A DNA stretch of 64,000 nt from NCBI GenBank assembly GCA_001771585.1, contig MEUE01000001.1, positions 681,984-745,983 on the forward strand. Direction: 5' to 3'. A program made the position numbers and the translations under genes. The stretch is from a candidate division WOR-1 bacterium RIFOXYB2_FULL_46_45. GTDB lineage: Bacteria > Margulisbacteria > WOR-1 > XYC2-FULL-46-14. How positions within the stretch are numbered: position 1 is the first letter of the stretch; each line of letters opens with the position of its first letter. Shown here in pieces: positions 1 through 64,000 of this stretch. The notes under the pieces are model-generated. The model was not told the origin of the DNA and made no database searches. It saw nothing but the letters and a program-made list of their open reading frames with translations.

Positions 1-2
1 CG

Positions 3-182
3 CCGGAACTGGTGGGTAAATTGAGCGCCGAACAGGTGGTTGAAAAGACGCTTGAACTGCTCGGCAATCCCGAAGCCTTGAAACATATGGGAAACGAGCT
101 AAAAAAACTGATGGGCGAATCAAACGCCGCCGACATAATCGTCGAGGAGATAATAAATGAAGCTTTTCTTCCGGCTTGCTAA
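3..182 (+). CDS. 3' end of a gene starting upstream of the window (C-terminal 59 aa; possibly lipid-A-disaccharide synthase LpxB C-terminus)
   Basis: Open frame 3 from the window start to TAA at 180-182, translating ...PELVGKLSAEQVVEKTLELLGNPEALKHMGNELKKLMGES.... LpxB assignment is only by context (msbA and an LpxB-related gene follow) and weak recall of LpxB C-termini. Confidence 0.35.
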   Translation, partial: PELVGKLSAEQVVEKTLELLGNPEALKHMGNELKKLMGESNAADIIVEEIINEAFLPAC

Positions 183-1881
183 ATACCTCACGCCCTATAA
201 TAATTATGTTATTGGGGCGGCAATTTCCATGCTGATCTTTTCACTCTGCAATATTGCCATGATCCCGTTGATTGCGCGCCTTTCCGAAGCGATCGCCCAA
301 AAAAGCATCTTTCAGCTGAATTTGGTGGTGGCAATGGCGGTTGGGATTTATTTTCTGCGCGGCGCCGCGACTTACGGTCAGGGATATTTGATCTCTTTCG
401 CCTCGCAAAGGATGCTTTTTGATTTAAGGACCCAGCTGTTTGAGCATTTAAACAAGCTCTCCTTCGATTTTTTCCAAAAGTGGCGCACCGGCGATTTGAT
501 CTCACGGTCGACCAACGATATTGACAATATCCAGAACGGGATCTCTTCCACCGTGATCCAGCTTTTGCCGAATATGCTGACGCTCTTGGGCGCGATCTGT
601 TATTTATTTTATTTAAACTGGAAGCTTTCTCTTTTAACCCTCATGATCATCCCGTTGCTTTCGCTAATCATCAATAAGTTCGGAAAAGAGATGCACAAAG
701 TTTCATCCGACGCGCAAAAGAAGACCTCCGATATCTCTTCTATACTGCAAGAAAAGGTGGCCGGGGTGCAGGTCGTCAAATCTTTCGCCATGGAAAAACA
801 TGAGATCAAAAAATTTAAGGAAGAATCGGAAAAGAGCTTCTGGCTCTCTTTGAAACAGGTGCAGATCAACGTGACCCAGACGCCGCTTCTGGCCTTTATC
901 CAGGTTTTGGGAATGGTGGCAATCATCTGGTACGGCGGCTATCAGGTGGTAACCGGAAAACTCAACCCGGCCGACCTGATCGCCTTCTTTGCCGGGATCG
1001 CACTAATCGCCGATCCGGTCTCCCGCCTGGGAGACACCAACGCGATTGTCCAGAGGTCGCTCGCTTCCGCGGAAAGGATCTTTGAAATCATTGATCTTGA
1101 ACCGACAGTGCAAGACGCCGTAAACGCCCACGATATAGAAATAAAGGGAGAGGTCCGTTTTAATTCCGTTTCGTTCAAATATCAGGAAGAGCTCCCTCTG
1201 GTCCTTGAAAAAGTCGACTTGAAAGCGAATCCGGGAGAAATCGTCGCCTTAGTCGGCAGATCGGGAGCCGGAAAAACTACCCTTGTAAACCTGATCCCCC
1301 GCTTTTATGACGCGACCGAGGGTGAAATATTAATTGACAACATCCCCATCCGGGATTCTAAATTGCACTCGCTCAGATCGCAGATGGGGATCGTTTCGCA
1401 GGAGACAATTTTATTTTCGGGGACGATAAAAGAGAATATCGCTTACGGCAAGATCGGCTCAAGCGACGAAGAGATCAAACAGGCCGCGATCGCCGCCAAC
1501 GCCCACAATTTTATAATCGAACTTGAGGACGGCTACGAAACGGTCGTGGGCGAACGGGGGGCCTCTCTTTCCGGCGGCCAAAAACAGCGGGTTGCGATCG
1601 CAAGAGCCCTCTTAAGAAATCCGCGGATCTTGATCCTTGATGAAGCCACTTCGGCGTTGGATACCGAATCCGAAAGGCTGGTCCAGGAGGCGATGGATAA
1701 ATTGATGCAGGGAAGGACCACTTTTGTGATTGCTCACCGCCTGTCAACCGTCCAGCACGCCGATAAAATTATTGTACTCGACCGGGGAAAGATCGTGGAA
1801 CAAGGAAAACACGACGAGCTCCTCTCAAAGAGCGGGATTTACAAGATGCTCTATGAGATGCAGTTTAAAGAACCTGCATGA
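157..1881 (+). CDS. msbA: ABC exporter, fused permease/ATPase, MsbA-like lipid A/lipid flippase
   Basis: 574 aa with an N-terminal 6-TM region. Walker A GRSGAGKTT, ABC signature LSGGQKQRVAIARAL, Walker B ILILDEATSALD, H-loop AHRLST. Sits in an LPS gene context. Confidence 0.85.
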   Translation: MKLFFRLAKYLTPYNNYVIGAAISMLIFSLCNIAMIPLIARLSEAIAQKSIFQLNLVVAMAVGIYFLRGAATYGQGYLISFASQRMLFDLRTQLFEHLNKLSFDFFQKWRTGDLISRSTNDIDNIQNGISSTVIQLLPNMLTLLGAICYLFYLNWKLSLLTLMIIPLLSLIINKFGKEMHKVSSDAQKKTSDISSILQEKVAGVQVVKSFAMEKHEIKKFKEESEKSFWLSLKQVQINVTQTPLLAFIQVLGMVAIIWYGGYQVVTGKLNPADLIAFFAGIALIADPVSRLGDTNAIVQRSLASAERIFEIIDLEPTVQDAVNAHDIEIKGEVRFNSVSFKYQEELPLVLEKVDLKANPGEIVALVGRSGAGKTTLVNLIPRFYDATEGEILIDNIPIRDSKLHSLRSQMGIVSQETILFSGTIKENIAYGKIGSSDEEIKQAAIAANAHNFIIELEDGYETVVGERGASLSGGQKQRVAIARALLRNPRILILDEATSALDTESERLVQEAMDKLMQGRTTFVIAHRLSTVQHADKIIVLDRGKIVEQGKHDELLSKSGIYKMLYEMQFKEPA

Positions 1882-2873
1882 AAATTTTAATAATCTCCAA
1901 CGGTCACGGGGAAGATCTGGTCGGAGCTAAACTGGCCGAAAAACTATCCGATGTCCTGGCGTTGCCGTTGGTTGGAGAAGGAAACGCTTATAAGTGTAAG
2001 GTCCTCGGTCCCCGCAAAAAACTCCCCGGCGGCGGTTTTTCTCTCCGCAATTTTTCTTACTTATGGAAAGATCTGACTTCGGGGCTAATCGGAAATCTCT
2101 TCGAATATTATAAGGCGCTTAAAACCACCAAAGTTGACCTGGTGATTGCGATCGGCGATCTGATTCCGCTCCTTGCCGCAAAGATCAACGGCGCCCCTTT
2201 TGTCTTTATCGGAGTGAATAAGAGCGATTATTATAAATGGTTCGGGTATTCGTATACTCCGTGGGAAATTTGGCTGCTCAAGTCGGCAAAGAAGGTTTTT
2301 ACTCGGGACCAATTGACGGCGGAGAATTTGCGCAAAAAGGGGGTCGAGGCGGAGTTTGTGGGAAACCCGCTAGCCCTGGAAAGTATTAAGTACAAAGTAC
2401 TAAGTACTAAGTGTAAAACCATTGCTTTTCTTCCTGGAACTCGTGATTTGGATATTCAAAAGAATCTTGAGGATTTTGAGGAAATAAAAAAAGAAATCAA
2501 TAAACTTGATCCGTCCGTTGAATTCCTAACCGCGACGAGGGAAACTTTTGTCGAAGTGCTCGAAAAATCCGTTGTGGTGATCGGCTTGTCGGGGACGGGG
2601 AACGAACAGGCGGCGGGGATGGGAATTCCGGTCGTCTCTTTTCCGGGCAGAGGATCGCAATATAATAAAAAATTCGGAGAAGCGCAAACCCAGCTTTTGG
2701 GTAAAGCCCTGGCGTTTGTTCCCGAAAGGGATTTTGCCAAAGTCGCGCGAAAGGCGCTGGAGATATTGAATAATCCCAAACTGGCGGAGGAGATGGGAAA
2801 AATTGGGAGGGAGCGGATGGGAGGTGGAGGGGCGGTGGAGAGGCTTGTTCGAGAAATTGCTAATGAAAAATAA
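1878..2873 (+). CDS. lipid-A-disaccharide synthase-related protein (cyanobacterial-type LpxB-like GT-B glycosyltransferase)
   Basis: N-terminus MKILIISNGHGEDLVGAKLAEKL recalls the SNGHGED motif of the LpxB-related family (TIGR03492-like), as far as I recall. Start overlaps the msbA stop (ATGA). Family assignment is from memory, not from a search. Confidence 0.5.
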   Translation: MKILIISNGHGEDLVGAKLAEKLSDVLALPLVGEGNAYKCKVLGPRKKLPGGGFSLRNFSYLWKDLTSGLIGNLFEYYKALKTTKVDLVIAIGDLIPLLAAKINGAPFVFIGVNKSDYYKWFGYSYTPWEIWLLKSAKKVFTRDQLTAENLRKKGVEAEFVGNPLALESIKYKVLSTKCKTIAFLPGTRDLDIQKNLEDFEEIKKEINKLDPSVEFLTATRETFVEVLEKSVVVIGLSGTGNEQAAGMGIPVVSFPGRGSQYNKKFGEAQTQLLGKALAFVPERDFAKVARKALEILNNPKLAEEMGKIGRERMGGGGAVERLVREIANEK

Positions 2874-3852
2874 AGGCGGACCTTTAAATTTAGTTTTTTT
2901 GTCCGGCCAGCCCCACTGCGGGCCGTGGAAGAGAGAAAGCCACGATATACAGGCCTGGGCGGCGGCGATGGAGGGAGACACCTATAATTCCTGCCGATTA
3001 AGCTTGTTGTGGGGGATCAAAGATTACAAAATTGCCTTGCTGGAGCTGCGTCCGCATAATTTTCATCTGATAAAACAAATTAAGAAATGGCTCCCCCGCC
3101 TAAAACTAATCGGCGTGCAAGAAGGCTCCCTACATTCTCCCGATAGTGATTACAACAGCAAAACCAGATTAAAATTTATTGAGGCCTATCAAAATGTCGA
3201 TGCTCTTGGGGTATTGTTAGAGGATTCTATCCCTTACTTCCAATCAATCACCGATAAACCGGTCTTTTGGCTGGGAGTCCCCTTCCCTGTTGAATGGAGT
3301 AAATCATATATTATCCCTCCCGAAAAAAAAGAGCCAATCATTGAAATGCAAAACACCTTCAGTAGCCAAAAGGGCGGGCTTACTAATTTCTTCCTTTTAA
3401 AAAGCATCCAAAAAACACATCCGGAAGCCCGAGGGCTAAGCTATAGCCAAAACATAAGATACGATCAAGTACTAGCGGATTCTTTTGGCGTAAATTTAAA
3501 AATAGAACCGATGCTTAGCTGGCAAAACTACTTTATCCTCCACTCAAAAGCATATATTGGATTACATATGGATTATCGCTGGTCATGGAACCGCTTTAGT
3601 GTCGATTGCGCGGCAGCCGGAATCCCCTGCATCAGCACTCCACATGCGACCAGCCATAAAACCCTCTTCCCAAAACTTTGCGTTGAACCGTTTGATGTCG
3701 AGAGCGCAAAAGGATTGGCCGGCCAATTATTAAAAGATCGCTCTTTTTACAAAGAGTGCAGAGAATACGCCCTAAATAAAATAGAACTGTTTGATTTTGA
3801 GAACTCAAAAAAGAGGCTTCTCGGTTTTTTAAATAAACAAAATTGGGTTTAG
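2863..3852 (+). CDS. hypothetical protein, possibly GT-B fold glycosyltransferase-like
   Basis: Long ORF. The start was moved to ATG 2863, which overlaps the upstream stop; the tabulated start at 2803 would overlap the previous gene by 70 nt. The C-terminal half (…HMDYRWSWNRFSVDCAAAGIPCISTP…) resembles a GT-B C-terminal domain only weakly. Confidence 0.35.
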   Translation: MKNKGGPLNLVFLSGQPHCGPWKRESHDIQAWAAAMEGDTYNSCRLSLLWGIKDYKIALLELRPHNFHLIKQIKKWLPRLKLIGVQEGSLHSPDSDYNSKTRLKFIEAYQNVDALGVLLEDSIPYFQSITDKPVFWLGVPFPVEWSKSYIIPPEKKEPIIEMQNTFSSQKGGLTNFFLLKSIQKTHPEARGLSYSQNIRYDQVLADSFGVNLKIEPMLSWQNYFILHSKAYIGLHMDYRWSWNRFSVDCAAAGIPCISTPHATSHKTLFPKLCVEPFDVESAKGLAGQLLKDRSFYKECREYALNKIELFDFENSKKRLLGFLNKQNWV

Positions 3853-3869
3853 GGTATAATAAGACAAGC

Positions 3870-5096
3870 ATGAGTAAAATACTTCTGTTGACGGAAGGAA
3901 ACCTAAGCAATAATTTTGCCGGCCCGGGAATGAGATACTTCGAATTTGCCCGAGCATTGGCAAAAAAACATCAGGTTACTTTAGCAGGGCTTTCTTTTGA
4001 TCCTGATTTTTCAAGCCCGGACGTTAATGTACTGAAAATCTCTGCTTTTAATGTTATAAACTTGGGGATTAAGATATCAGTCCCAAATTCATTTTTTAGG
4101 AAAGAACTAACAAAATATGACCTAATAATAACCCCCGGAGGAGCGTTGCGTTCGTTTGGTTCGCTTACCAAAATAAAAACACCGATCGCAATTGATCTTT
4201 ACAATCCATGGTTTTTTGAAATGATGTCTTCCGGCCGCAGTCCAAACAAGAAAAAAATAACGCAAAACATAAAGAAAGTTGTTGAAATAATCAAGGAAGG
4301 AAATTATTTTATTTGTGCCAGCTCCAAGCAAAGAGACCTGTATATTGGACTTATGCTGGCGGCAGAAAAAATTGATCCCGAAAAATTAAAAATCGACCCG
4401 CTATTGGAGGATTTAATCGCGGTTGTTCCGACAGGGATCCCTTCTACTCCGCCAAAGGCAAACAAAAAATCCTTAAGAAGCGAGTGTCCGGAAATAAAAG
4501 AATCCGATAAGGTTGTAATTTGGTGGGGCGGGATGTGGGATTGGCTTGACCCGATAACCCTGATAAAAGCAATAGATATAATTTCCCGAAAAAGAAAAGA
4601 CGTTAAACTTGTATTCTTTGGCGCCGACCCTTTAACCGCAAAAGATTTTTCCTCTAAAACTGTCGCGGATTCTGTCGAGCTTTCAAAAAAACTTAACCTT
4701 TATCAAAAACAGATCTATTTTATAAGCCGCTGGATCCCATATGCCGAAAGAGCAAACTGGCTCTTGGATGCCGATATTGGAATTATCTCGCATCACAAAA
4801 GCCTTGAAACCGAGTTTTCCTGGAGAACCCGGGCGATGGATTACCTTTGGGCCGGCCTTCCGATAATAACAACCGAAGGGGACTCCATAGCCGCCCTGGT
4901 AGAAAAACATTCCCTGGGCAGAGTTGTCCCCTATCAAAACGCGAAATCTATGGCGGAAGCAATATTGGCCATTCTGGAAAATCCCCGTGATCACGAAAGA
5001 ATAAAAGAAAACATTCAGAGATTCAGTCCTTCTCTTTATTGGGAAAACATAGTTGTGCCTATCCATAATTTTTGCAAAAAACTAATCCGAAAATGA
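3870..5096 (+). CDS. glycosyltransferase, family 1 (GT4-like)
   Basis: C-terminal domain VVIWWGGMWDWLDP…KLVFFGADP…EFSWRTRAMDYLWAGLPIITTEGDS is typical of GT-B/GT1. Start placed at MSKILLL, 11 nt after a TATAAT at 3854-3859. Confidence 0.55.
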   Translation: MSKILLLTEGNLSNNFAGPGMRYFEFARALAKKHQVTLAGLSFDPDFSSPDVNVLKISAFNVINLGIKISVPNSFFRKELTKYDLIITPGGALRSFGSLTKIKTPIAIDLYNPWFFEMMSSGRSPNKKKITQNIKKVVEIIKEGNYFICASSKQRDLYIGLMLAAEKIDPEKLKIDPLLEDLIAVVPTGIPSTPPKANKKSLRSECPEIKESDKVVIWWGGMWDWLDPITLIKAIDIISRKRKDVKLVFFGADPLTAKDFSSKTVADSVELSKKLNLYQKQIYFISRWIPYAERANWLLDADIGIISHHKSLETEFSWRTRAMDYLWAGLPIITTEGDSIAALVEKHSLGRVVPYQNAKSMAEAILAILENPRDHERIKENIQRFSPSLYWENIVVPIHNFCKKLIRK

Positions 5097-6046
5097 AACA
5101 AGTCAGCATTATAATATTAAACTTCAACGGGCTAGAGCTGCTCAAAAACAATCTTCCGATTCTCGTCAACTGCCTCAAACCAAATATTTCACTTGAAATA
5201 ATAATTGTGGATAACAACTCATCAGATTCGAGCGTTAAGTTTATCAAAGAGGATTTTCCACAAATAAGAGTTTTAGAGCTTAAAGAAAACCACAGCTTTG
5301 GCGAAGCGTTAAACCTTGCCGCCAAAGAAGCAAAAAATGATCTGCTATTGTTCTTAAATAATGACGTGGAAGTATCGGCGGATTTTATTAAGCCATTGAT
5401 TGAACACTTTAAAGACAATCGGGTGTTTGGCGTAACCCCCAAAGTCCTCCGCCCCACCCAGGGGATGATAAACGAATCGGTAATTACCGGCGCCTTTAAG
5501 GGCGGGGTCATCAGCGCCGAATTCTCAATCTCTCAAACCAGAAAAATTCCCGATTATGCCTTTGAAACCTTTTCCGTCTGCGGAGCCGCTATGATGATAG
5601 ATAAAAAAAAGTTTACGGAAATAGGCGGCTTTGATAAGATGCTGCGCCCATTCTACTATGAGGAAACAGATCTATCCTATCGCGCGCTTAAACACGGCTG
5701 GAAGATCTTCTACGAACCGGCCTCTGTTGTTTATCACCAGCACAATCAATCGATCGGCAAATATTTAAAGAAATCGACCGCCTTATGGAGCTACCGAAAA
5801 AACCAATATCTGACCGTCTGGAAAAACATAACCGACCCCTGGTTAATGGCAAGACATATTATTGAAATGGTCATCCCTAAACTGCTAACTCCCAACCTCA
5901 TTGAATGGAAGGCTTTATTTAGCGCACTTATTCAGATTCCGGAGATAATCACCAGAAGAAAAGAACAAAAAAGACATTGTGTTTTATCTGACAAAGAAAT
6001 ATTCCGGCTAGCCTCGGATCAAATTAATAAAATAAGGGGAAGATAA
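5093..6046 (+). CDS. glycosyltransferase family 2
   Basis: VSIIILNFNG…IIIVDNNSSDSS…FLNNDVEV (DXD-type) is a GT-A N-terminal signature. Confidence 0.8.
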   Translation: MKQVSIIILNFNGLELLKNNLPILVNCLKPNISLEIIIVDNNSSDSSVKFIKEDFPQIRVLELKENHSFGEALNLAAKEAKNDLLLFLNNDVEVSADFIKPLIEHFKDNRVFGVTPKVLRPTQGMINESVITGAFKGGVISAEFSISQTRKIPDYAFETFSVCGAAMMIDKKKFTEIGGFDKMLRPFYYEETDLSYRALKHGWKIFYEPASVVYHQHNQSIGKYLKKSTALWSYRKNQYLTVWKNITDPWLMARHIIEMVIPKLLTPNLIEWKALFSALIQIPEIITRRKEQKRHCVLSDKEIFRLASDQINKIRGR

Positions 6047-6736
6047 ATGAATCTGCAAGATTTTTATGACGGAAAATCCGGCAAATACAAGGTCTGTTTT
6101 GATAAATGCAGCGTACTCTCCAAAATGCTAAGTTGGATAGATTCCGGCAAAACCATCCTAGATATTGGATGCGCAGACGGTGCTTTTGGCGCAGAGCTAA
6201 AAAAGAAAGGGAATACGGTATATGGGTTTGAAATTTCAAAATCATCCGCGGAAAAAGCTTCTCATATTCTCGATGGCGTGGTCGTAGGAAACATTGAGAA
6301 AGATACCCTTCCCTATAAAGAAAAAAACTTTGATATTATTATATGCGCTGATGTATTAGAACACTTATATGATCCAACTTCAATATTGATAAAGCTGAAA
6401 AAACATTTAAAAGATGAGGGGAAAATAATAATTTCCATCCCCAACATTGCTCATTCCTCAATAAGACGGGCTCTGTTATTCGGAAGATTTGAATACACTG
6501 ATATAGGATTACTTGATAATTCGCATATTCGGTTTTTCACACTAAATACGGCCAAAAAAATGATAAAAGAAGCAGGATTTAAAATACAAGATTTTGACGC
6601 GACCACTGACTTTAATAAGGCAATAAATTATTATCTAAACGCATTGTTAAAACAACTCCGATGGTCTGTTTTCCCTGGACTCTACGGGTATCAATTTCTC
6701 TTCCTGTTAAACAAAAAAACAACCAATGAATCTTGA
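6047..6736 (+). CDS. class I SAM-dependent methyltransferase
   Basis: Motif I ILDIGCADGAFG and post-I acidic residue (VYGFEIS). Size is typical of small-molecule or sugar methyltransferases. Confidence 0.8.
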   Translation: MNLQDFYDGKSGKYKVCFDKCSVLSKMLSWIDSGKTILDIGCADGAFGAELKKKGNTVYGFEISKSSAEKASHILDGVVVGNIEKDTLPYKEKNFDIIICADVLEHLYDPTSILIKLKKHLKDEGKIIISIPNIAHSSIRRALLFGRFEYTDIGLLDNSHIRFFTLNTAKKMIKEAGFKIQDFDATTDFNKAINYYLNALLKQLRWSVFPGLYGYQFLFLLNKKTTNES

Positions 6737-7697
6737 AAAAATACTCCTCCTCCGCCCCGATATGATCGGGGATTGCGTCCTAATCACCCCCGCTATCACG
6801 CTCTTGCGTAAAAAACACCCCAACGCCCGGATTGCGGTTTTGGCAAGCCCGTATACCAGGGAGATCTTCGCGAATAACCCGGATGTTGACGAGATCATAA
6901 CCGATAAAAAAATACCCGAGAACAAATTTGATATCTCTATCCATTTTTATAACGAGTTCGAATACGCGCTTATGGCAAAAAGGGCAAAAATTCCGGTTCG
7001 GATCGGATCCTCCAACAAGCCCCTGATCGGCTGGCTGTACACCAAACGGATCGATCAAAAATGGACCGATCTTACTCTGCATGAAGTTGAGCATAATTTG
7101 CTTCTGCTCAAAGCTTTGGATGTCGACATCTCAAACCCGCCGCCGCTTAATATCGGGATTCAAAGGACCAAATCAAAAGATTTTACCGTCGGCATACATT
7201 TGGGGACCGGAAAGGGGAATCGTTCCTGGCTGCCGGAAAGGTACGCCGAAGTCGCCGATTATCTGATAAAAAAGCTCCACGCGAAAGTAATTCTGACCGG
7301 ATCGAAAAAAGAGATCGGGCTGGCAGAACATGTCCCCGGCGAAAATCTGGTCGGAAAAACAACACTTGCCGAACTGATTAAAACTATCGCTACTTATGAT
7401 ATTTACATCGGCGTTGATACCGGACCAATGCATATCGCGGCGGCGTTAAAAGTGCCGACCGTCGCGATCTTTCCGACCAAATTCGTAAAACCGAGCGAAT
7501 GGGGCCCGTGGCAGACCCAGCATATCGTTGTCCGCAAAAAAATAAACTGCCGCCGCAGCTGCCTTCCCAAAAAGTGCGAACTGGACGACTGCCTTCTGCA
7601 AATTAAAGCGCAGGACGTTATCGATGCGGTAGAATTACTGCTCAAAGGAAAAACGCACACAAAAGATGATTGGATAAGGATGAATAAAAATGAATAA
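6726..7697 (+). CDS. glycosyltransferase family 9 (ADP-heptose:LPS heptosyltransferase-like)
   Basis: ILLLRPDMIGDCVLITPAITLLRKKHPNARIAVLA is the N-terminal motif of RfaF/RfaC-type heptosyltransferases. C-terminal GVDTGPMHIAAAL motif is also present. Confidence 0.8.
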   Translation: MNLEKILLLRPDMIGDCVLITPAITLLRKKHPNARIAVLASPYTREIFANNPDVDEIITDKKIPENKFDISIHFYNEFEYALMAKRAKIPVRIGSSNKPLIGWLYTKRIDQKWTDLTLHEVEHNLLLLKALDVDISNPPPLNIGIQRTKSKDFTVGIHLGTGKGNRSWLPERYAEVADYLIKKLHAKVILTGSKKEIGLAEHVPGENLVGKTTLAELIKTIATYDIYIGVDTGPMHIAAALKVPTVAIFPTKFVKPSEWGPWQTQHIVVRKKINCRRSCLPKKCELDDCLLQIKAQDVIDAVELLLKGKTHTKDDWIRMNKNE

Positions 7698-9288
7698 AAA
7701 ATTGTTGTTTTTACTCCTGATCTCCCTTTTCCTCTTCACCTGGCACATCGGCTCAATTCCGATTCTGGACGGCGACACCGCCTTTAGCGCCAAAATCGCC
7801 AAAAACATAATCGAAAAAGGGGATTGGATCACCCTCCGTTTTTTAAATCCGATCGATCTCGTCCCCAAGCCGCCGCTCTTCTATTGGATGATGGCGGCGG
7901 GAATGAAAATCTTCGGGGTTAACGAGTTCGGCCTAAGCATCTTTCATTCCTTAGTTGGAGTGTTAACCGTCCTTTTAACCTATTTGATAGCAAAAGAGCT
8001 TTATGACGAAAAAACCGCCTTCTGGTCGGGACTGATTCTCCTAACTTCCGCCCAGTTTTTTTACGCCGGGCGCTCGCCGCTCCAGGATATGCCGCTCACT
8101 TTTTTCATCGCCGCCGCTTTTTACTGCTTCGTCCTTTTTGAAAAGCGGAAAAAATATCTTTTCTTGTATTTGATCCCAGTCTTTACCGCACTGGCACTTC
8201 TCACCAAAGGACCGGTCGGTCTGGTCCTGGTCGGCCTGGTCTTGTTTGTTTATACAATCTGGAATAAAAGCATTCTTTCTTACCTTCACCTTTACTTTCC
8301 TCACCTATGCCTATGCCTATGCCTATGCCTTGTTCTTATCCTCCCCTGGTTCGTGGCAGAATATAAAATCATCGGCAAACCCTTTGCCGACATCATGATC
8401 GGCAGTAACTTCGGCCGCTTCTTCCATCCAACCGACAGTATTGGGAACGATCCGACCATAAACACCGCCAGTCCCCAATACGATTTTTACTCATATTTTC
8501 TCCAGTTGTTTATTTTGTTTGTCCCCTGGTCCGGATTCCTATATCCCGCTTTGTTTTCTAGTATAAGAAAGCCGGAGAACCGCTTTATTATAAGCTGGGC
8601 CTTGGGAGTACTATTGTTTTTTTCGCTGTCGCTAAATTACAAAATCAGCCGCTATATTTTGCCGGCTTACCCGGCATTGGCAATAATTATTGCTTCATAT
8701 CTTTGTAATGACAAATTACAAATGACCTGCCTCGCGGCAAGGCGGGCAAATGTCAAATGGGGGAAATGGACCAATGCAATCTTAATCATTCCTCTGTTGT
8801 TTCTCGGTACGATTTATATGATTTTAAGCTTTCCTAAACAGCAGGCCGCCTACCAGCCGATTGTTTTGCCTTTCATTATAATTTTTACAATCGGAATGAT
8901 CGTCTTTTCGGTCTTTCTGTTTAGAAACCAACTTAAGACCGCAATGAAGACAGTCGTTTGCTTCTCTCTCGCCTCTTATATTGTGTTGATCTTCTCTCTT
9001 AATCTCTTTTTTAAAGAGGCCAATCCGATCAAGCGTTTTTGTGAAACGATAAACAGGGATAACGACGGGGTAACAGTCCTTTATCAAGCGGAATCGTCTT
9101 CCCCTTTTGCCGCTTTTTATTTAAACGACGATTTTGTGCAAACGCGGGACGAAAAAAACATCCAAAATCTGATGAAGATTGTGCCAAAAGTTTACGTCAT
9201 CAGCGAGAATCCGACTGCTGATAAGATTATCCGGGATTCTAAGGTTGTTGTCAGGAAGTCTAACTTTGTGTTATTCTCTAATCAATGA
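7690..9288 (+). CDS. ArnT/PMT-like membrane glycosyltransferase (GT39/GT83 family, polyprenyl-phosphate-sugar dependent)
   Basis: Multi-TM protein with N-terminal …[25 protein letters not shown]… (DE/DD motif loop of ArnT/PMT). Partnered with the downstream GT2 at 9285. Contains the (CTATGC)x4 repeat encoding LCLCLCLC. Confidence 0.7.
8296..8331 (+). repeat. perfect hexanucleotide tandem repeat (CTATGC)x4 inside the ArnT-like CDS
   Basis: Sequence cacctatgcctatgcctatgcctatgccttg encodes [11 protein letters not shown]. The repeat is in frame (multiple of 3). Confidence 0.8.
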
Positions 9289-9956
9289 ACCTCTCCGTCA
9301 TCATGCCGGTTTATAACGAGAAAGCGACCCTCCCTCAAATTATCGCAAGGGTGCTGGCAGTCCCGATAAATAAAGAATTAATAATCGTCGACGATTATTC
9401 AACCGACGGGACCCGCGAAGTGCTGAAGAATTACCCAAACATCAAAATTGTTTTACAACCGTTTAATCAGGGAAAGGGAGCCGCTTTGAGGGCGGGATTT
9501 AAAGAAGCGAGCGGGGATTATGTTATTATCCAGGACGCCGATTTGGAATATGATCCGCAAGATTATTTGAAACTGATCTCCCCAATAAATGAAGGCAAGG
9601 CAAAAGTCGTTTACGGCTCAAGATTCATGGGAAAGCATTCTTTTTCTTCGGTCAGCCACTATTGGGGAAACAAGGCACTAAGTTTGCTGACCACTCTCCT
9701 TTACGGCGCGGTTTTGACCGATATGGAAACCTGTTACAAGCTGATTCCCGCGAAGTTTATTAAGAATATTAAACTTAACGCCAACCGTTTTGACTTTGAA
9801 CCGGAAATCACCGCTAAAATCCTAAAGAACGGCTATAAAATTTTAGAAGTCCCGATCGGCTATAAGGGCAGGGAATTTAATGAGGGTAAAAAGATCAGCT
9901 GGAAGGACGGCTTTGCGGCGATTGCCGCCCTAATTAAATATAGATTTTATGACTAA
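9285..9956 (+). CDS. glycosyltransferase family 2, polyprenyl-phosphate sugar synthase type (ArnC/DPM1-like)
   Basis: [10 protein letters not shown]…[11 protein letters not shown]…IQDADLEY. Translationally coupled to the upstream ArnT-like gene, which is the canonical GT2 + GT39/83 pair. Confidence 0.8.
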
Positions 9957-10776
9957 CCTCTCCGTCGTTATCGGAACTTTTAACCAAAAGGACTCTCTCA
10001 AGCTCGTCCTGGAATCTTTTACCAAACAAACTTATAAGGATTTTGAAATCATTGTTGTCGACAGCTCTTCGACCGATGGCACCGAAGAGATCGTAAGGAC
10101 AGAACAATGTTCTGTCCCAACGCTCCAATACATCCGGCAGGAAAATAACGGGAAGACCGCCGCGCGGAATCGAGGGATAAAAGAGGCGAAGGGAGAAATT
10201 ATATTACTGACCGATGCGGATATGATCGCGGATTCTCAACTGGTCGAGGAACACATCAAAGCACACAAGAAATATAACAATGCGTGCTTTGAGGGCACAA
10301 CTTTTAACTTCCTCAAAAAAGGGAGCGACGCGGTTGAACCCTATATAAAACAAAAGCTACGGGCCGGGCAGAAGTTGAAATGGGCCTATTTTCTATCAGG
10401 AAATCTGTCGATCAAAAAAGAAACCCTCATAAAAGCCGGGATGTTTGACGAGGATTTTAAAAGTTACGGATGGGAAGACATTGAACTGGGATACCGTTTA
10501 CACAAAATGAAAATCCCCCTCTACTATCTTCCCTCCGCCAAGAATTATCATTACCACTTTGTAACCGACAACGATATGGTCAAACGAAAATACAATATGG
10601 GAAAATCGGCCGCGATCTTCTATAAAAAGCATCCGAATTTTGAAATAAAAATGTTTCTTGGAATGAATCCACTGGCAATGGGCATCTACCGCTTTTTAAA
10701 GAAATACCCTCGATTTTTAAAGCTTTCACAATACCTCCGCGAAGAGTTTGAATACCGAAAAGGGCTTGAAGCCTAG
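9949..10776 (+). CDS. glycosyltransferase family 2
   Basis: [10 protein letters not shown]…[13 protein letters not shown]…LTDADM GT-A motifs. Confidence 0.8.
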
Positions 10777-10825
10777 AAATTGGCGCCATAATTGCTGGGA
10801 ATACCTCCAAAAGGAGGTGATAAAA

Positions 10826-11173
10826 ATGAATAAAGTGATTTTAACCGGCAATCTGGTCGCTGACCCCGAAATCCGCTACACCAAGAAAGACGCCCCGGTA
10901 GCCCATTTCCGCCTGGCGGTAAACCGCAGAGTTAAGAAAGGCGAAGAATCCAAAGCCGATTTCTTTAAATGCGTCGCTTTCAGCGGATTGGCCAAAGTTT
11001 GCGAAGAATACCTCAAAAAAGGAAGATTAGTCGCGATCGAAGGGAAGCTTCAGATGAACAGTTTTGAAGCCAACGGAAAGAAACAGTCGGTAACCGAAGT
11101 CCTGATAGACAATATGCAGATGCTTGATTGGAAAAACCCCAAAAAAGTAGAAGACGTTGTCGAGGTCGGATAA
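10826..11173 (+). CDS. ssb: single-stranded DNA-binding protein (short form, no acidic C-terminal tail)
   Basis: MNKVILTGNLVADPEIRYTKKDAPVAHFRLAVNRR… OB-fold SSB N-terminus. RBS AAGGAGGTG lies 8 nt upstream of the ATG at 10826. Only 116 aa, ending …VEDVVEVG, with no D/E-rich tail and no IPF. Confidence 0.75.
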   Translation: MNKVILTGNLVADPEIRYTKKDAPVAHFRLAVNRRVKKGEESKADFFKCVAFSGLAKVCEEYLKKGRLVAIEGKLQMNSFEANGKKQSVTEVLIDNMQMLDWKNPKKVEDVVEVG

Positions 11174-11178
11174 AGCCG

Positions 11179-11214
11179 CGGGGCTGGGCTAATCATTAGT
11201 CCAGCCCCTTTCCT
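11179..11214 (+). terminator. rho-independent terminator after ssb
   Basis: cggggctgggcta-atcat-tagtccagcccc is a 12-bp stem with one mismatch and a 5-nt loop, followed by TTTCC. Confidence 0.5.
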
Positions 11215-11231
11215 TATGCTATAATTCCTTT

Positions 11232-11891
11232 ATGAAATTCCGGGCCTTGGTTTGTTTGGTTTTCGTTTTCCTCTTGATTGCTCCTGTCTTTGCGGAAGCG
11301 CCCAAAGAGATCAAGCTCCCCGAACCGCAGGTAACCGGCAAGATGTCGGTTGAAGAAGCCCTTTCAAAACGGCGCTCCTGCCGCAGTTATTATCCGAACG
11401 AACTAAGCCCGGAACAAGTTTCGCAACTCCTCTGGGCCGGACAAGGGATAACCGAAAAGGTCTGGGGCTGGAGGACCGCTCCCTCCGCCGGAGCAATCTA
11501 CCCGATTACCCTTTTCCTGGTAAATAAGGATGGAGCCTATGAATATTTTCCGCGCTGGAATAAATTGAAATTGGTGGCAAAAGACGACAAGCGCCCCGGC
11601 TTGACTCGCTGTTCACTGGGACAATCTTTTATCGGTGAAGCTCCTGTTTCAATCGTCGTCGCCGCCGAATTTGATAAAAACAAAAAAAGCTACGGCGGCG
11701 TGCAGGGAACCCGCTATACCCTGCTTGAAGCTGGACACGTGGCGCAAAATATCCATCTGCAGGCAACGGCGCTGGGGCTGGCATCAATTCCGGTCGGTAC
11801 TTTTTGGGACAGCGTCGCCCAATCGTGCCTTAATCTGCCCAAAAATTTAATTCCGGTCTATATCATCCCGATCGGATATTCCAAAGAATGA
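11232..11891 (+). CDS. nitroreductase-family protein (SagB/ThcOx-type dehydrogenase domain), exported/membrane-anchored
   Basis: N-terminal hydrophobic signal. Nitroreductase-fold motifs LSKRRSCRSY…LSPEQVSQLLWAGQGIT…SAGAIYPI. Confidence 0.6.
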   Translation: MKFRALVCLVFVFLLIAPVFAEAPKEIKLPEPQVTGKMSVEEALSKRRSCRSYYPNELSPEQVSQLLWAGQGITEKVWGWRTAPSAGAIYPITLFLVNKDGAYEYFPRWNKLKLVAKDDKRPGLTRCSLGQSFIGEAPVSIVVAAEFDKNKKSYGGVQGTRYTLLEAGHVAQNIHLQATALGLASIPVGTFWDSVAQSCLNLPKNLIPVYIIPIGYSKE

Positions 11892-12769
11892 TCAAAAGAA
11901 GAAAAAAAACCGACTTTTTAAGATTTTTGGCGTTGCTTTTTGTTCTCTTCGGCATGGTCCACTTTTATCTCTATTTCTTCACCCCCCGCTTGATCTCCCC
12001 TCTCTTTCGTTTTGGAGTCCTTGAGAAAGAATACAATATTCTGATTTTGGGGACCGATTTTAATTTTGATCTTGAATCCCATAGGCGGAGCGCCGGCCGC
12101 ACCGATTCGATCCTCTTTTTGCATTACAAACCGTGGAGCCAGAAGTTCCATCTGCTTTCAATCCCTCGCGATTCTTACGTGAATATCCCCGGCTACGGGC
12201 TACAAAAGATCAATAGCGCCTATGTGCTGGGACAAATTAACCTAATCAAAGAAACGGTTGAAAAATTGCTCTCAAAAAAAATCGACCGCTATGTTATTTT
12301 AAACACCGGGCTTTTGGTCAAGACGGTTGACCTGGTCGGCGGGATTAACCTTTATGTTGACCGCGATATGAATTATATCGACAACGCCCAAAAATTGAAT
12401 ATCAACCTTAAACAGGGATACCAGCATTTGAACGGGACGCAGGCGCACCAGTTTATCCGTTTTCGCCACGACGCGATGGGAGACATCACCAGAGTTGAAC
12501 GCCAACAGGTTTTTTTCAAGGCCCTGCTCGCCAAGCTGGCCAATCCTTTTCAAGTCGTCAAAGCACCGATGATGCTCAAGATTATGCGGGAAAATTTGGA
12601 GACCGATCTGTCGCTTAGGGAAACGGTCCTTTTATTAAACTCCGCCCGCATGATGGGGAGAGACGATCTAAAAAGTTTTCTTCTGCCGGGAAATACGATC
12701 GATAACGGCCCCGGAAACTGGTTTATCAATCAGCCGGAGATAAATAAATTGATGCTGGAATCGTTCTAA
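11888..12769 (+). CDS. LCP family protein (LytR-CpsA-Psr), cell-envelope glycopolymer ligase
   Basis: N-terminal TM, then YNILILGTD…RTDSILFLHYKP…FHLLSIPRDSYVNIPGYG…KINSAY, which are characteristic LCP motifs. Confidence 0.8.
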   Translation: MIKRRKKTDFLRFLALLFVLFGMVHFYLYFFTPRLISPLFRFGVLEKEYNILILGTDFNFDLESHRRSAGRTDSILFLHYKPWSQKFHLLSIPRDSYVNIPGYGLQKINSAYVLGQINLIKETVEKLLSKKIDRYVILNTGLLVKTVDLVGGINLYVDRDMNYIDNAQKLNINLKQGYQHLNGTQAHQFIRFRHDAMGDITRVERQQVFFKALLAKLANPFQVVKAPMMLKIMRENLETDLSLRETVLLLNSARMMGRDDLKSFLLPGNTIDNGPGNWFINQPEINKLMLESF

Positions 12770-13710
12770 AGATTTCGGTCCCAATCCTTGAAGACCGGTT
12801 CATACCCTTTGGCAAAAATTGCCGCTGAAACTTCGGCTACGCTACGATGGTCGGCGACCGAAAATTGTTCCGAGGCCGAATCGGACGAAGAATATCCCCC
12901 CGGAGCGGTGCTGGACGCAGCCGACATCTGGGTTATTCCAAGCGGAATAAGATTGTCACGCAATTCCGCCGGTTCACGAGTTGATAAAGTCATGCCGACC
13001 GTCGGAAGAAGAATGCGCAGGCGGCAGATCATTTCAACCAAAGCTTTATCCGTTACCGGATTGAGCGGCTCAAACCCGCGCAGGCGGGGAAAAGAGATTG
13101 AAATTTGTGATTTCCAGAATTTTTTTTGCAAATATTGGGCGTGCGAAGCTAATGCTTGGAGCTCTTTTTGCCATTCGCCAAGACCGAGCAGAAAACCGAT
13201 ATTGATCCTGTGAAAACCGGCTCTCCCTCCCCGTTCCGGCGTTTCAAACCTGAAATCATAATCGGATTTTGGTCCGAATGGATGGACCTTTTTATAAATT
13301 TCGCGGTCGTAAACTTCCTGATAGATTGTTAATCCGTCCACCCCCGCCAAAAACAGCTCCCGATATTCGTCTTCGGACATCGGATAGATCTCAATCGAGA
13401 TGGAAGAGAACAAGTCCCGTAATTTTACTACCAGCTTTTTTAGGTAGTCCATAGAAATAATGTCTTTTCGTTCTCCGGAGACCAAAAGGATATGTTTGAA
13501 TCCCATTTTCGAAAGAATTTTTGCCTCTTCAAAGGCCCGGTCAACGGTCAAACTAATCCGCTTGCCGGAAGCTTTGCTGTTAAAACCGCAATAGACGCAT
13601 TGGTTATTGCATTCGTTGGACAAATATAACGGAGCGTAAAGCAAAATTGTTTTTCCAAAATGTTTTTGGGTTAATTGTTGGGACTTTTGAGCCAGTGCCT
13701 CCAGGTTCAT
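12766..13710 (-). CDS. thiH: 2-iminoacetate synthase ThiH (radical SAM tyrosine lyase)
   Basis: [20 protein letters not shown] (CxxxCxxC radical-SAM cluster in the ThiH context YVPLYLSNLCANDCTYCGF). Extended similarity to E. coli ThiH (…[10 protein letters not shown]…LSTRE…VFKDWD). Overlaps thiG (ATGA). Confidence 0.85.
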
Positions 13711-14534
13711 CGCAAAAAACCGGTCAGCGGACTGGAGGCGGAGGCGGTATCGGAAGAAATTGCTAAACCCGCCTCAAAACCCTCTCGTCCGGCTTCAACC
13801 GCTTTTTTGAAAGCCTGCGCCATTAATTTTGGATTAGGAGCGATCGCAATCGCGGTATTGACCAAAACGGCATCGGCGCCAAGTTCCATTGCAAGTGCGG
13901 CGTGAGATGGGGCGCCAAGGCCAGCATCAACAACAACCGGAACTCTGGCTTGTTCTATGATAATTTTGATTGAGTCAATAGTTTTTATCCCTTTGTGCGA
14001 CCCGATGGGTGAACCAAGCGGCATAACCGTGGCGCAGCCGGCATCCTGTAATTTCAAGGCCAGGACCGGATCGGCATTGATATATGGAAGGACGACAAAG
14101 CCCTCTTTGACTAAAATTTCGGCCGCCTTTAAGGTTTCGATCGGATCGGGGAGGAGATAATTTGGATCGGGAGTCACTTCCAGTTTTATCCAGTTACTTA
14201 ATCCTGATGCTTTCGCCAGGCGGGCGATGCGGACCGCCTCTTCGGCGCTTCTGGCGCCGGAAGTATTGGGAAGAAAAAGATATTTTTTGCGGTCAATCGC
14301 TTCGATAAAATTATCTTGCGGGTTATCCATATCGACTCTGCGCAGGGCCACGGTTACAATTTCCGCTCCCGACGCTTCAATTGCTTCAAGCATCGTTTTG
14401 GTGTTTGGAAATTTACCGGTCCCCAAAAAAAGGCGGGATTTTATTTCGCGGCCGGAAATTATGAGCGGTGGGGACTGGGAGCACCCCACACTAAAGTGTG
14501 GGGAATTGGGGTTTGAAAGCACTTTTTCCGTCAT
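13707..14534 (-). CDS. thiG: thiazole synthase ThiG (with unusual ~25-aa N-terminal extension containing a REP palindrome)
   Basis: …[36 protein letters not shown]… matches ThiG (E. coli …[35 protein letters not shown]…). The first ATG (14534) adds [25 protein letters not shown], and this stretch includes the REP palindrome at 14484-14504. Confidence 0.85.
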
Positions 14535-14640
14535 ATTTATATTATAACACCAAACTACTAGCCTCTTGCTGAAAAACCTATGTTAGGGGGTGGATAGGTT
14601 CTACGGTAAGAAGAAATACCCCACATTTAAATGTGGGGTA
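14484..14640. repeat. two REP-like palindromes (CCCCACA-N6-TGTGGGG) on the 3' side of the RAYT gene
   Basis: 14484-14504 ccccacactaaagtgtgggg; 14619-14638 ccccacatttaaatgtgggg (extended taccccacatttaaatgtggggta). Confidence 0.8.
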
Positions 14641-14657
14641 TTTCCCCCAAGTGTTGG

Positions 14658-15037
14658 CTATATTAGGTGCAAATCCTTCTTCTGGTTGCTTACATATCGG
14701 CTCACGGTAACTAATGCCTCTTCAGGAACTTCCTTAAAGGCATACTTTCTGGCCCAAAGATTATTAATTTTCATTTGTTCCTTTAAAATTGGGAAGGTCT
14801 TAAATATTCTTCTCGCCGAAATGCCTTTCAAAAACTTTACGGCTTTGGGTAGTTCATCTCTATTAGTCAATTCTAATAAAAGATGGGCATGATCAGGTAA
14901 TGTTCCATGCGCTACTAATCGAATGTTTTTATTTTTTGAAATTTCTTCAAAAAAGATGCTAATTTCTTTATCAATCTCGTCTATCAAAATCCGCCTCTTT
15001 CTTTTCGTTTGAAACCAAACATGAAAGTATTTCATTT
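14658..15037 (-). CDS. REP-associated tyrosine transposase (RAYT), IS200/IS605 TnpA-like Y1 HuH enzyme
   Basis: MKYFHVWFQTKRKRRILIDE…LVAHGTLPDHAHLLLELTN…LPKAVKFLKGISARRIF…SRYVSNQKK. The HuH motif (HAHLLL) and the catalytic Tyr in the Y-x-x-NQ motif match IS200 TnpA/RAYT. Start moved to MKYFHV; the upstream 47 codons of the tabulated ORF run through REP palindromes. Flanked by REP-like palindromes on both sides. Confidence 0.75.
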
Positions 15038-15089
15038 TTCTCGTCTCCTTTTTTTTCCAAAACACCTTAGGGGACTGTCGCATAATGCA

Positions 15090-15355
15090 CCCCGGACTAA
15101 AGTCCGGGGAATTTTTGGCGGCTTCCTCCTCGTGAATTCCCCACATTTTAATGTGGGGTTGCCACAAAATATTCATTTCGCGGCAGACACCTTAGCTCAA
15201 ATACCCCACAATTAATTGTGGGGTATTTGATATCGGTAATTTCTAATATCCTTAGCAATTTTGCCGCCAGAAATATGGGGAACCATAAAAAAATCCCCAG
15301 ATTTTATTCTGGGGGACATTCCTAGACCGTAAATTCCCCATAATTTATTATGGGG
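15090..15355. repeat. five REP-like palindromes on the 5' side of the RAYT gene
   Basis: 15090-15109 ccccggactaaagtccgggg; 15139-15158 ccccacattttaatgtgggg; 15204-15223 ccccacaattaattgtgggg; 15295-15314 ccccagattttattctgggg; 15336-15355 ccccataatttattatgggg. All share the consensus CCCC-R-N(8-10)-Y-GGGG with an AT-rich loop. Confidence 0.8.
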
Positions 15356-15364
15356 TGAACCTAA

Positions 15365-16747
15365 CTATCTACTAAGCCACTTATCGATCTCTCTCGCCGC
15401 CAGCTTGCCGTCCCCCATCGCGGAAATAACGGTAGCCGCTCCGCGGACAATGTCGCCGCCGGCGAAAACACCGGGGATTGACGTCATTTTTGTTTGTTGA
15501 TCTATAATTACACCGCCCCAATTGTGAATAGTGAGTCGTGAATCGGAAAGAGGAATGAGAGGATTCGGTTTGTTGCCGATCGCCACAACAACCGTATCAA
15601 CCGGAATGCGGTATTCGGATCCCTGGACAGGAACAGGACGCCGTCTCCCCGATTTATCGGGCTCGCCAAGCTCCATCTTTAGGCACTCCGCCTCTTTTAC
15701 CCATCCTTTTTCATCGCCAAACAGCTCGGTCGGCGCGGTCAAAAGATGAAATTCGATCTTCTCTTCCTCCGCCCGCTCCAATTCTTCCTTTCTGGCGGGG
15801 ATCTCCGTTCTGCTTCTACGATAAATTATCTTAACTTCTTCGGCTCCCAACCTTAAAGCGCAGCGAGCCGCGTCCATGGCGACATTCCCGGCCCCAAAAA
15901 CCGCGACTTTTTTGCCGATCTTAATCGGGGTCATATATTCCGGAAACTTGTAGGCCTTCATCATATTAATACGGGTCAAAAATTCGTTGGCGGAATAAAC
16001 TCCCAGCAAATTTTCGCCGGGAATTCCCATAAAGTTCGGCAGTCCGGCGCCGGAACCGACAAAGATCGCCTTGTAGCCGTCTTTAAACAATTGTTCAATC
16101 GTTATCGTCTTACCGATCAAAACATCGTTTAAGATTTCAACTCCAAGTGATTTGACGTATTCAATTTCGGTACGGACAATTCTCTTGGGCAATCTAAATT
16201 CGGGGATCCCGTAGATCAAAACCCCGCCGGAGTCCGACAAAGATTCAAACATGGTGACTTTATATCCCATCAGCGCCAAATCCGCCGCACAGGTGATACC
16301 TGCTGGACCGGAGCCAACCACTGCCACTTTTGAATTTTGAACATTAGAATTTTGAATTTGTTTAGGATTTAGAGTTTCGGATTTCGTTTTTTCCGAAGCG
16401 AAGCGTTCAAGTGCTCCAATCGCCACCGGTTTCCCCTTAATTCCCAAAATACACTCTTTTTCGCACTGATCTTCCTGCGGACAAACACGGCCGCAAACCG
16501 CAGGCAGTGCGTTTTTCTCTTTTATTTTGGCAAGGGCTTCTTCTCTTTTCCCTTCGGCAATCAGTTTTATAAACCCGGGGATATCAATCTCTACCGGACA
16601 GCCGGAAACGCATTTCGGTTTTTTGCATTGGATACAGCGTTTGGCCTCGGAAATCGCGGTTTCAAGGTCAAAGGGAAGAGCAACTTCTTCAAAGTCCTTG
16701 ATGCGTTCGGAAACGGAGCGCTCCGGTATTTTGTGGCGGTCGGTCAT
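15365..16747 (-). CDS. NADPH-dependent glutamate synthase small-subunit-like / sulfide dehydrogenase SudA-like FAD/NAD(P) oxidoreductase with N-terminal 2x[4Fe-4S] domain
   Basis: N-terminal Cys clusters CIQCKKPKCVSGCP…CGRVCPQEDQCEKEC. Dinucleotide folds VAVVGSGPAGITCAADLA and VAVFGAGNVAMDAAR, which is GltD/SudA/dihydropyrimidine dehydrogenase PreT-like architecture. Confidence 0.8.
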   Translation of the reverse strand: MTDRHKIPERSVSERIKDFEEVALPFDLETAISEAKRCIQCKKPKCVSGCPVEIDIPGFIKLIAEGKREEALAKIKEKNALPAVCGRVCPQEDQCEKECILGIKGKPVAIGALERFASEKTKSETLNPKQIQNSNVQNSKVAVVGSGPAGITCAADLALMGYKVTMFESLSDSGGVLIYGIPEFRLPKRIVRTEIEYVKSLGVEILNDVLIGKTITIEQLFKDGYKAIFVGSGAGLPNFMGIPGENLLGVYSANEFLTRINMMKAYKFPEYMTPIKIGKKVAVFGAGNVAMDAARCALRLGAEEVKIIYRRSRTEIPARKEELERAEEEKIEFHLLTAPTELFGDEKGWVKEAECLKMELGEPDKSGRRRPVPVQGSEYRIPVDTVVVAIGNKPNPLIPLSDSRLTIHNWGGVIIDQQTKMTSIPGVFAGGDIVRGAATVISAMGDGKLAAREIDKWLSR

Positions 16748-16767
16748 ATTTGATTAATTATAACATA

Positions 16768-17301
16768 TTATGGATTAACCAAAACAGGAACACTTGTAAA
16801 AAGTGTCGGGATTTCAAAGAAAAAATTTTGCCCCAACCTCTTTTTTCCTCCGGCTTCAATTATTTTTTGTACTCCATAGGGATTGCTGGATATCGAAAAA
16901 ATCCAAGAGTCCGGGTTCTTTTCAATAATCTGACCGGTTAAATCCGCTCCATTGAGTTTTCCCGGAATATTAAAATCCATAAAAATCACCGAAAGATCCG
17001 CGGGTCGTACAAGTTGAACCGCCTGTTCAAAGCCCGGTTCCTCTGATGCCGTAAAAACCGGCAAACTACCATCTCTAGGAAGAATCTCTGAAGGTAGTTT
17101 TGTTAAAGAATAAAAAACTCCAAGCCCTTCCGGCCTAAAAGTAAACCGAAGTATCTCTATAATCATGTTCAATCTGTCGGGATAGTCGTCAATCACCATC
17201 ACCCTGGCAATTTCTCTTTCTATATATTGTCCTCCTATCGCCAAAGGGTTGGTTTTTAATAGGCGGCGATAAACAGGAATTGTGGAGAAAGCGTTTGTCA
17301 T
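16768..17301 (-). CDS. stand-alone CheY-like receiver (REC) domain protein, possibly degenerate
   Basis: …VMVIDDYPD…VIFMDFNIPGKLNGADL…FSISSNP…GGKK… fits acidic pocket, phospho-Asp, T and K positions of REC only loosely. Confidence 0.4.
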   Translation of the reverse strand: MTNAFSTIPVYRRLLKTNPLAIGGQYIEREIARVMVIDDYPDRLNMIIEILRFTFRPEGLGVFYSLTKLPSEILPRDGSLPVFTASEEPGFEQAVQLVRPADLSVIFMDFNIPGKLNGADLTGQIIEKNPDSWIFSISSNPYGVQKIIEAGGKKRLGQNFFFEIPTLFTSVPVLVNP

Positions 17302-17412
17302 ATCTTTTTATCTTAAAGAAATAAAAAAAATTTCACTCAAAAAAAGAATCGGGAGCTCTTTTCTCCTCAAAGTGTCTTTATTCCCTTCAAGAAAAATTAA
17401 GCTCCCGAATTC

Positions 17413-18138
17413 TTATAACGTTATCATCTGGCCGATGCCGATATCGAATCCTTTCGATGACCTGGGGGTTGCAGAATCCCCGGTCCTTAGGATCGAATAT
17501 CCGATCTGCGCGAAGCTCTTGCTCCCCAGACCGATATCTCCGGCTACGCCAACGTAAACCTGTCCGCCAATGGATCCGGACTTGCTCCCGGAACGGTTAA
17601 CCAGATAGTTAATACCGCCCTGAAGGTACATCCCCATTGGGAACATGATTACCCCGTCAAGATAAATCGGAATGCCTCTAAAAGCGACATCCTTAGTATC
17701 ATTGCCGGTGAAGTAACCAAGTCCCAGCTTATAGCCGACCGCTTCCTTCTGCAGTCCTATGATCCCGCCTAATCCCAAAGGATCCGGCAAGAGCAGGTCC
17801 GCCCGAAGGCCGACAATCGACTTATCCATCACATAGTTCACTGCCAGGTCGGTGTTTAATCCCCATCCAAACAGCCCGGTTGAAGGGGCCGCTTTCATTG
17901 GAGCGGGAGCAACCGCCTGAGGAACCGTCTCCATCGCTTGCAGTCTCACTTTCTGGTCGGCAATCATCTGGTTAAGCTTTAATACTCTGGTATGATCATT
18001 TGCTCTGGTCGCAACACCTAGCTTGTTCTCAAGCGTGCTAATGTACGCTCTTACCTGATTAGGGGTCGCGGCATTCCCAACATTAATGATGCAAACCACA
18101 AAAGCTACCGCAAACAATAAAACTACTAATTTCTTCAT
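17413..18138 (-). CDS. exported Gly-rich protein, putative outer-membrane beta-barrel
   Basis: Signal peptide MKKLVVLLFAVAFVVCIINVGNA. C-terminal 150 aa has alternating hydrophobic pattern rich in G/Y/S, typical of small OMPs. No family recognised. Confidence 0.35.
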   Translation of the reverse strand: MKKLVVLLFAVAFVVCIINVGNAATPNQVRAYISTLENKLGVATRANDHTRVLKLNQMIADQKVRLQAMETVPQAVAPAPMKAAPSTGLFGWGLNTDLAVNYVMDKSIVGLRADLLLPDPLGLGGIIGLQKEAVGYKLGLGYFTGNDTKDVAFRGIPIYLDGVIMFPMGMYLQGGINYLVNRSGSKSGSIGGQVYVGVAGDIGLGSKSFAQIGYSILRTGDSATPRSSKGFDIGIGQMITL

Positions 18139-18202
18139 TAAATTTCACCCCCTTGTTTGCCTGGTTGGCTCGGGGTTAGTTTATATAATATACGGGGGAT
18201 TG

Positions 18203-19999
18203 TCAAGTAGCCCGGGCACGTTCATTTTCGGTCAGCAGCTTTTTGCGCAAACGAATGTTTTTGGGCGTTATTTCAACCAATTCGTCATCGGAGATAAATT
18301 CGATCGCCGATTCAATTGTCAAAACAATCGGCGGGGTCAGCTTGACCGCTTCATCGGCTCCGGCGGAGCGGATATTGGTTTTTTTCTTTTCTTTGCAGGC
18401 ATTGACCGGCATATCTTTGGCGCGGGAGCATTCGCCCACAATCTGGCCGCAATAAACCGAAACCCCCGGCCCGACAAACAGCCGGCCCCGCTCCTGCAAA
18501 TTATTTAAGGCATAAGAAGCGGTCTTCCCGTTTTCACAGGAAATTAAAACCCCGTTTTGTCTTTTTGGGATTTCTCCCTTAAACCGTTCGTAGCGGTAAA
18601 ACCCGTGATTTAAGATTCCCTCCCCTTTCGTATCCATGATGAACTCGGAACGGAAACCGAGCAATCCGCGGGTCGGTATATTATAGGTTAAATTGGTAAC
18701 TTTGTTTTTTACCTGCATATCCTGCATCTCACCCCTGCGCTTCCCCAGTTTTTCTATAACGACCCCGGCAAACTCTTCGGGAACCGAAATCATTGCCTGT
18801 TCGATCGGCTCCATTGTTTCGTTGTTGATCGTCTTATAAATTATCTGCGGCTGGGAGACCTGGATCTCGTATCCCTCTCTCCGCATCTCTTCAAGCAAAA
18901 TAGAAAGATGCAATTCACCCCGCCCCGAAACCTTATAACCCTCCCCGTTCTCAAACGGTTCCATTTTAAGCCCGACATTGGTCTCCATTTCCCGCGTCAG
19001 ACGGTCCCTGATATGGCGGGTGGTAACATATTTTCCTTCTTTGCCGGCAAAGGGAGAGTTGTTGACCAAAAATTCCATTGAAAGGGTCGGCTCGTCGATC
19101 ACCAAAAGCGGCATCGGCTTCGGATTTTCCTTCGAACAAACCGTTTCCCCAATCGTAATCTGCGGGATCCCGGCAACCGAAACAATATCTCCGCACTCCG
19201 CCTGTTCGGTCTCAACCTCTTTCAATCCTTCAAAAGTGGAAAGCTTGGTGATTTTGGCCTGTTCGATTGATCCGTCACGCCTGCAAACAACAATTGATTC
19301 CCCCTTCTTCAAGGTCCCGGAAAAGACCCGTCCGATCCCGATCCGGCCGACATAGTCGTTGTACGCCAGATTGGCAACCTGCATCTGCAAAGGTTCGTCC
19401 CTTTTGTCCGGATAGGGAGGAACATGCTTTATGATCGTCTCAAAAAGAGGAGTAAGATCGGAGCTTTCGTCTTCAAGATTATATTTGGCGATCCCCTGGC
19501 GGGAGATGGTGTAAACGATCGGAAAATCAAGCTGGGCGTCGTTCGCCTCCAGTTTTACAAAGAGATCAAAAACCATGTCGACAACTTTATGGGCACGGTG
19601 GCCGGTCTTATCGATTTTATTGATTACCACAATCGGCTTGAGCCCCAGCTTGAGCGACTTTGAAAGGACAAACTTGGTCTGCGGCATCGGCCCCTCTTTG
19701 GCGTCGACCAAAAGGAGGACCGAATCAACCATTTTCAACACCCGCTCCACTTCGGAGCCGAAGTCGGCGTGGCCGGGGGTATCGACAATGTTTATTTTGC
19801 GGTCCTTATAATGTATGGAACAGTTCTTGGAGAAGATGGTAATCCCGCGCTCTTTTTCCAAATCATTGGAATCCATCACCAGATCTTGAAGCTCTTCTCT
19901 CTCCCCAAAGGCCCCACCCTGCCGCAAAAGGTAGTCGGTTAAAGTCGTCTTTCCATGGTCAACGTGCGCTATTATAGCGATATTCAGTATTTTGGGCAT
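18203..19999 (-). CDS. typA: translational GTPase TypA/BipA
   Basis: [25 protein letters not shown]…DTPGHADF…NKIDK. Length of 598 aa and EF-G-like domain order are characteristic of BipA. Confidence 0.9.
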
Positions 20000-20029
20000 A
20001 CTTTAAGTATATCACGACAGGCGTTTAAA

Positions 20030-22057
20030 CTACCACAATTTATCCAGAGTGTATTGATCGGCATTAAAACTGCTCTGCCGGTCAAAAGCGTCGGTCAACC
20101 AGCTGAGCGCCTGAACGCTGGTCGTTTGCTTCAAGTCGGGGATAACTCCTTTAATTTCCACTTTTATCGTGTTGGTCAGCAGGTCAAAGCCCAGTGTCTG
20201 CAGTGGAAAAAAGATATATAGGGCGGTTTTCAGGTCGTGCTGTTGAATAAATTTTACCCCCATCGTAAAATTGGTTTTGCCGGAAAAATCGATCGTTCCG
20301 GAGCCCTTAAGCTCAAGTCCCGGCGCGCTGGCCGCGGCATTCCCAAAAGATATTACCTCGTTTGCGGCTTCAAAATTGCTTTTAACCTCTTTAAATTCCG
20401 GCATTTGAAATCCTTTAACCACGCTCTCCAATCCCTGCTGCGCGACCGAAAAAATCGAGGCCTTTTTAAGGTCGGCATCGGCCAATTTAAAAAAACCGCC
20501 CCCTTTAACCGTTTTATTCTCTCTCCAATCCCCAACCGCCGCCGCCCGGGCGGTCAACAGCCCTTTTAATCCGGCCAGCCGGGCGTTCACTCCGGCAAAT
20601 TTTGCCAAATCCACTTCTTCAACTTGCAACTCAATGCCCCAGCGTTTTTCGTCAAGGACCACCGCCCCAGAAAGGGTCCCGCCATAAAGGCTCGTCAACG
20701 GAATTCCGGAAGAAAACTCTCCCTCATCTACTTTCATGCCCAGAAGAAAGGAGATCGGCTCCAGCCCCCACAAAGAAAAATCGCCAAATTTTAAGCCGAG
20801 CTTCCCATGGAGAGTTTCCGGCCTATCAAGCTCTCCCCGCAAATCCCCCGAAAAGCCGATCCTCCCGGCCGCTTCGAATTCTTTTAACGGAAGCAGGCCC
20901 AAATCAATCCGGCCGGAAGCTTTGCCGGTGAAACTCAGCTTTTCTATGTCTTGAATATCGGCGGAGGCATTAAGATAAGAAGCCTCGGTGCTGCAAAGCC
21001 AATTCATTTGGGCTGAGTTGTCGGATAAGAATTTCAGATGAAAGTCATTGTCAGAAGCGCCGATTTTACCGGCAAGGTCCAGACGGCGCAACGGCAAAAA
21101 GACAACTTGTCCCGAAAGGTCAACTACCCCTCCGGGGCTTATTCCCCGTATTTTTTTTATCTTTGCCCCCTTCTCGGTGATAACCGCTTCCCCTTTTCCT
21201 TTTTCCAGCATATTTTTTTCTTCAAGCTGTAAAGCAAGGTTTTCCAGTTTTACCGCGGCATTTACTCCCAGGTGCCGGTCCCTATTGCCGTAAGAGAATT
21301 CCGCCTGAGCCTCGACTTGCGCTTTTGTGAGATGCAATGGGGAAATTAATTCGTCAATATAATAATCGCGGTAATCGGCCAGGTTGGCAAGCTTCAACTG
21401 CGCTTTGCCCTCAATCTTTCCGCTCTTGGCAGAATAATGGAATTTAAACCGGATCGCGTCCTGCCGCTTGGCATCCGCCCCCGCGGCTTCCACAAAGTAA
21501 TCTTCCCGATCCGGACTTTTTATCTCTATTTCGACATCCGTAAAATGTTTGGTGAGCCGGTTTCCGGGATTCAATTGATCGTCAAAATTAACCTGACTGC
21601 GACTGATGTTAATTTGATCGATATCAAAAAACAGGGGCTGGTCGGTCTTTCCTTTTTTAAAAAGGCCTTTCAGTACCGGCGAATAATTCCAAGCCCCTTT
21701 CCTGGAACGGGTTACGACAAGGTCCGCTTCTATTATGTCAATTTGGGGCAAGCGGATCTTGCGGGATAAAAGAGCGAGATAATCAAGGTCGATGTCTATT
21801 TCTTTGGCGGTCAAAATGGGGCTAAACTCAACCCCTTCAAGCAGAAAACCTCTGAGCGGCCGGTAGGAGATGGTTCGGATCTTTAGGCTGACCTTATTAT
21901 CACGGTTAAAGATCGCGATCTTTTTTTGGATTTCGGGGATAACAACCTTGGGAACAAAATAGTAGTTTAAGCCGCACCAAAGCAACGCAACTGCCACCAA
22001 GATTATTAATAATGCGACGCAAAGTATAATAAGGGTTTTATTTATTGCGTTTTTCAC
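20030..22057 (-). CDS. AsmA-family-like envelope protein (N-terminal TM anchor + long beta-rich periplasmic domain)
   Basis: N-terminal TM (LIILCVALLIILVAVALLW), then 640 aa of repetitive beta-strand-like sequence. Resemblance to AsmA/TamB-like is architectural only. Confidence 0.4.
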   Translation of the reverse strand: MKNAINKTLIILCVALLIILVAVALLWCGLNYYFVPKVVIPEIQKKIAIFNRDNKVSLKIRTISYRPLRGFLLEGVEFSPILTAKEIDIDLDYLALLSRKIRLPQIDIIEADLVVTRSRKGAWNYSPVLKGLFKKGKTDQPLFFDIDQINISRSQVNFDDQLNPGNRLTKHFTDVEIEIKSPDREDYFVEAAGADAKRQDAIRFKFHYSAKSGKIEGKAQLKLANLADYRDYYIDELISPLHLTKAQVEAQAEFSYGNRDRHLGVNAAVKLENLALQLEEKNMLEKGKGEAVITEKGAKIKKIRGISPGGVVDLSGQVVFLPLRRLDLAGKIGASDNDFHLKFLSDNSAQMNWLCSTEASYLNASADIQDIEKLSFTGKASGRIDLGLLPLKEFEAAGRIGFSGDLRGELDRPETLHGKLGLKFGDFSLWGLEPISFLLGMKVDEGEFSSGIPLTSLYGGTLSGAVVLDEKRWGIELQVEEVDLAKFAGVNARLAGLKGLLTARAAAVGDWRENKTVKGGGFFKLADADLKKASIFSVAQQGLESVVKGFQMPEFKEVKSNFEAANEVISFGNAAASAPGLELKGSGTIDFSGKTNFTMGVKFIQQHDLKTALYIFFPLQTLGFDLLTNTIKVEIKGVIPDLKQTTSVQALSWLTDAFDRQSSFNADQYTLDKLW

Positions 22058-22139
22058 GTTTCAGCGCGCGTTTTTCTTTGAGCGTCAATTTGGCGACCTT
22101 CTTTACGTTCCGGTCGCTCCCCTGTTCTTTGTTAGCCAT
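22038..22139 (-). CDS. possible small basic protein (33 aa, MANKEQGSDRNVKKVAKLTLKEKRALKREKRNK)
   Basis: ATG preceded by a strong RBS GGAGGTGG, 7-nt spacer. Not in the ORF track (below length cutoff). Overlaps the tabulated start of the AsmA-like gene by 20 nt. Confidence 0.3.
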   Translation of the reverse strand: MANKEQGSDRNVKKVAKLTLKEKRALKREKRNK

Positions 22140-22188
22140 TGTACCACCTCCCGTTTGATAGTATAAGCGGAGCGAACTTTTTTTGCAA

Positions 22189-23379
22189 CTAGCTTATTGC
22201 GGCAAAAGCCGCCGATTCTCCCGCAAGATACCCGGTAGAAAACGCTTCCTGCAGATTATAGCCGCCGGTTAAGCCGGCAAGGTCAAGGATCTCCCCGCAA
22301 AAATAGAGCCCTTTCACTAATTTTGACTCCATTGTCCGCGGATTGATCTCTTTAAGTGAGACCCCGCCCCTGGTTATCGTCGCCTCCTCAATCGGCCTTG
22401 AGCCGATTATTGCTATTTTAAAAGCGGCCAAGTGTCCGGCAATTGTTTCACGCTCCTGCCGGCTCAGTGTGCCGCATTTTTTGTTTAAGATCGAGGAATG
22501 AATTTTCTCAAAGACCAAAGAAAGGGAGGCGGGCAAAATCTTTTTGAAATACTGCGAGACCGTTTTCGATCCGAAAAAGGAAAAATCCTCCGGATGCAAA
22601 TTTAACGCCAGCTCGACTTTGCTTTTGTTTGAAAGGGCGTCAATAATTTTTCCGCTAAGATTTAAGATGATCGGTCCCGACACCCCAAAGTGGGTGAAGA
22701 GGAGATCCCCTTTTTCTTCTTCCTTTTTTTTACCGTCGATGATCACCGAAATAACAATATCTTTAAGGGTTAATCCCTGCAAATCTTTTATAAAGGGACT
22801 ATTTGATACTAGCGCGCTAAGTCCGGGACTAAGCGGAACGATGGTATGTCCGGCCTGTTTTGCCATTTTATATCCGTCGCCGGTAGAACCGGTAGCGGGA
22901 TAGGATTTCCCTCCGGTCGCGACAATTATTTTTGCCGCCCCCATATCTTTTATCGATTCGACCGGATTATTATGGAGTATAGTTACTTTGTTTGCTTTGA
23001 GATAGGCCCGTAAAACCGCCAGGACCGCTTCTGCCCGGCCGCTCGCGGGTAAAACTCTTCCATCCGGCTCTGTCCGCATTTTTAATCCGCGTGATTCAAA
23101 AAAACCTATCAGGTCTTTGTTTGAAAAGACCGTTAAGGCTCTATATAGAAATTTGCCCTCTTTTCCAAAGGCGGCAACCATCTCGTCAATATTCGCATTG
23201 TTGGTTATGTTGCAATGCCCTCCTCCGGTTAAGAGTAGTTTACTGCCGAGACGGTAAGTTTTTTCAAGGAGAAGTACTTTTGCCCCGCGTTCCGCCCCCC
23301 TCCCTGCCGCCATCATCCCCGCCGGCCCCCCGCCTATGACGATGATATCGAAGCGGTTTTTGGTTTTATGGGTTGGCAT
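22189..23379 (-). CDS. HI0933-family FAD-dependent flavoprotein (NAD(P)/FAD oxidoreductase)
   Basis: FDIIVIGGGPAGMMAAGRGAERGAKVLLLEK Rossmann motif at the N-terminus. Overall layout matches the HI0933-like/aminoacetone-oxidase-like family. Confidence 0.8.
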   Translation of the reverse strand: MPTHKTKNRFDIIVIGGGPAGMMAAGRGAERGAKVLLLEKTYRLGSKLLLTGGGHCNITNNANIDEMVAAFGKEGKFLYRALTVFSNKDLIGFFESRGLKMRTEPDGRVLPASGRAEAVLAVLRAYLKANKVTILHNNPVESIKDMGAAKIIVATGGKSYPATGSTGDGYKMAKQAGHTIVPLSPGLSALVSNSPFIKDLQGLTLKDIVISVIIDGKKKEEEKGDLLFTHFGVSGPIILNLSGKIIDALSNKSKVELALNLHPEDFSFFGSKTVSQYFKKILPASLSLVFEKIHSSILNKKCGTLSRQERETIAGHLAAFKIAIIGSRPIEEATITRGGVSLKEINPRTMESKLVKGLYFCGEILDLAGLTGGYNLQEAFSTGYLAGESAAFAAIS

Positions 23380-23410
23380 GATTAATTAAAGCAATCTTCA
23401 TTCCAGAGTT

Positions 23411-23452
23411 ATTATTTTATGTTATTATATGCCGGTTAGCAAGGAGGGAATT
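23411..23452 (+). promoter_or_regulatory. conserved ~37-bp leader motif ending in RBS (copy 1), shared with the P-type ATPase leader
   Basis: ttttatgttattatatgccggttagcaaggaggga is 31/35 identical to ttttatgttattctgttccggctagcaaggaggga at 28781-28817. Confidence 0.35.
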
Positions 23453-23455
23453 ATT

Positions 23456-23704
23456 ATGAAACTGGATCCGTTAAAGTTCGGGTTATCGGCCGGGATCATT
23501 TGGGGAATCGGCGTGTTTATGATGGCGCTAATCGCCAAAGAGACCTCGTACGGCATCGGATTTGTGAGCGCCCTGGGCAAAATTTATATCGGCGAAGGGC
23601 CCACTTTCTTGGGAGCAATTTTGGGGATGATTTACGGCTTTTTTGACGCCGGGATCGGTTTCTTCGTTTTCGCCTGGCTTTACAATAAATTGGCCGGAAA
23701 ATAA
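23456..23704 (+). CDS. small membrane protein (2 TM), unknown function
   Basis: 82 aa, two hydrophobic helices, RBS AAGGAGGG 6 nt upstream. Start moved from 23429 to the RBS-supported ATG. Confidence 0.45.
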   Translation: MKLDPLKFGLSAGIIWGIGVFMMALIAKETSYGIGFVSALGKIYIGEGPTFLGAILGMIYGFFDAGIGFFVFAWLYNKLAGK

Positions 23705-23723
23705 CCCGGAGTATTTCCCCGTA

Positions 23724-24974
23724 TCATTTGCTGGCTTCCATCATGGCGCTGGTAATATTGTAAACATTCTCGAACGTCTGCGCCGAGTTGTAGGCATGTC
23801 CCCATTTTGAGGCGTCAATGGCTTCCGCGCTGGCGATTGCGGCGACAACCGCCGTATCGTTTGCGGCAACTTCTCCGGAATAAAAACCTTTTAATATCGT
23901 CAGGACATCTTTTACGTCCTGCAACGAGATTTCCTCCGTGTAAACGTCCGCGCTGGCGTTGAGCATCGCGTTTAACCAGCCAAGCTGCCAGATGTAGCGC
24001 TTACCGTACGCCACGGAACTACTGCCGACTTCATATGTCGCGCTAACCTCCAAAAGAGGCAGATCGGAAGAGCTGGTGCCAAAAGCGTCCGTTATGACCT
24101 TGCTTGGCGGCCATGTATCTGGATTGGTAAAAGGGTTTTGTCCGCGGTTGTAAAAATAAGACATCACCTGTCCAAAGCAATTAAACGCACCAAGAGTTCC
24201 CGGCGCTTCACTTGTTACAACCGATGTTTTAAAGGGATATTGGGTTGATCCGTTCTTTCTGGTATAGGCGACCGCCCATTTTGCCAGGTTAAAATCCGAG
24301 TACGGCCTATTGTTGTAAGCGACCCGATTCTTGGAGTACGACTTGGCCTCATAATACCCTTTTTCAACGGACGACCAGACAAAGCCTTTTTCATTTATTT
24401 TGTTCAAAGTAGGATAGTTGGTGGGATAGACAAAAGTAGCTCCCCCATCCAAATTATTCAAGAAGGCATAGTATTCTCCCATCCCCTCGGCAACAGTCGA
24501 AGGCTTGTCATCTATCTGGTAATAGCCCGATTTTAAAACCTCCGTAATTGGAGCAAATCTTGTTTCCTGGAAAGCGGTCGCCAGCCATTGGTTGACGTTC
24601 GCCCCGGTCATGATGTCGTTTGTTTCGGCACTGGTCGCCCCTGCCGCCGTCAGTTCGTTTTCCAAGTCGGTCAATTTCAGAAAAACGCAGTAGCCGATCG
24701 CCATTGCCAGTGCCGAGTTTTTTATCCCCTTTGATTCGTCCGAAGAAAGGGCCAGCACCGTTAAGGGGACCAGTTCCACTCCGTCCTGCGAGATCGCGAC
24801 GCTGATCGGCTTTGTGCTTAAGGTGAAAGTATTGTAACTGGAAAGTACCGGCAGATATTCCTCATTATTGGTGGTGGCAGTTCGGCCGCATCCGCCCACA
24901 AAATAGTAGACCAGCAAAAAAACGACCAGAAGCAACAGGACAAGCGCGAATAAGACCGAAAAACTCTTTTTCAT
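23724..24974 (-). CDS. exported hypothetical protein (possible lipoprotein, lipobox-like VGGC)
   Basis: N-terminal hydrophobic segment, then …FVGGCGRT. Rich in Y/N/T/S. No family recognised. Confidence 0.4.
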   Translation of the reverse strand: MKKSFSVLFALVLLLLVVFLLVYYFVGGCGRTATTNNEEYLPVLSSYNTFTLSTKPISVAISQDGVELVPLTVLALSSDESKGIKNSALAMAIGYCVFLKLTDLENELTAAGATSAETNDIMTGANVNQWLATAFQETRFAPITEVLKSGYYQIDDKPSTVAEGMGEYYAFLNNLDGGATFVYPTNYPTLNKINEKGFVWSSVEKGYYEAKSYSKNRVAYNNRPYSDFNLAKWAVAYTRKNGSTQYPFKTSVVTSEAPGTLGAFNCFGQVMSYFYNRGQNPFTNPDTWPPSKVITDAFGTSSSDLPLLEVSATYEVGSSSVAYGKRYIWQLGWLNAMLNASADVYTEEISLQDVKDVLTILKGFYSGEVAANDTAVVAAIASAEAIDASKWGHAYNSAQTFENVYNITSAMMEASK

Positions 24975-25103
24975 TACAACCCTCTTTTTATGCCCGTAGT
25001 ATATGCTAATTATGTGCTCAAAGCAAGAGATTCATGCGACAGATAAGCCTTGCCCCTTAAAGCATTTTAATATAAAATTAAGCGTTAAAAAAAGGGGGAC
25101 TCG

Positions 25104-26138
25104 ATGAAAAAATTAGTTGTTATTTGCGTCCTGTTTTGCCTCATCGCTCCGCAAGCCTTCACCTGCACCGATTTTCAGATCAAAGCAAAAGATGACAGCG
25201 TTGTCATCGGCCGTTCGATGGAATTTCCGGCCGACCTGAAATCGAACGTGGTCGTCGTCCCGCGCGGGATTCAGAATTCAAAATACGCCTTTATAGCGAT
25301 TGACGCGCTGGAGATAAAAAACTGCTATGTGGACGGTTTTAATGAAAAAGGGCTCTCCTTTGACGGACTGATGTTTACGGGAGCGGAGTATCAGGCTCCT
25401 ATTCCCGGAAAGGTTGTATATCTAAACAATCTTACTTCCTGGGTACTCGGCAATTTCGCCACAGTGGATGAAGTAAAAAAAGCTCTGCCGCAGATTACAA
25501 TTTCTGAATCCCCGATTAAAAAAGTTAAAGACTTAGGAATGCACTTTGCCGTCCATGATGCGCTGGGTAAAAACCTGGTGATCGAATGCATAAACGGGGA
25601 AATAAAAGTTTACGACAATCCCATTGGAGTTATGACCAACCGGCCGGAATTCGACTGGCACATCAACAATCTTCGCAATTATATCAATCTTGACTCGCGC
25701 GACAAAAAACCAAAGACCATCAACGGCCAAAAGATCGAGCCGACCGGCGTCGGCAGCGGGATGCTGGGCCTTCCCGGTGACTGGACGCCGCCGTCAAGGT
25801 TTGTGCGGACCGCTCTTTGTCTAAACGCCGCGCTACAACCGAAAAATTCGGCGGAAGCGGTGAACCTGGCGGAGCACATCTTGAATATAGTTGATATCCC
25901 CAAGGGAGTTGTAAAAGAGCCGACCGCATTCCCCTTTGTCGACCTGTACGGGAACGCCCAATGGGTGATAATAAAAGATTTGACCAACAAAGTCTTATAT
26001 TATAAAACTTATGACAATACCGCCTGGAAAACAATTGATCTGAAAAAATTCAACCTCGATCCCGGAAATCCGATAAAATCAGTATCGATTGGGGAAAAGG
26101 ACCCGGCCTGTCTTGACATGAGCGGGAAATTAAAATAA
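25104..26138 (+). CDS. choloylglycine hydrolase / penicillin V acylase family (Ntn linear-amide C-N hydrolase), secreted
   Basis: Signal peptide MKKLVVICVLFCLIAPQAF followed immediately by a Cys (TCTDFQIK). This Cys would be the N-terminal nucleophile, the hallmark of the CBAH family. Confidence 0.7.
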   Translation: MKKLVVICVLFCLIAPQAFTCTDFQIKAKDDSVVIGRSMEFPADLKSNVVVVPRGIQNSKYAFIAIDALEIKNCYVDGFNEKGLSFDGLMFTGAEYQAPIPGKVVYLNNLTSWVLGNFATVDEVKKALPQITISESPIKKVKDLGMHFAVHDALGKNLVIECINGEIKVYDNPIGVMTNRPEFDWHINNLRNYINLDSRDKKPKTINGQKIEPTGVGSGMLGLPGDWTPPSRFVRTALCLNAALQPKNSAEAVNLAEHILNIVDIPKGVVKEPTAFPFVDLYGNAQWVIIKDLTNKVLYYKTYDNTAWKTIDLKKFNLDPGNPIKSVSIGEKDPACLDMSGKLK

Positions 26139-26178
26139 CTGAGGATTTTAATGCTCCCTGCCTTTGCCGGTCATTGTA

Positions 26179-26265
26179 TTTTCTACACATACAGCGTCTG
26201 CGCGGAATAAGCAAACTCTATGCCCCTCTTTTCAAATTCTTCCTTAATCGCGAAATTAATTTCCT
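26179..26265 (-). pseudogene. orphan copy of the 3' end of mscS (~87 bp, ~92% identical to 27709-27795), interrupted by a stop
   Basis: Direct sequence comparison: ttttctacacatacagcgtctgcgcggaataagcaaactctatgcccctcttttcaaattcttccttaatcgcgaaattaatttcct versus the native mscS 3' end. Confidence 0.6.
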
Positions 26266-26291
26266 ATCAAATATCAAAAGCCGTATCCAAA

Positions 26292-26373
26292 GATTATTCT
26301 TCTTTGGGTTGGACTCTTTGCCATAGTGGAAGTCGAAAAAAAGATTAGGAAGCTGTCTTTCAATTCTTGGCCC
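26292..26373 (+). pseudogene. orphan copy of the 3' end of the P-type ATPase gene (~80 bp, matches 31494-31585 with a 9-bp deletion removing the stop)
   Basis: gattattcttctttgggttggactctttgccatagtggaagtcgaaaaaaagattaggaagctgtctttcaattcttggccc versus the native ATPase 3' end. Confidence 0.6.
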
Positions 26374-26382
26374 AAGCAACTG

Positions 26383-27666
26383 CTACAGGTTTTCATCGAG
26401 CCAGTTATAGATCTTTTCGTTGGATATCATGGACGCGCCAAGTTGGCAGTGTTCCTCGGCCCCTTCTTCGCGGGTAAAAAGCAGATATTTTTTAGGGCAG
26501 GTCAGCGCGTTGAACAATTTCTTGGATTGTCCGGGCAGGTCCTTATCGTCTTGTGAATCAACAACAAGCATCTTGCATTTTATTTTTGAGGCAATCCCCT
26601 TCATCGTGTAGGGTCTTGTGGCTTTGATAAACCCGGACGGTGTCTTTACCCCAAAAACCCACATGCCGTTTCCGATCGCCCAACGCAAGCCAGGATTTTT
26701 TTTCATAACCCTATACATTTGGGCGTCTATCTCTTTAACGGCCTTGGGATTGTCCAGTTGTTTCTCAAAACCTGCCGGCTGCCGCTTGACCATGTTCTCA
26801 TGGAAATCATATATTCCGCCGTTGGCGATACAGACCTTTATCCTGGGTTCAAAAGCCGCCGCCCGCGGCGCAAGATAGCCGCCAAAGCTTATTCCCATCA
26901 GCGCGATGCGGTCCGGGTCCGTCTCTTTTTGCGCGACGGCAAAATCTATGACCGGCGTGACAACTTTTTCCCAGTCATGGCGGAAAGGTAGCTTCTGCTC
27001 CCGTATCACTTCTCCCTGTCCCGGCCCTTCAAAAACCAGGATATTGTAACCACGCTTTAAAGCGGCAAAGCCCACCTGCGGGACAAGTTCTTCCCCTGTT
27101 CCGTCAAAGCCGGTCTGAATGATCAACAAGGGGAGTTTTTTTCCGGTATTGTCCACTGTCCCAAAATATCCCGGCAGAGTCGTTCTTTCATACGGTATCC
27201 TTACCGCGCGAATAACGGGTTTTTCAATTTTATCGATGGCCTTCAGGAACATGTCTCGGCTTTTTCTCCAGGCCTTCATGATCCGCGGGTCGGACGGGTC
27301 TTTGTGGAGGAAGAATTCCGCCGAACGGTAATAATTTGAAGCGCGCAAATAAGCTTCACTCGCGCTTATTCTGTGTCCTTTGGACGCGAACTCATCGGCT
27401 GCGGATTCGGCCTGTTTGGCGGTCCTGGCCCATTCATCGTACCAGCTGTCGTCATCGCCTTCCTTAATACGGTAGCCGGTCTTTAAGCATTCTCCGATGT
27501 CGGAGGCGCCACCCGGCGCCGCACCCAATGCCCTCAAAAGCTGGAAAGAATACTGATTATCCTTGAAGATAATGTTCGCGGCAAAAATATCTGGGGCAAA
27601 AGCCAAAGATGCGATAAGGACCAAAATAAAACAGGCGGTTCTTTTCATGGTTTTTTTCTGTTTCAT
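26383..27666 (-). CDS. secreted alpha/beta-hydrolase (dienelactone hydrolase / S9 peptidase-like fold)
   Basis: Signal peptide MKQKKTMKRTACFILVLIASLAFA. Nucleophile elbow GISFGGYLA (GxSxG). Start chosen at MKQ; the tabulated start adds 18 non-signal residues. Confidence 0.7.
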   Translation of the reverse strand: MKQKKTMKRTACFILVLIASLAFAPDIFAANIIFKDNQYSFQLLRALGAAPGGASDIGECLKTGYRIKEGDDDSWYDEWARTAKQAESAADEFASKGHRISASEAYLRASNYYRSAEFFLHKDPSDPRIMKAWRKSRDMFLKAIDKIEKPVIRAVRIPYERTTLPGYFGTVDNTGKKLPLLIIQTGFDGTGEELVPQVGFAALKRGYNILVFEGPGQGEVIREQKLPFRHDWEKVVTPVIDFAVAQKETDPDRIALMGISFGGYLAPRAAAFEPRIKVCIANGGIYDFHENMVKRQPAGFEKQLDNPKAVKEIDAQMYRVMKKNPGLRWAIGNGMWVFGVKTPSGFIKATRPYTMKGIASKIKCKMLVVDSQDDKDLPGQSKKLFNALTCPKKYLLFTREEGAEEHCQLGASMISNEKIYNWLDENL

Positions 27667-27703
27667 TATTTTATTGATGGAATTATAACATATAAGCCGA
27701 AAA

Positions 27704-28756
27704 TTATGTTTTCTGCACATACAGCGTCTGCGTGGGATAAGCGAACTCTATGCCCCGCTTTTCAAATTCTTCCTTAACCGCGAAATTAATCTCCTGCCGG
27801 ACATCCATATATTTGTTGTAATCGGGACTTAAAATAAAATATACGACTTCAAATATAAGGCTAAAATCCCCATAACTAAAGAAATGAGCCCGGTCAAAAG
27901 CCGTATCTTTAGTCTCCCTAATAACCTTTTCAATGATCTTTGGGAGCTCCTTCAGCTGGTCAAGGGAAGTCTGATATGTCACGCCCAAACTGAATACGAC
28001 ACGTCTTTTCTCCATGCGCTTATAATTACGAACACGCGAATCCGTAAGATCGGTATTGGAAAAAATCAATTGCTCACCGCCCAAACTGCGCAAACGGGTC
28101 GTTTTAATCCCGATATATTCGACCGAACCCATAAAATCACCGATAACTATAAAATCTCCCAACTTAAAGGGCCGGTCAAAAACTATCGAGAAATAGCCGA
28201 AGAAATCTTTAAGCAAGGCCTGCGCGGCTATCGCAACGGCGATACCCCCGATACCCAAACCGGCAATCATTGTCGTAACCTTAAAACCGATATTATCCAA
28301 AAAAATTATAAGGGCAAGCGACCATATCAAAAATTTCACCACGTTCAACATTCCGTCAAGACTACGCGCCAATGCGGGATCTTCCTGCTTTTTGGTTAAA
28401 TACATCTTTAAGCTGTAACCCAACAACAAAATAATTATACGTGCCGAAAAAAAAGTAATCACGGCCAATTGCAGAACGTTAATTACGCTATCTAACCCTG
28501 CGGGCAATTTTAAAATTTTTGAGGCCAAATAAAAACAGGTAAGGTACAAGACCGGCACGACAATTTTTTCAAGAATTGTTGCCAGCAAATCATCAAGCGT
28601 TGTTGCCGTTGTTTCGGAGAATTTCTTAAGGCGCTTGACAAAGAAATAAGCGACAACCTTTACGGTCAATAAACCAAACAGCAGCGCCATTACAAAAACA
28701 AGATAATCCAAGACCTGATTGCCAAAGAATACTTGATCTAAAATTTTTGGTTCCAT
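27704..28756 (-). CDS. mechanosensitive ion channel, MscS family
   Basis: Three N-terminal TM helices, then a conserved MscS beta-domain (…GDFIVIGDFMGSVEYIGIKTTRLRSLGGEQLIFSNTDL…). Confidence 0.85.
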   Translation of the reverse strand: MEPKILDQVFFGNQVLDYLVFVMALLFGLLTVKVVAYFFVKRLKKFSETTATTLDDLLATILEKIVVPVLYLTCFYLASKILKLPAGLDSVINVLQLAVITFFSARIIILLLGYSLKMYLTKKQEDPALARSLDGMLNVVKFLIWSLALIIFLDNIGFKVTTMIAGLGIGGIAVAIAAQALLKDFFGYFSIVFDRPFKLGDFIVIGDFMGSVEYIGIKTTRLRSLGGEQLIFSNTDLTDSRVRNYKRMEKRRVVFSLGVTYQTSLDQLKELPKIIEKVIRETKDTAFDRAHFFSYGDFSLIFEVVYFILSPDYNKYMDVRQEINFAVKEEFEKRGIEFAYPTQTLYVQKT

Positions 28757-28780
28757 CTTTTAATTTTTCTCCTTTTTATC

Positions 28781-28817
28781 ATTTTATGTTATTCTGTTCC
28801 GGCTAGCAAGGAGGGAG
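28781..28817 (+). promoter_or_regulatory. conserved ~37-bp leader motif ending in RBS (copy 2), followed by a putative 11-codon uORF (MRFPFKTIPSM, 28834-28869) upstream of the P-type ATPase
   Basis: See copy 1 at 23411-23452. The ATG at 28834 lies about 16 nt after the GGAGGG. The uORF stop is 12 nt before the ATPase start. Confidence 0.3.
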
Positions 28818-28881
28818 TTGTTTTTTTGCCCAATGCGGTTCCCTTTCAAAACAATCCCGAGTATGTGATAATTAATAATCG

Positions 28882-31566
28882 ATGTTAAAAATTGCTACTG
28901 AATTTTATGCCGAATCGGCCGTTGAAGCCGTTTCCTTGCTGGAAACCGATTCGGAAAAAGGCTTAACCGCGGAAGAAGTCAAACGGCGGCTGGAAGAATA
29001 TGGCCGGAACCTGATTACTCCGGCTAAAAATAAGCCGGCCTGGTTAAGATTTATTTCGCAATTTAGCCAGCCTTTGGTCTATATCCTGGTAATAACTTCT
29101 CTAATTACTCTTTTTCTAAACGAAAGACTGGAGTCCGCGGTAATCTTTGGAGTGGTTTTAATTAATGCTTTTGTTGGTTATGTACAAGAAGCAAAGGCTC
29201 TCCAGGCGCTCGAAGCTTTGGCTAAAAGCCTAAAAATCCAGGTTCAGGTGATTAGAAACGGCCAAAAAAGACGGGTCCCCTCGGAAGAGGTTGTTCCCGG
29301 AGATATTGTTTTGGTGGCTTCCGGCGATAAGATCGCCGCCGATATGCGGCTAATTCAAGCGAAAGAACTAAGAGTGAACGAATCGACCTTGACGGGAGAA
29401 TCCTTGCCGGTGGATAAGAATGTGGCGGTTATGCCGGCGGATACGGGATTGGCGGATCGGACAAATATGCTTTACGCCTCCACGTTAGTGTCCTTTGGTT
29501 CCGGTAGAGCGGTGGTGACCGAGACCGGGGATCGTTCCGAGGTGGGGAGGATCGCTCGGCTAGTCTCCTCGGCCAGTGATTTGGATACTCCGCTGACTAA
29601 AAAGATTTCTCGCTTTAGCCAGTTACTATTATATGTAATATTTTTCCTTTCTCTTGTGGTTTTTGTGGTAGGAATTTTTCGGGGCAATTCCGCTTTGGAT
29701 ATGTTCATGGCGGCGGTCGCTTTGGCCGTATCGGCGATTCCTGAAGGGATGCCGGCCGCGGTTACAATTACTCTGGCAATCGGGGTCTCCCGCATGGCTA
29801 AGCGCAAAGCGATCATCAGAAAACTTCCGGCGGTTGAAACCCTGGGCAGTACCAGTATCATTTGTTCCGATAAGACGGGGACACTGACTGAAAATCAAAT
29901 GACCGTGCAGACGATTCTTGCCGATGATCGGGAATATCAGGTTCTTGGCAATGGCTACCAACCCGAAGGGGAAATCAGGCTAAAAGAGGAACCGGTCGCC
30001 GAGGCGCCTTTCGCGACTCCTTTGTATGAATGTCTTAAGGCCGGCTTGTTATGTAATGATAGCCAGATTGTGAAAAAGTCGTCGCTCTATGAGGCGGAAG
30101 GGGATCCAACGGAAGCGGCCTTGCTGGTAGCGGCCGGCAAAATTAAGCCTTTTTCCCAAGAACAGATTTTAGAGCCGCGCCTTGACGCGCTGCCTTTTGA
30201 ATCGGCCTTCAATTATATGGCCACCTTGCATCAAGGTGCGGAGAATAATATTGTTTATATAAAGGGATCGGTAGAAAAGATTTTATCCTGTTCCGTTAAT
30301 CAGCTTCAAACAGACGGCAGTGTAAAAGAATTACAGCCGGAGCATATTACCCAACAGGCGGAAGTGATTGCGGCCCGGGGCTTGAGAGTAATTGCTTTTG
30401 CTAAAATCAGTACTCATAAAAATAGTTTGGAGCGTGCCGATATTGCCGGAGCTACTTTTTTGGGATTACAGGGAATGATCGATCCCCCCAGAGTCGAAGC
30501 GATACGGGCAATTCAAGACTGTTATCGGGCCGGGATTGAGGTGAAGATGATCACAGGAGACCATCTCCTTACCGCCAAAGCGATTGCCAAACAGATGGGT
30601 TTTTCCTCCCGGGACAGGGAAGAGATAATGGCCGTATCCGGCAAACAGCTCGCTCAACTCAATGACGGAGAATTTGATAAGGTGGCTAAGGAGGCTGTCG
30701 TTTTTGCCCGGGTTACGCCGGAACAAAAACTACGGCTGGTCAAAGCGCTGCAAAAGCAAGGGGCGATTGTGGCCATGACCGGCGATGGAGTAAACGATGC
30801 CCCGGCGTTAAAACAGGCCGATATCGGTATTGCTATGGGGTTGGCCGGAACAGAAACCGCCAAAGAAGCGGCGGACATGATTTTGACCGATGACAACTTT
30901 GCCTCGATCCACTCTGCGGTCGAAGAAGGCCGTTGTGTCTATGACAACTTAAGAAAATTTATTTTATGGACTATCCCTACCAACCTGGCAGAATCTCTGG
31001 CGGTAATTTTTGCCGTTTTTTTAGGCACACTGCTGCCGGTCTTGCCGGTCCAGCTGTTATGGATCAATATGACTACCGCGGTATTTTTGGGAATGATGAT
31101 CGCCTTTGAGCCCAAAGAAGAGGAGACAATGTCGCGACCGCCACTAGCGCCTAATCTTCCTATCTTAACCGGGGAGATGCTGCTAAGAACCCTATATTTT
31201 GGCGGCTTATTGGCGATTGGAATGTACGGCTTATTTTATTACGAATTATCCCAGGGAGCCTCAATTCAAATGGCTCGGACAATTGCCGCCACAACTTTGA
31301 TTATGGGAGAAACCGCCTATCTGCTTAATTGCCGCTCGTTGTCCAGATCGATGTTTTCTATTGGCCTTTTTACCAACCCTTTTATTTGGGCGGGTATTTC
31401 CCTGATGATCGGCTTGCAATTGCTTTTTATTTATCAGCCGGCAATGCAGCTCTTTTTTAACTCCAGTCCTTTGGGAGTTGGCTCCTGGTCAAGGATTATT
31501 ATTCTTTGCATTGGACTCTTTGCCATAGTGGAAGCAGAAAAAAAGATTAGGAAGCTGTTTCCCTGA
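28882..31566 (+). CDS. cation-transporting P-type ATPase (type II, Ca2+/Mg2+-ATPase-like)
   Basis: ICSDKTGTLTENQMTV (phosphorylation site), MITGDHLLTAKAIA, MTGDGVNDAPALKQADIGIAMG, 10 TM segments. Confidence 0.9.
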   Translation: MLKIATEFYAESAVEAVSLLETDSEKGLTAEEVKRRLEEYGRNLITPAKNKPAWLRFISQFSQPLVYILVITSLITLFLNERLESAVIFGVVLINAFVGYVQEAKALQALEALAKSLKIQVQVIRNGQKRRVPSEEVVPGDIVLVASGDKIAADMRLIQAKELRVNESTLTGESLPVDKNVAVMPADTGLADRTNMLYASTLVSFGSGRAVVTETGDRSEVGRIARLVSSASDLDTPLTKKISRFSQLLLYVIFFLSLVVFVVGIFRGNSALDMFMAAVALAVSAIPEGMPAAVTITLAIGVSRMAKRKAIIRKLPAVETLGSTSIICSDKTGTLTENQMTVQTILADDREYQVLGNGYQPEGEIRLKEEPVAEAPFATPLYECLKAGLLCNDSQIVKKSSLYEAEGDPTEAALLVAAGKIKPFSQEQILEPRLDALPFESAFNYMATLHQGAENNIVYIKGSVEKILSCSVNQLQTDGSVKELQPEHITQQAEVIAARGLRVIAFAKISTHKNSLERADIAGATFLGLQGMIDPPRVEAIRAIQDCYRAGIEVKMITGDHLLTAKAIAKQMGFSSRDREEIMAVSGKQLAQLNDGEFDKVAKEAVVFARVTPEQKLRLVKALQKQGAIVAMTGDGVNDAPALKQADIGIAMGLAGTETAKEAADMILTDDNFASIHSAVEEGRCVYDNLRKFILWTIPTNLAESLAVIFAVFLGTLLPVLPVQLLWINMTTAVFLGMMIAFEPKEEETMSRPPLAPNLPILTGEMLLRTLYFGGLLAIGMYGLFYYELSQGASIQMARTIAATTLIMGETAYLLNCRSLSRSMFSIGLFTNPFIWAGISLMIGLQLLFIYQPAMQLFFNSSPLGVGSWSRIIILCIGLFAIVEAEKKIRKLFP

Positions 31567-32464
31567 ATCTTTCAATTCTTGGCCCTTCGGGCTCTTTCGT
31601 TTTTTTACCGATCGGCAGAACTCCGGACAAATCCCCAATCACATTCACCAGGTCGGAATCGGATGGAACGATGATCTTGGCATTGCCCTGCAAGGAGACT
31701 TCCAATGCCTGAAGCTTCCTCAACAACTGGGCGTTACCGATAAAATATTTTTCGGCCGCTTCATTGACCAGTTTTATGGCTTCGGCCTCTCCCTGCGCCT
31801 GCAGGATACGCGCCTGCCTGATCCCTTCCGCCTGTTTGATGCTGGCCCTTTTTTCCCCGTCCGCCACAGTCTCTCTGGCTGTCGCGAAATCAACGGCCGC
31901 GATTTTCTCGTTCTCCGCTTTGACGACTTTGTTCATCGTTTCTTGGACATCTTTAGGCGGGTCGATCTCTTTTAGCTCCGTCCTGACGATATCAATTCCC
32001 CAGCTGTTTGTTTCTTCCTTAAGCGTTTTATGAAGCTCCGAATTGATCTTGCCTCTTTCGCTGTTCGCGGATTTTAAAGTCAGCGTCCCGATAATGTTTC
32101 TCAAGGTCGTTCGCGCGAGATTGACTATCTGGTATTGGTAATCATTGACGTGGTATTGCGAGTTCTTGACGCTGGCCTCATCCGGGTTAACCTTAAAATA
32201 GACCTGCGCGTCGACCCGGGCGTTCAAATTGTCGTTGGTAATTATTTCCTGCGGTTCGGCATCGACCATTTGTTCCGTAATGTTTACAAAGATCAGGTTC
32301 TCAATAACCGGAAGGATCCAGTTTAACCCCGGGGACGCGAACCGATGATATTTTCCCAGCCTTTCGATCAAGCCCCTCTGTGTCGGCCTGATAACGCGTA
32401 TTCCCAGCAAACAAACGACAACCCCCGCCAAAACAATATAAGCTATAATTACCATATCATCCAT
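31547..32464 (-). CDS. SPFH/band-7 domain protein (stomatin/prohibitin/HflK-C-like)
   Basis: N-terminal TM, SPFH core (…QRGLIERLGKYHRFASPGLNWILP…), then a coiled-coil A/E/Q-rich tail. Confidence 0.85.
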   Translation of the reverse strand: MDDMVIIAYIVLAGVVVCLLGIRVIRPTQRGLIERLGKYHRFASPGLNWILPVIENLIFVNITEQMVDAEPQEIITNDNLNARVDAQVYFKVNPDEASVKNSQYHVNDYQYQIVNLARTTLRNIIGTLTLKSANSERGKINSELHKTLKEETNSWGIDIVRTELKEIDPPKDVQETMNKVVKAENEKIAAVDFATARETVADGEKRASIKQAEGIRQARILQAQGEAEAIKLVNEAAEKYFIGNAQLLRKLQALEVSLQGNAKIIVPSDSDLVNVIGDLSGVLPIGKKTKEPEGPRIERFRETAS

Positions 32465-32503
32465 CTCCTTTTTTTGCCGTTAAAAAAATCAATTGCTTCT
32501 TGC

Positions 32504-32570
32504 CCCAAGCACCCTCTACAGGTTTTCATTAAGCCGGTTGTTCTCTTGATGGAATTATAACATATAAGCC
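32504..32570 (-). pseudogene. remnant of the alpha/beta-hydrolase locus: last 8 codons + stop of a hydrolase-like gene (N-R-L-N-E-N-L-*) fused to the hydrolase 5' leader sequence (TTGATGGAATTATAACATATAAGCC)
   Basis: 32516-32539 ctacaggttttcattaagccggtt matches 26383-26406 (21/24). 32546-32570 is identical to 27674-27698. Confidence 0.5.
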
Positions 32571-32612
32571 CCAAGCCGGACTCGGACCAATTGCTGGCTT
32601 TAGGCGGGATCA

Positions 32613-32621
32613 TGCTATAAT
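32613..32621 (+). promoter_or_regulatory. extended -10 promoter element TGCTATAAT, 8 nt before the ATG at 32629 (leaderless transcript likely)
   Basis: TGnTATAAT consensus. No room for an RBS before the ATG. Confidence 0.4.
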
Positions 32622-32628
32622 ATTAAAA

Positions 32629-32970
32629 ATGGAGATAATTAACAACCAAATTACCCCGGACAAACTTAAAACCATGGCAAAAAATAGGTTCGGCAACATG
32701 GTCAAGGCGGTCGTTGATATTGAAAACAAAACCATGGCGGTTGACGCCGAGTTCCACTCCGACCTTGAAGGATTAATGCTTCAAAATAGTTCTAAAAACG
32801 AAAATTTGTGGGGAATAAATATTTATCCCGAACTGGAAGACAGCGATCGGATCGAATTTGATTCGATGATCAACCTGCGTCCGGCGCAGAATAACCGAAC
32901 CCGCGGAGTTGAGAGCCCGGAAATCCGGGGAAAAATTATTTCCATTGTAAACAAACTGGTTCAAAAATGA
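32629..32970 (+). CDS. hypothetical small protein (113 aa)
   Basis: ORF with likely leaderless start. Translationally coupled (ATGA) to the next ORF. Confidence 0.5.
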   Translation: MEIINNQITPDKLKTMAKNRFGNMVKAVVDIENKTMAVDAEFHSDLEGLMLQNSSKNENLWGINIYPELEDSDRIEFDSMINLRPAQNNRTRGVESPEIRGKIISIVNKLVQK

Positions 32971-33299
32971 GTTTTCAGCATAAAGAAGCCGCCGCCGGCC
33001 GCTGGCAAAAGATGCCGCTCTCCGAACAGATGGCAAACATCGGCTCCGAGGTTGAACGGGCGATAAACTGGAAAAATAAAAACAATAAAGAATACAGCCG
33101 AACCGCTTTTGAGCGGGCTTTGGAACTTTTGGACTTAACCCTGGCCTGTTACAAAGAATATTCCAAGTTGAAAGAGCTGGCCAGGTTAAGGGAAGTGCTG
33201 GCCGATTATTTTGCTTTTGACAACACTTATAACTCTACGGATGAAAGCCTAAAAAAATATTTCCTCGCTTTCAATTACGCCGCCAGGCTGGGGCATTGA
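32967..33299 (+). CDS. hypothetical small protein (110 aa), helical
   Basis: Overlaps the upstream stop by 4 nt (ATGA). No family recognised. Confidence 0.5.
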   Translation: MSFQHKEAAAGRWQKMPLSEQMANIGSEVERAINWKNKNNKEYSRTAFERALELLDLTLACYKEYSKLKELARLREVLADYFAFDNTYNSTDESLKKYFLAFNYAARLGH

Positions 33300-33309
33300 G
33301 AAAAAAAAG

Positions 33310-33381
33310 CTCCCCGAGCTGGACTCGAACCAGCAACAACCTGATTAACAGTCAGGTGCTCTACCATTGAGCTATCGGGGA
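33310..33381 (-). tRNA. tRNA-Asn (anticodon GUU)
   Basis: Reverse complement folds as a cloverleaf: acceptor stem TCCCCGA/TCGGGGA, D-arm GCTC-AATGGTA-GAGC, anticodon stem CCTGA/TCAGG with loop CTGTTAA (GTT), T-arm GCTGG-TTCGAGT-CCAGC, discriminator G. CCA is not encoded. A T-run follows on the minus strand. Confidence 0.9.
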
Positions 33382-33459
33382 ATGCCTCGACGATATATTA
33401 ATCCTACCAGAGAAAAAAGGGGCAGTCAATTGAACGCCGTGCTATAATTTATCCCGATT

Positions 33460-34296
33460 ATGAATAATTCTATGGTAAATCTTTTTATGCTTGCGTTTGT
33501 CCTCTCCAGCCTGTTCGGCACCGGCCTTTCTCTGACTCTTGGTGAAATAATCGCCCCGTTTAAAAAAACCAAACTGGTCTTCCTGGCGCTTTTGGGCAAC
33601 TTCTTGCTTATCCCGCTTTTGACTTATGCCCTGGCAATCTTTTTTAAGCTGGATGAGAGCTTGTTCAATGGTTTAATGCTCCTGGCATGTTGTGCGGGAG
33701 CTCCCTTTTTGCCGGCACTCGCAAATATCGCGGGCGGAAGCATTGCCTTCAGCGTCGGCCTGATGGTCCTGCTGATGCTGACAACTGTTTTTTATGCTCC
33801 AATCGTTCTTCCCCTCATAATCCCCAACGTCGCGATCAATCCGTTAAGCATTGCCTCTCCGTTAATTTTTTATATGCTCCTCCCTTTAATCGTCGGATTG
33901 ATTATTAAAGCGATTAAACCCGATCTGGCCGGTTTGATCCGCCCCTTCGCCAAGAAAATATCTTTGCTCAGCATAATTATTATGGCCGTCCTGTTCCTGT
34001 TTGCCGCTACCCCCGTTTTTATCGAAGCGTATGGCACCGGAGTTTACAATGCCATGCTTATTTTTGTTGCCGGATCGCTTCTGATCGGCTATCTTTTTAG
34101 CGGACTCAAAACCGCCGACAAATCTGTGATGGCTCTGGGGGCCGGACAGCGCAACATCATGGCCGCACTTCTTATCGCGGTAACCAATTTCTCCGATCAT
34201 AAAATTCTGGTGGTTATATTAATCGGCAGCTTGGTCGGATTTGTGGTCTTGTTTCCGGCCGCCGCCATATTTAAAAAATTACAACAACATGTTTAA
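33460..34296 (+). CDS. polytopic membrane transporter (bile acid:sodium symporter / AEC-like family)
   Basis: 8-10 TM helices. Contains …MLLACCAGAPF… reminiscent of the BASS/SBF family. Assignment is weak. Confidence 0.45.
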   Translation: MNNSMVNLFMLAFVLSSLFGTGLSLTLGEIIAPFKKTKLVFLALLGNFLLIPLLTYALAIFFKLDESLFNGLMLLACCAGAPFLPALANIAGGSIAFSVGLMVLLMLTTVFYAPIVLPLIIPNVAINPLSIASPLIFYMLLPLIVGLIIKAIKPDLAGLIRPFAKKISLLSIIIMAVLFLFAATPVFIEAYGTGVYNAMLIFVAGSLLIGYLFSGLKTADKSVMALGAGQRNIMAALLIAVTNFSDHKILVVILIGSLVGFVVLFPAAAIFKKLQQHV

Positions 34297-35842
34297 TAAA
34301 TACACGGACGCCGAAGTTTTGATCTCCAATAAGCAACTGGGTAAACCGGCGCTCAATGATCCGGTCATCCTTTCACGTTTATTTAAGCGCGTCACAAATA
34401 AAACGCTAAAGAATATCCGCCCGGACAAGCGCCTGGTTATCACCCGGCCTTTCCGTCCCGCATCCGAAACGCACGCCATAAACATCGTCAACCGCATCCT
34501 GGCGCTAAATGAAGCCGGAACCAAAGAGCTGCTTAAGCAAACACTCAAAGAGTTTGCCCACCGCCATAAAGATATTCGAACAATCTTGATGAATAATTAC
34601 CGCAAGATCGAAAGCCACATCAAAGAGCCGGCGGCGTTGTCGGAGGAAAGGAAACTCCTGCTCGGCTCTTGTTTTACGATGGAATATTCGATCGAATCGG
34701 CCGCCCTTTTTAATCCTTCAATCGTCATCTATCCCAAGCAGAATAATTTAAAGAAGGGGCAAACGCGCGTTATCCTAAGCTTCCGGGCAACCGGCGAAGG
34801 GCATATCTCCTCGATCGTTTTTCGCAGTGCCATAATCGATCGGGACAATTCAATCTTTCTGGAGTCGGTCAGTCCGTTTTTGGGCACCCCCGATATTGTC
34901 TTGAATTCGACCTACAATCGGGAACTTTTTAAGGCCAAACTGGAAGAGATGGGACAGTTAAGTGAAGCGGCCATGGCAATTTACCAACACCTGCCGACAA
35001 ACTTCACGCCGGAAGAAATGAGCGGGGCAATCAACGCCGTCCGCGACAGTAACGCCTTTACCACAGCCGACCTGGACGACACCATTATCCACATCAAGTG
35101 GCTGGCGGAATCTAATTATGAGATCTTTTTTCCGCACGGACAGTTGATCTCGGAAAGGGTTGTTTTTCCGATGTCGCAAAACGAGAGCAACGGAGTGGAA
35201 GACGCCCGTTTTGTCCGTTTTGTCGATGAGGACGGGAGCGCCACCTACTACGCAACTTACACCGCCTATAACGGCCGGGAAATCCTGCCGCAATTGATCG
35301 AAACAAAGGATTTTCACCGTTTTAAGATCTCAACCTTAAACGGACCGATGGCGCGCAATAAAGGAATGGCCCTTTTTCCGCGCAAGATCAACGGGAAGTA
35401 CGCCATGATCACCCGCAGCGACGGAGAAAACCTTTATTTGAGTTATTCCGACAACATCCATTTCTGGTTTGAAGGAGTAAAAATTGAAGCGCCGGAAAAT
35501 CCGTGGGAACTGATCCAGATCGGCAATTGCGGCTCTCCGCTTGAAACAAAAAAAGGGTGGATTTTATTGACTCACGGGGTCGGTCCGATGCGCAAATACT
35601 GCATCGGAGTTTCACTTTTGGATCTGAAAGACCCGTCAAAAACAATCGGAAGATTGGAAGAACCTTTGCTCGCGCCGCGGGAAGAGGAACGGGAGGGCTA
35701 TGTCCCCAATGTGGTTTACAGCTGCGGCTCAATAATTTTGAACGGAGAACTAATTGTCCCTTACGCTATTTCCGATTCCGAATCGCATCTGGCAAGCATT
35801 CCGGTTGACGAACTGCTTGAGAAACTTTTGAAGAAGAACTAA
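34289..35842 (+). CDS. GH130-like glycoside phosphorylase/hydrolase (beta-mannoside-active 5-bladed propeller) with ~230-aa N-terminal extension
   Basis: C-terminal 300 aa (…DARFVRFVDEDGSATYYATYTAYNG…MITRSDGENLYLSYSDN…GNCGSPLETKKGWILLTHGVG…PNVVYSCGSIILNGELIVPYA…) matches the GH130/DUF377 pattern. Start moved to MFNKY (34289). Confidence 0.65.
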   Translation: MFNKYTDAEVLISNKQLGKPALNDPVILSRLFKRVTNKTLKNIRPDKRLVITRPFRPASETHAINIVNRILALNEAGTKELLKQTLKEFAHRHKDIRTILMNNYRKIESHIKEPAALSEERKLLLGSCFTMEYSIESAALFNPSIVIYPKQNNLKKGQTRVILSFRATGEGHISSIVFRSAIIDRDNSIFLESVSPFLGTPDIVLNSTYNRELFKAKLEEMGQLSEAAMAIYQHLPTNFTPEEMSGAINAVRDSNAFTTADLDDTIIHIKWLAESNYEIFFPHGQLISERVVFPMSQNESNGVEDARFVRFVDEDGSATYYATYTAYNGREILPQLIETKDFHRFKISTLNGPMARNKGMALFPRKINGKYAMITRSDGENLYLSYSDNIHFWFEGVKIEAPENPWELIQIGNCGSPLETKKGWILLTHGVGPMRKYCIGVSLLDLKDPSKTIGRLEEPLLAPREEEREGYVPNVVYSCGSIILNGELIVPYAISDSESHLASIPVDELLEKLLKKN

Positions 35843-38076
35843 GCCGCGCCGGCAATCTCATATTCTTCGATCATCGCCAAAAGCGCAGTGAGAAAAGAGA
35901 CGGTGCTCTCTCCTCCCTGATTTAAGCTGACTCCCTCCGGCATCAAGCCGTCGGCACAGCCCTTGGTCTCGTGATCGTACAAAGACATCCCCATATCGTT
36001 ATCGCCGAGAAACCAGCCGAACGCCCGCCGCATCTTTTTTAAATATTCTTTTTCTTCGGTAACCCGATAGGCCGACTGATAGGCGAGCACCATCGCCGCC
36101 GCGTCAATCGGCTGCTGGTCAAAAGATGCTTTCTCCCCGCCCCTTTTATACCAGCCGCGGGAACCGACGATGGAAAGGCGGCCGTTTTTGGTAATGGCCT
36201 TTTCCAAAAACTCCAGCGCCTCTTTTGCAACCTTCAAATATTTTTCGTCGCGGAGAATTGAATAGGCCTGGAACAGAGCCATTGGCATAATGCCGTTATC
36301 GTAACAGATGATATCTTCAAACCAGTGCCAATCATCGGCTGAAACTTTGTCGTACAGCTCCAATAAATAATCGGCGCATTCGCGCAGTTTCGCGGTGACG
36401 CTTTCGTCTCCCTGATAACAGCGCAGATAAGAGACCAACCCCAGCATGGCCAAAGCTTTTCCGCGCAAATTCAGACCGTGGACGTGAGGCAGGGCCTTTT
36501 GAAAACATTCGTAGGCCAAAGAACGATAAGCGTTGCGCGGCGGCCTCCAGATGATATAGCCGAGCGCCCAAAGCGCCCGGCCGCAGGCATCGTCGGAGCC
36601 GGCTTCATCCAAAAAGCGGCGCTGGTAATCGATAAAGTTCCGGAAATGCCCGTTGGAATTTTGCATAAAATGGGTAAAGCTGAAATAAGTGGAAACCAGA
36701 TCCTTGGCATCTTCGTCGCGTAAAATAAAAAATGCCCAGGCGCACAGCATCAGCGCGCGGGAATTGTCGTCCAGGCAATAACCGGTATGCCGGTCGGGGA
36801 CAATATACTTGGCATGCTGGATCAGTCCGGTATCGTCGGTTAACCGCTTCAGGTGCGATAAATCAAACGACGGTTCCCGCAACAGCAGGGCCGGGTTTTT
36901 TAGAGTTAAAGCTCTTTTTGCCGCCGTTGACGCTGTTTGCTTAAATAGTTCCAGATATTTTTCGGAAACTTTTTCCCAGCGCATCTGCCGGCCGAATTTA
37001 TAGGTTTTATCGCGCAGTGACTTTAGTTTTCTTTTGTCCGACAACAAGTCGCGCAAGGACGAGGCCAAGCCCTCGCTGTCTCCAAAGTTTATCAAGCGCC
37101 CCCGCCCCTCGGCCAGGATCTCTTTGGCATACCAGTAAGGAGTGGAGAGGATGGCGTTCCCCGCCCCGATCGCGTAGGAGAGTGTTCCGCTGACAATCTG
37201 CGCCTCGTTTAAATATGGGGTGATATAAATATCGGCCGCCATCAGCCAGGCATAGAGCTCTTCCAGGCTGACAAAACGATTGTCAAAGATTACCTGTTCC
37301 TGCAATCCTAATTCTTCAACCAAAGCAACCAGCCCGGCCCGGTATTTTTCGCCGTATTCCCTAAGGACATTGGGGTGGGTTTTTCCCAAAACGACATAGA
37401 TCAATTGAGGAAACTCCCGAACCAGCTCCGGGAGAGCCTTGATGACCGTCTCAATCCCTTTGTTCGGACTGAGCAGTCCAAAGGTCAACAGCGTCTGCTT
37501 CCCTTCCACCTGAAAACGTTTTTTATAATGGCCGTTATTAAGCGCGGTAAAATCGGGAGTCCCGTGATAAAGCATCCTGATTTTTTCGGCCGGCACAGCG
37601 TAAACCTCTTTTAATAAAGTTACCGCCAGGTTACTCATCACTATAAGACAGCCGGCTCGCTTAGCCATCTCCTGAATAATTTTTTTCTGGTTGGGGGTCG
37701 GATTTTTTAGCACCGTGTGCAGAACCACCACCGCCGGCACGCTGAGATTCCCAATCAGGGATAGGATATAAATACCATCCCAGCCCCCGTAGATCCCGTA
37801 TTCGTGCTGGATACAAACGATGTCGGCATTGCTGGCATTTATAAAATTGGCCGCTTCAAAATAATCTTTCTGTTGCGTTTGCCTTATGGTGAATTCAACC
37901 CTGCGCGGATAAGCATAGCCTTTGTCCGTATCGTTTACGGCAAGCGCGAATACAAAGGAGCGGGGCGAAAGCAGCTTGGCGGTCGCTTCGCAAAGATCGG
38001 AGGTAAAAGTGGCGATACCGCAAATGCGCGGAGAATAATTCCCGACAAAGGCGACATTGAGCGTCGGCTTTAACAT
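35839..38076 (-). CDS. fusion protein: N-terminal GT4 (family 1) glycosyltransferase + C-terminal (alpha/alpha)6-barrel glycoside-hydrolase-like domain (GH63/GDB1/invertase-like)
   Basis: The N-terminal 390 aa has a GT-B layout (…LLSPNKGIETVIKAL…, …ADIYITPY…EAQIVSGTLSYAIGAGNAILSTP…). The C-terminal 350 aa is rich in W/aromatic residues, with helical-repeat acid/aromatic motifs typical of (α/α)6 glycosidases. The C-domain family is not certain. Confidence 0.6.
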   Translation of the reverse strand: MLKPTLNVAFVGNYSPRICGIATFTSDLCEATAKLLSPRSFVFALAVNDTDKGYAYPRRVEFTIRQTQQKDYFEAANFINASNADIVCIQHEYGIYGGWDGIYILSLIGNLSVPAVVVLHTVLKNPTPNQKKIIQEMAKRAGCLIVMSNLAVTLLKEVYAVPAEKIRMLYHGTPDFTALNNGHYKKRFQVEGKQTLLTFGLLSPNKGIETVIKALPELVREFPQLIYVVLGKTHPNVLREYGEKYRAGLVALVEELGLQEQVIFDNRFVSLEELYAWLMAADIYITPYLNEAQIVSGTLSYAIGAGNAILSTPYWYAKEILAEGRGRLINFGDSEGLASSLRDLLSDKRKLKSLRDKTYKFGRQMRWEKVSEKYLELFKQTASTAAKRALTLKNPALLLREPSFDLSHLKRLTDDTGLIQHAKYIVPDRHTGYCLDDNSRALMLCAWAFFILRDEDAKDLVSTYFSFTHFMQNSNGHFRNFIDYQRRFLDEAGSDDACGRALWALGYIIWRPPRNAYRSLAYECFQKALPHVHGLNLRGKALAMLGLVSYLRCYQGDESVTAKLRECADYLLELYDKVSADDWHWFEDIICYDNGIMPMALFQAYSILRDEKYLKVAKEALEFLEKAITKNGRLSIVGSRGWYKRGGEKASFDQQPIDAAAMVLAYQSAYRVTEEKEYLKKMRRAFGWFLGDNDMGMSLYDHETKGCADGLMPEGVSLNQGGESTVSFLTALLAMIEEYEIAGAA

Positions 38077-38909
38077 TTAGAAAGCAACTTGCAAACGTGG
38101 TTAGAGGACTCCTGTTCTTTATCTTTGTAGGCAGACAGGCGAGCTTTTAATTCTTTGAAATCAACCAGGTGTCCGTCAAATTCCGGTCCGTCAACACAAC
38201 CGAATTTAGTCTCTCCGCCGACGGTCACGCGGCAGACCCCGCACATCCCGGTCGCGTCAAGCATGATCGGATTTAAACTGACGATGGTTTTTATCTTTGC
38301 CGGAGCGGTAACGTGACAGACCGCTTCCATCATCGGGACCGGCCCGACCGCGTAGACCAGATTGATTTCTTTTGAGTGGTCCTCGATCATCTCTTTGAGA
38401 ATTTCGGTGACAAAACCCTTCTGGCCGCATGATCCGTCATCGGTGCATACTTTCACCTCACTACTTACTCCTCTCAACTTACTCTCCGATAACAATAACT
38501 CTTTTGATCTGGCTCCGATGATAGTTGTTACCTGATTTCCGGCTTCTTTATATGCCTTGATCGCCGGATAGATCTCGGCAATTCCGACTCCGCCGCCAAC
38601 CACCACCACATGCCCCACTTTATTGATATGCGCAGGAGTTCCAAGCGGGCCAAGCAGGTTTTTTATCTCATCTCCGACCTTAAGGCTTCCCAAAAGCTTG
38701 GTTGAAGCACCGGCTTCTTGAAATATAATAGTTACTTTTCCTGTATTTGTATCTTTGTCGGCAAGAGTCAGGGGAATCCGCTCCCCCTCTTCATTAATTC
38801 GAAGGACTACAAACTGTCCCGGCTTGGCCGATTTGGCGATTAGGGGGGCTTCAACCTCTATTTGAACGATATTTGAAGCAAGACGCTCTTTTGACAAGAT
38901 TTTAGGCAT
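38070..38909 (-). CDS. PyrK-family FAD/NAD(P)-binding oxidoreductase subunit with C-terminal [2Fe-2S] (sulfide dehydrogenase SudB / GltD-partner-like)
   Basis: FAD-binding PGQFVVLRI…RIPLTLAD, NAD-binding VVVVGGGVGIAEIYP, C-terminal Cys cluster GMCGVCRV…FGCVDGPEF. Confidence 0.8.
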   Translation of the reverse strand: MPKILSKERLASNIVQIEVEAPLIAKSAKPGQFVVLRINEEGERIPLTLADKDTNTGKVTIIFQEAGASTKLLGSLKVGDEIKNLLGPLGTPAHINKVGHVVVVGGGVGIAEIYPAIKAYKEAGNQVTTIIGARSKELLLSESKLRGVSSEVKVCTDDGSCGQKGFVTEILKEMIEDHSKEINLVYAVGPVPMMEAVCHVTAPAKIKTIVSLNPIMLDATGMCGVCRVTVGGETKFGCVDGPEFDGHLVDFKELKARLSAYKDKEQESSNHVCKLLSKC

Positions 38910-38915
38910 ACTTTA

Positions 38916-39629
38916 TTATAACACAGAGGCCAAAAGCCGTTTGGTATAATCTTGCGCGGGGGAAGAAAAAACCAGTTCGGCCGGACCCGATTCTATAATC
39001 CGCCCCTTATACATCACCAATATTCTATTACATAAGTATTTTATTACCGAAAGATCGTGGGCGATAAAAAGATAGGTCAAATTCAGCTTACTTTTCAGGT
39101 CTTTCAACAAATTTAGGATCTGGACCTGTGTTTTTAAATCGAGAGCCGAAACGGGCTCATCTAAAATCAGGAATTTCGGCTCTACCGCTAGAGCGCGGGC
39201 AATCCCCACCCTCTGCCGCTCCCCGCCCGACAGGGCGTTGGGATAGCGATTGGCATAATCTTTGGGCAGGCCGACTAATTCCAACAGTTCCGCAACTTTG
39301 GCGTTGGTTTTGTGTATCTTAATTGGCTCTTCGAGTGCTTCACCGATTTTCATCCTTGGATTCAACGAATTCTGCGGATCTTGGAATACGATTTGGGCGA
39401 TTTTCGAAATATTGTAGGGATAGGTCAATGACCTGTCCCTACCCAAGAATTGTAAATCGCCCAAATCCGGTTTTAATAATCCCAGCAGAATTCTCGCCAG
39501 TGTCGTCTTCCCCGACCCCGATTCCCCCACCAACCCGACCGAATCCCCTTCCTCCACAGAAAAGGAAACATTGTCAACGGCTTTAACTTTGCCAAATGAT
39601 TTTGAGATATTTTTTACTTCAAGCAGCAT
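38916..39629 (-). CDS. oligopeptide/dipeptide ABC transporter ATP-binding protein (OppF/DppF-type)
   Basis: Walker A GESGSGKTT, signature LSGGERQRVGIARAL, Walker B FLILDEPVSALD. Confidence 0.85.
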   Translation of the reverse strand: MLLEVKNISKSFGKVKAVDNVSFSVEEGDSVGLVGESGSGKTTLARILLGLLKPDLGDLQFLGRDRSLTYPYNISKIAQIVFQDPQNSLNPRMKIGEALEEPIKIHKTNAKVAELLELVGLPKDYANRYPNALSGGERQRVGIARALAVEPKFLILDEPVSALDLKTQVQILNLLKDLKSKLNLTYLFIAHDLSVIKYLCNRILVMYKGRIIESGPAELVFSSPAQDYTKRLLASVL

Positions 39630-40359
39630 TTAGCACCTTCAAGTTATCAACCAACTCTTTTGTATAAGGATGCTTGGGAGAACTAAAAATATCCGCGACA
39701 AGAGCTTCTTCAACAATCTCCCCTTTTTGCATAACCAAAACTCTGGAACACATCTTGCGGATAATCCCAAAATTGTGGGTTATAAAAATTACCGAGAAAC
39801 CAAGTTTCTCTTTGAGTTCGGAAATTAAATCGAGAATTTCTTTCTGGATAGTCGTATCCAATGCGGTAGTCGGCTCATCGGCGATTAAAATCTCGGGATT
39901 GCAGGCAAGCGCAATCGCGATCATGACTCTCTGCTTCATCCCGCCCGAAAACTGGTGCGGATAATTATTGATTTTATCTTCGGGATCATGAATATGAACC
40001 AGCTTCAAAAGCTCGATCGCACGATCTTTCGCGCGATTGCCGGAGAGGTTTTGGTGCAATCTGACCGTCTCCATTATCTGCTCCCCGATCGTAAAAACCG
40101 GATTAAGCGAGGTAAAGGGGTCTTGAAAGATCATCGAAATTTTAGCGCCGCGGTCGGAAGGAAGAAAATCTCTTCCATCCAATAAAACTCTTCCGGAAGC
40201 AATTTTTACCAAATCAAGAATGGCCAAAGCTAACGTGGATTTGCCGGAACCCGACTCGCCCAAAATACCGAGAGCTTCTTTGTTTTGCAGTAGAAAAGAT
40301 ACGTTTTTGACCGCCCGGACAGAATCAAAATTTACCGAAAGGTTTTGAACCTCAAGCAT
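39619..40359 (-). CDS. oligopeptide/dipeptide ABC transporter ATP-binding protein (OppD/DppD-type)
   Basis: GESGSGKST, FSGGMKQRVMIAIAL, ILIADEPTTALD. Confidence 0.85.
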   Translation of the reverse strand: MLEVQNLSVNFDSVRAVKNVSFLLQNKEALGILGESGSGKSTLALAILDLVKIASGRVLLDGRDFLPSDRGAKISMIFQDPFTSLNPVFTIGEQIMETVRLHQNLSGNRAKDRAIELLKLVHIHDPEDKINNYPHQFSGGMKQRVMIAIALACNPEILIADEPTTALDTTIQKEILDLISELKEKLGFSVIFITHNFGIIRKMCSRVLVMQKGEIVEEALVADIFSSPKHPYTKELVDNLKVLNAA

Positions 40360-40362
40360 CAG

Positions 40363-41274
40363 CTACATCGCCCGCAGGGCGGCAACCCGCTCTTCTATCG
40401 GCGGGTGGGTCGCGAACATGCCCGAAAACCAGCCGCGGGCGGAACCCTTGAACTCTTTCAGCGGATTGATGATATAAAGATGGGCGGTGGCGCGGTTGGC
40501 CGCTTCCAGCGGCTCGGTATCGGCGGTCAGTTTTTCAAGCGCCCGGGCCAATCCTTCCGGATATCTGGTCAAAAGCGCCGCCGAAGCGTCGGCTAAAAGT
40601 TCCCTTTTGCGTGAGATCGCCAGCTGTATTATTTGCGCGATAAGCGGGGCCAAAATCGCCAAAACAATCGCGACGATAAAAAGGATCATCTCAAGCTGGC
40701 CGTTTTTGCTGTCACTGTCACGCTTCCTTCCTCCTCCCCAAAAGCTCCAGCGCAAAAAGAGATCGGATAAAATCAAAACCGTCCCCGCCAAAATTGAAAC
40801 GATCGTCATCAGGCGGATATCGTAATTTTGAATATGCGAAAGCTCGTGGGCGATTACTCCCTCCAGCTCCGCTTTTTCCAGTTTTTGAAGCAGTCCGGTA
40901 GTTATGCAGACCACCCCGTGTTTTGGATCGCGGCCGGTAGCAAAAGCGTTCGGGGCAGTATCGTCAATGATATAAATTTTGGGGAGAGGGATCCCGGCAC
41001 CGATGCATAAATTTTCAACCAGCCGGTAAAGTTCTTTGTTGCTTTCAAACTTAACCTCACGCGCTCCGGAGATTGCCAGGACCAGCTTGTCGCTGTAATA
41101 GTAACTGCCGATACTCATTACAATCGCGATAACGCCGGCAATAAAAAGAGGACCGTAACCCATATCCAATGCCGCACCAATGACATAGCCCAAAATCGCG
41201 ATGACAACGATAAAGCCGAAGATAAAAACCCAGGTCCTGCGCTTATTGGAAGCGATTTGGTTGTAGATATTCAT
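40363..41274 (-). CDS. htpX: membrane zinc metalloprotease HtpX (M48)
   Basis: HELSHIQNYD (HExxH), N-terminal TM pair, C-terminal …NPLKEF…HPPIEERVAAL… typical of HtpX. Confidence 0.85.
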   Translation of the reverse strand: MNIYNQIASNKRRTWVFIFGFIVVIAILGYVIGAALDMGYGPLFIAGVIAIVMSIGSYYYSDKLVLAISGAREVKFESNKELYRLVENLCIGAGIPLPKIYIIDDTAPNAFATGRDPKHGVVCITTGLLQKLEKAELEGVIAHELSHIQNYDIRLMTIVSILAGTVLILSDLFLRWSFWGGGRKRDSDSKNGQLEMILFIVAIVLAILAPLIAQIIQLAISRKRELLADASAALLTRYPEGLARALEKLTADTEPLEAANRATAHLYIINPLKEFKGSARGWFSGMFATHPPIEERVAALRAM

Positions 41275-41280
41275 GCGCCG

Positions 41281-41835
41281 CTAAAATTGGACTTTTGGAA
41301 CCTCTTTGTCGGATTCCTGCGCTTCAAACATCTCTTTGGCGCCGAATTTAAACATGCCGGCTATGATATTTGAAGGAAAAACTTGTATCTTAATATTGAA
41401 ATCGCGGACATTGCCGTTATAAAACCGGCGCGAATAGCTGATCTTGTTTTCGGTATCCGAAAGTTCTCTCTGTAATTCCAAAAAGTTGGTGTTTGCCTTA
41501 AGTTCCGGATAGGCTTCGGCTACCGCAAAGAGCGATTTGAGAGTTGAGGAGAGCATATTGTCGGCCGCCGCCTTTTCGCCAACGCTCCCTGCCTGCATGG
41601 AAGCGGCTCTGGCCTTGGTCACATTTTCAAAGACACCGCTCTCGTGCTTGGCATAGCCCTTTACCGTATTTATCAAGTTCGGGATCAGGTCAAACCTTCT
41701 TTTTAATTGGATATCGATATCCGACCAGGCCTCTTCCACCCGGGTCCTCAAAGTTATCAAGCCGTTATAGATACCGACAATATATAAAACCACCAAAACC
41801 GCGATCGCCAAAACAACCCATAAAACAATGCTCAT
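41281..41835 (-). CDS. lemA: LemA family protein
   Basis: [47 protein letters not shown] is an exact LemA-type N-terminus. Start moved to the ATG with RBS GGAGGAA 5 nt upstream. Confidence 0.8.
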
Positions 41836-41924
41836 AATAATTCCTCCTTGCCTGCCGGTAGGCAGGCTTTGGGTAGAATTATAGCATAAGTTATGGTATA
41901 TTGTTGCAAAAGGAGGAAAGAAAA

Positions 41925-42113
41925 ATGGCAATTATTAATGTTGTGGTAGAAGACGGTTGCACCGGCTGCGGGTTATGCGAGCAGATCGCTCCGGAGGTTT
42001 TTGAAGTGTCGGACATCGCCAAGGTAAAAGACGGCGTAGTCGTCAGCCAATTCGAAAGTCAAATAAAAGAAGCGGCCGATTCCTGCCCGGTTTCGGTTAT
42101 TAAGATTTCGTAA
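41925..42113 (+). CDS. small ferredoxin (single [4Fe-4S]/[3Fe-4S] cluster type)
   Basis: [28 protein letters not shown]…[13 protein letters not shown] (CxxCxxC…CP). RBS AGGAGG 5 nt upstream of the ATG at 41925. Confidence 0.75.
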
Positions 42114-42918
42114 TTTCCCTTATTCCTTCCCCGACAAAATAGAGCGATAGGACCGTTACAAGGATTAGGATTCCGGGAATAATCGCCATCCACGGGGCAT
42201 CCATCAAGTAGGCCTGCGAATCCATCAGCATATTCCCCCACGATGCCGTCGGCGGCTGGACCCCCAAGCCCAAAAATGATAACGCCGACTCGGTTAAAAT
42301 CGCCCCGGCCATCCCCAGCGTCGCCGCGACAATGATCGGGGCCTGAGCATTGGGAAGAATGTGGCGAAAAATGATCCTGAAATCGGAACAGCCGATCGCG
42401 CGGGCCGCTTCGACATACTGCCGTTCACGCAAAGTCAAAAATTCCCCGCGGACCAGCCGCGCCACCCCCATCCACGAAGTTAAGCCAATTACAATCATGA
42501 CGTTATAGATGCTTGGCGTCAGCATAACCTGGATTGTTAAGATTAAAAAGATCGACGGAAAAGCGAGCATTATATCTACAAAGCGCATGATCAATGCGTC
42601 AAGCAGTCCTCCGTAATAGCCGGAAAGCGCGCCGAGCAATGTCCCTATTAAAATGGCAATTGTTACCGCGACAATGCCAACGGTTAGGGAAATTCTTGCC
42701 CCGTACAGCGTGCGGGAAAAGAGATCACGCCCCAAATCGTCGGTCCCGAACCAATGCTTCAAAGATGGTCCCTGGATTTCTTCCTCTATAATTTCCGACG
42801 GATCATACGGCGCAATTATTGGCGCCGCAATTGCCAATATTACAAAAACAAGTAAGACTATCGCCCCAAATTTACTCTTTTGCATATCTGATCCTCGGAT
42901 CAACAATTGCATATCCAA
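42100..42918 (-). CDS. oligopeptide/dipeptide ABC transporter permease (OppC/DppC-type)
   Basis: 6 TM segments. EAA-like loop …ARAIGCSDFRIIFRHILPNA…. Confidence 0.85.
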   Translation of the reverse strand: MDMQLLIRGSDMQKSKFGAIVLLVFVILAIAAPIIAPYDPSEIIEEEIQGPSLKHWFGTDDLGRDLFSRTLYGARISLTVGIVAVTIAILIGTLLGALSGYYGGLLDALIMRFVDIMLAFPSIFLILTIQVMLTPSIYNVMIVIGLTSWMGVARLVRGEFLTLRERQYVEAARAIGCSDFRIIFRHILPNAQAPIIVAATLGMAGAILTESALSFLGLGVQPPTASWGNMLMDSQAYLMDAPWMAIIPGILILVTVLSLYFVGEGIREITKS

Positions 42919-43783
42919 TATCGGCCAATAAATTCCCCAAAATAATCAGAACCGCCGACATGACCACAATTCCCATAATAACCGGATAGTCGCGGGCAAA
43001 GATCGCCTGCACCCCCAGCCGCCCCATCCCCGGCCAGGCAAAGATCGTCTCTATTATAAACGCCCCGCCGAAGAGATCGGGTAACGATAATCCTAAAATT
43101 GTTACGATTGGGATCAGGGCATTGCGCAGGGCGTGCTTAAAAATTACGACCCGCTCCGGCAAGCCCTTGGCGCGGGCGACTTTTATAAAATCCTGGTTCA
43201 AAACTTCGAGCATCGCCGCCCGCTGGTAGCGGGTCAAGCCGGCGAAACTGCCGATCGACATAGTTATGACCGGAAGAATAATATTCCCGGTGGCGGGGAG
43301 CCAGTGCAGCTTAACCGAAAAGAGGAGCATCAGCATCAGTCCGAGCCAGAAGCTGGGGATGGCCATTCCGGCAAAGGAGAAGAATGTTACCGCATTATCA
43401 AACCGGCTCCCCTTTTTTATGGCGGAGAGGACTCCAAGCGGTATCGCAATCAACAAAGTTAAAACATAAGACAAAACCATCAGCAACAAAGTCATCGGCA
43501 GGCGTTCCATTATCTCCGTAATGACCGGCTGGCCGGTCAAGTAACTGACGCCAAAATTAAGCCGCAGGGCATTCCAAAGCCAGCTGAAGTATTGAATATA
43601 AATCGGTTGATCTAATCCCCAATTGGCTCGTACTCGAACCAATTCCTGCGGATCGACATTCGGGTTTATAAACAACGCGGTCGGATCGCCAGGGGCCAGA
43701 TGCATGACGAAGAAAGAAATCAGGGAAACGCCGATTAGAAGAGGGATCAGCTGAAGTAATCTGTTAATAATATAATGGCGCAT
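42872..43783 (-). CDS. oligopeptide/dipeptide ABC transporter permease (OppB/DppB-type)
   Basis: MRHYIINRLLQLIPLLIGVSLISFFVMHLAPGDP is the canonical OppB N-terminus. EAA loop ARAKGLPERVVIFKHALRNA. Confidence 0.85.
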   Translation of the reverse strand: MRHYIINRLLQLIPLLIGVSLISFFVMHLAPGDPTALFINPNVDPQELVRVRANWGLDQPIYIQYFSWLWNALRLNFGVSYLTGQPVITEIMERLPMTLLLMVLSYVLTLLIAIPLGVLSAIKKGSRFDNAVTFFSFAGMAIPSFWLGLMLMLLFSVKLHWLPATGNIILPVITMSIGSFAGLTRYQRAAMLEVLNQDFIKVARAKGLPERVVIFKHALRNALIPIVTILGLSLPDLFGGAFIIETIFAWPGMGRLGVQAIFARDYPVIMGIVVMSAVLIILGNLLADIGYAIVDPRIRYAKE

Positions 43784-43792
43784 TAAACCTAT

Positions 43793-44197
43793 TTAACCCA
43801 AAGCTGATTCAACCCATAAGATAAATCGTTCGGCATGCAAAACAACTTTTTCGGCTTCGTCTTTCGGAAAACACTTGCCCTCATATTCAATCAGATTTTT
43901 CTTTGCGATAAGGCGGCGCAAATGGTTCAGAGCATCCTTCGCTCCTTCCCTGTTTACCAGGGTGGCGGTTAATCCTATTGCGTCATCGTGACTTTTGCTG
44001 GTACTTCTTACCCCATGCAAACAGGCCAGAAGCGCGTCGTTGGCGGAAATTCCCGAGTGTACCGCGTCCAAACCGGCCGCATTCCAATTTTCCGCTTCCA
44101 GATTATCCTTGGCTGATTTAAAAAAGTCGCGGGCTTTCCTTAAAAAATTGATGGAACTTGATTTTTCTACTTTTGCGGTTTGAAACTTATTGACCAT
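43793..44197 (-). CDS. HEPN-domain protein (toxin of a HEPN/MNT type II toxin-antitoxin pair)
   Basis: Rx4-6H motif GVRSTSKSHDDA in a ~130-aa all-helical protein. Overlaps the upstream MNT gene by 11 nt. Start moved to MVNKFQ (44197) to remove the 110-nt overlap of the tabulated ORF. Confidence 0.65.
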   Translation of the reverse strand: MVNKFQTAKVEKSSSINFLRKARDFFKSAKDNLEAENWNAAGLDAVHSGISANDALLACLHGVRSTSKSHDDAIGLTATLVNREGAKDALNHLRRLIAKKNLIEYEGKCFPKDEAEKVVLHAERFILWVESALG

Positions 44198-44804
44198 ACA
44201 CCAATTCCATAATAGTTTTGCCGTACAACAGGCGGCCGCTTTCAACAATGTTTCTAAAAAAAGCGTTTTTACTCTTATATCTTTTCTTGATCTCATTCAC
44301 CGTGAGCGCCAGCGGCGAAATCCCATTCCCAAATTTTTTGGAAATATCAAAATTAAGATTATCAAATATTTTTTCGGCCGCCTCAAGGTCGGCATTTTGA
44401 GGAAAAACCACCAGCAAATCCAGGTCGCTGTTTTCTCCTTCCTTTCCCGCCGCAACACTGCCAAAAAGAATAATGGAGATAACGCGAGGAAAAGCGTTTT
44501 TAATTTTATCGGAAACCTTTTTCAGGAGTGTTTTTTCAAGTTTAAACAGCGGCAGAAGCGCTTCGGAAACCAGTATGTTTTCCGCGTTGATTCTATAAAG
44601 GTTGGATTTGCCGCTTTTGCGCATCAAAACGATTCCGGACTTAAACAGCGCCAGAAGCGACACATGGACTATCCGTTGCGCCAGGCCGGCCGATCGGGCA
44701 ATCTCTCTGCCGTTTAAATCTTCTCCGCTTTGAGCCAAAACCCTTAAAACCTTGAGCTTTGAACCCTGCCCTATAATACTGTTAAATGTTTGGTGGTAAC
44801 GCAT
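44187..44804 (-). CDS. minimal nucleotidyltransferase (MNT) with N-terminal winged-helix HTH fusion (antitoxin partner of HEPN)
   Basis: NTase motif IILFGSVAAGKEGENSDLDLLVVF (GS…DxD). The N-terminal 80 aa, SKLKVLRVLAQSGEDLNGREIARSAGLAQRIVHVSLLALFKSGIVLMRKSGKSNLYRI, has an ArsR/MarR-like wHTH pattern. Start moved to MRYHQTF (44804). Confidence 0.7.
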   Translation of the reverse strand: MRYHQTFNSIIGQGSKLKVLRVLAQSGEDLNGREIARSAGLAQRIVHVSLLALFKSGIVLMRKSGKSNLYRINAENILVSEALLPLFKLEKTLLKKVSDKIKNAFPRVISIILFGSVAAGKEGENSDLDLLVVFPQNADLEAAEKIFDNLNFDISKKFGNGISPLALTVNEIKKRYKSKNAFFRNIVESGRLLYGKTIMELVYGQ

Positions 44805-44929
44805 GGCTATTTTTGTAGCTATATGGCTACTTTTGTAGTTATTATAATCCAAGCTCAGCCTATTTGTCAAGTGCGAAAAACTGAAATTTCCCCCGGTTTT
44901 TGACGATAATAATATAGGAGGGAAAAGAG

Positions 44930-45688
44930 ATGCCAATGAACGTCCGTTTTAATTTAAGCCGCGGAAGAAGTTTCCTTTATCCTCTTGAAACTCTTCCGGT
45001 CAGGATAGCAACCTATTTAAACAGCGGAATTACAGTTAAAATCGGTTTTAGGCCCGAAGGAATCCTTTTTCACAATTCCGGACAAATAATACCGTCCACG
45101 CAAAGATTTAGCAAAAACTTCTTTCAACAAACATCTATTGCGGAAATATCTTTTAGGCCAAACATCAAAGATCCTTTTGATGGCGGAAAAAGGATCGGGC
45201 TTTTTTTGAGGACTGGCGACTTAAAACACATAAAACCTTTTTTGGGGGATATTGTGATTTTACCTCCCGCAGAACAAATTTTACATGATGCGAAACCAAT
45301 CATAAACACTCCCTTTGAATTAGGAACAATCCCGGGAGAGTTTAAGCATTATACCGACTTTAAAATGTTTTGCGCTATCTTGTCCGAACAAACAATTAAA
45401 GCCTTGGGCGGAAAAAAAGACAGAACTCCAAGATTGTGTTTTACCGACTTAAACCTAACTCCCGACAAGGTGTGCGATTATTTTTTTTCGGGGAGCCAAA
45501 GACATGCCAATGATTCGAGGGGGGATTATGTTTTAGGTTTCGATTTGCCACAAAGAACAAAAAGATTGATGGAGCAACCAAAGCCCGGTTCTCCTGAATA
45601 TTGGTTAAGAGAAAATATTAAATTTGGAGATAACGCGGAATTACGCTTTGCCGGTTATAATCCCTTTGCTTTAAGTGCCGTGGCTTAA
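44930..45688 (+). CDS. hypothetical protein (252 aa), convergent with and overlapping the ADP-ribosylglycohydrolase gene by 18 nt
   Basis: Long ORF with no recognised motifs. The strong RBS at 44920-44927 (GGAGGGAA) lies 2 nt before the tabulated ATG at 44930 and 8 nt before the ATG at 44936 (MNVRF…), so 44936 is the better-supported start. Confidence 0.45.
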   Translation: MPMNVRFNLSRGRSFLYPLETLPVRIATYLNSGITVKIGFRPEGILFHNSGQIIPSTQRFSKNFFQQTSIAEISFRPNIKDPFDGGKRIGLFLRTGDLKHIKPFLGDIVILPPAEQILHDAKPIINTPFELGTIPGEFKHYTDFKMFCAILSEQTIKALGGKKDRTPRLCFTDLNLTPDKVCDYFFSGSQRHANDSRGDYVLGFDLPQRTKRLMEQPKPGSPEYWLRENIKFGDNAELRFAGYNPFALSAVA

Positions 45689-46603
45689 AGAATATAATTT
45701 GTCGGCCTTCCTTAAGATTTCTCTTGCGCCCTCAACCTCTTTCCCCCAATGTTTCGGGATCGCCGCTTCCCCATGATAAGCCCCGCTCATGGCTCCAACC
45801 ATACTGGCAATTGTATCGGTATCTCCTCCGCAAGAAGCCGCTTCAACCAATACATTTTCAAAAGAATCAATAAATCTTAAAAAAAGATAAATACTGCTTC
45901 CAACACTTTCAAATACTATGCCGGAAGTTCCAATTTGCGACAAGGCAACAGAAGGAGACAGGTCTTGCGTCAAAAGATCTCCAACCTGGCGCAATTTATT
46001 AGCCATTTCTGAGTCGTCCCCAATATACCCAGCAGTTTCCCGCAAAATAATATTTTGTTCAAAGGTTGAATTAATTATTTTTGCGGTTATATAGGCGACA
46101 CTCAAACTTCCGTTAATGGCCTCCGGTTGTTTGTGGGTTATCATCGCGACAAGCTCGACATTTCTTTTTAGTTGCTCTAGGTTTGCGTAACTAAAAAGAG
46201 CGATCGGAGCAATGCGCATAGCCGCCCCGTTTCCGAGAGAATTATTGTCTCCAACCATATTCCAGGGCCTTCTCTTTAAAATTCTGGTCAGTGCCGTTAT
46301 GGTTGCTTGGCCAAACCCCCGCCCCAGATCCTTATTTTTTTTGAAAGCCCGGCCAAGATTTAAAGCGATATCGGCGGGATCAAGAGATCTTCTTCTAATC
46401 AAACTATCAACAGTTGCCTGTGTTAGTATGGTGTCGTCGGTTACTTGCCCCGCTCTTAATTTCCCTTTTGGGTGAGAATAAAAACGATCGATCCTTGCTC
46501 CACGGATCATCCCTTCGGCCGGCATACCAAGAGCATCCCCAATGGCAGAACCCAACAAGCATCCGCGAAAACGCTGAATAGGGGTTATATTTCTTATGCT
46601 CAC
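45671..46603 (-). CDS. ADP-ribosylglycohydrolase family protein (DraG/ARH-like)
   Basis: RFRGCLLGSAIGDALGMPAEG…D-rich metal-binding C-terminal motif (…GGDTDTIASMVGAMSGA…) is typical of ARH. Confidence 0.85.
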   Translation of the reverse strand: MSIRNITPIQRFRGCLLGSAIGDALGMPAEGMIRGARIDRFYSHPKGKLRAGQVTDDTILTQATVDSLIRRRSLDPADIALNLGRAFKKNKDLGRGFGQATITALTRILKRRPWNMVGDNNSLGNGAAMRIAPIALFSYANLEQLKRNVELVAMITHKQPEAINGSLSVAYITAKIINSTFEQNIILRETAGYIGDDSEMANKLRQVGDLLTQDLSPSVALSQIGTSGIVFESVGSSIYLFLRFIDSFENVLVEAASCGGDTDTIASMVGAMSGAYHGEAAIPKHWGKEVEGAREILRKADKLYSLSHGT

Positions 46604-46639
46604 AAATATTTATCTTTAGAATATGGCCGAAATTTCACC

Positions 46640-48229
46640 CTATTTTGCGCGGATATAAACTTTTTCAAGATTAAGGAATAAGCCGGCCGGCCCCGGCTTG
46701 GACAATCCCCCCACCCGTTCGGCTACTCCCTCCATCACCTTCGGATACCAGAGGAAAAGATAGGGCTGGTCTTCGGAAATGAGGCGGTTCAAATTGGCAT
46801 AAATTGTTTTGCGCTCTTTTTTGTCCATCGTCTCCCGTCCTCGATTAAGCAAGCGGTCAACTTCCGGATTATTATAGCCGATAAAATTAAAACCTTTCGG
46901 ATATTGGGAAGAGTGCCAGATTGAATAGGAATCAGGATCAAGCCCCAATGACCACCCCATCAGAACCGCGTCAAATTTTTTGGGGTCAGAGGGCGCGTTC
47001 ACAATTTTTAACAGCGCCGACCATTCCATCACCTGAACTTTTACTTTTATCCCGATTTTTTTATACTGCTGTTGGAGGATCACCGCCGCCTTTTCTCGGT
47101 CTTTGTTCCCCTGGTTTAACAAAATCGTAAATTCAAGTTTTTTCCCTTTCTTCTCAAGAATCCCGTCTTTCCCCAAATTCCATCCGGACTTATTAAGCAT
47201 ATCGGTTGCTATTGCCGGATTGTAGGGAAACTTTTGAATATCATAATCGGAATAAGCCCAGGAGACCGGGGTGGAAGGAGCATATGCCGCTGAACCATGT
47301 CCGCGCAGGACCAGATTGACCAGTTGTTTTTTGTTGGTGGCATAGGCCAGCGCGCGGCGGACATTTTTATCCGCAAAAATCGGGTTTTTCAGGTTAAACC
47401 CCAGATAAGTATACAACAGGGCATCGTATTCAAAAACATTTAAGCCCTTCTTCTCTTTCATGCGGGTATAATCTTTGGCCGGGATCCCGGCATTATCAAC
47501 CTCTCCCGCTTCAAGGGCCACCAACGATGAGTTTTCGTTGGGAATAATTTTAAAAACAATCTCGGCAAGAAGCGGCTTGCCGCCAAAATATTTATCGTTT
47601 CGGATCAGCCGGACATAATTTCCGCTCTTCCACTTGGCGAACTTAAACGGTCCGGTCCCGACCGGCTTGCGGTTAAAGGCGGCGGTATTGATATCTTTCC
47701 CGTCCAATAAATGCTTCGGTAAAATACCCATTCCTATCCGGGAAAGAAAAGGAGCAAACGGTTTTGGAAGAACCGCCTGTATCGTGTATTTATCCGGGAT
47801 CCTAAATTTAATTTCTTTGCCATCTATTATATAATCGGAGCGGCGCACAGAATTAATCCTGGGATCCAAGATCGAATCGAAAGTGAATTTTACATCATCT
47901 GCCGTAAACTTTTTCCCGTCGTGCCAGAAAACATCGTCCCGCAAATAAAAAGTCCAGGTCTTGCCGTCTTTTGAGACCTTCCATGCTTTGGCCAGATCGG
48001 GAATAATTTCTAATTTCTCATTGATCCTGGTTAAGCCATTAAAAATCGGGCCTTCAACTGAACTGGACGAGGAATCGGTGGACAAAATCGGGTTTAGAAC
48101 TGATATTTCACCGCCAAGAGAGAAAGTTAATTTCCCGTTGGGATCGTAATCGGGGAATGGCAGGGATAAGCAGGGAAGAGAAGGGAAGAGAAGGGAAACC
48201 ATAAAGAAACAAATTAGGATTTTAAACAT
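46640..48229 (-). CDS. ABC transporter substrate-binding protein, family 5 (OppA/DppA-like)
   Basis: Signal peptide MFKILICFFMVSLLFPSLP. SBP_bac_5 layout (…YTYLGFNLKNPIFADKNVRRALAYA…). Start moved to MFKIL; the tabulated upstream residues run through GGGAA-repeat DNA. Confidence 0.85.
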   Translation of the reverse strand: MFKILICFFMVSLLFPSLPCLSLPFPDYDPNGKLTFSLGGEISVLNPILSTDSSSSSVEGPIFNGLTRINEKLEIIPDLAKAWKVSKDGKTWTFYLRDDVFWHDGKKFTADDVKFTFDSILDPRINSVRRSDYIIDGKEIKFRIPDKYTIQAVLPKPFAPFLSRIGMGILPKHLLDGKDINTAAFNRKPVGTGPFKFAKWKSGNYVRLIRNDKYFGGKPLLAEIVFKIIPNENSSLVALEAGEVDNAGIPAKDYTRMKEKKGLNVFEYDALLYTYLGFNLKNPIFADKNVRRALAYATNKKQLVNLVLRGHGSAAYAPSTPVSWAYSDYDIQKFPYNPAIATDMLNKSGWNLGKDGILEKKGKKLEFTILLNQGNKDREKAAVILQQQYKKIGIKVKVQVMEWSALLKIVNAPSDPKKFDAVLMGWSLGLDPDSYSIWHSSQYPKGFNFIGYNNPEVDRLLNRGRETMDKKERKTIYANLNRLISEDQPYLFLWYPKVMEGVAERVGGLSKPGPAGLFLNLEKVYIRAK

Positions 48230-48440
48230 TAAAAGAATTCTAACAGGGATGAGGAGGGAATGGAAGGGAAGAGAAGGAATTAGCAAGGATGGAGAGGGAA
48301 TAGGAGGAAACAGAAAGGAAAAACAGGGAACGAAAAAAGAAGAGAGTCCCTGCCCTCCCTGCTCTTCCCTATTATCCCTGTTTTCCCTGCTACTCCCTAT
48401 ATTCCCTACCCTTCCCTTCTATTCCCTTATTTCCCTGTAA
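48151..48440. repeat. array of short CAGGGAA / TTCCCTG-type motifs forming a large imperfect inverted repeat (purine-rich arm 48151-48350, pyrimidine-rich arm 48352-48440)
   Basis: ggcagggataagcagggaagagaagggaagagaagggaaacc … gggaatggaagggaagagaagg … then ccctgccctccctgctcttccctattatccctgttttccctgctactccctatattccctacccttcccttctattcccttatttccctg. Confidence 0.7.
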
Positions 48441-48831
48441 CATAACTTACCCATGTCCCACATTCAGCCATCTTATGCAGGGATTGGAGCTGCTTTTTTA
48501 ATAAAAAAATCGTTTTTCCTGTTAAAGAATCCAGTTCTCTAAATTCATCCTCGGATATTAATCCGTCATCAAAAGAATCTCGAATGTCCCCGCTTAACTC
48601 GGATGCTGAATCATGCGATATGCCCAAATAAACCATATATTTTTTTATTGAACTGTTGCCATATCCTTCCTGAATATTTTGTTTAACAGACCTCGCCGCA
48701 TCCCGCATTTGAGAAACTCTACGCATCTCAATTTTAGAAAATTTCCGGGTAATCTCATATACCAACCTGCGTAATTTGTAGGCATTCTGCCAAACCACTA
48801 ATCTTTCATACCCTTTTCGATCCTCAAACAT
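48427..48831 (-). CDS. four-helix-bundle protein (23S rRNA intervening-sequence protein family, TIGR02436-like)
   Basis: MFEDRKGYERLVVWQNAYKLRRLVYEITRKFSKIEMRRVSQMRDAARSVKQNIQEGYG… shares the Y-x-L-x-V-W-Q-x-A…R-F-P-K-x-E…Q-x-R-R-A-A-x-S-I-x-x-N-I-A-E-G pattern of this family. Start moved to MFEDRK; the upstream 18 codons are repeat DNA. Confidence 0.7.
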   Translation of the reverse strand: MFEDRKGYERLVVWQNAYKLRRLVYEITRKFSKIEMRRVSQMRDAARSVKQNIQEGYGNSSIKKYMVYLGISHDSASELSGDIRDSFDDGLISEDEFRELDSLTGKTIFLLKKQLQSLHKMAECGTWVSYVTGK

Positions 48832-48837
48832 TATAAT

Positions 48838-48885
48838 TCCCTGTTTTCCCTGCTGCTCCCTATATTCCCTGCTCTTCCCTTTCAC
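48838..48885. repeat. second copy of the TTCCCTG-motif block (42-bp near-direct repeat of 48385-48425)
   Basis: ccctgttttccctgctgctccctatattccctgctcttccc versus ccctgttttccctgctactccctatattccctacccttccc. Confidence 0.7.
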
Positions 48886-49301
48886 AGATTCGTCAGATCC
48901 AGAATTTTTGTTTTTCCATCTCTCTTGTATCCGGTTAAAGTATACACTCCCGTTACGTCGTTAAAATCATAAACGATCTTACCCGCCGCGTCGGAATCGG
49001 AATACTCCTTCCCCGTAAAAGGATTCTTGGGAATTGTAACCATATATCCTCCGGGTGAAAGGTAGCTGGTGACCAGCGACGCCACTCCGCAGTTTTTTAC
49101 AACCGGGAAAGTGTTGTTTTCCATGTTATACCCTTCAATCGCGACTTGCAGAGAGTGCATCACCGCTTTCACCGAGGCCTCTTTTGCCCGGTCCTGCGAT
49201 CCCAACAGGTGCGGGACCAGAAAATAGGCCAGCAGACCGATTATCGCGATCACAACCAACATTTCTATCAACGTAAAACCCTTCTTGTTCATTTGTCTCA
49301 C
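48882..49301 (-). CDS. type IV pilin / T2SS pseudopilin-like protein (prepilin N-terminal methylation domain)
   Basis: KKGFTLIEMLVVIAIIGLLAYFLVP is a class III signal peptide (G|FTLIE). Confidence 0.8.
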   Translation of the reverse strand: MRQMNKKGFTLIEMLVVIAIIGLLAYFLVPHLLGSQDRAKEASVKAVMHSLQVAIEGYNMENNTFPVVKNCGVASLVTSYLSPGGYMVTIPKNPFTGKEYSDSDAAGKIVYDFNDVTGVYTLTGYKRDGKTKILDLTNL

Positions 49302-49309
49302 CCCCTTTT

Positions 49310-50254
49310 TTATTTAATTGATTCCATCATTTGGAAGAGCGGTAAAATCATTGCGAACGCGATCACCCCGACTACCCCGCCGACCACAAGCGTCGACGCC
49401 GGTTCAACCAGTGTAACCCATTTCCGCGCCAAATTCTCCGTCTCCTCTTCGTAAAAAAGAGCCGATTGGACCAAAACTTCACAGAGCGATCCGCTCTCCT
49501 CCCCCACCCGTATTATCTCAAAAAACTCGGCCGGAAAAAGCGATCGATTATCCAGGCAGTCGGAAAATTTGCTCCCCTGCTCCAAAGAACGGGCGATTGA
49601 ATTAAGCGCCGCGGAATAAACGGGGCTTCCCAGGTTTTCCGCAACCATCCGCAGGGCGGAGAGGATCGGGACATTGCTTTTGAGCTGATAGCCGAGCCCG
49701 CGGCAAAGGCGCGCCAGAATTATATTCCGATAAAAGGGGAACTTTAGTTTGAAGGCTTCACTTTTAAACAGTTTCCAGGCCGTAAGGCCAATTGCAAAAA
49801 GAAAAAAAATAGGTAAAAACCACCAGTTTGAAACCTTAAGTAAAAGCCGGGTCAAAAGCGGAAGCTCATAATCAAATTCGGAAAAGATTCCCGCAAAAGT
49901 CGGCAGGATAAAGACCAATAAAAATATAATTGAAACCAAACTGACCGAGAGGACGATCGTCGGATACATCAGCGCTTTTTTTATCTTGTCGCGGGATACA
50001 ATCTCCGCTTCCAGGCGGCGGGCAACCCGGCCCAGGGCGTCTTCCAGATTACCGCTTTGTTCCCCCGCCCCAATCAGCGCCAAATCTTCCGCCGGAAAAC
50101 CGGCGGCTCGCAGGGAGTCGCTCAAAGTGATCCCATTTTCCAAAGATGCAACAATATCTTTTTTGTTAAGGATTGAAAGAGCCTTTGAAATCGGCAGGCC
50201 GGCGGAAAGCAGGCCCAGCAGTTGCTTATAAAAACTTAAAAAGCGTCCGCGCAT
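49310..50254 (-). CDS. type II secretion / type IV pilus platform protein, GspF/PilC family (short form)
   Basis: T2SSF-domain layout with 3 TM segments and …VGEESGSL… motif. 314 aa, which is shorter than canonical two-domain PilC. Confidence 0.7.
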   Translation of the reverse strand: MRGRFLSFYKQLLGLLSAGLPISKALSILNKKDIVASLENGITLSDSLRAAGFPAEDLALIGAGEQSGNLEDALGRVARRLEAEIVSRDKIKKALMYPTIVLSVSLVSIIFLLVFILPTFAGIFSEFDYELPLLTRLLLKVSNWWFLPIFFLFAIGLTAWKLFKSEAFKLKFPFYRNIILARLCRGLGYQLKSNVPILSALRMVAENLGSPVYSAALNSIARSLEQGSKFSDCLDNRSLFPAEFFEIIRVGEESGSLCEVLVQSALFYEEETENLARKWVTLVEPASTLVVGGVVGVIAFAMILPLFQMMESIK

Positions 50255-50984
50255 TTTGCGTCGTCTCCTCCGCGACTTTTTCCATAGAAATCCCTTTGAG
50301 CTCCGCGATTTTTTGGGCGATCAGGGGGAGATAAGCCGGTTCATTCCGTTTGCCGCGATGGGGTTCGGGAGCCAGATAGGGACAGTCGGTTTCAAGAAGG
50401 AGCATCGAAAGCGGAGTTTTGACAACATTTTCTCTCACGTTAATCGCTTTCTTGAAAGTTACCATCCCGGCAAAAGAGATATAAAAACCGGTCTCTTTGG
50501 CAAATTCAATTAATTGTTCGTCCCCCGCGAAACAGTGAAAAACCCCGCGCAGTTTCCCTTTATTTTCTTCTTTCATAATCCTAATCGTATCTTCCTGCGC
50601 TTCGCGGGCATGAATGATGATTGGAAGCTCCAATTCTTGGGCAAGAGATAAAAAATTGCGGAAGGCCATTTGCTGGACCTCTTTGGTCTGCGGATTGTAA
50701 TGGTAGTCAAGACCGGTCTCACCGATTGCGACTACCTCTTTGTTTGAAGCAAGCTCTTTGATCTTTTCCAAAACAAGATTTCCGGCGTCATGGGGGTGGA
50801 TCCCGACCGCGGCATAAATATAGCCGGGAAATTGTTTGGCCAGTTTTACCGATTGTTCGGAAGATTGCAAATCAAAAGAGGCATTGACGATCTTTTCTAT
50901 CCCGGCCGCTTGGGCGCGGGCAACAACTTCCGACAAATCCTGATATTCGGGCATCGTCAGATGCGCGTGGGTTTCTATATACAT
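50226..50984 (-). CDS. tatD: TatD-family metal-dependent deoxyribonuclease
   Basis: MYIETHAHLTMPEY…IGETGLDYHY…HCFAGD…ETDCPYLAP. Confidence 0.85.
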   Translation of the reverse strand: MYIETHAHLTMPEYQDLSEVVARAQAAGIEKIVNASFDLQSSEQSVKLAKQFPGYIYAAVGIHPHDAGNLVLEKIKELASNKEVVAIGETGLDYHYNPQTKEVQQMAFRNFLSLAQELELPIIIHAREAQEDTIRIMKEENKGKLRGVFHCFAGDEQLIEFAKETGFYISFAGMVTFKKAINVRENVVKTPLSMLLLETDCPYLAPEPHRGKRNEPAYLPLIAQKIAELKGISMEKVAEETTQNARTLFKFL

Positions 50985-50993
50985 CTATTATCC

Positions 50994-52472
50994 TTATTTT
51001 TCTAAGCGAGGGAATAAGGGATTTCCCTTCTTGACAATAGTCCCAGCAATTTTGCCGCCTGAAATGTTGAGCTGCTCAAGCATCTTGGCCGAGGTCTCCG
51101 GCATGAAGGGGGAAATTTGTTCCGCGATGGTTAAAAGGGCCGAAGCGAGGTTGAAAAGGACCTCTTTCAGCCGCTCTTCGTTCTCTTTCGCCAGTTTCCA
51201 GGGAGCTTCTTCTTCAATATAGCGGTTGGCGGTGCTGATCAGCTCCCAAATTGCCGTAAGCGCGTCCGAAAACTGCAATTTCGCCATCGCTTCTTCCACC
51301 CTTTTGGGAGTTTCTTCATTTAATATTTGAATTGTTGGGGCAGGACAATGTCCTGCCCTTACGGATTTCGGATTTTGGATCTTGGATTCACAGTATTTCT
51401 CTATCATATTCAACGTTCTATGCAGCAAATTCCCCAAATCATTCGCCAAATCGGAATTATATCTGGCCTTGAAGGCCTCCATCGAAAAATCGCCGTCGGC
51501 ACCGAAAGGAACTTCGCGCATCAGAAAATAGCGGACCGCGTCTGTCCCAAATTGATCGGCCAAAGCCAGCGGATCGACAACGTTCCCGACCGACTTCGAC
51601 ATTTTTTTGCCTTCCACCGTCCACCACCCGTGCCCAAAAACGGTTTTGGGGAGCGGAAGATCGGCCGCCATCAGCATGCACGGCCAGGTAACCGCGTGGA
51701 AGCGGACAATCTCTTTTCCCATCAAGTGGACATCGGCCGGCCAAAAGCCGTCCGGCGCGGCGGAGACATAGTTTATCAGAGCGTCAAACCAGACATAAAC
51801 GACATGCTTTGGATCTTCTTTCAGATTGATCCCCCAGGAAAAGGCGGTGCGGGTAACGGAAAGATCGCGCAGTCCCTGTTTTATAAAATTTATGATCTCG
51901 TTCCTGCGGGAAACGGGGAGGATAAAATCCGGATTTTCTTCTATGTGCCTTAAAAGCCGGTCCTGGTATTTGGAGAGCTTAAAAAAGTAGGTCTCTTCTT
52001 TTAAGGTTTTGGTCTCTTTTCCGCAGACCGGACAGAGCTTCCGTCCCTCCAGGTCTTCCTTAAGAGAACTCTCGGTGACAAAATTTTCGCAGGTTACGCA
52101 ATAGAGCCCTTCGTACTCCCCCTTGTAAATGTCCCCTTGCGCGATAAGTTTTGAAAAAATATCCCGGACAACTTTTTTGTGGCGCGGCTCGGTTGTGCGG
52201 ATAAAATCGTCGTTTGAGATGTTCAGTTTTTCCCAGGCGGCCTTGAAGCGCAAAACCAGTTCGTCGACAAATTCCTGCGGTTTCTTATCGCGCGCCAGGG
52301 CGGCATCGTATACTTTTTGTCCGTGCTCGTCGGTCCCGGTTAAGAAAAAGACCTCAAAGCCCTGCCGGCGCTTATAGCGCGCCAGGACATCAGCGGCAAC
52401 GGTGGTGTAGGCGTGGCCGATGTGGGGGATATCGTTGACGTAATAAATCGGGGTAGTGACATAAAATTTCAT
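50994..52472 (-). CDS. metG: methionyl-tRNA synthetase (short form without C-terminal tRNA-binding domain)
   Basis: MKFYVTTPIYYVNDIPHIGHAY (HIGH), KMSKS (KMSKSVGN), zinc knuckle CVTCENF…CPVCG. Confidence 0.9.
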   Translation of the reverse strand: MKFYVTTPIYYVNDIPHIGHAYTTVAADVLARYKRRQGFEVFFLTGTDEHGQKVYDAALARDKKPQEFVDELVLRFKAAWEKLNISNDDFIRTTEPRHKKVVRDIFSKLIAQGDIYKGEYEGLYCVTCENFVTESSLKEDLEGRKLCPVCGKETKTLKEETYFFKLSKYQDRLLRHIEENPDFILPVSRRNEIINFIKQGLRDLSVTRTAFSWGINLKEDPKHVVYVWFDALINYVSAAPDGFWPADVHLMGKEIVRFHAVTWPCMLMAADLPLPKTVFGHGWWTVEGKKMSKSVGNVVDPLALADQFGTDAVRYFLMREVPFGADGDFSMEAFKARYNSDLANDLGNLLHRTLNMIEKYCESKIQNPKSVRAGHCPAPTIQILNEETPKRVEEAMAKLQFSDALTAIWELISTANRYIEEEAPWKLAKENEERLKEVLFNLASALLTIAEQISPFMPETSAKMLEQLNISGGKIAGTIVKKGNPLFPRLEK

Positions 52473-53701
52473 TTTTTGTGCTTCCTTAGGAAATCCTCCA
52501 GTTCGGTCTCGTTGGCAAAGTCGGGAAAATCAACCATTTCCCCCTCTTCCCCTCTTTTCTGTTCCGGAAAAAAGGTATAAAAATCGTCCATGCTGATCCG
52601 GCGCTTCTCGGCCTTTCTTTTGGCAAAAAGCTGTTTGAAGAGCCCGGCGCGGTAGTCAAAAGAAAGATATATCTCTTTGTATTTTTCGATTAACCGCTGC
52701 AATATTTGATGGGAAGAGCGTTTCTCCATAACCCTTTTAATTGAAAGAAGAAGGTCTTCTCCGATAAAAGGATAAACGATGTAATCGTACGCCCCTTGCT
52801 TGATCGCCGAAACGGCGGAAGAAAAATCGTCAAAACCGGTGACAAAAATGACATCGGAAAAAGGATGTTCCTGTTTTATTTTTGTCAAGACGTCAAGCCC
52901 CGAAACATCGGGCAATCTGACATCAAGTATGACCAGTTCAAAACTTTGTTCCCGCAGCCGCTCAAAGACCTCTTTGCCGGAAGAGGCGTCTTCCAGTTTA
53001 TAAGCCGGCGCCAAAATATTTTTCAGCGCGTCGCGGATATCAACCGATCCGACCGCGATTAAGATGCTTGCCCCGTTTATCGGTTCAATCCCGGTCTTAA
53101 CATCCTTCTCCAATTTCTCCTTCAGTTTTTTGTAGCTGTAATCTTCTTCGGTTAAGACCGGAAAGTGAAAGAGGGTCTTTTCGTCCGCGTTGATGTCGCG
53201 CCCCTCCACCTTCCCCTTCATCTGCAGCTCTTGAAAAAGGAGCTGGCGGTGTTCAAAGACCAGCCGTTCGCGCTCCAGCCGGTCGGTCAAGTCGCTCAAT
53301 TTGCGGTTGTAATCCTTTTTCTCAAGAGCGCGCTTGATGGTGGCAACCAGGTCCCCGGCAAAAAAGGGCTTGGTGATGTAGTCGTAGGCCCCTTCCTGCA
53401 TGGCGGCGACGGCGGTTTTGACATCGGACAAGGCGGTCAGCATGATGATGTCCGGTTCCAAGTTTATTTCGCGCATTTTGGTTAGGATCTCTATCCCGTT
53501 CATGTCGGGAAGCCGGATATCGAGCAAAACGGCGCTCAAGCTGAACTGTTCGCTGTAATAGGTCCGAAGCGCCTTTTCTCCGTTCTCGGCGGTTAGGACC
53601 GTAAATTCGTCGGAAAGGAGTTCGGCCAGGTTTTGCCGCATATCGGGCTCGTCTTCAACGACCAACACCAGCGGTTTTTTGTTTTCTTTGAAGGGGGGCA
53701 T
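52469..53701 (-). CDS. response regulator with two tandem receiver (REC) domains and no recognisable output domain
   Basis: REC1 LVLVVEDEPDMRQ…LLDIRLPDMNG…TALSD…AYDYITKPF. REC2 ILIAVGSVDIRDAL…ILDVRLPDVSG…TGFDD…AYDYIVYPF. Stop overlaps the metG start. Confidence 0.75.
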   Translation of the reverse strand: MPPFKENKKPLVLVVEDEPDMRQNLAELLSDEFTVLTAENGEKALRTYYSEQFSLSAVLLDIRLPDMNGIEILTKMREINLEPDIIMLTALSDVKTAVAAMQEGAYDYITKPFFAGDLVATIKRALEKKDYNRKLSDLTDRLERERLVFEHRQLLFQELQMKGKVEGRDINADEKTLFHFPVLTEEDYSYKKLKEKLEKDVKTGIEPINGASILIAVGSVDIRDALKNILAPAYKLEDASSGKEVFERLREQSFELVILDVRLPDVSGLDVLTKIKQEHPFSDVIFVTGFDDFSSAVSAIKQGAYDYIVYPFIGEDLLLSIKRVMEKRSSHQILQRLIEKYKEIYLSFDYRAGLFKQLFAKRKAEKRRISMDDFYTFFPEQKRGEEGEMVDFPDFANETELEDFLRKHKK

Positions 53702-53751
53702 ATATATAGATTATAGAGCAATCAAAAAGCGGTAGCAAGGGTCATAGTTTG

Positions 53752-56700
53752 CTATCCGGGGTGTTTTTCCAACAGTGCTCTCAACCGGCCCAAGAAATCC
53801 GCGGTATCCATTATGGTGGTTTTTGCCAGATGGTTGGTGTTTAATCTTTTTGACAATCCGTTATCTTGCGAACTAAACCATGTCCTTAACGCCGCCAATT
53901 CGGCAAGGTCGTTACTATTGTCATCTCTAATCCTTTGTTGCAATATTCCCATGTCCCGAACAATTCCTTTAACAAGGGATCCGGTTGAGCCGTTTCCGTC
54001 CGATCCCAAGCGCATTGCACTACGCACCGTATCCCATGTAAAATTTTTTCCGAAATTTAAATTGTGCCCGCTCAAATATCTTTGGTGGGCATAAAGCCAA
54101 TTTTCCTTTTTTTCTTCCCAACCCCTATTGGCCCGAAGAAATGCCTTTTTCTCCCGCATCGGCTTGCCAAGAGAAATACGCTTCATCTCTTCGCCGACGC
54201 CGGTACGAATAAATACTTTTACTTTTTTTCTGTGCCTTCCAAAAATTCTCCGCAATCTCCTTAACGTCTTATGGCTGATATGTTCGCCTTGAAAATTTAA
54301 GGTTACTCCGCCAATCTCGCCGCGCTCCATTCTTTTTGCCAAGTTCCCGCAATAAGCAGTCAAGTTAATTAAAAAAGCCCTTGGATCTCCCAAATCACTT
54401 GTAGAAAAAACTCTTGATACTTCCGGAAGTTCCGTTTTTTTTGCTTCCGGGACATCTTCTTTTTGAGTAACGCTTTGTTTGCTTCCATCATATATCAGCT
54501 TCCTCCCGCTCACTTTTTCTCTGGCCTCGTTTCTTTCCGGAATAGGATTGGCGCGCTGGTATATCTTGACCCGATCGTGGAAATCTGGCGGGATCAATTT
54601 TAACAAAGCATCGATTGCCGACGGATCTATTGTGGGAGCATTGATATTTAACTCCAAACGGTTAATTGTCCCCCTTTTCAAGGCCTCGCCGTATTTGGCA
54701 ATTTGAGAAGCCAATTTATAAACCCGATCTTTTTCCTCCCCCAATCGGTTCTTTGGAAAGGTTGCTGGATAGAGTATTTCCAAAAGTCTCCTTTTATCAA
54801 AAGAAGAAAGCTTTTCTTTTCTTTTCATTCTATCAATAAACTCCGTTTCTTCTTTTGCTAAAGCAAGTAACCCTTGTTTGTTTTTTCTTTCTATTATAGA
54901 AACGAGCTCTGTTTTATTGATATTATCTTTAAAAGCATTTAATTCTTCGATTGTTTGTGCTGTTAGGTTAGGAAAATCTGTTTTTATAGCATTGCACAGG
55001 GCAGAAAGAGTGTACCAGCTTTCATCAAATTCCTCCGAAAGCAAATCGGTTGAACCAACCACTTCTCCTCGAATCCAACCGAGGCTCATACGGCTTTTTT
55101 CTTCAATTAATGTTTTGCTCCCCGCTCTCCATCCGTCCCCCTGAATTATTTCGGTTTTCCTTTTTGTGTCCCCAGGACGCACTACGATATTGCCCCCTCT
55201 TTTAACCTCAACGACCGGAAGGGAAAATTCAATCTCTCCAACCTGTCTGTTGACTTCAGTAATTGGATCTTCCGTCTTGTTCTGCTCGTCTTCAACAACC
55301 GCCGCCAAACCGATTGTTTCGTAAATTTCCCCAAAAAATTCTATTTGGGCTTGTCTTTTTGATCCGTTTGTTGCCCTCTGTAATTGCTCCGCCAATCTCC
55401 CAATCTCTTCAAAAATTCCGACAACTTCTGCTGACGGAATATGCCCTTGCAACAACGCCGAAGCGGCATATCTCAAACCCTCTGTTTGAGGGCCGGATAA
55501 AACAGAAGAAATTTTCGTATTAATCAGGTTTTTTATTTTTTCGACATCCGCAGGCGGAATTCTACCGGCTTCAACCGGAGTTTTTCTCCTTCTAATCGGC
55601 GCTTCAGGTGCGGGAGGAGGAAGAACTTCCGCCACAGCCGGCCTCTCCGGAAAAGCCCTGGCAAGAAAATCTTCCGATGATCCCGCCTGCCTCCTCCCTA
55701 TCTCATAATTTACTACCGAATAATCTGCCGCGGTTTTTATAATATTTTCTGCCGCTACTATTAACGACTCTTCATTCCTTCTTGCCCCGCCCAATTTAGA
55801 CAATAATTTCCTTAATTTTCTTTTCCCGCCTTTTATGACCAAAAGCATAACAATGGCATCCCTCAATTCTTCTTCTTTCTTTAATGCGTTCCCAAATAAA
55901 TATTCAGAAATTATTCTGTCAGCTGTTTCTTCCGCTTCAAATCGGTCTTCTTCCTGCGGCAGGATATCCTCCTCTGTAGGCACCTCCTGCAATGGTCCCG
56001 TTAAGGGCCCTACGGGGGTCATCGTAACCGGAATCGGTTTAATCGGAAGATCAACAGGAACGGGCTCGCCATTTCTATCAACGATATCGGTCGTTAGCTT
56101 TGAAATTCCCCCTGTTACGGATATTTCTGCCGGTTTATAAACCGGTTCCGGAACAACGGCAGAAGTATCTGCTTCGATAACTGCCGGGACAGAAACCGGA
56201 ACAGAAGCAGGAGCGGGCGCAACCGGAGCAGGCTCAGAAAACGCCTTAAAAACCGGAAGTTGAACTTCAAGGACTGCCATTGATTTGGCAATTAGATTTT
56301 TTTTGCTCAAAATTTGGGGCAACTGATCAATTATTGTCCTCTGAATAATTGCCGGAATTTCCTCAATAAAACTATCCGCCGATTGTATCGCATCAATAAT
56401 TTCGGTAACTTTTTCATGTAAAAGCAAATAATAATACGGAGAAAGGCTTTTGCCAAGATACGCCCGCAGATCCGTAATCACTTCTCTTCGTGATGGTTCC
56501 TGGCTTTCCGCAACCGCTATTTGTTCCGCTCCCGATATAAGCGTTTCCAGGGTCAGCTCAACTCCAAAACCGCGATAAAGAACCTTTTTCTGCTCCGGAA
56601 GACCATTTGTCGCAAAATCCCTGATAGCCGTCCTTAATTCGTCAAAACTTTCTGCCATCGCGGTATAAGCGCTTATTTTTTCCCGCGGAGTCGCTGTCTC

Positions 56701-57057
56701 CTCCGGCCTTTCCCTTAATGCCGCGTTAAACTTTTCCACCAATGAAACATACCGTGAACGAAAGGACCGGTCTGTTATATGCCTGGTTAAACAATGCAAC
56801 GGGGTTCTCTGTTGAGCAATAAAATTAAAATCGTTTTCTGTCGGCGCTCCAATGCCGCTTACGTCAACCCCCATATTTTTTAAAGCCAGAAGAGCGTCCG
56901 GATCGCCATTTTGGGCATAATCCATTAATCTTGCCTGGATACGATCCACTCCGCCGGCCGCCCCCTCACCTAAATTCCGGTTAATCGCCGGTAATTTATT
57001 TTGATATGCGGCAAAATCCGCCCGTCTTGCAAAAAACTTCCGAATAAAAACGCTCAT
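53752..57057 (-). CDS. large hypothetical protein (1101 aa), soluble, with Pro/Val-rich linkers (…PAPVAPAPASVPVSVPAV…); 4th gene of a 4-gene cluster of unknowns
   Basis: Uninterrupted 3.3-kb ORF. Start overlaps the upstream gene's stop (ATGA at 57054). No Walker, TM or known catalytic motifs recognised. Confidence 0.6.
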   Translation of the reverse strand: MSVFIRKFFARRADFAAYQNKLPAINRNLGEGAAGGVDRIQARLMDYAQNGDPDALLALKNMGVDVSGIGAPTENDFNFIAQQRTPLHCLTRHITDRSFRSRYVSLVEKFNAALRERPEETATPREKISAYTAMAESFDELRTAIRDFATNGLPEQKKVLYRGFGVELTLETLISGAEQIAVAESQEPSRREVITDLRAYLGKSLSPYYYLLLHEKVTEIIDAIQSADSFIEEIPAIIQRTIIDQLPQILSKKNLIAKSMAVLEVQLPVFKAFSEPAPVAPAPASVPVSVPAVIEADTSAVVPEPVYKPAEISVTGGISKLTTDIVDRNGEPVPVDLPIKPIPVTMTPVGPLTGPLQEVPTEEDILPQEEDRFEAEETADRIISEYLFGNALKKEEELRDAIVMLLVIKGGKRKLRKLLSKLGGARRNEESLIVAAENIIKTAADYSVVNYEIGRRQAGSSEDFLARAFPERPAVAEVLPPPAPEAPIRRRKTPVEAGRIPPADVEKIKNLINTKISSVLSGPQTEGLRYAASALLQGHIPSAEVVGIFEEIGRLAEQLQRATNGSKRQAQIEFFGEIYETIGLAAVVEDEQNKTEDPITEVNRQVGEIEFSLPVVEVKRGGNIVVRPGDTKRKTEIIQGDGWRAGSKTLIEEKSRMSLGWIRGEVVGSTDLLSEEFDESWYTLSALCNAIKTDFPNLTAQTIEELNAFKDNINKTELVSIIERKNKQGLLALAKEETEFIDRMKRKEKLSSFDKRRLLEILYPATFPKNRLGEEKDRVYKLASQIAKYGEALKRGTINRLELNINAPTIDPSAIDALLKLIPPDFHDRVKIYQRANPIPERNEAREKVSGRKLIYDGSKQSVTQKEDVPEAKKTELPEVSRVFSTSDLGDPRAFLINLTAYCGNLAKRMERGEIGGVTLNFQGEHISHKTLRRLRRIFGRHRKKVKVFIRTGVGEEMKRISLGKPMREKKAFLRANRGWEEKKENWLYAHQRYLSGHNLNFGKNFTWDTVRSAMRLGSDGNGSTGSLVKGIVRDMGILQQRIRDDNSNDLAELAALRTWFSSQDNGLSKRLNTNHLAKTTIMDTADFLGRLRALLEKHPG

Positions 57058-58112
57058 TCTCCCCCCAACAAAGCGGCCTCAATCTCTCTTCTTTGTCGCA
57101 AAATTTCAGGAATTCCGGCCAGAGCGGCGGAAAATCTTTCGTTTTCCATCGCGAAGAACAAATGGATATATCCTTTGTCCAAAAATTGATCGATTGTCTC
57201 TTTAAGTTCAGCGATTGTTTGTATGTTTGGAAGGTTAAAGAAGCTGATGTCCCCCTCCGCCGCTTCTCCTTCTGCTAAAACAGAGTTAAGAATCTCGATT
57301 TTTTTAACCTGTTCGGCACTTATGCTTCTGCAAGTTAAAGCGCCGTTTTCCCAAACAACAGCCGGCGCCACAGCCGGATGAAAAGCAAGGATTGCCTTGT
57401 TAATTTCTTTCTGAATTTTGTCCGTGACTTCTTCCCGCAAACGTCGTCGCGGCCAAGAAATGGAATATTGGGATACCAGGGCCACTTCATTTTCATAGCC
57501 GCGCTTCCCGACCATGGATAACAGCCGATGGATAGAACAGTCCAAAAGCGGAGGGAGTTCCGATTTTAAATATTTTTCAATGTCTTCTATGAGCGCCACC
57601 CTGACCTCCTCCGATTTTTTGTCTGTTGATAACTCACGCAAGGCATCGAGAACTCCCCGCGTCGTAATTCTTATTCCAAATAATTCCTTTAGAACCTCCT
57701 TTCTTGGCGGAGGAGAGTATTGTTTGATCGCGAACAACAGGGTATCTCTCATGCCGTCTGCCGCTATAATCGCTTTATCATAAAGGGGAACCTTTTCTTC
57801 TTCTGTTTTGCTTATATCATATGCTTTATGGCAATCATCAACCTCAAGCGTTTGCCCTCTTAAGTGGTCCAGGGTTTCTTGAACGCAAAAATCTTCCGCT
57901 ACACTAAAAAGATCATCGGTAAACTTATTGAGCCGGTTAAAGTTTTCCGGGGAATGGACAAAAAAGTTCGCGAACCCGCCAATTTGAGAAGCATAACCGC
58001 CCCGCGCCAGGCCGGGATGGTTGGCTCTAAATTCTTTCAGCGCCTGAATTCGCCCCTGTGCGGCTGAGATTCTTTGGGGATAGGTTAGTTTAATTGGACT
58101 TGCTTGAGTCAT
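57054..58112 (-). CDS. hypothetical protein (352 aa); 3rd gene of the cluster
   Basis: ORF translationally coupled to the downstream gene. No motifs recognised. Confidence 0.55.
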   Translation of the reverse strand: MTQASPIKLTYPQRISAAQGRIQALKEFRANHPGLARGGYASQIGGFANFFVHSPENFNRLNKFTDDLFSVAEDFCVQETLDHLRGQTLEVDDCHKAYDISKTEEEKVPLYDKAIIAADGMRDTLLFAIKQYSPPPRKEVLKELFGIRITTRGVLDALRELSTDKKSEEVRVALIEDIEKYLKSELPPLLDCSIHRLLSMVGKRGYENEVALVSQYSISWPRRRLREEVTDKIQKEINKAILAFHPAVAPAVVWENGALTCRSISAEQVKKIEILNSVLAEGEAAEGDISFFNLPNIQTIAELKETIDQFLDKGYIHLFFAMENERFSAALAGIPEILRQRREIEAALLGGE

Positions 58113-58158
58113 TCTCTTCCTCCTTACATATATCGTGCGTTTGTGGAAAAAATTTCAC

Positions 58159-60297
58159 TTATCCGGCAAGTAACCGCGGATTAACCAGTCCGAAAAAAAA
58201 GCGGTCTTCCGGGGTGTCCGCCAAAAATTCCCCCTCCTGCCTTTTTCTCAGGTAAAAAAACAGGCTTGTTGAAAATTGGGCCGGATCCTGGACCGGATAC
58301 GCGGCGCGCCGCGCGTCCGACAAAAAATAATGCCAGATGATCCTTCCCATCGCGTCATGAAACAGAGGAAGCGCGTCATAAATTAATACCGGATCTCCGC
58401 TGTTTAAGATCTGTATCCCCCAATAGTCAAGGGAAAGTGCTTTTTTCTCGCCATCAAAATGGATAAAGGGAGACATTGTCTCCCTGTTTTTTTTAAATAA
58501 TGAAACCACATCATAAACATCCTTATCTTGGTACCCTGTCCGTCTTCTTTGGTTCTTAATAAGCATTTCAATGCCCCTCAACATATGAGCGGGATAAAAA
58601 CCGAAAAAATCGTCAAAAAATTTCAATTCGGACAAAGTGAAAAGGGCATCAAGGTTTAGATCCAGTTCAATGCCGTATTTTTCTTTTATTTGCTTCCTTT
58701 TTTTTCCTATTTCCGTAACCTTCCCGGGGTTTTTCTCTCGATCTTCCCTCATCCGCAGGCGGGCAACTATTTCAAATGTAATTTGATCCGGAATTTTTTT
58801 TGTCCGCATATCAGCAACTTTTAACGATGATATCTCCCGCAGCCGCTCCAAAATTATTTCTCTTGCTTCCGCGGAATAAGGGACTATTTCTGTCTTTTGA
58901 GAACCATCTTCATAGAAAATTACTCCGCGCTCATTAAAAAACACGTGACAAAACATCGGATCTTCACAAAGCAGCATCTCCGGAACTTTTTCGGCAAGGC
59001 CGCACAGGCCGACTATTTCCCTAATGTCCATTTCCCGCCCGTTTATCCCGTAATAAAAAACCTTGTTGTCAAAAAACGGTACAACCTCCCCTCTTTCTTG
59101 TGAAAGGCCAAGAAGGCGGTCGAGCCCGATGATCAAGAAGGCTGTTTTTCCGGCTTTGACAAAATTTCTTTGTTTGGTGGTCTGTTGTGCGCACCGTTTC
59201 AATAATTGAACTGCCTCCCAGTGGGCGAAGGACAAAACCATCCTATACATTTCCGAATCGGTTGTAACCGCTATGGCCAATTGGCGAAAAAGATCTCCCG
59301 ACTCTCTTGAAAATCCGCCCCCTTTTTTTAATCCCCAAAAGGTCATCTTCCCCAGCTTATCCGGCACTCCCGCCCACTGATCTAAAATACTAATTAAAGC
59401 CAGATTTTCGTAGGGGATAGCTGCGGCTTCGCTAATGGAAGAAAAACCGAGTTTTCTTGCCCCTTCTTCCGCCGATGCCAATTTCAGGATTTCATCCACC
59501 AATACCGTTACCGCTCCCCGCAGTTGAGGCAAAACTTCTTCCACAAACCGGTCAAGCAAAGAACTCTGAAGCTGTTCCGCCTGTTCCCGCGCCTGGCCGG
59601 CCGGGATCAAAGCGCGGGTTATTTGGGAAAAGGACTCTCTTTCGGAGGAATTAATTAATCGTTCCAGCAAAGCTTGCCTGTTTGATTTTTGTTTCAAGTA
59701 TTCGCCTTCGACGTTTTTTAGCTCCAAACCAATCGCTCTTATCTTTTCCCCCAGACAAGCACGGGACAAGCCCAATGGGGATTCTTCTTTTAAGATACGG
59801 CGGCTTACGCCAATAAAATCTTCAATATAAAAACCCCGCGGGGGGGATCCGATATTTTTTAGTTCCGACTTAAAAACCGACAGCATTATCAAAAGCCCGA
59901 TCAGCCCCTCTTCTCCCGCCAGCGCGATAAGCCGAGGGGAATAGTTTTCTATTCCACAACAATGGAGCTGATCACCCGTCTCATAAAAATACGTTTCAAT
60001 TCTATGATTAACCGATAATTCTCTACAAAAAGCGGCTACCGCTATCGTCATGGCGCGGACGGCGATCCGGTTGAAATCGTTTCCCGCCTGGTTAGATCTT
60101 GTAATACGGCTAATTCCTATTGATATCTGGCCGACAACTTCGGAAAGGTTTTCGTCCCGTAAAAGGCGCGCGGCAAGGCCGGGACGCGCAAAAAATGCCA
60201 GTGAATTTAATGATGTTGCCGTAAGGACCATTTGGGCGTGGGAAGAAACGCTCCCTTTTACCGTTTGCCAATTCCCGGAAACGGGGAAAACTGGCAT
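58159..60297 (-). CDS. large hypothetical protein (712 aa); 2nd gene of the cluster
   Basis: 2.1-kb ORF. Separated by 3 nt from the upstream gene. No motifs recognised. Confidence 0.6.
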   Translation of the reverse strand: MPVFPVSGNWQTVKGSVSSHAQMVLTATSLNSLAFFARPGLAARLLRDENLSEVVGQISIGISRITRSNQAGNDFNRIAVRAMTIAVAAFCRELSVNHRIETYFYETGDQLHCCGIENYSPRLIALAGEEGLIGLLIMLSVFKSELKNIGSPPRGFYIEDFIGVSRRILKEESPLGLSRACLGEKIRAIGLELKNVEGEYLKQKSNRQALLERLINSSERESFSQITRALIPAGQAREQAEQLQSSLLDRFVEEVLPQLRGAVTVLVDEILKLASAEEGARKLGFSSISEAAAIPYENLALISILDQWAGVPDKLGKMTFWGLKKGGGFSRESGDLFRQLAIAVTTDSEMYRMVLSFAHWEAVQLLKRCAQQTTKQRNFVKAGKTAFLIIGLDRLLGLSQERGEVVPFFDNKVFYYGINGREMDIREIVGLCGLAEKVPEMLLCEDPMFCHVFFNERGVIFYEDGSQKTEIVPYSAEAREIILERLREISSLKVADMRTKKIPDQITFEIVARLRMREDREKNPGKVTEIGKKRKQIKEKYGIELDLNLDALFTLSELKFFDDFFGFYPAHMLRGIEMLIKNQRRRTGYQDKDVYDVVSLFKKNRETMSPFIHFDGEKKALSLDYWGIQILNSGDPVLIYDALPLFHDAMGRIIWHYFLSDARRAAYPVQDPAQFSTSLFFYLRKRQEGEFLADTPEDRFFFGLVNPRLLAG

Positions 60298-60300
60298 TAT

Positions 60301-61542
60301 TTATTCCTCATCAAACGACTGTGGATCCGCAAAATCTTCCCATATCTCCCTAAACGAATCTCCCCTAGTACTACGATCAAATAAGCCTCCCCCCGGGGTC
60401 CTATGATTAGGAATTTCCTCCGGCGCGGGCAAAAAGTGGCTCGGCAAAATTCCTTTTATGATTTCCATTAGCTGGTTTATTCCAACCACCGGATGCTCAA
60501 TCCCTTCTTCTATTTTTTCTCTGTGTTCTCCTATAAAAAGAAGCAAATAACGCGCCTTCGCATTATTTTCGGAGGTCTTGAATAACTTGATCAAGACCTC
60601 TCTCATTTTCTCTGCCCTAAGCGAGCATAATCTCTGCAACATCAGGATCAATATCTCCTCTATTGCTTCTTCTTTTCTTATTCTATCCTCGTACCGCTCT
60701 TCTGCCCGACCTGTGCTTCCAAATCCCCGATTCCGCTCCCGAAGCCATCTTCCTGCCTGTCTCACTCCGGCTCTTTGAGCCGCCAAAAAATCTGAAACAT
60801 TATTTAGCGCAGTCGCAATTCTTTTAGAATCCGCGTACTCCAGCACTCTGGGCAAAAGGTCCGATGTCCGATTTTCTCCTGCCGATAAAACCGCTTGCAA
60901 TACGCTTCCGTTTAAAAATGGAGCAACTTTTTCAAGCATTGCTCCTTGTGTTGCAATCGCTCCTAATACTGCCGTCTTTGCTTCCGGTGCTTGAACTCTA
61001 GCAACAAGACCGGCGCATTGTTTTGGTTTTAATGTAGAAAAGAACTTTCCCAACAACTCCGGATCTACCAATCCAAGAAGCTTTTCTCTTTTAACTAAAG
61101 CTCTTCCTATCGATTCCGGGGAGCTCCCTCCTTCCCCTGCAATTGATCTAAAAACATCTTCCCCTCTTTGCGCGGGAACCGGCAATACTTCCGGCTCCTC
61201 CACCCGTTCTGCCTGCAGCTCAACAACTGCGGGCACCGGAACCACAACTTCTTCTATTATAGGCATCTGTGCTTGAAAAAACGCTTTTAAGCCGGCAGAA
61301 TCCAATTTTTGGTCTAGCGTTTCAACCTGAACGGGAGGGATTTGCCCTTCTAAAGGATTAATTTCCAATAAAGAAACCGAAACTGCCCGCACAAATTGCG
61401 CCGACAGCCCGCTCTTGCCAATCTCCGTAACAAGATTACCTAACGCAAGCAACCGCAGATCCTGCTCCCCGATTTTTACCGGAACCTTCAACCTCGAAAA
61501 TAACGGATTCGATCCTGATCTTACAATGCTTGAACCTGACAT
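60301..61542 (-). CDS. hypothetical protein (413 aa) with acidic C-terminus (…DFADPQSFDEE); 1st gene of the cluster
   Basis: ORF. Upstream AGGAGG-like sequence (tcaaggaggtaaatttattATG). No motifs recognised. Confidence 0.55.
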   Translation of the reverse strand: MSGSSIVRSGSNPLFSRLKVPVKIGEQDLRLLALGNLVTEIGKSGLSAQFVRAVSVSLLEINPLEGQIPPVQVETLDQKLDSAGLKAFFQAQMPIIEEVVVPVPAVVELQAERVEEPEVLPVPAQRGEDVFRSIAGEGGSSPESIGRALVKREKLLGLVDPELLGKFFSTLKPKQCAGLVARVQAPEAKTAVLGAIATQGAMLEKVAPFLNGSVLQAVLSAGENRTSDLLPRVLEYADSKRIATALNNVSDFLAAQRAGVRQAGRWLRERNRGFGSTGRAEERYEDRIRKEEAIEEILILMLQRLCSLRAEKMREVLIKLFKTSENNAKARYLLLFIGEHREKIEEGIEHPVVGINQLMEIIKGILPSHFLPAPEEIPNHRTPGGGLFDRSTRGDSFREIWEDFADPQSFDEE

Positions 61543-61626
61543 AATAAATTTACCTCCTTGATTATGATATATTTATATCGTACCCTTTTCCAAAAAATTT
61601 CACTTAAACTGTGTTATAATATCTTT

Positions 61627-62604
61627 GTGAGGATTCTAGCCCGTCTTATTCTTCTGCTTCTAATCCTTGCTCCACCCGCTCTTGCTATGGGAACTCCGCC
61701 TTCAACACAACCGGTTAAACAACTTTATCCGCAAGTGGAATATGCCGGGATGTTCGGCTATGCCGGCTCCGGCGACGGGCAGTTTTATTATCCCAAAGCG
61801 GTCGACGTCCCCGCCTTCGGAGATCTAACCACCGACGTCGGCAATGTCTTTGTGGCCGACACCGGCAACAACCGGATACAACGGCTGAATCCGGACGGCT
61901 CCCCGGTTTATCAGTTCGGATTCTTCGGGAGCGGAGGAAAAGAATTTAATGCCCCGTCCGGAATCGCGATTGATTTCAATCATTTTATCTTCGTAAGCGA
62001 CAAAGAGAACCATCGGATCCAGAAATTCGATATTTACGGCAACTTTATCTCCGCCTGGGGAAGCTTCGGCACCGAAAAGGGACAGTTCAGAAGCCCCCGA
62101 GGGATCGCCCTCGATTACTGGGGAAATGTCTACGCCGCCGATGTTGAGAACGACCGGATCCAAAAATTCGACCTGAACGGAAATTATATGCAGAGCTTCG
62201 GCGCCTTCGGGGTCGGCGGAGGATTTTTCGACAACCCCTCCGATGTGGCGGTCGACCGCGACCGGAATATTTTTATCGCCGACACCAACAACCATCGAAT
62301 ACAAGTAATAGACGAATACGGCCAGCCGCGCCTCTCTTTTGGAGGATTTGGAGGAAAGGCGGGCCAGTTTGATTTTCCCCAAGGGATCGCGATTAACGAC
62401 GACATCATCTGCGTGGCCGACACGGGCAACAACCGGATCCAGGTCTTCGACAAGCGCGGAAATTTTCTGCTCCTGTTCGGGGAAAAGGGATCAAATCCCG
62501 GACAATTTATGGAACCGGTCGGCCTGGCATTCGGCGCCGGAAAAATCCTGTATGTTGTTGATTCAAGGAACCAGCGGATCCAAAAGTTTCAATTAAGGTA
62601 CTGA
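61627..62604 (+). CDS. exported NHL-repeat beta-propeller protein
   Basis: Six NHL-type blades (…FVADTGNNRIQRLNPDG…, …FVSDKENHRIQKFD…, …YAADVENDRIQKFD…, …FIADTNNHRIQVID…, …CVADTGNNRIQVFD…, …YVVDSRNQRIQKFQ). Signal peptide (R)ILARLILLLLILAPPALA. Start is uncertain. The tabulated ATG at 61558 would make the promoter-like TGTTATAAT (61612-61620) coding. GTG at 61627 is an alternative. Confidence 0.7.
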   Translation: MRILARLILLLLILAPPALAMGTPPSTQPVKQLYPQVEYAGMFGYAGSGDGQFYYPKAVDVPAFGDLTTDVGNVFVADTGNNRIQRLNPDGSPVYQFGFFGSGGKEFNAPSGIAIDFNHFIFVSDKENHRIQKFDIYGNFISAWGSFGTEKGQFRSPRGIALDYWGNVYAADVENDRIQKFDLNGNYMQSFGAFGVGGGFFDNPSDVAVDRDRNIFIADTNNHRIQVIDEYGQPRLSFGGFGGKAGQFDFPQGIAINDDIICVADTGNNRIQVFDKRGNFLLLFGEKGSNPGQFMEPVGLAFGAGKILYVVDSRNQRIQKFQLRY

Positions 62605-62659
62605 AGCACCTCGCTTAAAATAGGCCGTTAACGGCAGAAAAGCTCCAAAAGGAATTGTT

Positions 62660-64000
62660 ATGAGGATACTATTAACTATTTCGGCTCTTCTGGCGGCGCT
62701 CGCCGTTTTCGCGGCGGCGGCACCCTTTTACGAGTCGGCCGATTTCAGCATAAACTTCAGCCCCGACTACCCGCTCATAATCGGAAAAGAGACGCAGATT
62801 AAAGTCGTAAGCCCAATCACGGCCCGAAGGGTCACCGCGGTCTTTGACAACGAGGATAAGGTCCGGCTTAATTTTGAAAACGGATCCTGGTTGGGAAAAT
62901 ATCTCATCCCTGCCGATTTTGAATCGGGCTGGCACCCCTTGAATATTTATTTTGTCAAAAAGGCGGAGGCGGAACCAAACCTCTTTCAAAAATTTTTCTT
63001 CTTTATCCGCCTGCGTAGCCCGGAACCAAAATACAAAGACACTTTGATCAAACGCTCCATGAATATCCGGATCTTTAAGCAGGAAGAGTTAGATGCGAAT
63101 CCGTTACTCCTCTCTTCTTCTTATCCGAGCAACGAGGCGGAGGTGGTCCTTCACATTGAAAGAGCCACCTTGGAAGGGTATCAGGAGATCGGGGGGGAAC
63201 CCGAGGGAGCGACGCTGGATGAATTATTGGGAAAGCCGGTCAGCAAAGAGGCTTTTCCGTTGCGAATCAAGGGGAGCCGAATTTTCACCTTCAACCAGAA
63301 GACCGTGGAGGGGACAAAAGAATCGTATCTCCCCGGAGCCGGCCGGGAAGAATCGTTGAGGATCAATGTCAGCGGAAAAATGGACGGGACCGAGATCGAC
63401 GCCAATTTCTTTTCCACCTCCAGCTTGAGCACGACGCAAACTTCAACCCGCGAAGAAAAAGTTTCAATTTTATTGCGGCGCGGGTCGCTTGAAGCGTATA
63501 TGGGGGACTTTACCGCCGACTTGAACGATACCGAATTTACTCCGCTCACCCAGCTAATCTCCGGAATACGGATACAGGGAGAAAATAAATACGGCGGTTT
63601 CAAGGCGATTGTTTCAACTCCAAAAGGGAGCGCCAAAATCACCCGGCTGTACGGAAACGGGACCCAGGGCCCGTACTATCTCACCCCCGCTCCGGTCGAG
63701 GTCGACAGCGAACGGGTCTATTTGAACGACCTGCTCCAAAAACGGGGGGATGAATACACGATCGACTACAACGCCGGAACAATCACATTCAGAAAAAAGA
63801 CCTTGATCTCCACCGACATTATTGAAACCTATTACAACTATCGTGAAACAATCTACCAGCACGGGCTTTATGCTTTCCGCGGCTATGTCAAACCGAGCGA
63901 CCGCTTGAGGATCGGGGCAAGTTATATTAACGACTCGGACTCGCTCCAAAATGCCCAAAGTATCCAATCACAAACCGGAGCCAACCCAAAAAGCCACCAG
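62660..64000 (+). CDS. exported hypothetical protein, 5' portion (447 codons, runs off the window end); not in the supplied ORF track
   Basis: ATG at 62660 followed by signal peptide MRILLTISALLAALAVFAAAAP. Frame 2 stays open for 1341 nt to the window edge. The antisense and off-frame ORFs listed for this region (62672-62989, 63093-63359, 63181-63642, 63614-63967) are shadows. Confidence 0.65.
   Translation, partial: MRILLTISALLAALAVFAAAAPFYESADFSINFSPDYPLIIGKETQIKVVSPITARRVTAVFDNEDKVRLNFENGSWLGKYLIPADFESGWHPLNIYFVKKAEAEPNLFQKFFFFIRLRSPEPKYKDTLIKRSMNIRIFKQEELDANPLLLSSSYPSNEAEVVLHIERATLEGYQEIGGEPEGATLDELLGKPVSKEAFPLRIKGSRIFTFNQKTVEGTKESYLPGAGREESLRINVSGKMDGTEIDANFFSTSSLSTTQTSTREEKVSILLRRGSLEAYMGDFTADLNDTEFTPLTQLISGIRIQGENKYGGFKAIVSTPKGSAKITRLYGNGTQGPYYLTPAPVEVDSERVYLNDLLQKRGDEYTIDYNAGTITFRKKTLISTDIIETYYNYRETIYQHGLYAFRGYVKPSDRLRIGASYINDSDSLQNAQSIQSQTGANPKSHQ

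What the first reader, a model, noticed from the sequence alone, without database searches (positions are those of the whole stretch)
14484..15355. RAYT (REP-associated tyrosine transposase) flanked by seven REP-like palindromes, one reaching into the thiG 5' end
The ORF at 14658-15037 carries the IS200/IS605 TnpA HuH motif (HAHLLL) and the catalytic Tyr in a Y-x-x-NQ motif. It lacks flanking IS ends. Instead, seven copies of a 20-bp palindrome CCCC-R-CA-(AT-rich 6-8)-TG-Y-GGGG sit around it: two on the 3' side and five on the 5' side. One copy (14484-14504) lies inside the apparent N-terminal extension of ThiG. The REP cluster also separates thiG from gltD-like and may act as a terminator or stability element. 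No ThiS gene is visible upstream of thiG.
Basis: partly seen in the sequence, partly recalled or inferred. Interest (0 to 1): 0.5.

Follow-up and report, generated by a model that had tools for sequence, protein, structure and literature searches.

The report
IS200-type transposase with dispersed REP-like hairpins
A small single-copy IS200-class tyrosine transposase gene in a Saganbacteria (WOR-1) genome sits among seven copies of a 20-base hairpin that is scattered between genes across this bacterial lineage, so it behaves like the REP/RAYT systems of E. coli although the enzyme belongs to a different branch of the family.

Summary
Seven 20-nt palindromes (CCCC-N12-GGGG) surround an intact 125-aa Y1/HUH gene (14658-15035, minus strand). 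None occurs elsewhere in the 64-kb window.

The hairpin family is not confined to this locus. One more copy lies 22.6 kb away on the same 1.67-Mb contig. More than 300 copies were recovered from Candidatus Saganbacteria/WOR-1/Margulisiibacteriota contigs. They are mostly extragenic and mostly occur as convergent, heterotypic doublets, with compensatory stem changes.

About 80 relatives of the protein (47-60% identical) are nearly all 125 aa and are each recorded on one or two contigs. In most relatives examined, one hairpin ends 9-10 nt before the ATG and an inverted one starts 6 nt after the last codon.

So the REP-plus-associated-transposase reading holds operationally. By sequence, however, the protein is IS200/IS605 class 1 (Y-x-x-x-Q; ISDra2 TnpA at E 1e-22; no match to E. 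coli TnpA-REP; below the NCBIfam RAYT cut-off). The hairpins lack a GTAG foot and are the same type that ends true IS200/IS605 elements.

Copy H1 and a half-copy are fused in frame to thiG, whose native start is gone. The cluster replaces a dehydrogenase gene present in relatives. The absence of thiS is a lineage trait.

Verdict: a new variant of a known kind, of moderate interest.

The parts
14658..15035 (-). tnpA: 125-aa Y1/HUH single-strand DNA transposase of IS200/IS605 class 1 (DHAH, Y114-x-x-N-Q118). Stop codon TAG at 14658-14660.
   Evidence: Pfam Y1_Tnp 86.8 bits. NCBIfam IS200 74 bits against a cut-off of 55. ISDra2 TnpA E 4.5e-19 with the single sequence and 3.5e-22 with the clade profile. 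The clade alignment has 36 invariant columns.
15044..15049 (-). Shine-Dalgarno AGGAGA, 8 nt before the tnpA ATG.
   Evidence: Read directly from the sequence.
14484..14503 (+). H1 hairpin CCCCACACTAAAGTGTGGGG with AAT at its 3' end on the + strand. It lies inside the thiG 5' end, and GTG 14489-14487 (minus strand) is in its arm.
   Evidence: DNA fold -8.7 kcal/mol.
14468..14479 (-). Half-hairpin CCCAGTCCCCAC (5' arm only) that abuts the first conserved thiG codon. It is the probable breakpoint of a deletion that ended in a REP.
   Evidence: Direct repeat D2; sequence; comparison with L245.
14613..14644 (.). H2: perfect 32-nt palindrome (core 14619-14638, loop TTAA), 23 nt after the last tnpA codon.
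   Evidence: -13.5 kcal/mol, z -7.0.
14644..14657 (-). CCAACACTTGGGGG. This is a possible decayed remnant of the canonical hairpin that follows the stop codon in relatives (low confidence).
   Evidence: Sequence, compared with the +6 hairpins of relatives.
15090..15109 (+). H3 hairpin CCCCGGACTAAAGTCCGGGG-AAT, 55 nt upstream of the tnpA ATG. It forms a convergent doublet with H4.
   Evidence: -9.6 kcal/mol.
15139..15158 (-). H4 hairpin (minus strand CCCCACATTAAAATGTGGGG-AAT), the partner of H3 at 49 nt start-to-start.
15197..15230 (.). H5: perfect 34-nt palindrome (core 15204-15223, loop TTAA).
   Evidence: -15.1 kcal/mol, z -6.8.
15295..15314 (-). H6 hairpin (minus strand CCCCAGAATAAAATCTGGGG) followed by ATTTTTTT. 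It is the only copy that looks like an intrinsic terminator on the sense strand of gltA.
15336..15355 (-). H7 hairpin (minus strand CCCCATAATAAATTATGGGG-AAT), 10 nt after the gltA stop codon.
13707..14534 (-). thiG. The conserved core starts at codon 24. Candidate starts are ATG 14534, GTG 14522 and GTG 14489. The 18-23 extra N-terminal residues derive from REP sequence.
   Evidence: Pfam ThiG 359 bits, starting at residue 26. Relatives are 253-257 aa and start M-(x)-L-K-I. NCBI calls the 260-aa form (P0008).
14541..14549 (-). TGTTATAAT, an extended -10-like element 7 nt before ATG 14534. It is a possible thiG promoter producing a leaderless mRNA (inference only).
   Evidence: Sequence. The consensus scan did not report it because the -35 is poor.
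15365..16747 (-). NADPH-dependent glutamate synthase (gltA/gltD-like), the upstream neighbour on the same strand.
   Evidence: NCBIfam TIGR01316 573 bits.

Best explanation
This is a REPtron-like locus of a Candidatus Saganbacteria (candidate division WOR-1) genome. A low-copy, minimal 125-aa IS200/IS605 class-1 TnpA (HUH plus Tyr) is the cognate single-strand DNA enzyme of a lineage-wide family of 20-nt hairpins, 5'-GNAA-CCCC-N4-TRAA-N4-GGGG-AAT-3'.

In the lineage, the basic unit is a 429-bp cassette. One hairpin ends 9-10 nt before the ATG, and an inverted one starts 6 nt after the last codon. The dispersed convergent doublets have the same outer (GNAA / TTNC) and inner (AAT / ATT) flanks. 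They look like the cassette without the gene, that is, non-autonomous REPIN- or MITE-like derivatives.

Proposed mechanism (inferred by homology with IS608, ISDra2 and E. coli TnpA-REP): TnpA binds the hairpins when DNA is single-stranded, cleaves next to them through Tyr114, and excises or inserts hairpin-bounded segments in trans.

In this genome the gene has lost both canonical flanking hairpins but is surrounded by seven copies. A deletion that ended in a REP removed a dehydrogenase gene and the native thiG start, fusing REP sequence in frame to thiG.

Shown here: anatomy, family membership of the protein, gene-hairpin association, dispersal, extragenic bias, stem covariation, and the thiG and synteny changes. 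Inferred: binding, cleavage, mobilisation, and which thiG start is used.
For: - Significance. Seven copies lie in 872 bp and none in the other 63 kb of the window.
- Same genome. One further copy (CCCCACAATTAATTGTGGGG-AAT) is intergenic 22.6 kb away on the same JGI contig, Ga0208953_1000001. A doublet occurs in MEUD01000001.1, the curated complete WOR-1 genome of 1.669 Mb, probably the same species.
- Lineage-wide dispersal. The genome hits concentrate in Saganbacteria/WOR-1/Margulisiibacteriota MAGs: at least 29 hairpins in 16 loci of one MAG, and at least 27, 19 and 18 in three others.
- Real hairpins. 293 of 331 pattern matches are Watson-Crick at the three positions the pattern left free or half-free, against about 3% expected by chance. 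328 of 375 have fully complementary inner stems, in 23 different stem variants.
- Extragenic. 69% lie wholly outside ORFs of at least 120 aa, although 88% of the bases are inside such ORFs.
- Doublets. 80 are convergent (+-), against 5 (-+), 11 (++) and 5 (--). Spacing is bimodal at 24-27 and 35-45 nt. Stems differ within 79 of 80 doublets.
- Gene-hairpin association. All 13 relatives examined, each in a different genomic context, carry these hairpins next to the gene. All four sampled independently of any hairpin search have the exact -9/-10 and +6 arrangement.
- Copy number. The exact protein is on 15 contigs, all in the same context. About 80 clade clusters have almost all 1-2 contigs each, and those with names come from WOR-1, Saganbacteria or Margulisiibacteriota. 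Only 6 of 1.84 billion representative proteins score E<=1e-30.
- Active site. HUH, Tyr and Gln are invariant in the clade and align with ISDra2 TnpA.
- Precedent. In Marinomonas REPtrons the REPs are concentrated around the gene (PMC8266576).
Against: - No activity data exist.
- The genome-wide count in this genome could not be obtained because both scans were truncated before reaching it. The density appears low: one extra copy in about 82 kb, and roughly one site per 25-40 kb near relatives' genes.
- By sequence the protein is an IS200-type transposase, and the cassette sits at a different place in every genome examined. It may therefore still move as a minimal IS.
- In the window, the two hairpins nearest to a canonical form, H3 and H1, are in direct orientation on the sense strand, as in a true IS.
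- Doublet spacers are not conserved. Doublets may therefore arise by targeted insertion of single hairpins rather than by transposition as one unit.
- Paralogues of tnpA elsewhere in this genome cannot be excluded. One relative contig carries a second, different Y1 gene.
Confidence: 0.68

Rival explanations
1. It is an ordinary autonomous IS200-type insertion sequence (tnpA only) with subterminal hairpins. The other hairpins are solo ends or MITE/PATE-like derivatives of the same active IS, with no domestication.
For: - The NCBIfam IS200/IS605 model scores above its cut-off, and the best solved relatives are ISDra2 and IS608 TnpA.
- The same hairpin type ends real tnpA+tnpB elements (L015, L017) and flanks a 148-aa tnpA in direct orientation (L093).
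- The 429-bp cassette is in a different context in every genome.
- In the window, H3 and H1 are in direct orientation on the sense strand.
Against: - The exact protein occurs in one genomic context across 15 contigs.
- Clade members are on 1-2 contigs each, whereas IS200 subclass 1.1 averages 4.8 near-identical copies per genome (PMC6006769).
- The flanking hairpins are inverted, not direct, in most relatives.
- Hairpin loci outnumber tnpA loci by at least 8 to 1 in the MAGs where both were seen.
- There is no tnpB.
Confidence: 0.2
2. In this particular genome the locus is a fossil. tnpA has lost its own recognition hairpins and no longer mobilises anything. The seven copies and the thiG fusion are scars of past activity.
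For: - The canonical -10 and +6 hairpins are missing. Only a possible remnant follows the stop codon.
- Two copies are symmetrised perfect palindromes, and one half-copy is truncated.
- Hairpin density outside the cluster is low in this genome.
Against: - The ORF is intact with a good Shine-Dalgarno sequence, and every clade-invariant residue is present.
- A trans-acting enzyme does not need hairpins at its own gene.
- The locus is identical in several samples.
Confidence: 0.25
3. The palindromes are host regulatory elements (intrinsic terminators or mRNA-stabilising stem-loops) with no functional link to the Y1 gene.
For: - They are extragenic.
- H6 is followed by a T-run on the sense strand of gltA.
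- H7 starts 10 nt after the gltA stop codon.
Against: - The conserved 3' flank is AAT rather than a T-run.
- The hairpins sit at fixed distances (-10 and +6) around the Y1 gene in unrelated contexts.
- They are the same hairpins that end IS200/IS605 elements.
- Only 3 terminator-like sites were found in the region, against 1.8 expected.
A secondary RNA role for individual copies is not excluded.
Confidence: 0.05

Closest known systems
REPtrons: TnpA-REP/RAYT with REP/BIME sequences (E. coli yafM; Pseudomonas, Stenotrophomonas, Marinomonas; Quentin classes 2.2, 2.4, 2.5, 2.7, 2.8)
   Same: A low-copy Y1/HUH gene is bordered by short palindromes in inverted orientation. The same palindromes are dispersed extragenically, often as inverted pairs of two related types, like the Y/Z REPs of a BIME. 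REPs cluster near the gene as in the Marinomonas REPtrons (PMC8266576). In-frame REP insertions in genes have been reported (PMC6006769).
   Different: The protein is class 1 (Y---Q, core only, 125 aa) and not class 2 (Y---NP with extra domains). It scores below the NCBIfam RAYT cut-off, and E. coli TnpA-REP is not detected. There is no 5' GT[AG]G foot; the tag is AAT (ATT on the other strand). Copy number appears to be tens rather than hundreds. The host is an uncultivated phylum.
IS200/IS605 insertion sequences (ISDra2, IS608; Quentin subclass 1.1)
   Same: It has the same fold class and catalytic motifs, with ISDra2 TnpA at E 1e-22. The hairpin has a CCCC/GGGG base. The same hairpin type ends real tnpA+tnpB elements.
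   Different: It is low-copy with no tnpB. The flanking hairpins are inverted rather than direct. The HUH motif is DH[AM]H rather than DH[VI]H, and the W motif is WA rather than W[TS]. Hairpins without a gene far outnumber the gene.
REPINs (Pseudomonas fluorescens; Bertels and Rainey)
   Same: Two REPs occur in inverted orientation as the commonest unit, far more numerous than the single associated Y1 gene.
   Different: The doublets here are short (44-71 nt). Their spacers are not conserved. The two hairpins almost always have different stems (79 of 80), so each folds on its own rather than as one long hairpin.
[quoted passage not shown] 2017
   Same: These are class-1 relatives with low copy number and non-IS behaviour. 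Proteins scoring 90-100 bits to the clade profile carry the WQ and Y---Q--HH signatures of subclass 1.2. Group 3 is associated with abundant flanking 16-mers (PMC5581495).
   Different: This clade has WA and Y[IV]xNQKKDL and no C-terminal domain. Subclass 1.2 was described as not associated with REPs and as occurring mostly in Cyanobacteria and Bacteroidetes (PMC6006769). Identity with Group 3 could not be tested.
MITE-like derivatives of IS200/IS605 (PATEs of haloarchaea; from my own knowledge, not checked here)
   Same: Gene-less elements bounded by the hairpin ends of an IS200/IS605 element, presumably mobilised in trans.
   Different: PATEs keep the direct LE/RE end organisation and coexist with multi-copy parent ISs. 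Here the ends are inverted and the gene is low-copy.

Membership tests
RAYT / TnpA-REP (class 2 of PMC6006769) | Y1/HUH catalytic core (HUH motif plus catalytic Tyr) | tested here: met
   DHAH at 48-51 and Y114 align with ISDra2 TnpA. Pfam Y1_Tnp 86.8 bits.
RAYT / TnpA-REP (class 2 of PMC6006769) | Y motif Y-x-x-x-N-P | tested here: not met
   The motif is YVSNQ in the window and Y[IV]xNQKKDL across the clade, which is the class-1 Y---Q signature.
RAYT / TnpA-REP (class 2 of PMC6006769) | Score at or above the curated cut-off of NCBIfam NF047646 (REP-associated tyrosine transposase) | tested here: not met
   36.6 bits against a cut-off of 80.
RAYT / TnpA-REP (class 2 of PMC6006769) | Detectable sequence similarity to E. 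coli TnpA-REP (solved structure) | tested here: not met
   It is not among the PDB hits at E<=1 with the single sequence or at E<=10 with the clade profile. All eight IS200/IS605 TnpA sequences were found.
RAYT / TnpA-REP (class 2 of PMC6006769) | Cognate REPs carry a 5' GT[AG]G tetranucleotide at the hairpin foot | tested here: not met
   The flank logo gives GNAA 5' and AAT 3' (ATT 5' on the other strand), with no GTAG.
RAYT / TnpA-REP (operational definition: REP-associated) | Gene flanked by REPs in inverted orientation | tested here: met
   Met in relatives: hp(+) at -9 to -26 and hp(-) at +6 to +11. In the window it is met only loosely, with seven copies of mixed orientation and both canonical positions empty.
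RAYT / TnpA-REP (operational definition: REP-associated) | The same palindrome is dispersed in extragenic space of the host genome | tested here: met
   One extra copy lies 22.6 kb away on the same contig. Single Saganbacteria MAGs carry at least 18-29 hairpins. 69% are outside ORFs. The full count for this genome was not obtainable.
RAYT / TnpA-REP (operational definition: REP-associated) | Low copy number, with no near-identical duplicates | tested here: inconclusive
   The exact protein occurs in one context on 15 contigs, and clade clusters are on 1-2 contigs each. The whole genome could not be scanned for paralogues.
IS200/IS605 TnpA (subclass 1.1) | Score above the cut-off of NCBIfam NF033573 and Pfam PF01797; Y---Q motif | tested here: met
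   74 bits against 55 and 86.8 against 23. The motif is YVSNQ.
IS200/IS605 TnpA (subclass 1.1) | Multiple near-identical copies per genome (mean 4.8 at 99% identity, PMC6006769) | tested here: inconclusive
   No second copy was found in about 82 kb of this genome or in any 20-kb relative locus. Cluster contig counts are 1-2. There is no whole-genome census.
IS200/IS605 TnpA (subclass 1.1) | Left- and right-end hairpins in direct orientation on one strand | tested here: not met
   They are inverted in most relatives examined, including all four sampled independently of the hairpin. A true IS in L093 shows direct orientation. The window itself is ambiguous, since H3 and H1 are direct.
Quentin subclass 1.2 | Y---Q--HH motif, WQ motif and a conserved C-terminal domain of about 30 aa | tested here: not met
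   The clade has NQKKDL[HSY], WA[RK], and ends 11 residues after the Tyr. More distant hits do carry the 1.2 motifs.
REPIN | Two inverted REPs with a conserved spacer that fold into one long hairpin | tested here: not met
   Inverted pairs are present (80 convergent), but spacers are variable and stems are heterotypic in 79 of 80. The H4-H3 doublet folds as two separate hairpins.

The most novel reading that the evidence does not exclude
Saganbacteria carry a previously undescribed REP system whose enzyme is a minimal class-1 (IS200-type) TnpA rather than a class-2 RAYT. This would be either an independent domestication or a living intermediate between IS200/IS605 insertion sequences and REPtrons. 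It has a 429-bp hairpin-gene-hairpin cassette, heterotypic hairpin doublets as its non-autonomous derivatives, and at least one case where REP sequence became the translated 5' end of a thiamine-biosynthesis gene.
Probability: 0.45. Interest if true: 0.6.

Novelty: new variant of a known kind. Interest (0 to 1): 0.5.

Why it matters
REP sequences and their Y1 enzymes have been studied almost only in Proteobacteria. In the surveys read here, all REP-associated enzymes fall in class 2 or 3, and class 1 is treated as ordinary IS transposases or, for subclass 1.2, as not linked to REPs.

A class-1 enzyme with a REPtron-like organisation would show that REP-type spread of hairpins can arise directly from an IS200/IS605 element. 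It would also offer a very small experimental system: a 125-aa protein and 20-nt near-perfect hairpins. That system could test how such enzymes tell the two hairpin orientations apart and how domestication proceeds.

There are practical consequences as well. The hairpins break assemblies and mislead start-codon calling in these MAGs; thiG is called at 260 aa by NCBI and 275 aa by JGI. REP-ended deletions also remodel operons in a streamlined 1.67-Mb genome.

Tried and rejected
- My first window pattern had the wrong length and found nothing, and the first Pfam call used off-by-two coordinates.
- Rfam found only one tRNA in the whole window at gathering thresholds. A permissive scan of 14300-15500 gave only chance-level hits. 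There is no TPP riboswitch and no known RNA family.
- A search for thiS (an ORF of at least 55 aa ending in GG) across the window found no candidate.
I substituted two 10-kb extensions of the window.
- A CRISPR-like array was rejected. Spacing is irregular, copies are in mixed orientation, and the stems differ.
- A general terminator role was rejected, because the conserved AAT flank is not a T-run.
- The second Y1 gene in L249 has no hairpins of this or any obvious type nearby.
- A literature search for Saganbacteria plus palindromes returned nothing.
Full report
**1. What is there**

The window is part of a 1,673,420-bp metagenomic contig (JGI 3300025081, Ga0208953_1000001). The identical ThiG protein is annotated by NCBI in 'candidate division WOR-1 bacterium RIFOXYA12_FULL_43_27'. 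The organism is therefore a Rifle-aquifer Saganbacterium (WOR-1, Margulisiibacteriota).

On the minus strand the gene order is gltA (15365-16747), a 330-bp spacer, a 125-aa ORF (14658-15035), a 123-bp spacer, thiG (longest ORF 13707-14534), then thiH.

Seven 20-nt palindromes of the form CCCC-N12-GGGG lie at 14484, 14619, 15090, 15139, 15204, 15295 and 15336. A palindrome search of the whole 64 kb finds only these plus one unrelated 17-mer. Each folds as an isolated DNA hairpin of -6.7 to -15.1 kcal/mol, and the H4-H3 pair folds as two separate hairpins. The only corrections are the ORF start (15035, preceded by AGGAGA) and the consensus.

**2. The protein**

- It matches Pfam Y1_Tnp at 86.8 bits.
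- It matches the NCBIfam IS200/IS605 model at 74 bits (cut-off 55). The REP-associated tyrosine transposase model gives only 36.6 bits (cut-off 80).
- Its closest solved relatives are the ISDra2 TnpA structures (E about 1e-18 to 1e-19), then IS608 and two Sulfolobus TnpAs. The alignment places DHAH on the HUH motif and Y114/Q118 on the catalytic Tyr and Gln.
- A profile of ten clade members raises these scores (ISDra2 3.5e-22, IS608 1.4e-15) but still does not retrieve E. coli TnpA-REP at E<=10.

In the classification of Quentin et al. (PMC6006769), the Y---Q motif and the core-only architecture place it in class 1. All REP-associated subclasses in that survey are class 2 (Y---NP) or class 3.

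The clade is small. Only 6 of 1.84 billion representative proteins score E<=1e-30. About 80 clusters at 90% identity were found, nearly all 125 aa and nearly all on one or two contigs. Where a source names them, they come from WOR-1, Saganbacteria or Margulisiibacteriota, with one exception labelled Thermodesulfobacteriota.

Clade signatures are YYHxWFQTK, DH[AM]HLL, KGIS[AS]R, NNxWAR and Y[IV]xNQKKDL. More distant hits carry the WQ and Y---Q--HH motifs of Quentin's subclass 1.2. The clade therefore sits near the non-IS branch of class 1, but it does not meet that subclass's motifs.

**3. The hairpins are a dispersed family**

Reading relatives' loci gave an oriented consensus: CCCC-R-N-A-N-T-R-A-A-N-T-N-Y-GGGG-AAT.

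Of 331 matches, 293 are Watson-Crick at the three stem positions that the pattern left free or half-free, against about 3% expected by chance. Of 375 candidate 20-mers, 328 have fully complementary inner stems, in 23 different variants. That is strong compensatory variation.

The genome hits concentrate in Saganbacteria/WOR-1/Margulisiibacteriota MAGs. Lower bounds are 29, 27, 19 and 18 hairpins in four single MAGs. Unrelated taxa give single hits.

The hairpins are extragenic. 69% lie wholly outside ORFs of at least 120 aa, although such ORFs cover 88% of the bases.

In this genome itself:
- A 10-kb extension of the window on the same contig holds one more copy. It is intergenic and 22.6 kb from the cluster.
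- The curated complete WOR-1 genome MEUD01000001.1 (1.669 Mb, probably the same species) has a doublet near 1.645 Mb.

The density here seems low. In four 20-kb loci centred on relatives' genes, only two doublets and one single copy lie outside the cassette. That is roughly one site per 25-40 kb, or tens per genome.

**4. Architecture**

Among 342 perfect hairpins, 215 have a neighbour within 120 nt. The arrangement is overwhelmingly convergent: 80 pairs are +-, against 5 -+, 11 ++ and 5 --. Start-to-start spacing is 24-27 or 35-45 nt. The two stems differ in 79 of 80 pairs, typically ACAx paired with A[T/G]Ax. Spacers begin with AAT and end with ATT but are otherwise not conserved. Outer flanks are GNAA and TTNC.

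Relatives of the gene lie in at least 13 different genomic contexts, always between housekeeping genes. Most have one hairpin ending 9-26 nt before the ATG and an inverted one starting 6-11 nt after the last codon. All four loci fetched through the protein alone have exactly -9/-10 and +6, which gives a 429-bp cassette with the same outer flanks as the doublets. The doublets therefore look like the cassette without its gene.

**5. Link to true insertion sequences**

The same hairpin type occurs in genuine IS200/IS605 elements.
- CCCCGCACTTTAGTGCGGGG, preceded by ATT, lies at the 3' end of a tnpA-fragment plus tnpB unit (OrfB_IS605 plus the Cas12f1-like TNB domain) in L015 and L017. It also lies 77 nt from the ends of several Asgard archaeal contigs.
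- A 148-aa tnpA in L093 is flanked by two such hairpins in direct orientation.

The Saganbacterial hairpins are therefore derived IS200/IS605 ends. The change in this lineage is the inverted arrangement, the low gene copy number and the excess of gene-less copies.

**6. The window's locus is atypical**

Both canonical positions are empty. Upstream there is a separate Shine-Dalgarno sequence, and the nearest hairpin (H3) is 55 nt away in the 'wrong' orientation, forming a doublet with H4. Downstream, CCAACACTTGGGGG directly after the stop codon may be a decayed hairpin. H2 and H5 are perfect 32- and 34-nt palindromes with loop TTAA, a form seen only 6 times in 342 elsewhere.

**7. thiG, thiS and synteny**

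ThiG relatives at 71-89% identity are 253-257 aa and start M-(x)-L-K-I. The first 19-23 residues of the window ORF have no counterpart.

A syntenic relative (L245, ThiG 89% identical) has gltA, a 378-aa ORF, an isocitrate/isopropylmalate-type dehydrogenase, thiG, then thiH. The same LytR, nitroreductase and SSB genes follow downstream. It has no hairpins and no thiS. Another Saganbacterium has gltA directly followed by the dehydrogenase, and that gene is absent from the window.

In L245, thiG starts at a GTG that overlaps the dehydrogenase stop codon. In the window the corresponding codon is CCG, immediately preceded by a half-hairpin (CCCAGTCCCCAC) and then H1. No ATG, GTG or TTG lies between H1 and the conserved core. 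Translation must therefore begin at one of three sites:
- GTG 14489, inside the hairpin arm (NCBI's 260-aa call);
- GTG 14522, whose context GGAAAAAGTGCTT resembles the relative's start context;
- ATG 14534 (JGI's 275-aa call).

A TGTTATAAT element 7 nt before ATG 14534 would fit a leaderless transcript. This is my reading of the sequence and is not a tested result.

The most economical history is a deletion with one end in a REP. It removed the dehydrogenase gene and the thiG start and fused REP sequence in frame. In-frame REP insertions in genes have been reported (PMC6006769).

The missing thiS is a lineage feature, not a consequence of the element. No TPP riboswitch or other Rfam family is present. 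Only H6 has a T-run on the sense strand of gltA.

**8. Interpretation**

The best-supported reading (0.68) is a REPtron-like system in which a low-copy class-1 TnpA acts in trans on dispersed hairpins, by the single-strand cleavage and joining chemistry shown for IS608, ISDra2 and E. coli TnpA-REP. Binding, cleavage and mobilisation are inferred, not shown.

- The main rival (0.2) is an ordinary minimal IS with MITE-like derivatives. It is favoured by the sequence family and by the different position of the cassette in each genome. It is disfavoured by copy number, inverted ends and the gene-to-hairpin ratio.
- A compatible modifier (0.25) is that this particular copy is a fossil.
- A pure terminator or RNA-element reading is unlikely (0.05).

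**9. Novelty**

REP/RAYT systems are well known, so the kind is not new. What differs is the enzyme class, the hairpin tag (AAT rather than GTAG), the heterotypic short doublets and the host phylum.

[quoted passage not shown] I could not test identity with Group 3. Literature searches found nothing on palindromes in Saganbacteria.

I rate it a new variant of a known kind, with interest 0.5.

Noticed in passing
window 14613-14644 and 15197-15230: Two of the seven copies are perfect 32- and 34-nt palindromes (loop TTAA, flanks AAATA/TATTT). This symmetric form is rare elsewhere (6 of 342), as if the hairpins had been symmetrised by template switching.
   Followed up: partly
window 14468-14479 (minus strand): A half-hairpin CCCAGTCCCCAC abuts the first conserved thiG codon. 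It is the probable breakpoint of a deletion that removed the dehydrogenase gene found between gltA and thiG in two relatives (L245, L188).
   Followed up: partly
window 14541-14549 (minus strand): TGTTATAAT (an extended -10 consensus) ends 7 nt before ATG 14534, which suggests a leaderless thiG mRNA. The consensus promoter scan did not report it.
   Followed up: no
window 12766-13710 (thiH): ThiH is 314 aa and matches only positions 52-364 of the TIGR02351 profile. Its start overlaps the thiG stop codon. In the relative L245, thiH is 339 aa and is separated from thiG by a 351-nt gap.
   Followed up: no
L237 5150-5340 (MEUD01000001.1, near 1.645 Mb): In a hairpin doublet, the second hairpin is split by a 20-nt insert (CCTGTCTGCCGGTAGGCAGG). 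Immediately upstream lie two other, unrelated 27-nt perfect palindromes (CTTGAGGTCACAAATTGTGACCTCAAG and CTTAAGGTTCCAATTTGGAACCTTAAG).
   Followed up: no
L249 18664-19068: A Saganbacteria-type contig carries a second, different Y1_Tnp gene (134 aa, 74.9 bits) 8 kb from the clade gene. No hairpins of this family lie around it.
   Followed up: partly
L156, L177, L219, L224 (Candidatus Asgardarchaeum abyssi) and L134 (Njordarchaeota): The identical sequence ctcctCCCCGCACTAAAGTGCGGGGaatcc lies exactly 77 nt from four Asgard contig ends. It matches the right end of the tnpA+tnpB element seen in L015 and L017, so an active IS200/IS605 probably breaks these assemblies.
   Followed up: partly
doublets in L007-L244: The two hairpins of a convergent doublet almost never share the same stem (79 of 80 differ, usually ACAx with A[T/G]Ax), and doublet spacing is bimodal (24-27 and 35-45 nt). 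No explanation was found. The pattern recalls the Y/Z REP alternation in E. coli BIMEs.
   Followed up: partly
L070 371-457; L188 322-404: In two other Saganbacteria-type contigs, hairpins also sit directly next to the gltA homologue. In one, a doublet follows the stop codon; in the other, a single copy precedes the start. The gltA borders may be a recurrent site.
   Followed up: no
relatives' cassettes, e.g. L249 9972-10000: In the canonical cassette only 9-10 nt separate the hairpin from the ATG. The GGGG of the 3' arm is therefore the only Shine-Dalgarno-like sequence, and hairpin formation in the mRNA could gate tnpA translation. The window copy has a separate AGGAGA instead.
   Followed up: no

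Follow-up and report, generated by a model that had tools for sequence, protein, structure and literature searches.

Why does a short stretch of the chromosome of a groundwater bacterium of the Saganbacteria (WOR-1) carry fragmentary second copies of gene ends beside genes that are themselves intact? The locus lies in a window of 64,000 nucleotides, the whole stretch of DNA that was analyzed, and a sequence-only reading had offered two accounts of it: a multigene unit duplicated in tandem and then thinned by complementary deletions, or genes for an alpha/beta hydrolase and an SPFH protein that behave as cassettes between conserved junctions. With a probability of roughly 60%, we judge the repeated segments to be the scars of a four-gene tandem duplication after which one of the two copies of every gene was lost. 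The locus is an ordinary, though clean, genome rearrangement and not a new system.

Four intact genes and four pairs of repeated gene ends

Pfam bore out the gene identities assigned earlier. From left to right, the locus contains the genes for the alpha/beta hydrolase (26383-27666, minus strand, 427 amino acids; Peptidase_S9/S15/Abhydrolase_6), which has a signal-peptide-like N terminus and whose product is present in database records; for MscS (27704-28756, minus strand, 350 amino acids; MS_channel_1st/2nd/3rd); for a P-type cation ATPase (28882-31566, plus strand, 894 amino acids; E1-E2_ATPase and Cation_ATPase_N/C); and for the SPFH protein (31547-32464, minus strand, 305 amino acids; Band_7). 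Each of the four is intact once, and the second copies are fragments only.

All four repeat pairs described before, R1 to R4, were recovered, some extending slightly past the limits first given. R1 pairs an orphan mscS 3′ end (R1a, the last 29 codons and flank; 26166-26265, minus strand) with the native one (R1b; 27696-27795, minus strand) at 88% identity over 100 nt, rising to 92% in the 87-nt core that made up the segment as first delimited. Collinear with R1a, a 14-mer at 26274-26287 (minus strand) is identical to 27894-27907 and may be an additional mscS relic, an assignment that is tentative because its local E value is only 0.23. In R2, the orphan ATPase 3′ end (R2a, the last ~25 codons; 26288-26373, plus strand) corresponds to the native end plus 19 nt (R2b; 31490-31585, plus strand): a 69-nt match at 91% identity (26288-26356 versus 31490-31558) is followed by a 9-nt indel, in which TTCCCTGAA, with the ATPase stop codon, is missing from the orphan, and then by an exact 18-mer (26356-26373 and 31568-31585). 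The final 13 codons of SPFH fall inside R2b, and the antisense strand of R2a also carries SPFH final codons; the C-terminal tails of SPFH homologs are variable. A terminator-like hairpin begins at 31581, within R2b.

The other two pairs derive from the hydrolase gene. R3 joins its native 3′ end (R3a, seven codons, the stop codon, and a 19-nt tail; 26364-26406, minus strand), where homology to a relative, L182, stops, to an orphan 3′ end (R3b; 32497-32539, minus strand) at 84% identity over 43 nt. R4 joins the putative hydrolase promoter and leader start (R4a; 27666-27698, minus strand) to an orphan copy that precedes the SPFH start codon by ~90 nt (R4b; 32538-32570, minus strand) at 91% identity over 33 nt, including an exact 25-mer. 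Self-BLAST bit scores for R1 to R4 were 122, 95, 47, and 42, against a maximum of 38 for the best direct repeat among 20 dinucleotide shuffles of the window.

All pairs are direct repeats, and the remnants follow one another as R1a, R2a, R3a, R4a, in parallel with R1b, R2b, R3b, R4b. The end of the first series meets the start of the second: R4a reaches 27698, and R1b begins at 27696-27699, with GCC(G) common to both. R3b adjoins R4b, and relative to the first copy, the stretch missing between them is 1,259 nt, the size of the open reading frame (ORF).

The region 25100-33300 was 100% identical wherever covered in seven assemblies (JGI, ENA, NCBI, Logan). Five of these span the full 8.2 kb (two JGI contigs, one of them 1.67 Mb long, an ENA megahit assembly, NCBI GCA_001771695.1, and Logan); the remaining two are shorter contigs that reach across 5.8 and 4.3 kb. 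Mis-assembly, which the sequence-only reading had named as a point to check, is therefore excluded. No alternative gene neighborhood was listed among 23 contigs carrying this mscS.

Decay and age of the orphan copies

By their sequences, the orphans are gene ends in decay. With the C termini of outgroup homologs used to polarize the changes, R1a was found to have acquired a premature stop codon (CAG to TAG) and to encode S and A at sites where about 40 homologs have P and T. R2a has lost its stop codon with the 9-nt deletion, and ATPase homologs terminate like the native copy. R3b retains the last seven codons and stop codon of the hydrolase as NRLNENL*, compared with NWLDENL* in the intact gene, with R and N where homologs show W and D. 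The 18 coding differences between orphan and intact copies fall at codon positions 1, 2, and 3 in the ratio 10/3/5, with no excess at the third position.

Overall, the orphans are 10.6% divergent from their intact counterparts (Jukes-Cantor [JC] distance, 0.115), compared with a dS of 0.69 between the window's hydrolase gene and its closest homolog, in L182; the duplication is therefore younger than the split between these two hydrolases. The earlier description of the event as recent holds in this relative sense only, given copies that are already more than 10% apart. R1a shares 88 to 92% identity with R1b but 82% with other mscS genes, which indicates an origin within the lineage. At one site, native mscS encodes V where the orphan and nearly all homologs have I, so the native copy has changed as well, a pattern that would fit if the event is old or if a diverged relative supplied the donor copy.

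Probable duplication and loss, and the competing explanations

Given the collinear segments, an R4a|R1b joint of the expected kind, and orphans that decay without constraint, tandem duplication of a unit R1-mscS-ATPase-R2-SPFH-R3-hydrolase-R4 with complementary deletions, as first proposed, is the reading that the evidence fits best. The ancestral order would be mscS (minus strand), ATPase (plus), SPFH (minus), and hydrolase (minus), standing between CBAH on the left and DUF5674 on the right. A unit of 6,134 nt (rather than the ~5 kb estimated earlier), bounded by a point just past the mscS stop codon and one a little upstream of the hydrolase promoter, would have been copied head to tail when illegitimate recombination acted on a GCC microhomology, creating the putative duplication joint at 27696-27699. 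From the left copy, mscS and the ATPase gene would have been deleted in one or more steps, with R1a and R2a left behind, and SPFH would have been deleted via, or next to, a 10-nt direct repeat; from the right copy, the hydrolase ORF would have been deleted, fusing R3b to R4b. Every gene would then be kept once, with the hydrolase shifted from the right side of the block to its left. After such different losses, a crossover between the residual repeats would remove a required gene, so the rearranged order would persist. The relics at 26166-26373 and 32497-32570 would be nonfunctional and drift neutrally, with R4b as the likely exception. None of the relatives recovered displays the proposed ancestral order, as all of them place the hydrolase, mscS, or the 416-amino-acid flanking gene elsewhere, and because they lack synteny, that order, like the order of events, is reconstructed rather than observed. 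A point against tandem duplication is the usual instability of a perfect tandem repeat of 6.1 kb, which would have needed selection or luck to last until the deletions.

The direct repeat around SPFH had been overlooked. Its left member, TTCTTGGCCC (31576-31585), ends R2b, its right member, TTCTTGCCCC (32497-32506), starts R3b, and the two match at 9 of 10 positions; in the orphan copy, the repeat is present once (26364-26373). Deletion between such repeats is the more conventional explanation for the absence of SPFH from the left copy. Since the repeat flanks the segment, insertion of SPFH, one half of the earlier cassette proposal, would fit as well, with a target duplication. The segment contains the SPFH ORF only, without its own stop codon or promoter. 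No transposase occurs among the Pfam families of genes called within ±10 kb, and terminal inverted repeats were found at the segment ends neither by eye nor in the repeat listing.

The other half of that proposal, a hydrolase cassette with an empty site at R3b-R4b, was not supported. This junction carries hydrolase codons, whose residues are conserved in homologs from unrelated contexts, together with the promoter, and it is therefore a gutted gene and not an unoccupied site. There is no integrase, transposase, or recombinase among the Pfam families of genes called within ±10 kb, and no attC-like element or common flanking sequence was seen among the hydrolase homologs compared. In the orphan spacer, no Rfam family is matched at its gathering score (one chance-level match, E = 0.48), and nothing in the structure is unusual (z = −0.2 and −1.0). 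Hydrolase homologs at 75 to 90% identity each lie in another neighborhood; in L182, mscL is upstream and a GTPase gene is downstream. Homology between the window and L182 spans promoter to tail, and its limits lie within a few nucleotides of where R3 and R4 end on their outer sides. That breakpoints fall at module ends, another point against tandem duplication, would be a mild coincidence under random breakpoints (a few percent, by rough estimate), and it is less surprising because the genes are tightly packed and the promoter must stay.

Tandem duplication has to be weighed against four other accounts, of which a merger of two diverged, complementary haplotypes, while unlikely, deserves the fullest hearing. 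Here R1a-R2a-R3a-hydrolase-R4a and R1b-mscS-ATPase-R2b-SPFH-R3b-R4b, each having already lost the opposite genes, would have met by transformation or through a circular intermediate, and unequal recombination, such as a Campbell-type crossover at the 25-nt R4 identity or at R1, would have produced a tandem with the full gene set restored. The exact R4 25-mer does flank the 4,872-nt mscS-ATPase-SPFH segment as a crossover site might, the ~10% divergence could equal that between lineages, and native mscS has the derived V where the orphan has the ancestral I. Moreover, mscS and the hydrolase occur in many contexts, some beside transposase or conjugation-type genes, and an 81% relative shows wholesale replacement of the region. 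A merger, however, requires the same four-gene ancestor and the same deletions with a transfer on top, and the closest match of R1a is R1b rather than any other known mscS. The copies diverge without a sign of purifying selection (although they would be relics in this case too), neither haplotype appears as a distinct neighborhood among the 23 contigs with this mscS, and homologous recombination would be marginal over 25 nt; promoter function may account for the conservation of that stretch.

Improbable to a further degree is the idea that SPFH and the hydrolase, the latter with promoter, ORF, and 20-nt tail, are mobile single-gene modules that leave short direct repeats, with R3b-R4b as a decayed or "solo" module and an insertion of SPFH at GGCCC^AAGCA that duplicated 10 bp of target. 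The exact promoter-to-tail homology with L182 in another context and the differing neighborhoods of the 75 to 90% homologs are in its favor, as are the repeat bracketing SPFH, the lack of a stop codon and promoter in that segment, a 9-mer, GCCCCAAGC, that flanks the R3b-R4b relic (P of about 0.01), and an 8-mer that flanks the L182 module (P of about 0.07). These last two repeats, however, come from different parts of the tail and are of marginal significance, and mobile modules leave R1a, R2a, and the collinearity unexplained, besides conflicting with the conserved codons in R3b, the absence of a common flank or attC-like element among distant hydrolase homologs, the lack of integrase and transposase families within ±10 kb, and the lack of terminal inverted repeats visible by eye around SPFH. 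We give very little credence to a genomic islet that entered mscS (or the ATPase gene) at its 3′ end and brought a replacement end, displacing the original as an orphan, in the way that integrase-driven islands use the 3′ ends of tRNA and protein genes. Orphan 3′ ends 88 to 92% identical to the native ones would suit it by flanking the 1.5-kb R1a-to-R1b segment, and the locus has a tRNA-Asn gene 0.7 kb beyond its right end, but the same Pfam survey found no integrase or recombinase gene, the contents include an ATPase 3′ end and no mobilizing function, the R3b-R4b relic is left over, and the disabling changes in the orphans suit decay and not att-site design. Scarcely credible, finally, is that the segments are an assembly artifact or independent conserved motifs (terminators or promoters) instead of gene-end duplicates. 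R4 does hold a generic promoter motif, and an unrelated leader also recurs within the window; yet the seven identical assemblies come from differing pipelines, a repeat-induced chimera is implausible because the R4a|R1b joint has only 3 to 4 nt in common, and R1, R2, and R3 show coding, frame-consistent homology to intact genes.

Known systems and a probably re-used promoter

The tandem-duplication reading resembles the tandem-duplication-random-loss (TDRL) model of gene-order change, established for animal mitochondrial genomes, in its multigene tandem duplication with loss of one copy per gene, its change of order without inversion, and its decaying remnants, which occupy intergenic spacers and keep the lost genes' order. 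It differs in concerning a bacterial chromosome, a unit of 6.1 kb in which four protein-coding genes are accompanied by their promoters, and a relic promoter that has apparently been re-used. Full-text literature searches returned TDRL only for mitochondria and eukaryotic gene families; bacterial cases may exist undetected. In bacteria, tandem duplications and amplifications arise by illegitimate recombination, and deletions occur between short direct repeats. The 3- to 4-nt microhomology (GCC/G), the kilobase-scale unit, the 10-nt repeat with 9 of 10 matches at one deletion, and a deletion bias that clears redundancy all agree with this. Bacterial tandem duplications usually revert to a single copy by homologous recombination; in contrast, complementary losses here fixed a new order, and relics last to ~10% divergence. 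Integrative islands with att sites likewise place orphan gene 3′ ends at a distance from the intact end, but the present locus has no integrase, comprises four collinear segments from four genes, and carries orphans with disabling changes (a stop codon, an indel, and substitutions). Integron cassettes share the coming and going of single genes between fixed junctions, whereas here attC, attI, and IntI are lacking, the hydrolase module has its own promoter, and the "empty" junction contains hydrolase codons.

The promoter in question is R4, predicted from its sequence to be an extended −10 promoter of the hydrolase. Its motif, TATGTTATAAT (at 27682-27692 in R4a), occurs 10 times in the window compared with 0.8 expected and repeatedly sits just upstream of start codons. 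Identity between R4a and R4b runs 6 nt and 8 nt past this generic 11-nt motif, unlike the 8 other matches in the window, which also argues against an independent motif. R4b now probably serves as the SPFH promoter, which may explain the 25/25 identity. Another recurrent element in the window is a 47-nt promoter/SD leader, unrelated to R4.

Boundary repeats of the rearranged block

The locus belongs to a small Saganbacteria genome (about 1.67 Mb) from Rifle groundwater and is found on contigs of up to 1.67 Mb. Pfam assignments give, from left to right, a choloylglycine-hydrolase-family gene (CBAH; 25104-26138, + strand), an S9/S15-like alpha/beta hydrolase of 427 aa with a signal-peptide-like N terminus (26383-27666, −), mscS (27704-28756, −), a P-type cation ATPase (28882-31566, +; E1-E2_ATPase and Cation_ATPase_N/C), an SPFH/Band_7 gene (31547-32464, −), and DUF5674 (32629-32970, +). 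The ATPase is labelled "carbonate dehydratase" in this genome's NCBI and UniRef records, an apparent misannotation. Within ±10 kb, neither an integrase nor a transposase appears in the Pfam list for the called genes, and a search for compositional signs of a foreign island across the region revealed no clear anomaly.

The sequence-only reading had claimed four pairs of boundary segments, each with a left (a) and a right (b) copy, and a repeat finder and BLAST confirmed them all. The 3′ end of mscS (R1) is present as an orphan at 26166-26265 and in its native position at 27696-27795, with 88% identity over 100 nt and 92% over an 87-nt core. The 3′ end of the ATPase gene (R2; orphan at 26288-26356, native at 31490-31558) is 91% identical over 69 nt and continues past a 9-nt indel as an exact 18-mer (26356-26373 and 31568-31585). 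For the hydrolase, the native 3′ end (R3; 26364-26406) matches an orphan at 32497-32539 (84% over 43 nt), and the native promoter and leader (R4; 27666-27698) match an orphan at 32538-32570 (91% over 33 nt, including an identical 25-mer). All pairs are direct and stand in the same order in both copies, and their self-BLAST bit scores (122, 95, 47, and 42 for R1 to R4) compare with a top direct repeat of 38 bits in 20 dinucleotide shuffles of the window.

Misassembly, which the same reading had named as an outcome that would undo its case, is rejected as the source of these repeats. The exact MscS protein was present in 23 contigs read, and the seven loci fetched (from JGI, ENA, NCBI, and Logan) were 100% identical to the window wherever they overlapped 25100-33300, five of the seven spanning the entire interval. 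The only sequence shared at the joint between R4a and R1b (27696-27699) is GCC(G), which makes it implausible that a repeat gave rise to a chimera.

Proposed duplication and loss, and competing accounts

The most economical account, to which we give a probability of roughly 0.6, is tandem duplication followed by complementary loss. A single duplication of mscS, ATPase, SPFH, and hydrolase genes, joined at R4|R1, would have been followed by deletions that took mscS-ATPase and SPFH out of the left copy and the hydrolase out of the right one. The four collinear pairs, the decayed orphans, and the R4|R1 joint all speak for this scheme, but the ancestral order that it implies is not seen in relatives. 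The unit as reconstructed measures 6,134 nt, not the ~5 kb originally proposed. With every boundary of the duplicated four-gene block still in place, the successive events can be inferred straight from the DNA, and the locus would thus constitute an unusually complete "fossil record" of gene-order change in a small bacterial genome.

The junctions themselves carry further detail. R3b abuts R4b directly and is short of 1,259 nt relative to copy a, a gap that takes out the hydrolase ORF from near its start codon to 7 codons short of its stop. R1a and R2a are separated by 22 nt containing a 14-mer identical to mscS 27894-27907, which on its own is weak evidence but, being collinear with mscS, suggests stepwise deletion. 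The SPFH-specific segment (31586-32496) sits between TTCTTGGCCC and TTCTTGCCCC, and the orphan copy has one TTCTTGGCCC; this bracketing repeat fits a deletion between short direct repeats and also resembles a target-site duplication. SPFH homologues do not decide between deletion and insertion, since their C-terminal tails are variable beyond a conserved GVLPI. The segment has no transposase, lacks both a stop codon and a promoter of its own, and shows no terminal repeats by eye. On mechanistic priors, SPFH was probably lost from the left copy by deletion rather than inserted into the right.

In a variant that we regard as unlikely, unequal recombination would have joined two halves that came from diverged haplotypes. 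A quite different and still less probable account is that single Saganbacteria genes with an extended −10 promoter and a 3′ tail of ~20 nt (here the secreted hydrolase, perhaps also SPFH) move as promoter-ORF units by a hitherto unrecognised process, driven either by a recombinase acting in trans or by microhomology, leaving direct repeats of 8 to 10 nt. R3b-R4b would then be a gutted module and not a by-product of segmental duplication. Consistent with such movement, homology between the window and the closest hydrolase homologue (locus L182) begins at the R4 promoter and extends about 20 nt beyond the stop, exactly the R4-to-R3 span. Short direct repeats also flank the module, although their significance is marginal: the 9-mer GCCCCAAGC brackets the R3b-R4b relic at 32501-32509 and 32568-32576 (P of about 0.01 by shuffling), and in L182 TTAAGAAG occurs upstream of the hydrolase promoter and in the 3′ tail (about 1618-1625 and 2965-2972; P of about 0.07). 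Nothing similar was found around three more distant hydrolase homologues, and the movement of single genes leaves R1a and R2a unexplained.

The duplication-then-loss route resembles that of mitochondrial gene-order evolution, except that the locus here is on a bacterial chromosome and every scar is still readable. Literature searches returned only papers on mitochondria and one on eukaryotic gene families. The finding is real and tidy and mechanistically conventional, with no new molecular machine or function; it would indicate that a process familiar from mitochondrial genomes operates on bacterial chromosomes too, and it could serve as a case study for work on how plastic the genomes of candidate phyla are.

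Orphan decay and the relatives

Differences between copies were counted in register, with outgroup homologues for comparison. R1a translates as EINFAIKEEFEKRGIEFAYSAQTLYV before a stop, against ...AVKEEFEKRGIEFAYPTQTLYVQKT in native R1b, and carries S and A where about 40 homologues carry P and T; at one site the orphan retains the ancestral I and the native copy has V. Other mscS genes (82%) are further from R1a than R1b is. R2a carries the substitutions K, W, and V and is without TTCCCTGAA, the segment holding the ATPase stop codon, while homologues end as the native copy does. R3b reads NRLNENL before the stop versus the native NWLDENL, whose W and D residues are conserved among homologues situated in unrelated contexts. 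Coding differences number 18 and are split 10/3/5 over codon positions 1/2/3, and this lack of a third-position excess argues that orphan divergence has been unconstrained.

Overall, orphan and native copies differ at 28 of 263 positions (10.6%; JC 0.115), so even a compact genome can retain gene relics that have diverged by about 10%. The hydrolase itself, at 90% amino acid identity to that of L182, shows a dS of 0.69 (dN/dS = 0.076). Comparison of these values makes the rearrangement younger than the L182 split, though in absolute terms it is no recent event. Checks of the orphan spacer gave no support for a functional RNA or a terminator: the sole Rfam match at E ≤ 1 was a snoRNA at chance level (E = 0.48, below the gathering score), folding was not unusual (z = −0.2 and −1.0), and the terminator scan listed no site there. 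Annotators should note that the spacers 26139-26382 and 32465-32628 hold pseudogene fragments, not small genes or RNAs.

The sequence-only reading had proposed a comparison with the same locus in related genomes, but no relative recovered in searches with the ATPase, hydrolase, mscS, or 416-aa flanking gene is syntenic with the window; the last three occur in other contexts. The ATPase search of genome contigs returned only 52 to 60% homologues from other phyla, and a metagenome search for the hydrolase found a single close contig (L088), which is short, besides many distant ones. Contexts were compared for homologues of the hydrolase (P0002-P0004 and P0271), of mscS (P0122 and P0128), and of the lineage-specific 416-aa gene (P0242, P0245, P0249, and P0252), all unlike the window. 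Hydrolase homologues at 75 to 90% identity have different neighbors in every lineage: mscL and a GTPase gene (L088/L182), a DUF6790 gene (L171), a ParE toxin-antitoxin pair (L166), or GyrI-like and RNase H genes (L170). Those of mscS (77 to 81%) adjoin a DDE transposase gene or lie within a trehalose/ATPase island, and genomes with the 416-aa gene at 72 to 81% have other neighbors. The region is thus plastic, and its ancestral order cannot be observed. In an 81% relative (L174), the block from CBAH to a glycosyltransferase gene (about 24975-38100 in the window, comprising the studied locus and tRNA-Asn at 33309-33381) is replaced wholesale by toxin-antitoxin genes, an 891-aa ORF, and an HMGL-like gene between the same flanks (a DHODB-type gene and the 416-aa gene), which marks this interval as a plasticity zone.

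The hydrolase lies directly downstream of mscL in its closest relative (L088/L182) and of mscS in the window (27666-27704), adjoining a mechanosensitive-channel gene in two different arrangements. This pairing was not seen at the other ~75 hydrolase loci, save for a weak mscS-like neighbor in L107.

The probable R4 promoter and other repeats in the window

On the gene strand, R4 reads GGCTTA-TATGTTATAAT-TCCATCAA. Allowing one mismatch, the extended −10 motif TATGTTATAAT has 10 occurrences in the window where 0.8 would be expected (9519, 11215, 16757, 23418, 27682, 28862, 32554, 38915, 41878, and 61610), often just 5′ of start codons. The R4 copies are nevertheless true duplicates, since they share 6 nt and 8 nt outside this generic core that the other eight matches do not. 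Some 90 nt separate R4b from the SPFH start downstream, with no other −10 element evident between, and we infer that hydrolase and SPFH once shared a transcript and that SPFH is now driven by the relic promoter. Such a history would account for the perfect conservation of R4, alone among the segments, and for its having been spared by the hydrolase deletion, and it would illustrate how a relic promoter can be reused by a neighboring gene.

At 11215, 16757, 28862 (ATPase), and 38915, TATGTTATAAT stands only 5 to 10 nt ahead of ATG, a spacing which suggests that leaderless mRNAs are common in this organism. A 47-nt repeat (23409-23455 and 28776-28822; 85% identity) was rejected as a fifth boundary segment because a similar, looser copy lies at about 41878-41930. 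It is a recurrent promoter and Shine-Dalgarno leader, ATTTTATGTTATT..CCGG.TAGCAAGGAGGGA, which precedes an 82-aa membrane-protein gene and also lies in the spacer between the divergent mscS and ATPase genes; we read these leaders as shared expression signals outside the rearrangement.

Elsewhere, about 18 GGGA(A/T) pentamers with 9- to 10-nt phasing (48143-48339) are followed by about 10 TCCCT pentamers in the same phasing on the other strand (48347-48437). A 44-nt block at 48375-48418 recurs with 93% identity at 48838-48881 (pentamer regions, 48143-48440 and 48836-48881), and the two TCCCT blocks lie on either side of a four-helix-bundle gene of the 23S_rRNA_IVP family (48427-48885, −), itself beside a prepilin-like gene. 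Five copies of the 30-nt palindrome AAATACCCCACATTTAAATGTGGGGTATTT and its variants, clustered within 850 nt (14479-15319), look like REP- or terminator-like hairpins.

Follow-up and report, generated by a model that had tools for sequence, protein, structure and literature searches.

The window, i.e. the whole stretch of 64,000 nucleotides that was analysed, contains a small gene for a four-helix-bundle (4HB) protein between a pseudopilin gene and oppA, all three encoded by the minus strand. The pseudopilin gene (48882..49301), the upstream host gene, was recognized by its match to PF07963 N_methyl (2.3e-9) and by a weak T2SSG match. The downstream host gene oppA (46640..48229) codes for a family-5 solute-binding protein (PF00496, 1.5e-104), and the product of the 4HB gene (48427..48831) belongs to the 23S rRNA intervening sequence (IVS) protein / Avd-like family (PF05635). 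These matches confirmed the gene order given in an earlier, sequence-only reading of the region. The neighbours of the 4HB gene in the window are T2SS-F, pilin, OppA and ADP-ribosylglycohydrolase genes. The sequence is present in 18 independent contigs, thus an assembly artefact can be excluded.

On the minus strand the pilin stop codon is followed by the 5' arm (48838..48880), which fills the space up to the 4HB start and consists of five AGGGA units spaced at 10, 9, 10 and 9 nt. Behind the PF05635 gene comes a second G-array of ten AGGGA units (48347..48437), which repeats the 5' arm in direct orientation and covers the last 4HB codons and the stop codon. After the short segment CUCUCUUCUUUUUUCG (48331..48346) there is a degenerate C-array of approximately nine UCCCU/UCCUU units (48245..48330), then a non-repeat spacer (48197..48244) containing the current oppA start codon (ATG, 48229-48227; an alternative start is at 48202), and finally the 3' arm (48153..48196), whose four TCCCT units and one TCCCC unit lie within oppA codons and are complementary to the 5' arm. 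On the plus strand the two G-arrays appear as TCCCT cores at intervals of 9-10 nt, of which 48347-48437 contains ten and 48838-48880 five. Near-identical TTCCCTG blocks, previously described as bracketing the 4HB gene, are present (48375-48418 and 48838-48881, 44 nt, 93% identity), but the left one is shifted leftwards by one unit relative to its assigned position (48385-48425). Similarly, the complementary CAGGGAA mirror arm placed at 48151-48350 exists, but in two pieces, 48153-48197 (4-5 AGGGA units) and 48245-48330 (approximately nine degenerate units), parted by the non-repeat segment 48198-48244 with the oppA ATG (48229). The heptamer TTCCCTG occurs 20 times in the 64-kb window (10.8 +/- 3.3 expected), seven of these copies being inside the 735-bp region of the locus. 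A detector of arrays with a period of 9-11 nt found in the 64 kb only this cluster and one AT-rich chance match.

The long hairpin potential noted earlier was borne out by folding. The predicted RNA structures of 48140-48445(-) (-105.6 kcal/mol, z -4.2) and 48140-48900(-) (-250.2 kcal/mol, z -3.2) show an outer stem, in which the minimum free energy fold pairs the 5' arm (48838-48880) with 48153-48196, and a nested, gene-less inner hairpin. In the inner hairpin the 5' half is supplied by the second G-array, the 3' half by the degenerate C-array (48245-48330) and the apical loop by CUCUCUUCUUUUUUCG. Terminator-like matches at this loop were weak and not above chance, and promoter and terminator scans gave nothing over threshold or chance. 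With Rfam 15 no match reached the gathering score; those below it were to hairpin models of unrelated microRNA precursors (the best with 32 bits against 85), and no rRNA match was found in 47900-49100.

The 4HB protein matched PF05635 with an E value of 3.3e-20 (72.7 bits, cut-off 33.8), residues 10-110 aligning with profile positions 1-102 of 106, and TIGR02436 with 1.7e-17 (63.6 bits, cut-off 24). The true ATG is at 48831 and the ORF ends at 48427, which corresponds to 134 aa; the length of 135 aa reported before counted one extra codon. The gene callers used a GTG-start form of 152 aa that reads through the 5' arm, whereas the homologues begin approximately 5-9 residues ahead of the conserved GY(E/K)(K/R)L. 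The signature of the window protein is SQMRDAARSVKQNIQEG. Compared with the published family motif GxxRxxxSxxxNxxE (PMC3936711), the R..S...N..EG motif is present with S, N, E and G in register and R one position off, and the subfamily variant RS(V/I)KQNIQEG showed no variation in 120/120 homologues. The closest solved homologue matched was PDB 2gsc (the XCC0516 pentamer, five chains; E 1.7e-7). This similarity suggests that the 4HB protein is a ring-forming homopentameric toroid. With a dN/dS ratio among relatives of 0.07-0.10, the 4HB gene is evolving under strong purifying selection. Between the window gene and its relatives synonymous substitutions have reached saturation, yet the cores of the arms are kept. 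No family of the PADLOC (anti-phage defence) and PHROGs (phage) profiles matched at E <= 0.01. There was no reverse transcriptase domain in the called genes of loci L001-L003, and no TR/VR pair at the window, where the repeats are short tandem arrays.

Insertion site and the start of oppA

In two loci of a sister lineage (L042 and L043) the 3' end of the pilin gene overlaps the start of oppA by 38 nt, and the repeats are absent. In L039 and L040 a 4HB cassette with short complementary arms occupies the T2SSF|pilin spacer, i.e. one spacer upstream (the L039 paralogue is co-matched by PF22296 bAvd). The empty site, this independent 4HB insertion and the predicted nested hairpins together identify the window cassette as an insertion between pilin and oppA, with the pilin stop codon (48882-48884) as its left boundary. 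The suggestion that the locus harbours an inserted selfish or regulatory module has thus held up. The same slot can hold other genes: in L041 it contains a Bro-N gene with arm remnants, and in L009, L010 and L015 additional cargo lies between the 4HB gene and the C-array of oppA. A long target duplication, by which the new 5' end of oppA would be a copy of the pilin 3' end or of the old oppA start, was considered and rejected, since there was no significant similarity (p 0.08-0.96 for the window, L007, L008 and L041). No integrase or transposase adjoins any locus examined. Because no target-site duplication or recombinase was found, we infer the mobility of the cassette from its distribution only.

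Segment 48153-48196 encodes the OppA residues ..SLLFPSLPCLSLPFP and ends right before the conserved DYDPNG, in agreement with the earlier proposal that the mirror arm encodes the start of OppA. The N-terminus of the protein is MFKILICFFMVSLLFPSLPCLSLPFP. The annotated start differs between NCBI (529 aa) and ENA (520 aa), and the longer form is supported by orthologue P0122, which begins MIKFLTCILIF.. A TTG-start form of 548 aa reads through the degenerate C-array. (The arrays lengthen the ORF calls on both sides, to 152 aa for 4HB and 548 aa for OppA.) The N-terminal extensions of both ORFs had been suspected to be repeat-encoded artefacts. This was correct for the 152-aa and 548-aa forms, but not for the Ser/Leu/Pro-rich peptide of 48153-48196, which is common to about a dozen orthologues. 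The N-termini of OppA orthologues are of three types (lipoprotein, classical Sec and repeat-encoded), and the same array is found within the OppA signal peptides of L007, L008, L009, L010, L015 and L041. By these comparisons the encoded peptide is to be regarded as a real OppA signal-peptide region and not an artefact. The TCCCT core occurs within oppA in all three reading frames, indicating that what is conserved is a nucleic-acid motif and not a peptide repeat. The locus would be a clear example of repeat DNA taken over as signal-peptide codons after an insertion broke the original ones.

Repeat-armed relatives in other bacteria

Arms were recognizable by eye in 32/32 genome loci. Among 100 distinct relatives with full flanks, an array with a period of 10 or 9 nt was present upstream of the 4HB gene in 72, downstream in 84 and on both sides in 65, the background being approximately one chance array in the 64-kb window. 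The co-occurrence of arrays and 4HB genes, for which the sequence-only reading had proposed a search, was therefore strongly positive across phyla. Complementarity of the arms was scored by alignment; this measure was chosen after RNAduplex had been applied to 150 x 260-nt flanks and to shuffles, where long duplex energies hardly discriminated. Counting 6-mers shared between the arms was discarded, as the background was too noisy, partly because of other arrays in the same loci. The inverted score was at least 34 in 76/100 relatives, with a mean of 41.7 versus 27.3 for the direct orientation, and the cognate arm ranked among the top 3 in 17/33 and among the top 5 in 22/33 loci. The motifs vary by lineage and remain complementary within each locus, both arms changing together across phyla. 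Complementarity amounts to 63-82%; most mismatches are transversions in the spacers of 2-4 nt, and the cores are conserved.

The G-rich arm is upstream and the C-rich arm downstream, with essentially no reversals. The length of the G arm has a sharp mode at five units (27/85; six units in only 3), and the C arms have four units in 20 and five in 22 cases, as counted by a simple G-run chain rule; 7-14 units were counted in some loci. Hairpins lacking a gene also occur, 11 in G->C and none in C->G order, with 4-5 units per arm. The G-4HB-G layout seen at the window was found in 16/100 relatives. Neighbouring genes are co-directional with the 4HB gene both upstream (75/81) and downstream (63/74). 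At least 77 distinct gene contexts were recorded, those of AGGGA-type elements including GAPDH|RpiB, Rnf and Mnh operons. Arms of the same architecture also occur in divergent 4HB subfamilies, where the repeated units (GTCGCCA, AACGTGA, CAAGTTAA, CGGTTACCAA and AAAAGCT) are not G-rich; a Pseudanabaena cassette is flanked by STRR-like heptamers, 15 on one side and 9 on the other.

Two further signals were weak. A fixed pairing register was tested by shuffling the order of the units, which gave a mean z of 0.68 and 0.1 at the window; the result was dismissed as evidence of such a register since the signal is weak overall and absent at the window. Mismatches compatible with G.U pairing on the sense strand were in small excess (144 v 108, p 0.027); this was not accepted as proof of RNA-level selection, because the excess is weak and confounded by transcription-linked mutation bias.

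A search of viral contigs with the motif only (four AGGGA units, period 9-10) returned 120 loci, which were ordinary perfect tandem repeats. There was no 4HB gene among them, and an inverted partner was found in 1/60. The TTCCCTG/AGGGA motif alone is therefore not diagnostic. As far as the compared sequences tell, the defining feature is a degenerate array together with its inverted complement hugging the ORF, and the repeat-armed design is general, with relatives in many bacterial phyla. No account of arrayed arms around non-rRNA 4HB genes was found in the open-access literature. The operon-spacer form with arrayed arms seems to be undescribed; the kind is known from rRNA IVSs.

Possible roles of the arms and of the protein

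The explanation that we favour, with moderate confidence, is that of an IVS-like cassette with arms pairing within the transcript of the operon and with a 3' arm that was recruited as OppA signal peptide. An IVS-type cassette, made up of a conserved PF05635 Avd-like gene hugged by tandem arrays, would have inserted long ago. Each arm would have had approximately five units, 9-10 nt long, those upstream being of the AGGGA type and those downstream of the complementary TCCCT type. The landing point right behind the pilin stop would have been inside the 5' end of oppA, then overlapping pilin; the insertion would have cut off the old OppA signal peptide, and a replacement would have been built from the spacer ATG and the 3' arm. 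Duplication of the 5' arm, or recombination with it, is the most likely origin of the gene-less second hairpin between 4HB and oppA (ten G and approximately nine C units). In the transcript shared with the host operon the arms would pair into a long imperfect stem looping out the 4HB ORF, comparable to the terminal inverted repeats of 23S rRNA IVSs. The stem may be a cis element for persistence of the cassette in transcribed DNA, influencing how the RNA is processed or how stable it is and/or controlling 4HB translation, and the arms are also likely to be a ligand of the pentameric 4HB protein. The weak register-specific complementarity and the small size of the G.U-compatible excess speak against the pairing model. 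With arms that are 63-82% complementary and mismatched mostly in the spacers, the stem would break up into a series of short helices and be ill suited to canonical RNase III cleavage, and at the window a cut in the outer stem would fall inside the oppA coding region.

Alternatively, the arms could primarily be arrays of protein-binding sites with an incidental hairpin, five spaced cores being offered to the five subunits or crevices of the pentamer. Reading them as TRAP reads spaced triplets, the 4HB protein would either regulate its own cassette or tag it, at the RNA or DNA level. This possibility, which we consider less probable, would account for the modal five units of the G arm, the 4-5 units of C arms and gene-less hairpins, and for conserved cores combined with freely varying spacers and weak register-specific pairing. 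It also fits the signature motif, unvarying in 120/120 subfamily members, the deposition of the 2gsc homologue with five chains, and the contact of the homologous Avd pentamer with an RNA stem-loop through all five protomers. However, the model does not need the inverted orientation of the arms, 7-14 units in some loci and the 15 and 9 heptamers of Pseudanabaena exceed five, the counts depend on the simple G-run chain rule, and the mean spacing of 9.5 nt is unlike a helical repeat. Recombination at the DNA level appears unlikely. In that case the arms would be recombination sites (cf. integron attC and transposon subterminal repeats) at which a recombinase acting in trans swaps cargo, 4HB being the commonest. 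One slot does hold varied cargo (4HB, 4HB plus other ORFs, Bro-N), the G-4HB-G layout (16/100, including the window) is what recombination between a G-array and a cassette would produce, the gene-less hairpins resemble leftovers of deletion between direct arrays, and the insertion contexts are numerous. But no integrase or transposase lies beside the loci examined, neither a crossover site nor a target duplication was found, and both the strong bias of orientation with host transcription and the constant adjacency of 4HB and G arm are better explained by a constraint that acts on RNA or is linked to expression.

It is very improbable that the arrays are functionless products of microsatellite-like slippage, complementary through a past inverted duplication, around an ordinary vertically inherited 4HB gene. 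Such arrays should decay rapidly and have random unit numbers, a prediction already disfavoured by the tight distribution of arm lengths. Moreover, the arm cores outlast the saturation of synonymous sites, the motifs shift among phyla with both arms in step, there are empty sites and at least 77 contexts, and the array is kept within a coding region in all three frames. These observations stand against the ability of 9-10-nt tandem repeats to expand by slippage, the frequency of plain AGGGA repeats without 4HB elsewhere, and the single locus in 64 kb. Hardly any credence can be given to a switch in which the G3N7 arm acts as a G-quadruplex or, by Shine-Dalgarno mimicry, as a ribosome trap, and the C arm is a rut-like Rho-loading site masked by the G arm. 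Most arms fit (G3+N6-7)x4-5 and (C3+N6-7)x4-5, and polarity is fixed relative to transcription, but the arms of divergent subfamilies are not G-rich in the same architecture, so G-richness is not the conserved property. For this reason quadruplex, Shine-Dalgarno mimic and rut were rejected as a general principle. At the window the 3' arm is translated, which would block Rho loading there.

A broader view, put forward as speculation, is that the ring formed by the PF05635 pentamer reads repeats, its ligand being the arm of five units in the cassette that encodes it. One unit would be held per subunit or crevice, as Avd holds flipped-out RNA bases. The cassettes would then be self-recognizing (ribo)nucleoprotein elements spreading both in rRNA genes and in operon spacers, and they would represent the free-living pool that gave rise to rRNA IVS ORFs as well as to the Avd-RNA partnership of DGRs. 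If true, this would provide the first function for a family lacking one since its discovery in rRNA IVSs, and a new class of small mobile element with no recognizable transposase. The IVS-protein / 4HB family has very many members and a wide distribution, and no function is known for it apart from that of DGR Avd; its genes regularly turn up as unexplained 'associated' ones, be it within rRNA genes, amid cas genes or on lists of CRISPR-linked genes. The anatomy shared by its non-rRNA members (inverted arms of approximately five units, co-directional operon-spacer sites and gene-less derivatives) ties them to rRNA IVSs as one kind of element, and the five-unit arms are a concrete candidate ligand for the 4HB protein. 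In annotation, the arrays may pass for CRISPR-like repeats.

Comparison with known systems

REP/BIME sequences, the Correia/NEMIS MITEs and the cyanobacterial STRR heptamer arrays are short, hairpin-forming, co-transcribed intergenic repeats within operons. The gene-less copies of the present arms resemble them, and the Pseudanabaena cassette has STRR-like flanks. Unlike those repeats, the present arms are composed of tandem sub-repeats, most often five, and the 'autonomous-looking' form carries a conserved gene, which is neither a transposase nor a RAYT. With integron gene cassettes (ORF plus attC) the element has in common its small size, the lack of a promoter, co-directional orientation, imperfect palindromic ends and exchangeable cargo. 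It differs from them in having no integrase or attI platform, in having arms on both sides of the ORF, and in its sites being scattered in housekeeping operons.

The DGR accessory protein Avd is a homologous pentameric four-helix-bundle barrel that binds structured RNA encoded next to its own gene. All five protomers of the Avd pentamer contact an RNA stem-loop, and flipped-out bases enter the crevices between protomers (bioRxiv 10.1101/2023.10.23.563531). In contrast to Avd, the window gene and the related loci examined have no reverse transcriptase, TR/VR pair or target gene beside them, and at the window a repeat array takes the place of the flanking Sp-type stem-loop RNA.

PF05635 is shared between the window cassette and the rRNA IVSs that carry S23p / IVS-protein ORFs (in 23S, also in 16S rRNA genes; Leptospira, Coxiella, Xanthomonas, CPR bacteria). 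In the Coxiella 23S IVS a homologous ORF lies within a 28-bp terminal stem that is cut by RNase III, tandem heptamers of variable copy number are located directly upstream of the ORF, and the ORF is decaying and untranslated (PMC4990558). The window element, in contrast, sits in the spacer of a protein-gene operon, between pilin and oppA, and not in an rRNA helix. Its arms are arrays of approximately five 9-10-nt units instead of a near-perfect 28-bp stem, its ORF is under strong purifying selection, and excision by RNase III would cut oppA. What the two have in common is an ORF in the loop of an inverted-repeat stem (predicted and imperfect in the present elements, 63-82%), sense orientation in a transcribed region and a sporadic distribution (bioRxiv 10.1101/2024.02.27.582315; PMC4990558).

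Organization of the repeat cluster

All genes from T2SS-F (49310-50254) to an ADP-ribosylglycohydrolase gene (45671-46603) are on the minus strand. Read 5' to 3' on that strand, T2SS-F is followed by the pseudopilin gene (48882-49301), the 4HB gene, the SBP_bac_5/OppA gene (46640-48229) and the ADP-ribosylglycohydrolase gene. The 5' arm, between the pilin stop and the 4HB gene, consists of five AGGGA units (48880-48838) at spacings of 10, 9, 10 and 9 nt. The 4HB ORF (ATG at 48831, stop at 48427), which lies between oppA and the pseudopilin gene as the sequence-only reading had it, encodes a PF05635/TIGR02436 protein of 134 rather than 135 amino acids. A second G-array of ten AGGGA units (48437-48347) overlaps the last 4HB codons, and is separated by a 16-nt loop from a degenerate C-array of about nine UCCCU/UCCUU units (48330-48245). 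After a 48-nt non-repeat spacer carrying the oppA ATG (48229), the 3' arm (48196-48153) follows, with four to five TCCCT units encoding ..SLLFPSLPCLSLPFP and ending just ahead of the conserved DYDPNG. Since the TCCCT core is read here in all three frames (SL, FP, LP(C)), it is the nucleic-acid repeat that is conserved, rather than any repeat at the peptide level. The near-identical blocks noticed earlier on both sides of the gene are present as 44-nt segments (48375-48418 and 48838-48881, 93% identity), and the complementary arm does reach the start of OppA, but is split by the 48-nt spacer.

The repeat cluster is both genuine and exceptional. The window has 20 copies of TTCCCTG (expected 10.8 +/- 3.3), seven of them in this cluster, and a detector of period-9-11 arrays found in the 64 kb this cluster alone, besides one AT-rich chance match. 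The locus recurs unchanged in 18 contigs from independent assemblies, including GCA_001771695.1 and a 1.63-Mb contig. The predicted RNA fold of 48140-48445(-) has an energy of -105.6 kcal/mol, compared with -84.3 +/- 5.1 for shuffled sequences (z -4.2), and that of the full 48140-48900(-) segment -250.2 kcal/mol (z -3.2), in line with the long hairpin potential proposed before. In the predicted fold one stem encloses another: the outer joins the 5' arm to the array within oppA, the inner the ten-unit G-array to the degenerate C-array. Scanning the region against Rfam gave sub-threshold matches to generic hairpin models alone, promoter and terminator scans gave matches at chance level, and no family was matched in PADLOC and PHROG profile searches. 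The AGGGA motif by itself was rejected as diagnostic: period-10 AGGGA in viral contigs represents plain tandem repeats without a 4HB gene.

ORFs from gene callers and from mechanical listings were found to extend through the arrays, yielding a 152-aa 4HB protein (48427-48885) and a 548-aa OppA (46640-48286), the N-terminal extensions already suspected to be repeat-encoded artefacts. Fused ORFs of 280-540 aa run through the arrays in three related loci (L014, L028, L037), and downstream genes near cassettes have C-array-encoded extensions. Around these cassettes, extension of ORFs through the arrays is an annotation artefact of a systematic kind.

The opp operon is split in the window (42100-46603, coordinates mapped from locus L001), oppA being separated from oppB/oppC (about 42100-43783) by the ADP-ribosylglycohydrolase gene, a 252-aa plus-strand ORF with no Pfam match (44930-45688) and a nucleotidyltransferase/HEPN pair (about 43793-44852), which resembles an inserted MNT-HEPN toxin-antitoxin module. 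The 20-nt unit ATGGCTACTTTTGTAGCTAT occurs twice (44803-44842, 90% identity) at the 5' end of the nucleotidyltransferase gene region; this repeat is unrelated to the AGGGA arrays.

Insertion between the pilin and oppA genes

OppA orthologues from Saganbacteria and Margulisiibacteriota were compared. Their N-termini are of three kinds, lipoprotein, classical Sec and S/L/P-rich as in the window, and within one OppA clade (P0121-P0240) the export signals are unrelated (lipobox ..LAGCAGP.., Sec ..LICSLLL.AA.A, or repeat-encoded S/L/P-rich). In the loci read as DNA (window, L007-L010, L015, L041), the S/L/P-rich type coincides with an insertion after the pilin gene and with signal-peptide codons that contain a TCCCT array. 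Loci L042 and L043, ordered MetRS-TatD-T2SSF-pilin-oppA, have neither a 4HB gene nor repeats, and the 3' end of the pilin gene runs 38 nt past the oppA start. Here the junction is an empty site, as expected if the module had been inserted. The pilin/oppA junction is empty also in L039/L040, which carry the second-closest OppA orthologue (76% identity); there the preceding spacer upstream, T2SSF|pilin, contains a PF05635/bAvd gene for a 119-aa protein, whose short arms are complementary. In L041, which has the closest orthologue (78% identity), a 203-aa Bro-N domain gene (2304-3100) takes the place of 4HB in the pilin|oppA slot, with a degenerate G-rich remnant on one side and, on the other, a TCCCT array in the codons of the OppA signal peptide. 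The cargo seems to have been exchanged while the arms stayed the same.

The simple form (pilin, G5, 4HB, oppA with a C-array in the signal peptide) is represented by L007 and L008. Between 4HB and the oppA C-array, L009 contains two extra unannotated ORFs of 105 and 182 aa (4496-5857), L010 one of 323 aa on the reverse strand (4531-5502) and L015 one of 213 aa (4522-5163), indicating that the slot accumulates cargo. Comparison of the empty, filled and swapped slots shows that the cassette was inserted directly after the pilin stop, within the old overlapping 5' end of oppA. The present OppA signal peptide is made up of new sequence, the 3' arm included. Origin of the new oppA 5' end by duplication from the end of the pilin gene was rejected, no similarity being detectable.

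Arms, neighbours and selection in related loci

Relatives of the 4HB protein with 45-72% identity were found at 32 loci in species-representative genomes and 80 in metagenomes (Saganbacteria, Margulisiibacteriota, Omnitrophota, WOR-3, Patescibacteria, Planctomycetia and MAGs labelled Gammaproteobacteria). Because loci were sampled by similarity to one protein, they cover mainly one subfamily. An upstream array and its downstream complement were visible by eye around the ORF in all 32 genome loci, in line with the suggested co-occurrence of 4HB genes with such arrays. Among 100 distinct genes with full flanks, arrays were detected upstream of 72, downstream of 84 and on both sides of 65. The period was 10 in 52 upstream and 60 downstream arrays and 9 in 11 and 15, respectively; divergent paralogues included a period-7 class. 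The inverted arm score was at least 34 in 76 of the 100 genes, and the direct score in 16 (the G-4HB-G layout, window included).

The arm unit varies by lineage (AGGGA, GGGTTAG, GGGTGAAGAA, CGGTTACCAA, GCAGGAAAGC), yet both arms within a locus match each other. When arms of 33 loci were ranked, the cognate arm was among the top three in 17 loci and the top five in 22, with mean scores of 43.4 (inverted) versus 24.1 (direct). The upstream arm is G-rich and the downstream arm C-rich, with essentially no reversals. By simple chaining of G-runs and C-runs, the G-arm showed a sharp mode of five units (27/85; four units in 12, six in 3), and the C-arm had 4-5 units; control segments had 0-2.

Neighbouring genes are mostly co-directional with the 4HB gene (upstream 75/81, downstream 63/74), and 99 close relatives occur in at least 77 distinct flanking-gene pairs. 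AGGGA-type elements occupy pilin|oppA, GAPDH|RpiB, RnfG|RnfE, Mnh and CoxM|CoxS-like spacers, as named by reading flanking protein sequences, not by profile search. The 4HB gene is not decaying (dN/dS 0.07-0.10 where dS was measurable), and the signature SQMRDAARS(V/I)KQNIQEG is invariant in 120/120 homologues. Synonymous sites are saturated between the window and its relatives (pS 0.83-0.98), with cores and spacing kept in both arms.

Gene-less hairpins, in which a C-array directly follows a G-array, occur in the same loci as 4HB cassettes (11 G->C, 0 C->G; 4-5 units per arm). Downstream of its 4HB cassette L014, from a Planctomycetia MAG, has three gene-less G5/C5 hairpins of GGGGTTAGCA type (4994-5164, 6393-6559 and 7402-7568, about 1.0-1.4 kb apart), reminiscent of MITE-like derivatives. 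Arms of the same design, built from other units (GTCGCCA, AACGTGA, CAAGTTAA, TAGGGTT), surround more divergent PF05635 paralogues. One of these paralogues (L201, 200-900) lies between TAGGGTA/TAGGGTT heptamer arrays containing the TTAGGG telomere-type hexamer, with about nine units on its upstream side; downstream come about five direct units and then inverted units of CCCTAA type. A type I-D CRISPR-Cas operon of the cultured cyanobacterium Pseudanabaena galeata contains a 4HB gene between cas6 and cas4 (L164, 2270-2960, corresponding to plasmid NZ_CP112875.1, 46040-46730). Heptamers flank this gene, 15 of AAAAGCT and 9 of AAAAGCC, and an inverted array of TAGCTTT is located upstream. The listing of 23S_rRNA_IVP among 'CRISPR-associated' genes may be due to such insertions, or to the arrays being taken for CRISPR-like repeats.

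Possible mechanisms and known systems

Because an rRNA intervening sequence with a homologous ORF is the closest precedent, the window element is most likely a cassette of the IVS kind resident in an mRNA operon, with arms pairing around the ORF. The cassette would be co-transcribed with the host operon, the arms would pair and loop out the 4HB ORF, and selection would act in cis on the paired-arm structure, processed or not. Several observations lower confidence in a simple RNase III model: arm complementarity is 63-82% with mismatches concentrated in the spacers, register-specific pairing of the arms is weak, the sense-strand G.U excess is small, and at the window locus a cut in the outer stem would be a cut in oppA.

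In the main rival explanation, which is attractive and perhaps complementary, the 4HB protein itself would bind the arms as arrays of sites. It is supported by the five-unit mode of the arms, by the five-chain homologue 2gsc (PDB entry of XCC0516) and by the cryo-EM structure of Avd, in which an adjacent RNA stem-loop is gripped by all five protomers and flipped-out RNA bases occupy inter-protomer crevices (bioRxiv 10.1101/2023.10.23.563531). A cassette acting at the DNA level fits the variable cargo, the direct-array (G-4HB-G) layout and the gene-less hairpins, but has neither a recombinase nor a defined junction. G-quadruplex, SD-mimic and rut models were rejected as general explanations, since in some subfamilies the arms are not G-rich.

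In the literature the 4HB protein is described as rRNA-IVS-encoded, Avd-like or 'CRISPR-associated'; we found no description of repeat-array arms around non-rRNA 4HB copies in open-access full texts. The window element is not a diversity-generating retroelement, because RT and a TR/VR pair are absent. It resembles most the rRNA IVS of Coxiella, where a 28-bp terminal stem cut by RNase III encloses a homologous ORF in its loop and variable-number tandem heptamers lie just upstream of the ORF (PMC4990558); rRNA insertions of CPR also contain PF05635 ORFs (bioRxiv 10.1101/2024.02.27.582315). Strictly speaking, the window element is no rRNA IVS, since it is located outside rRNA.
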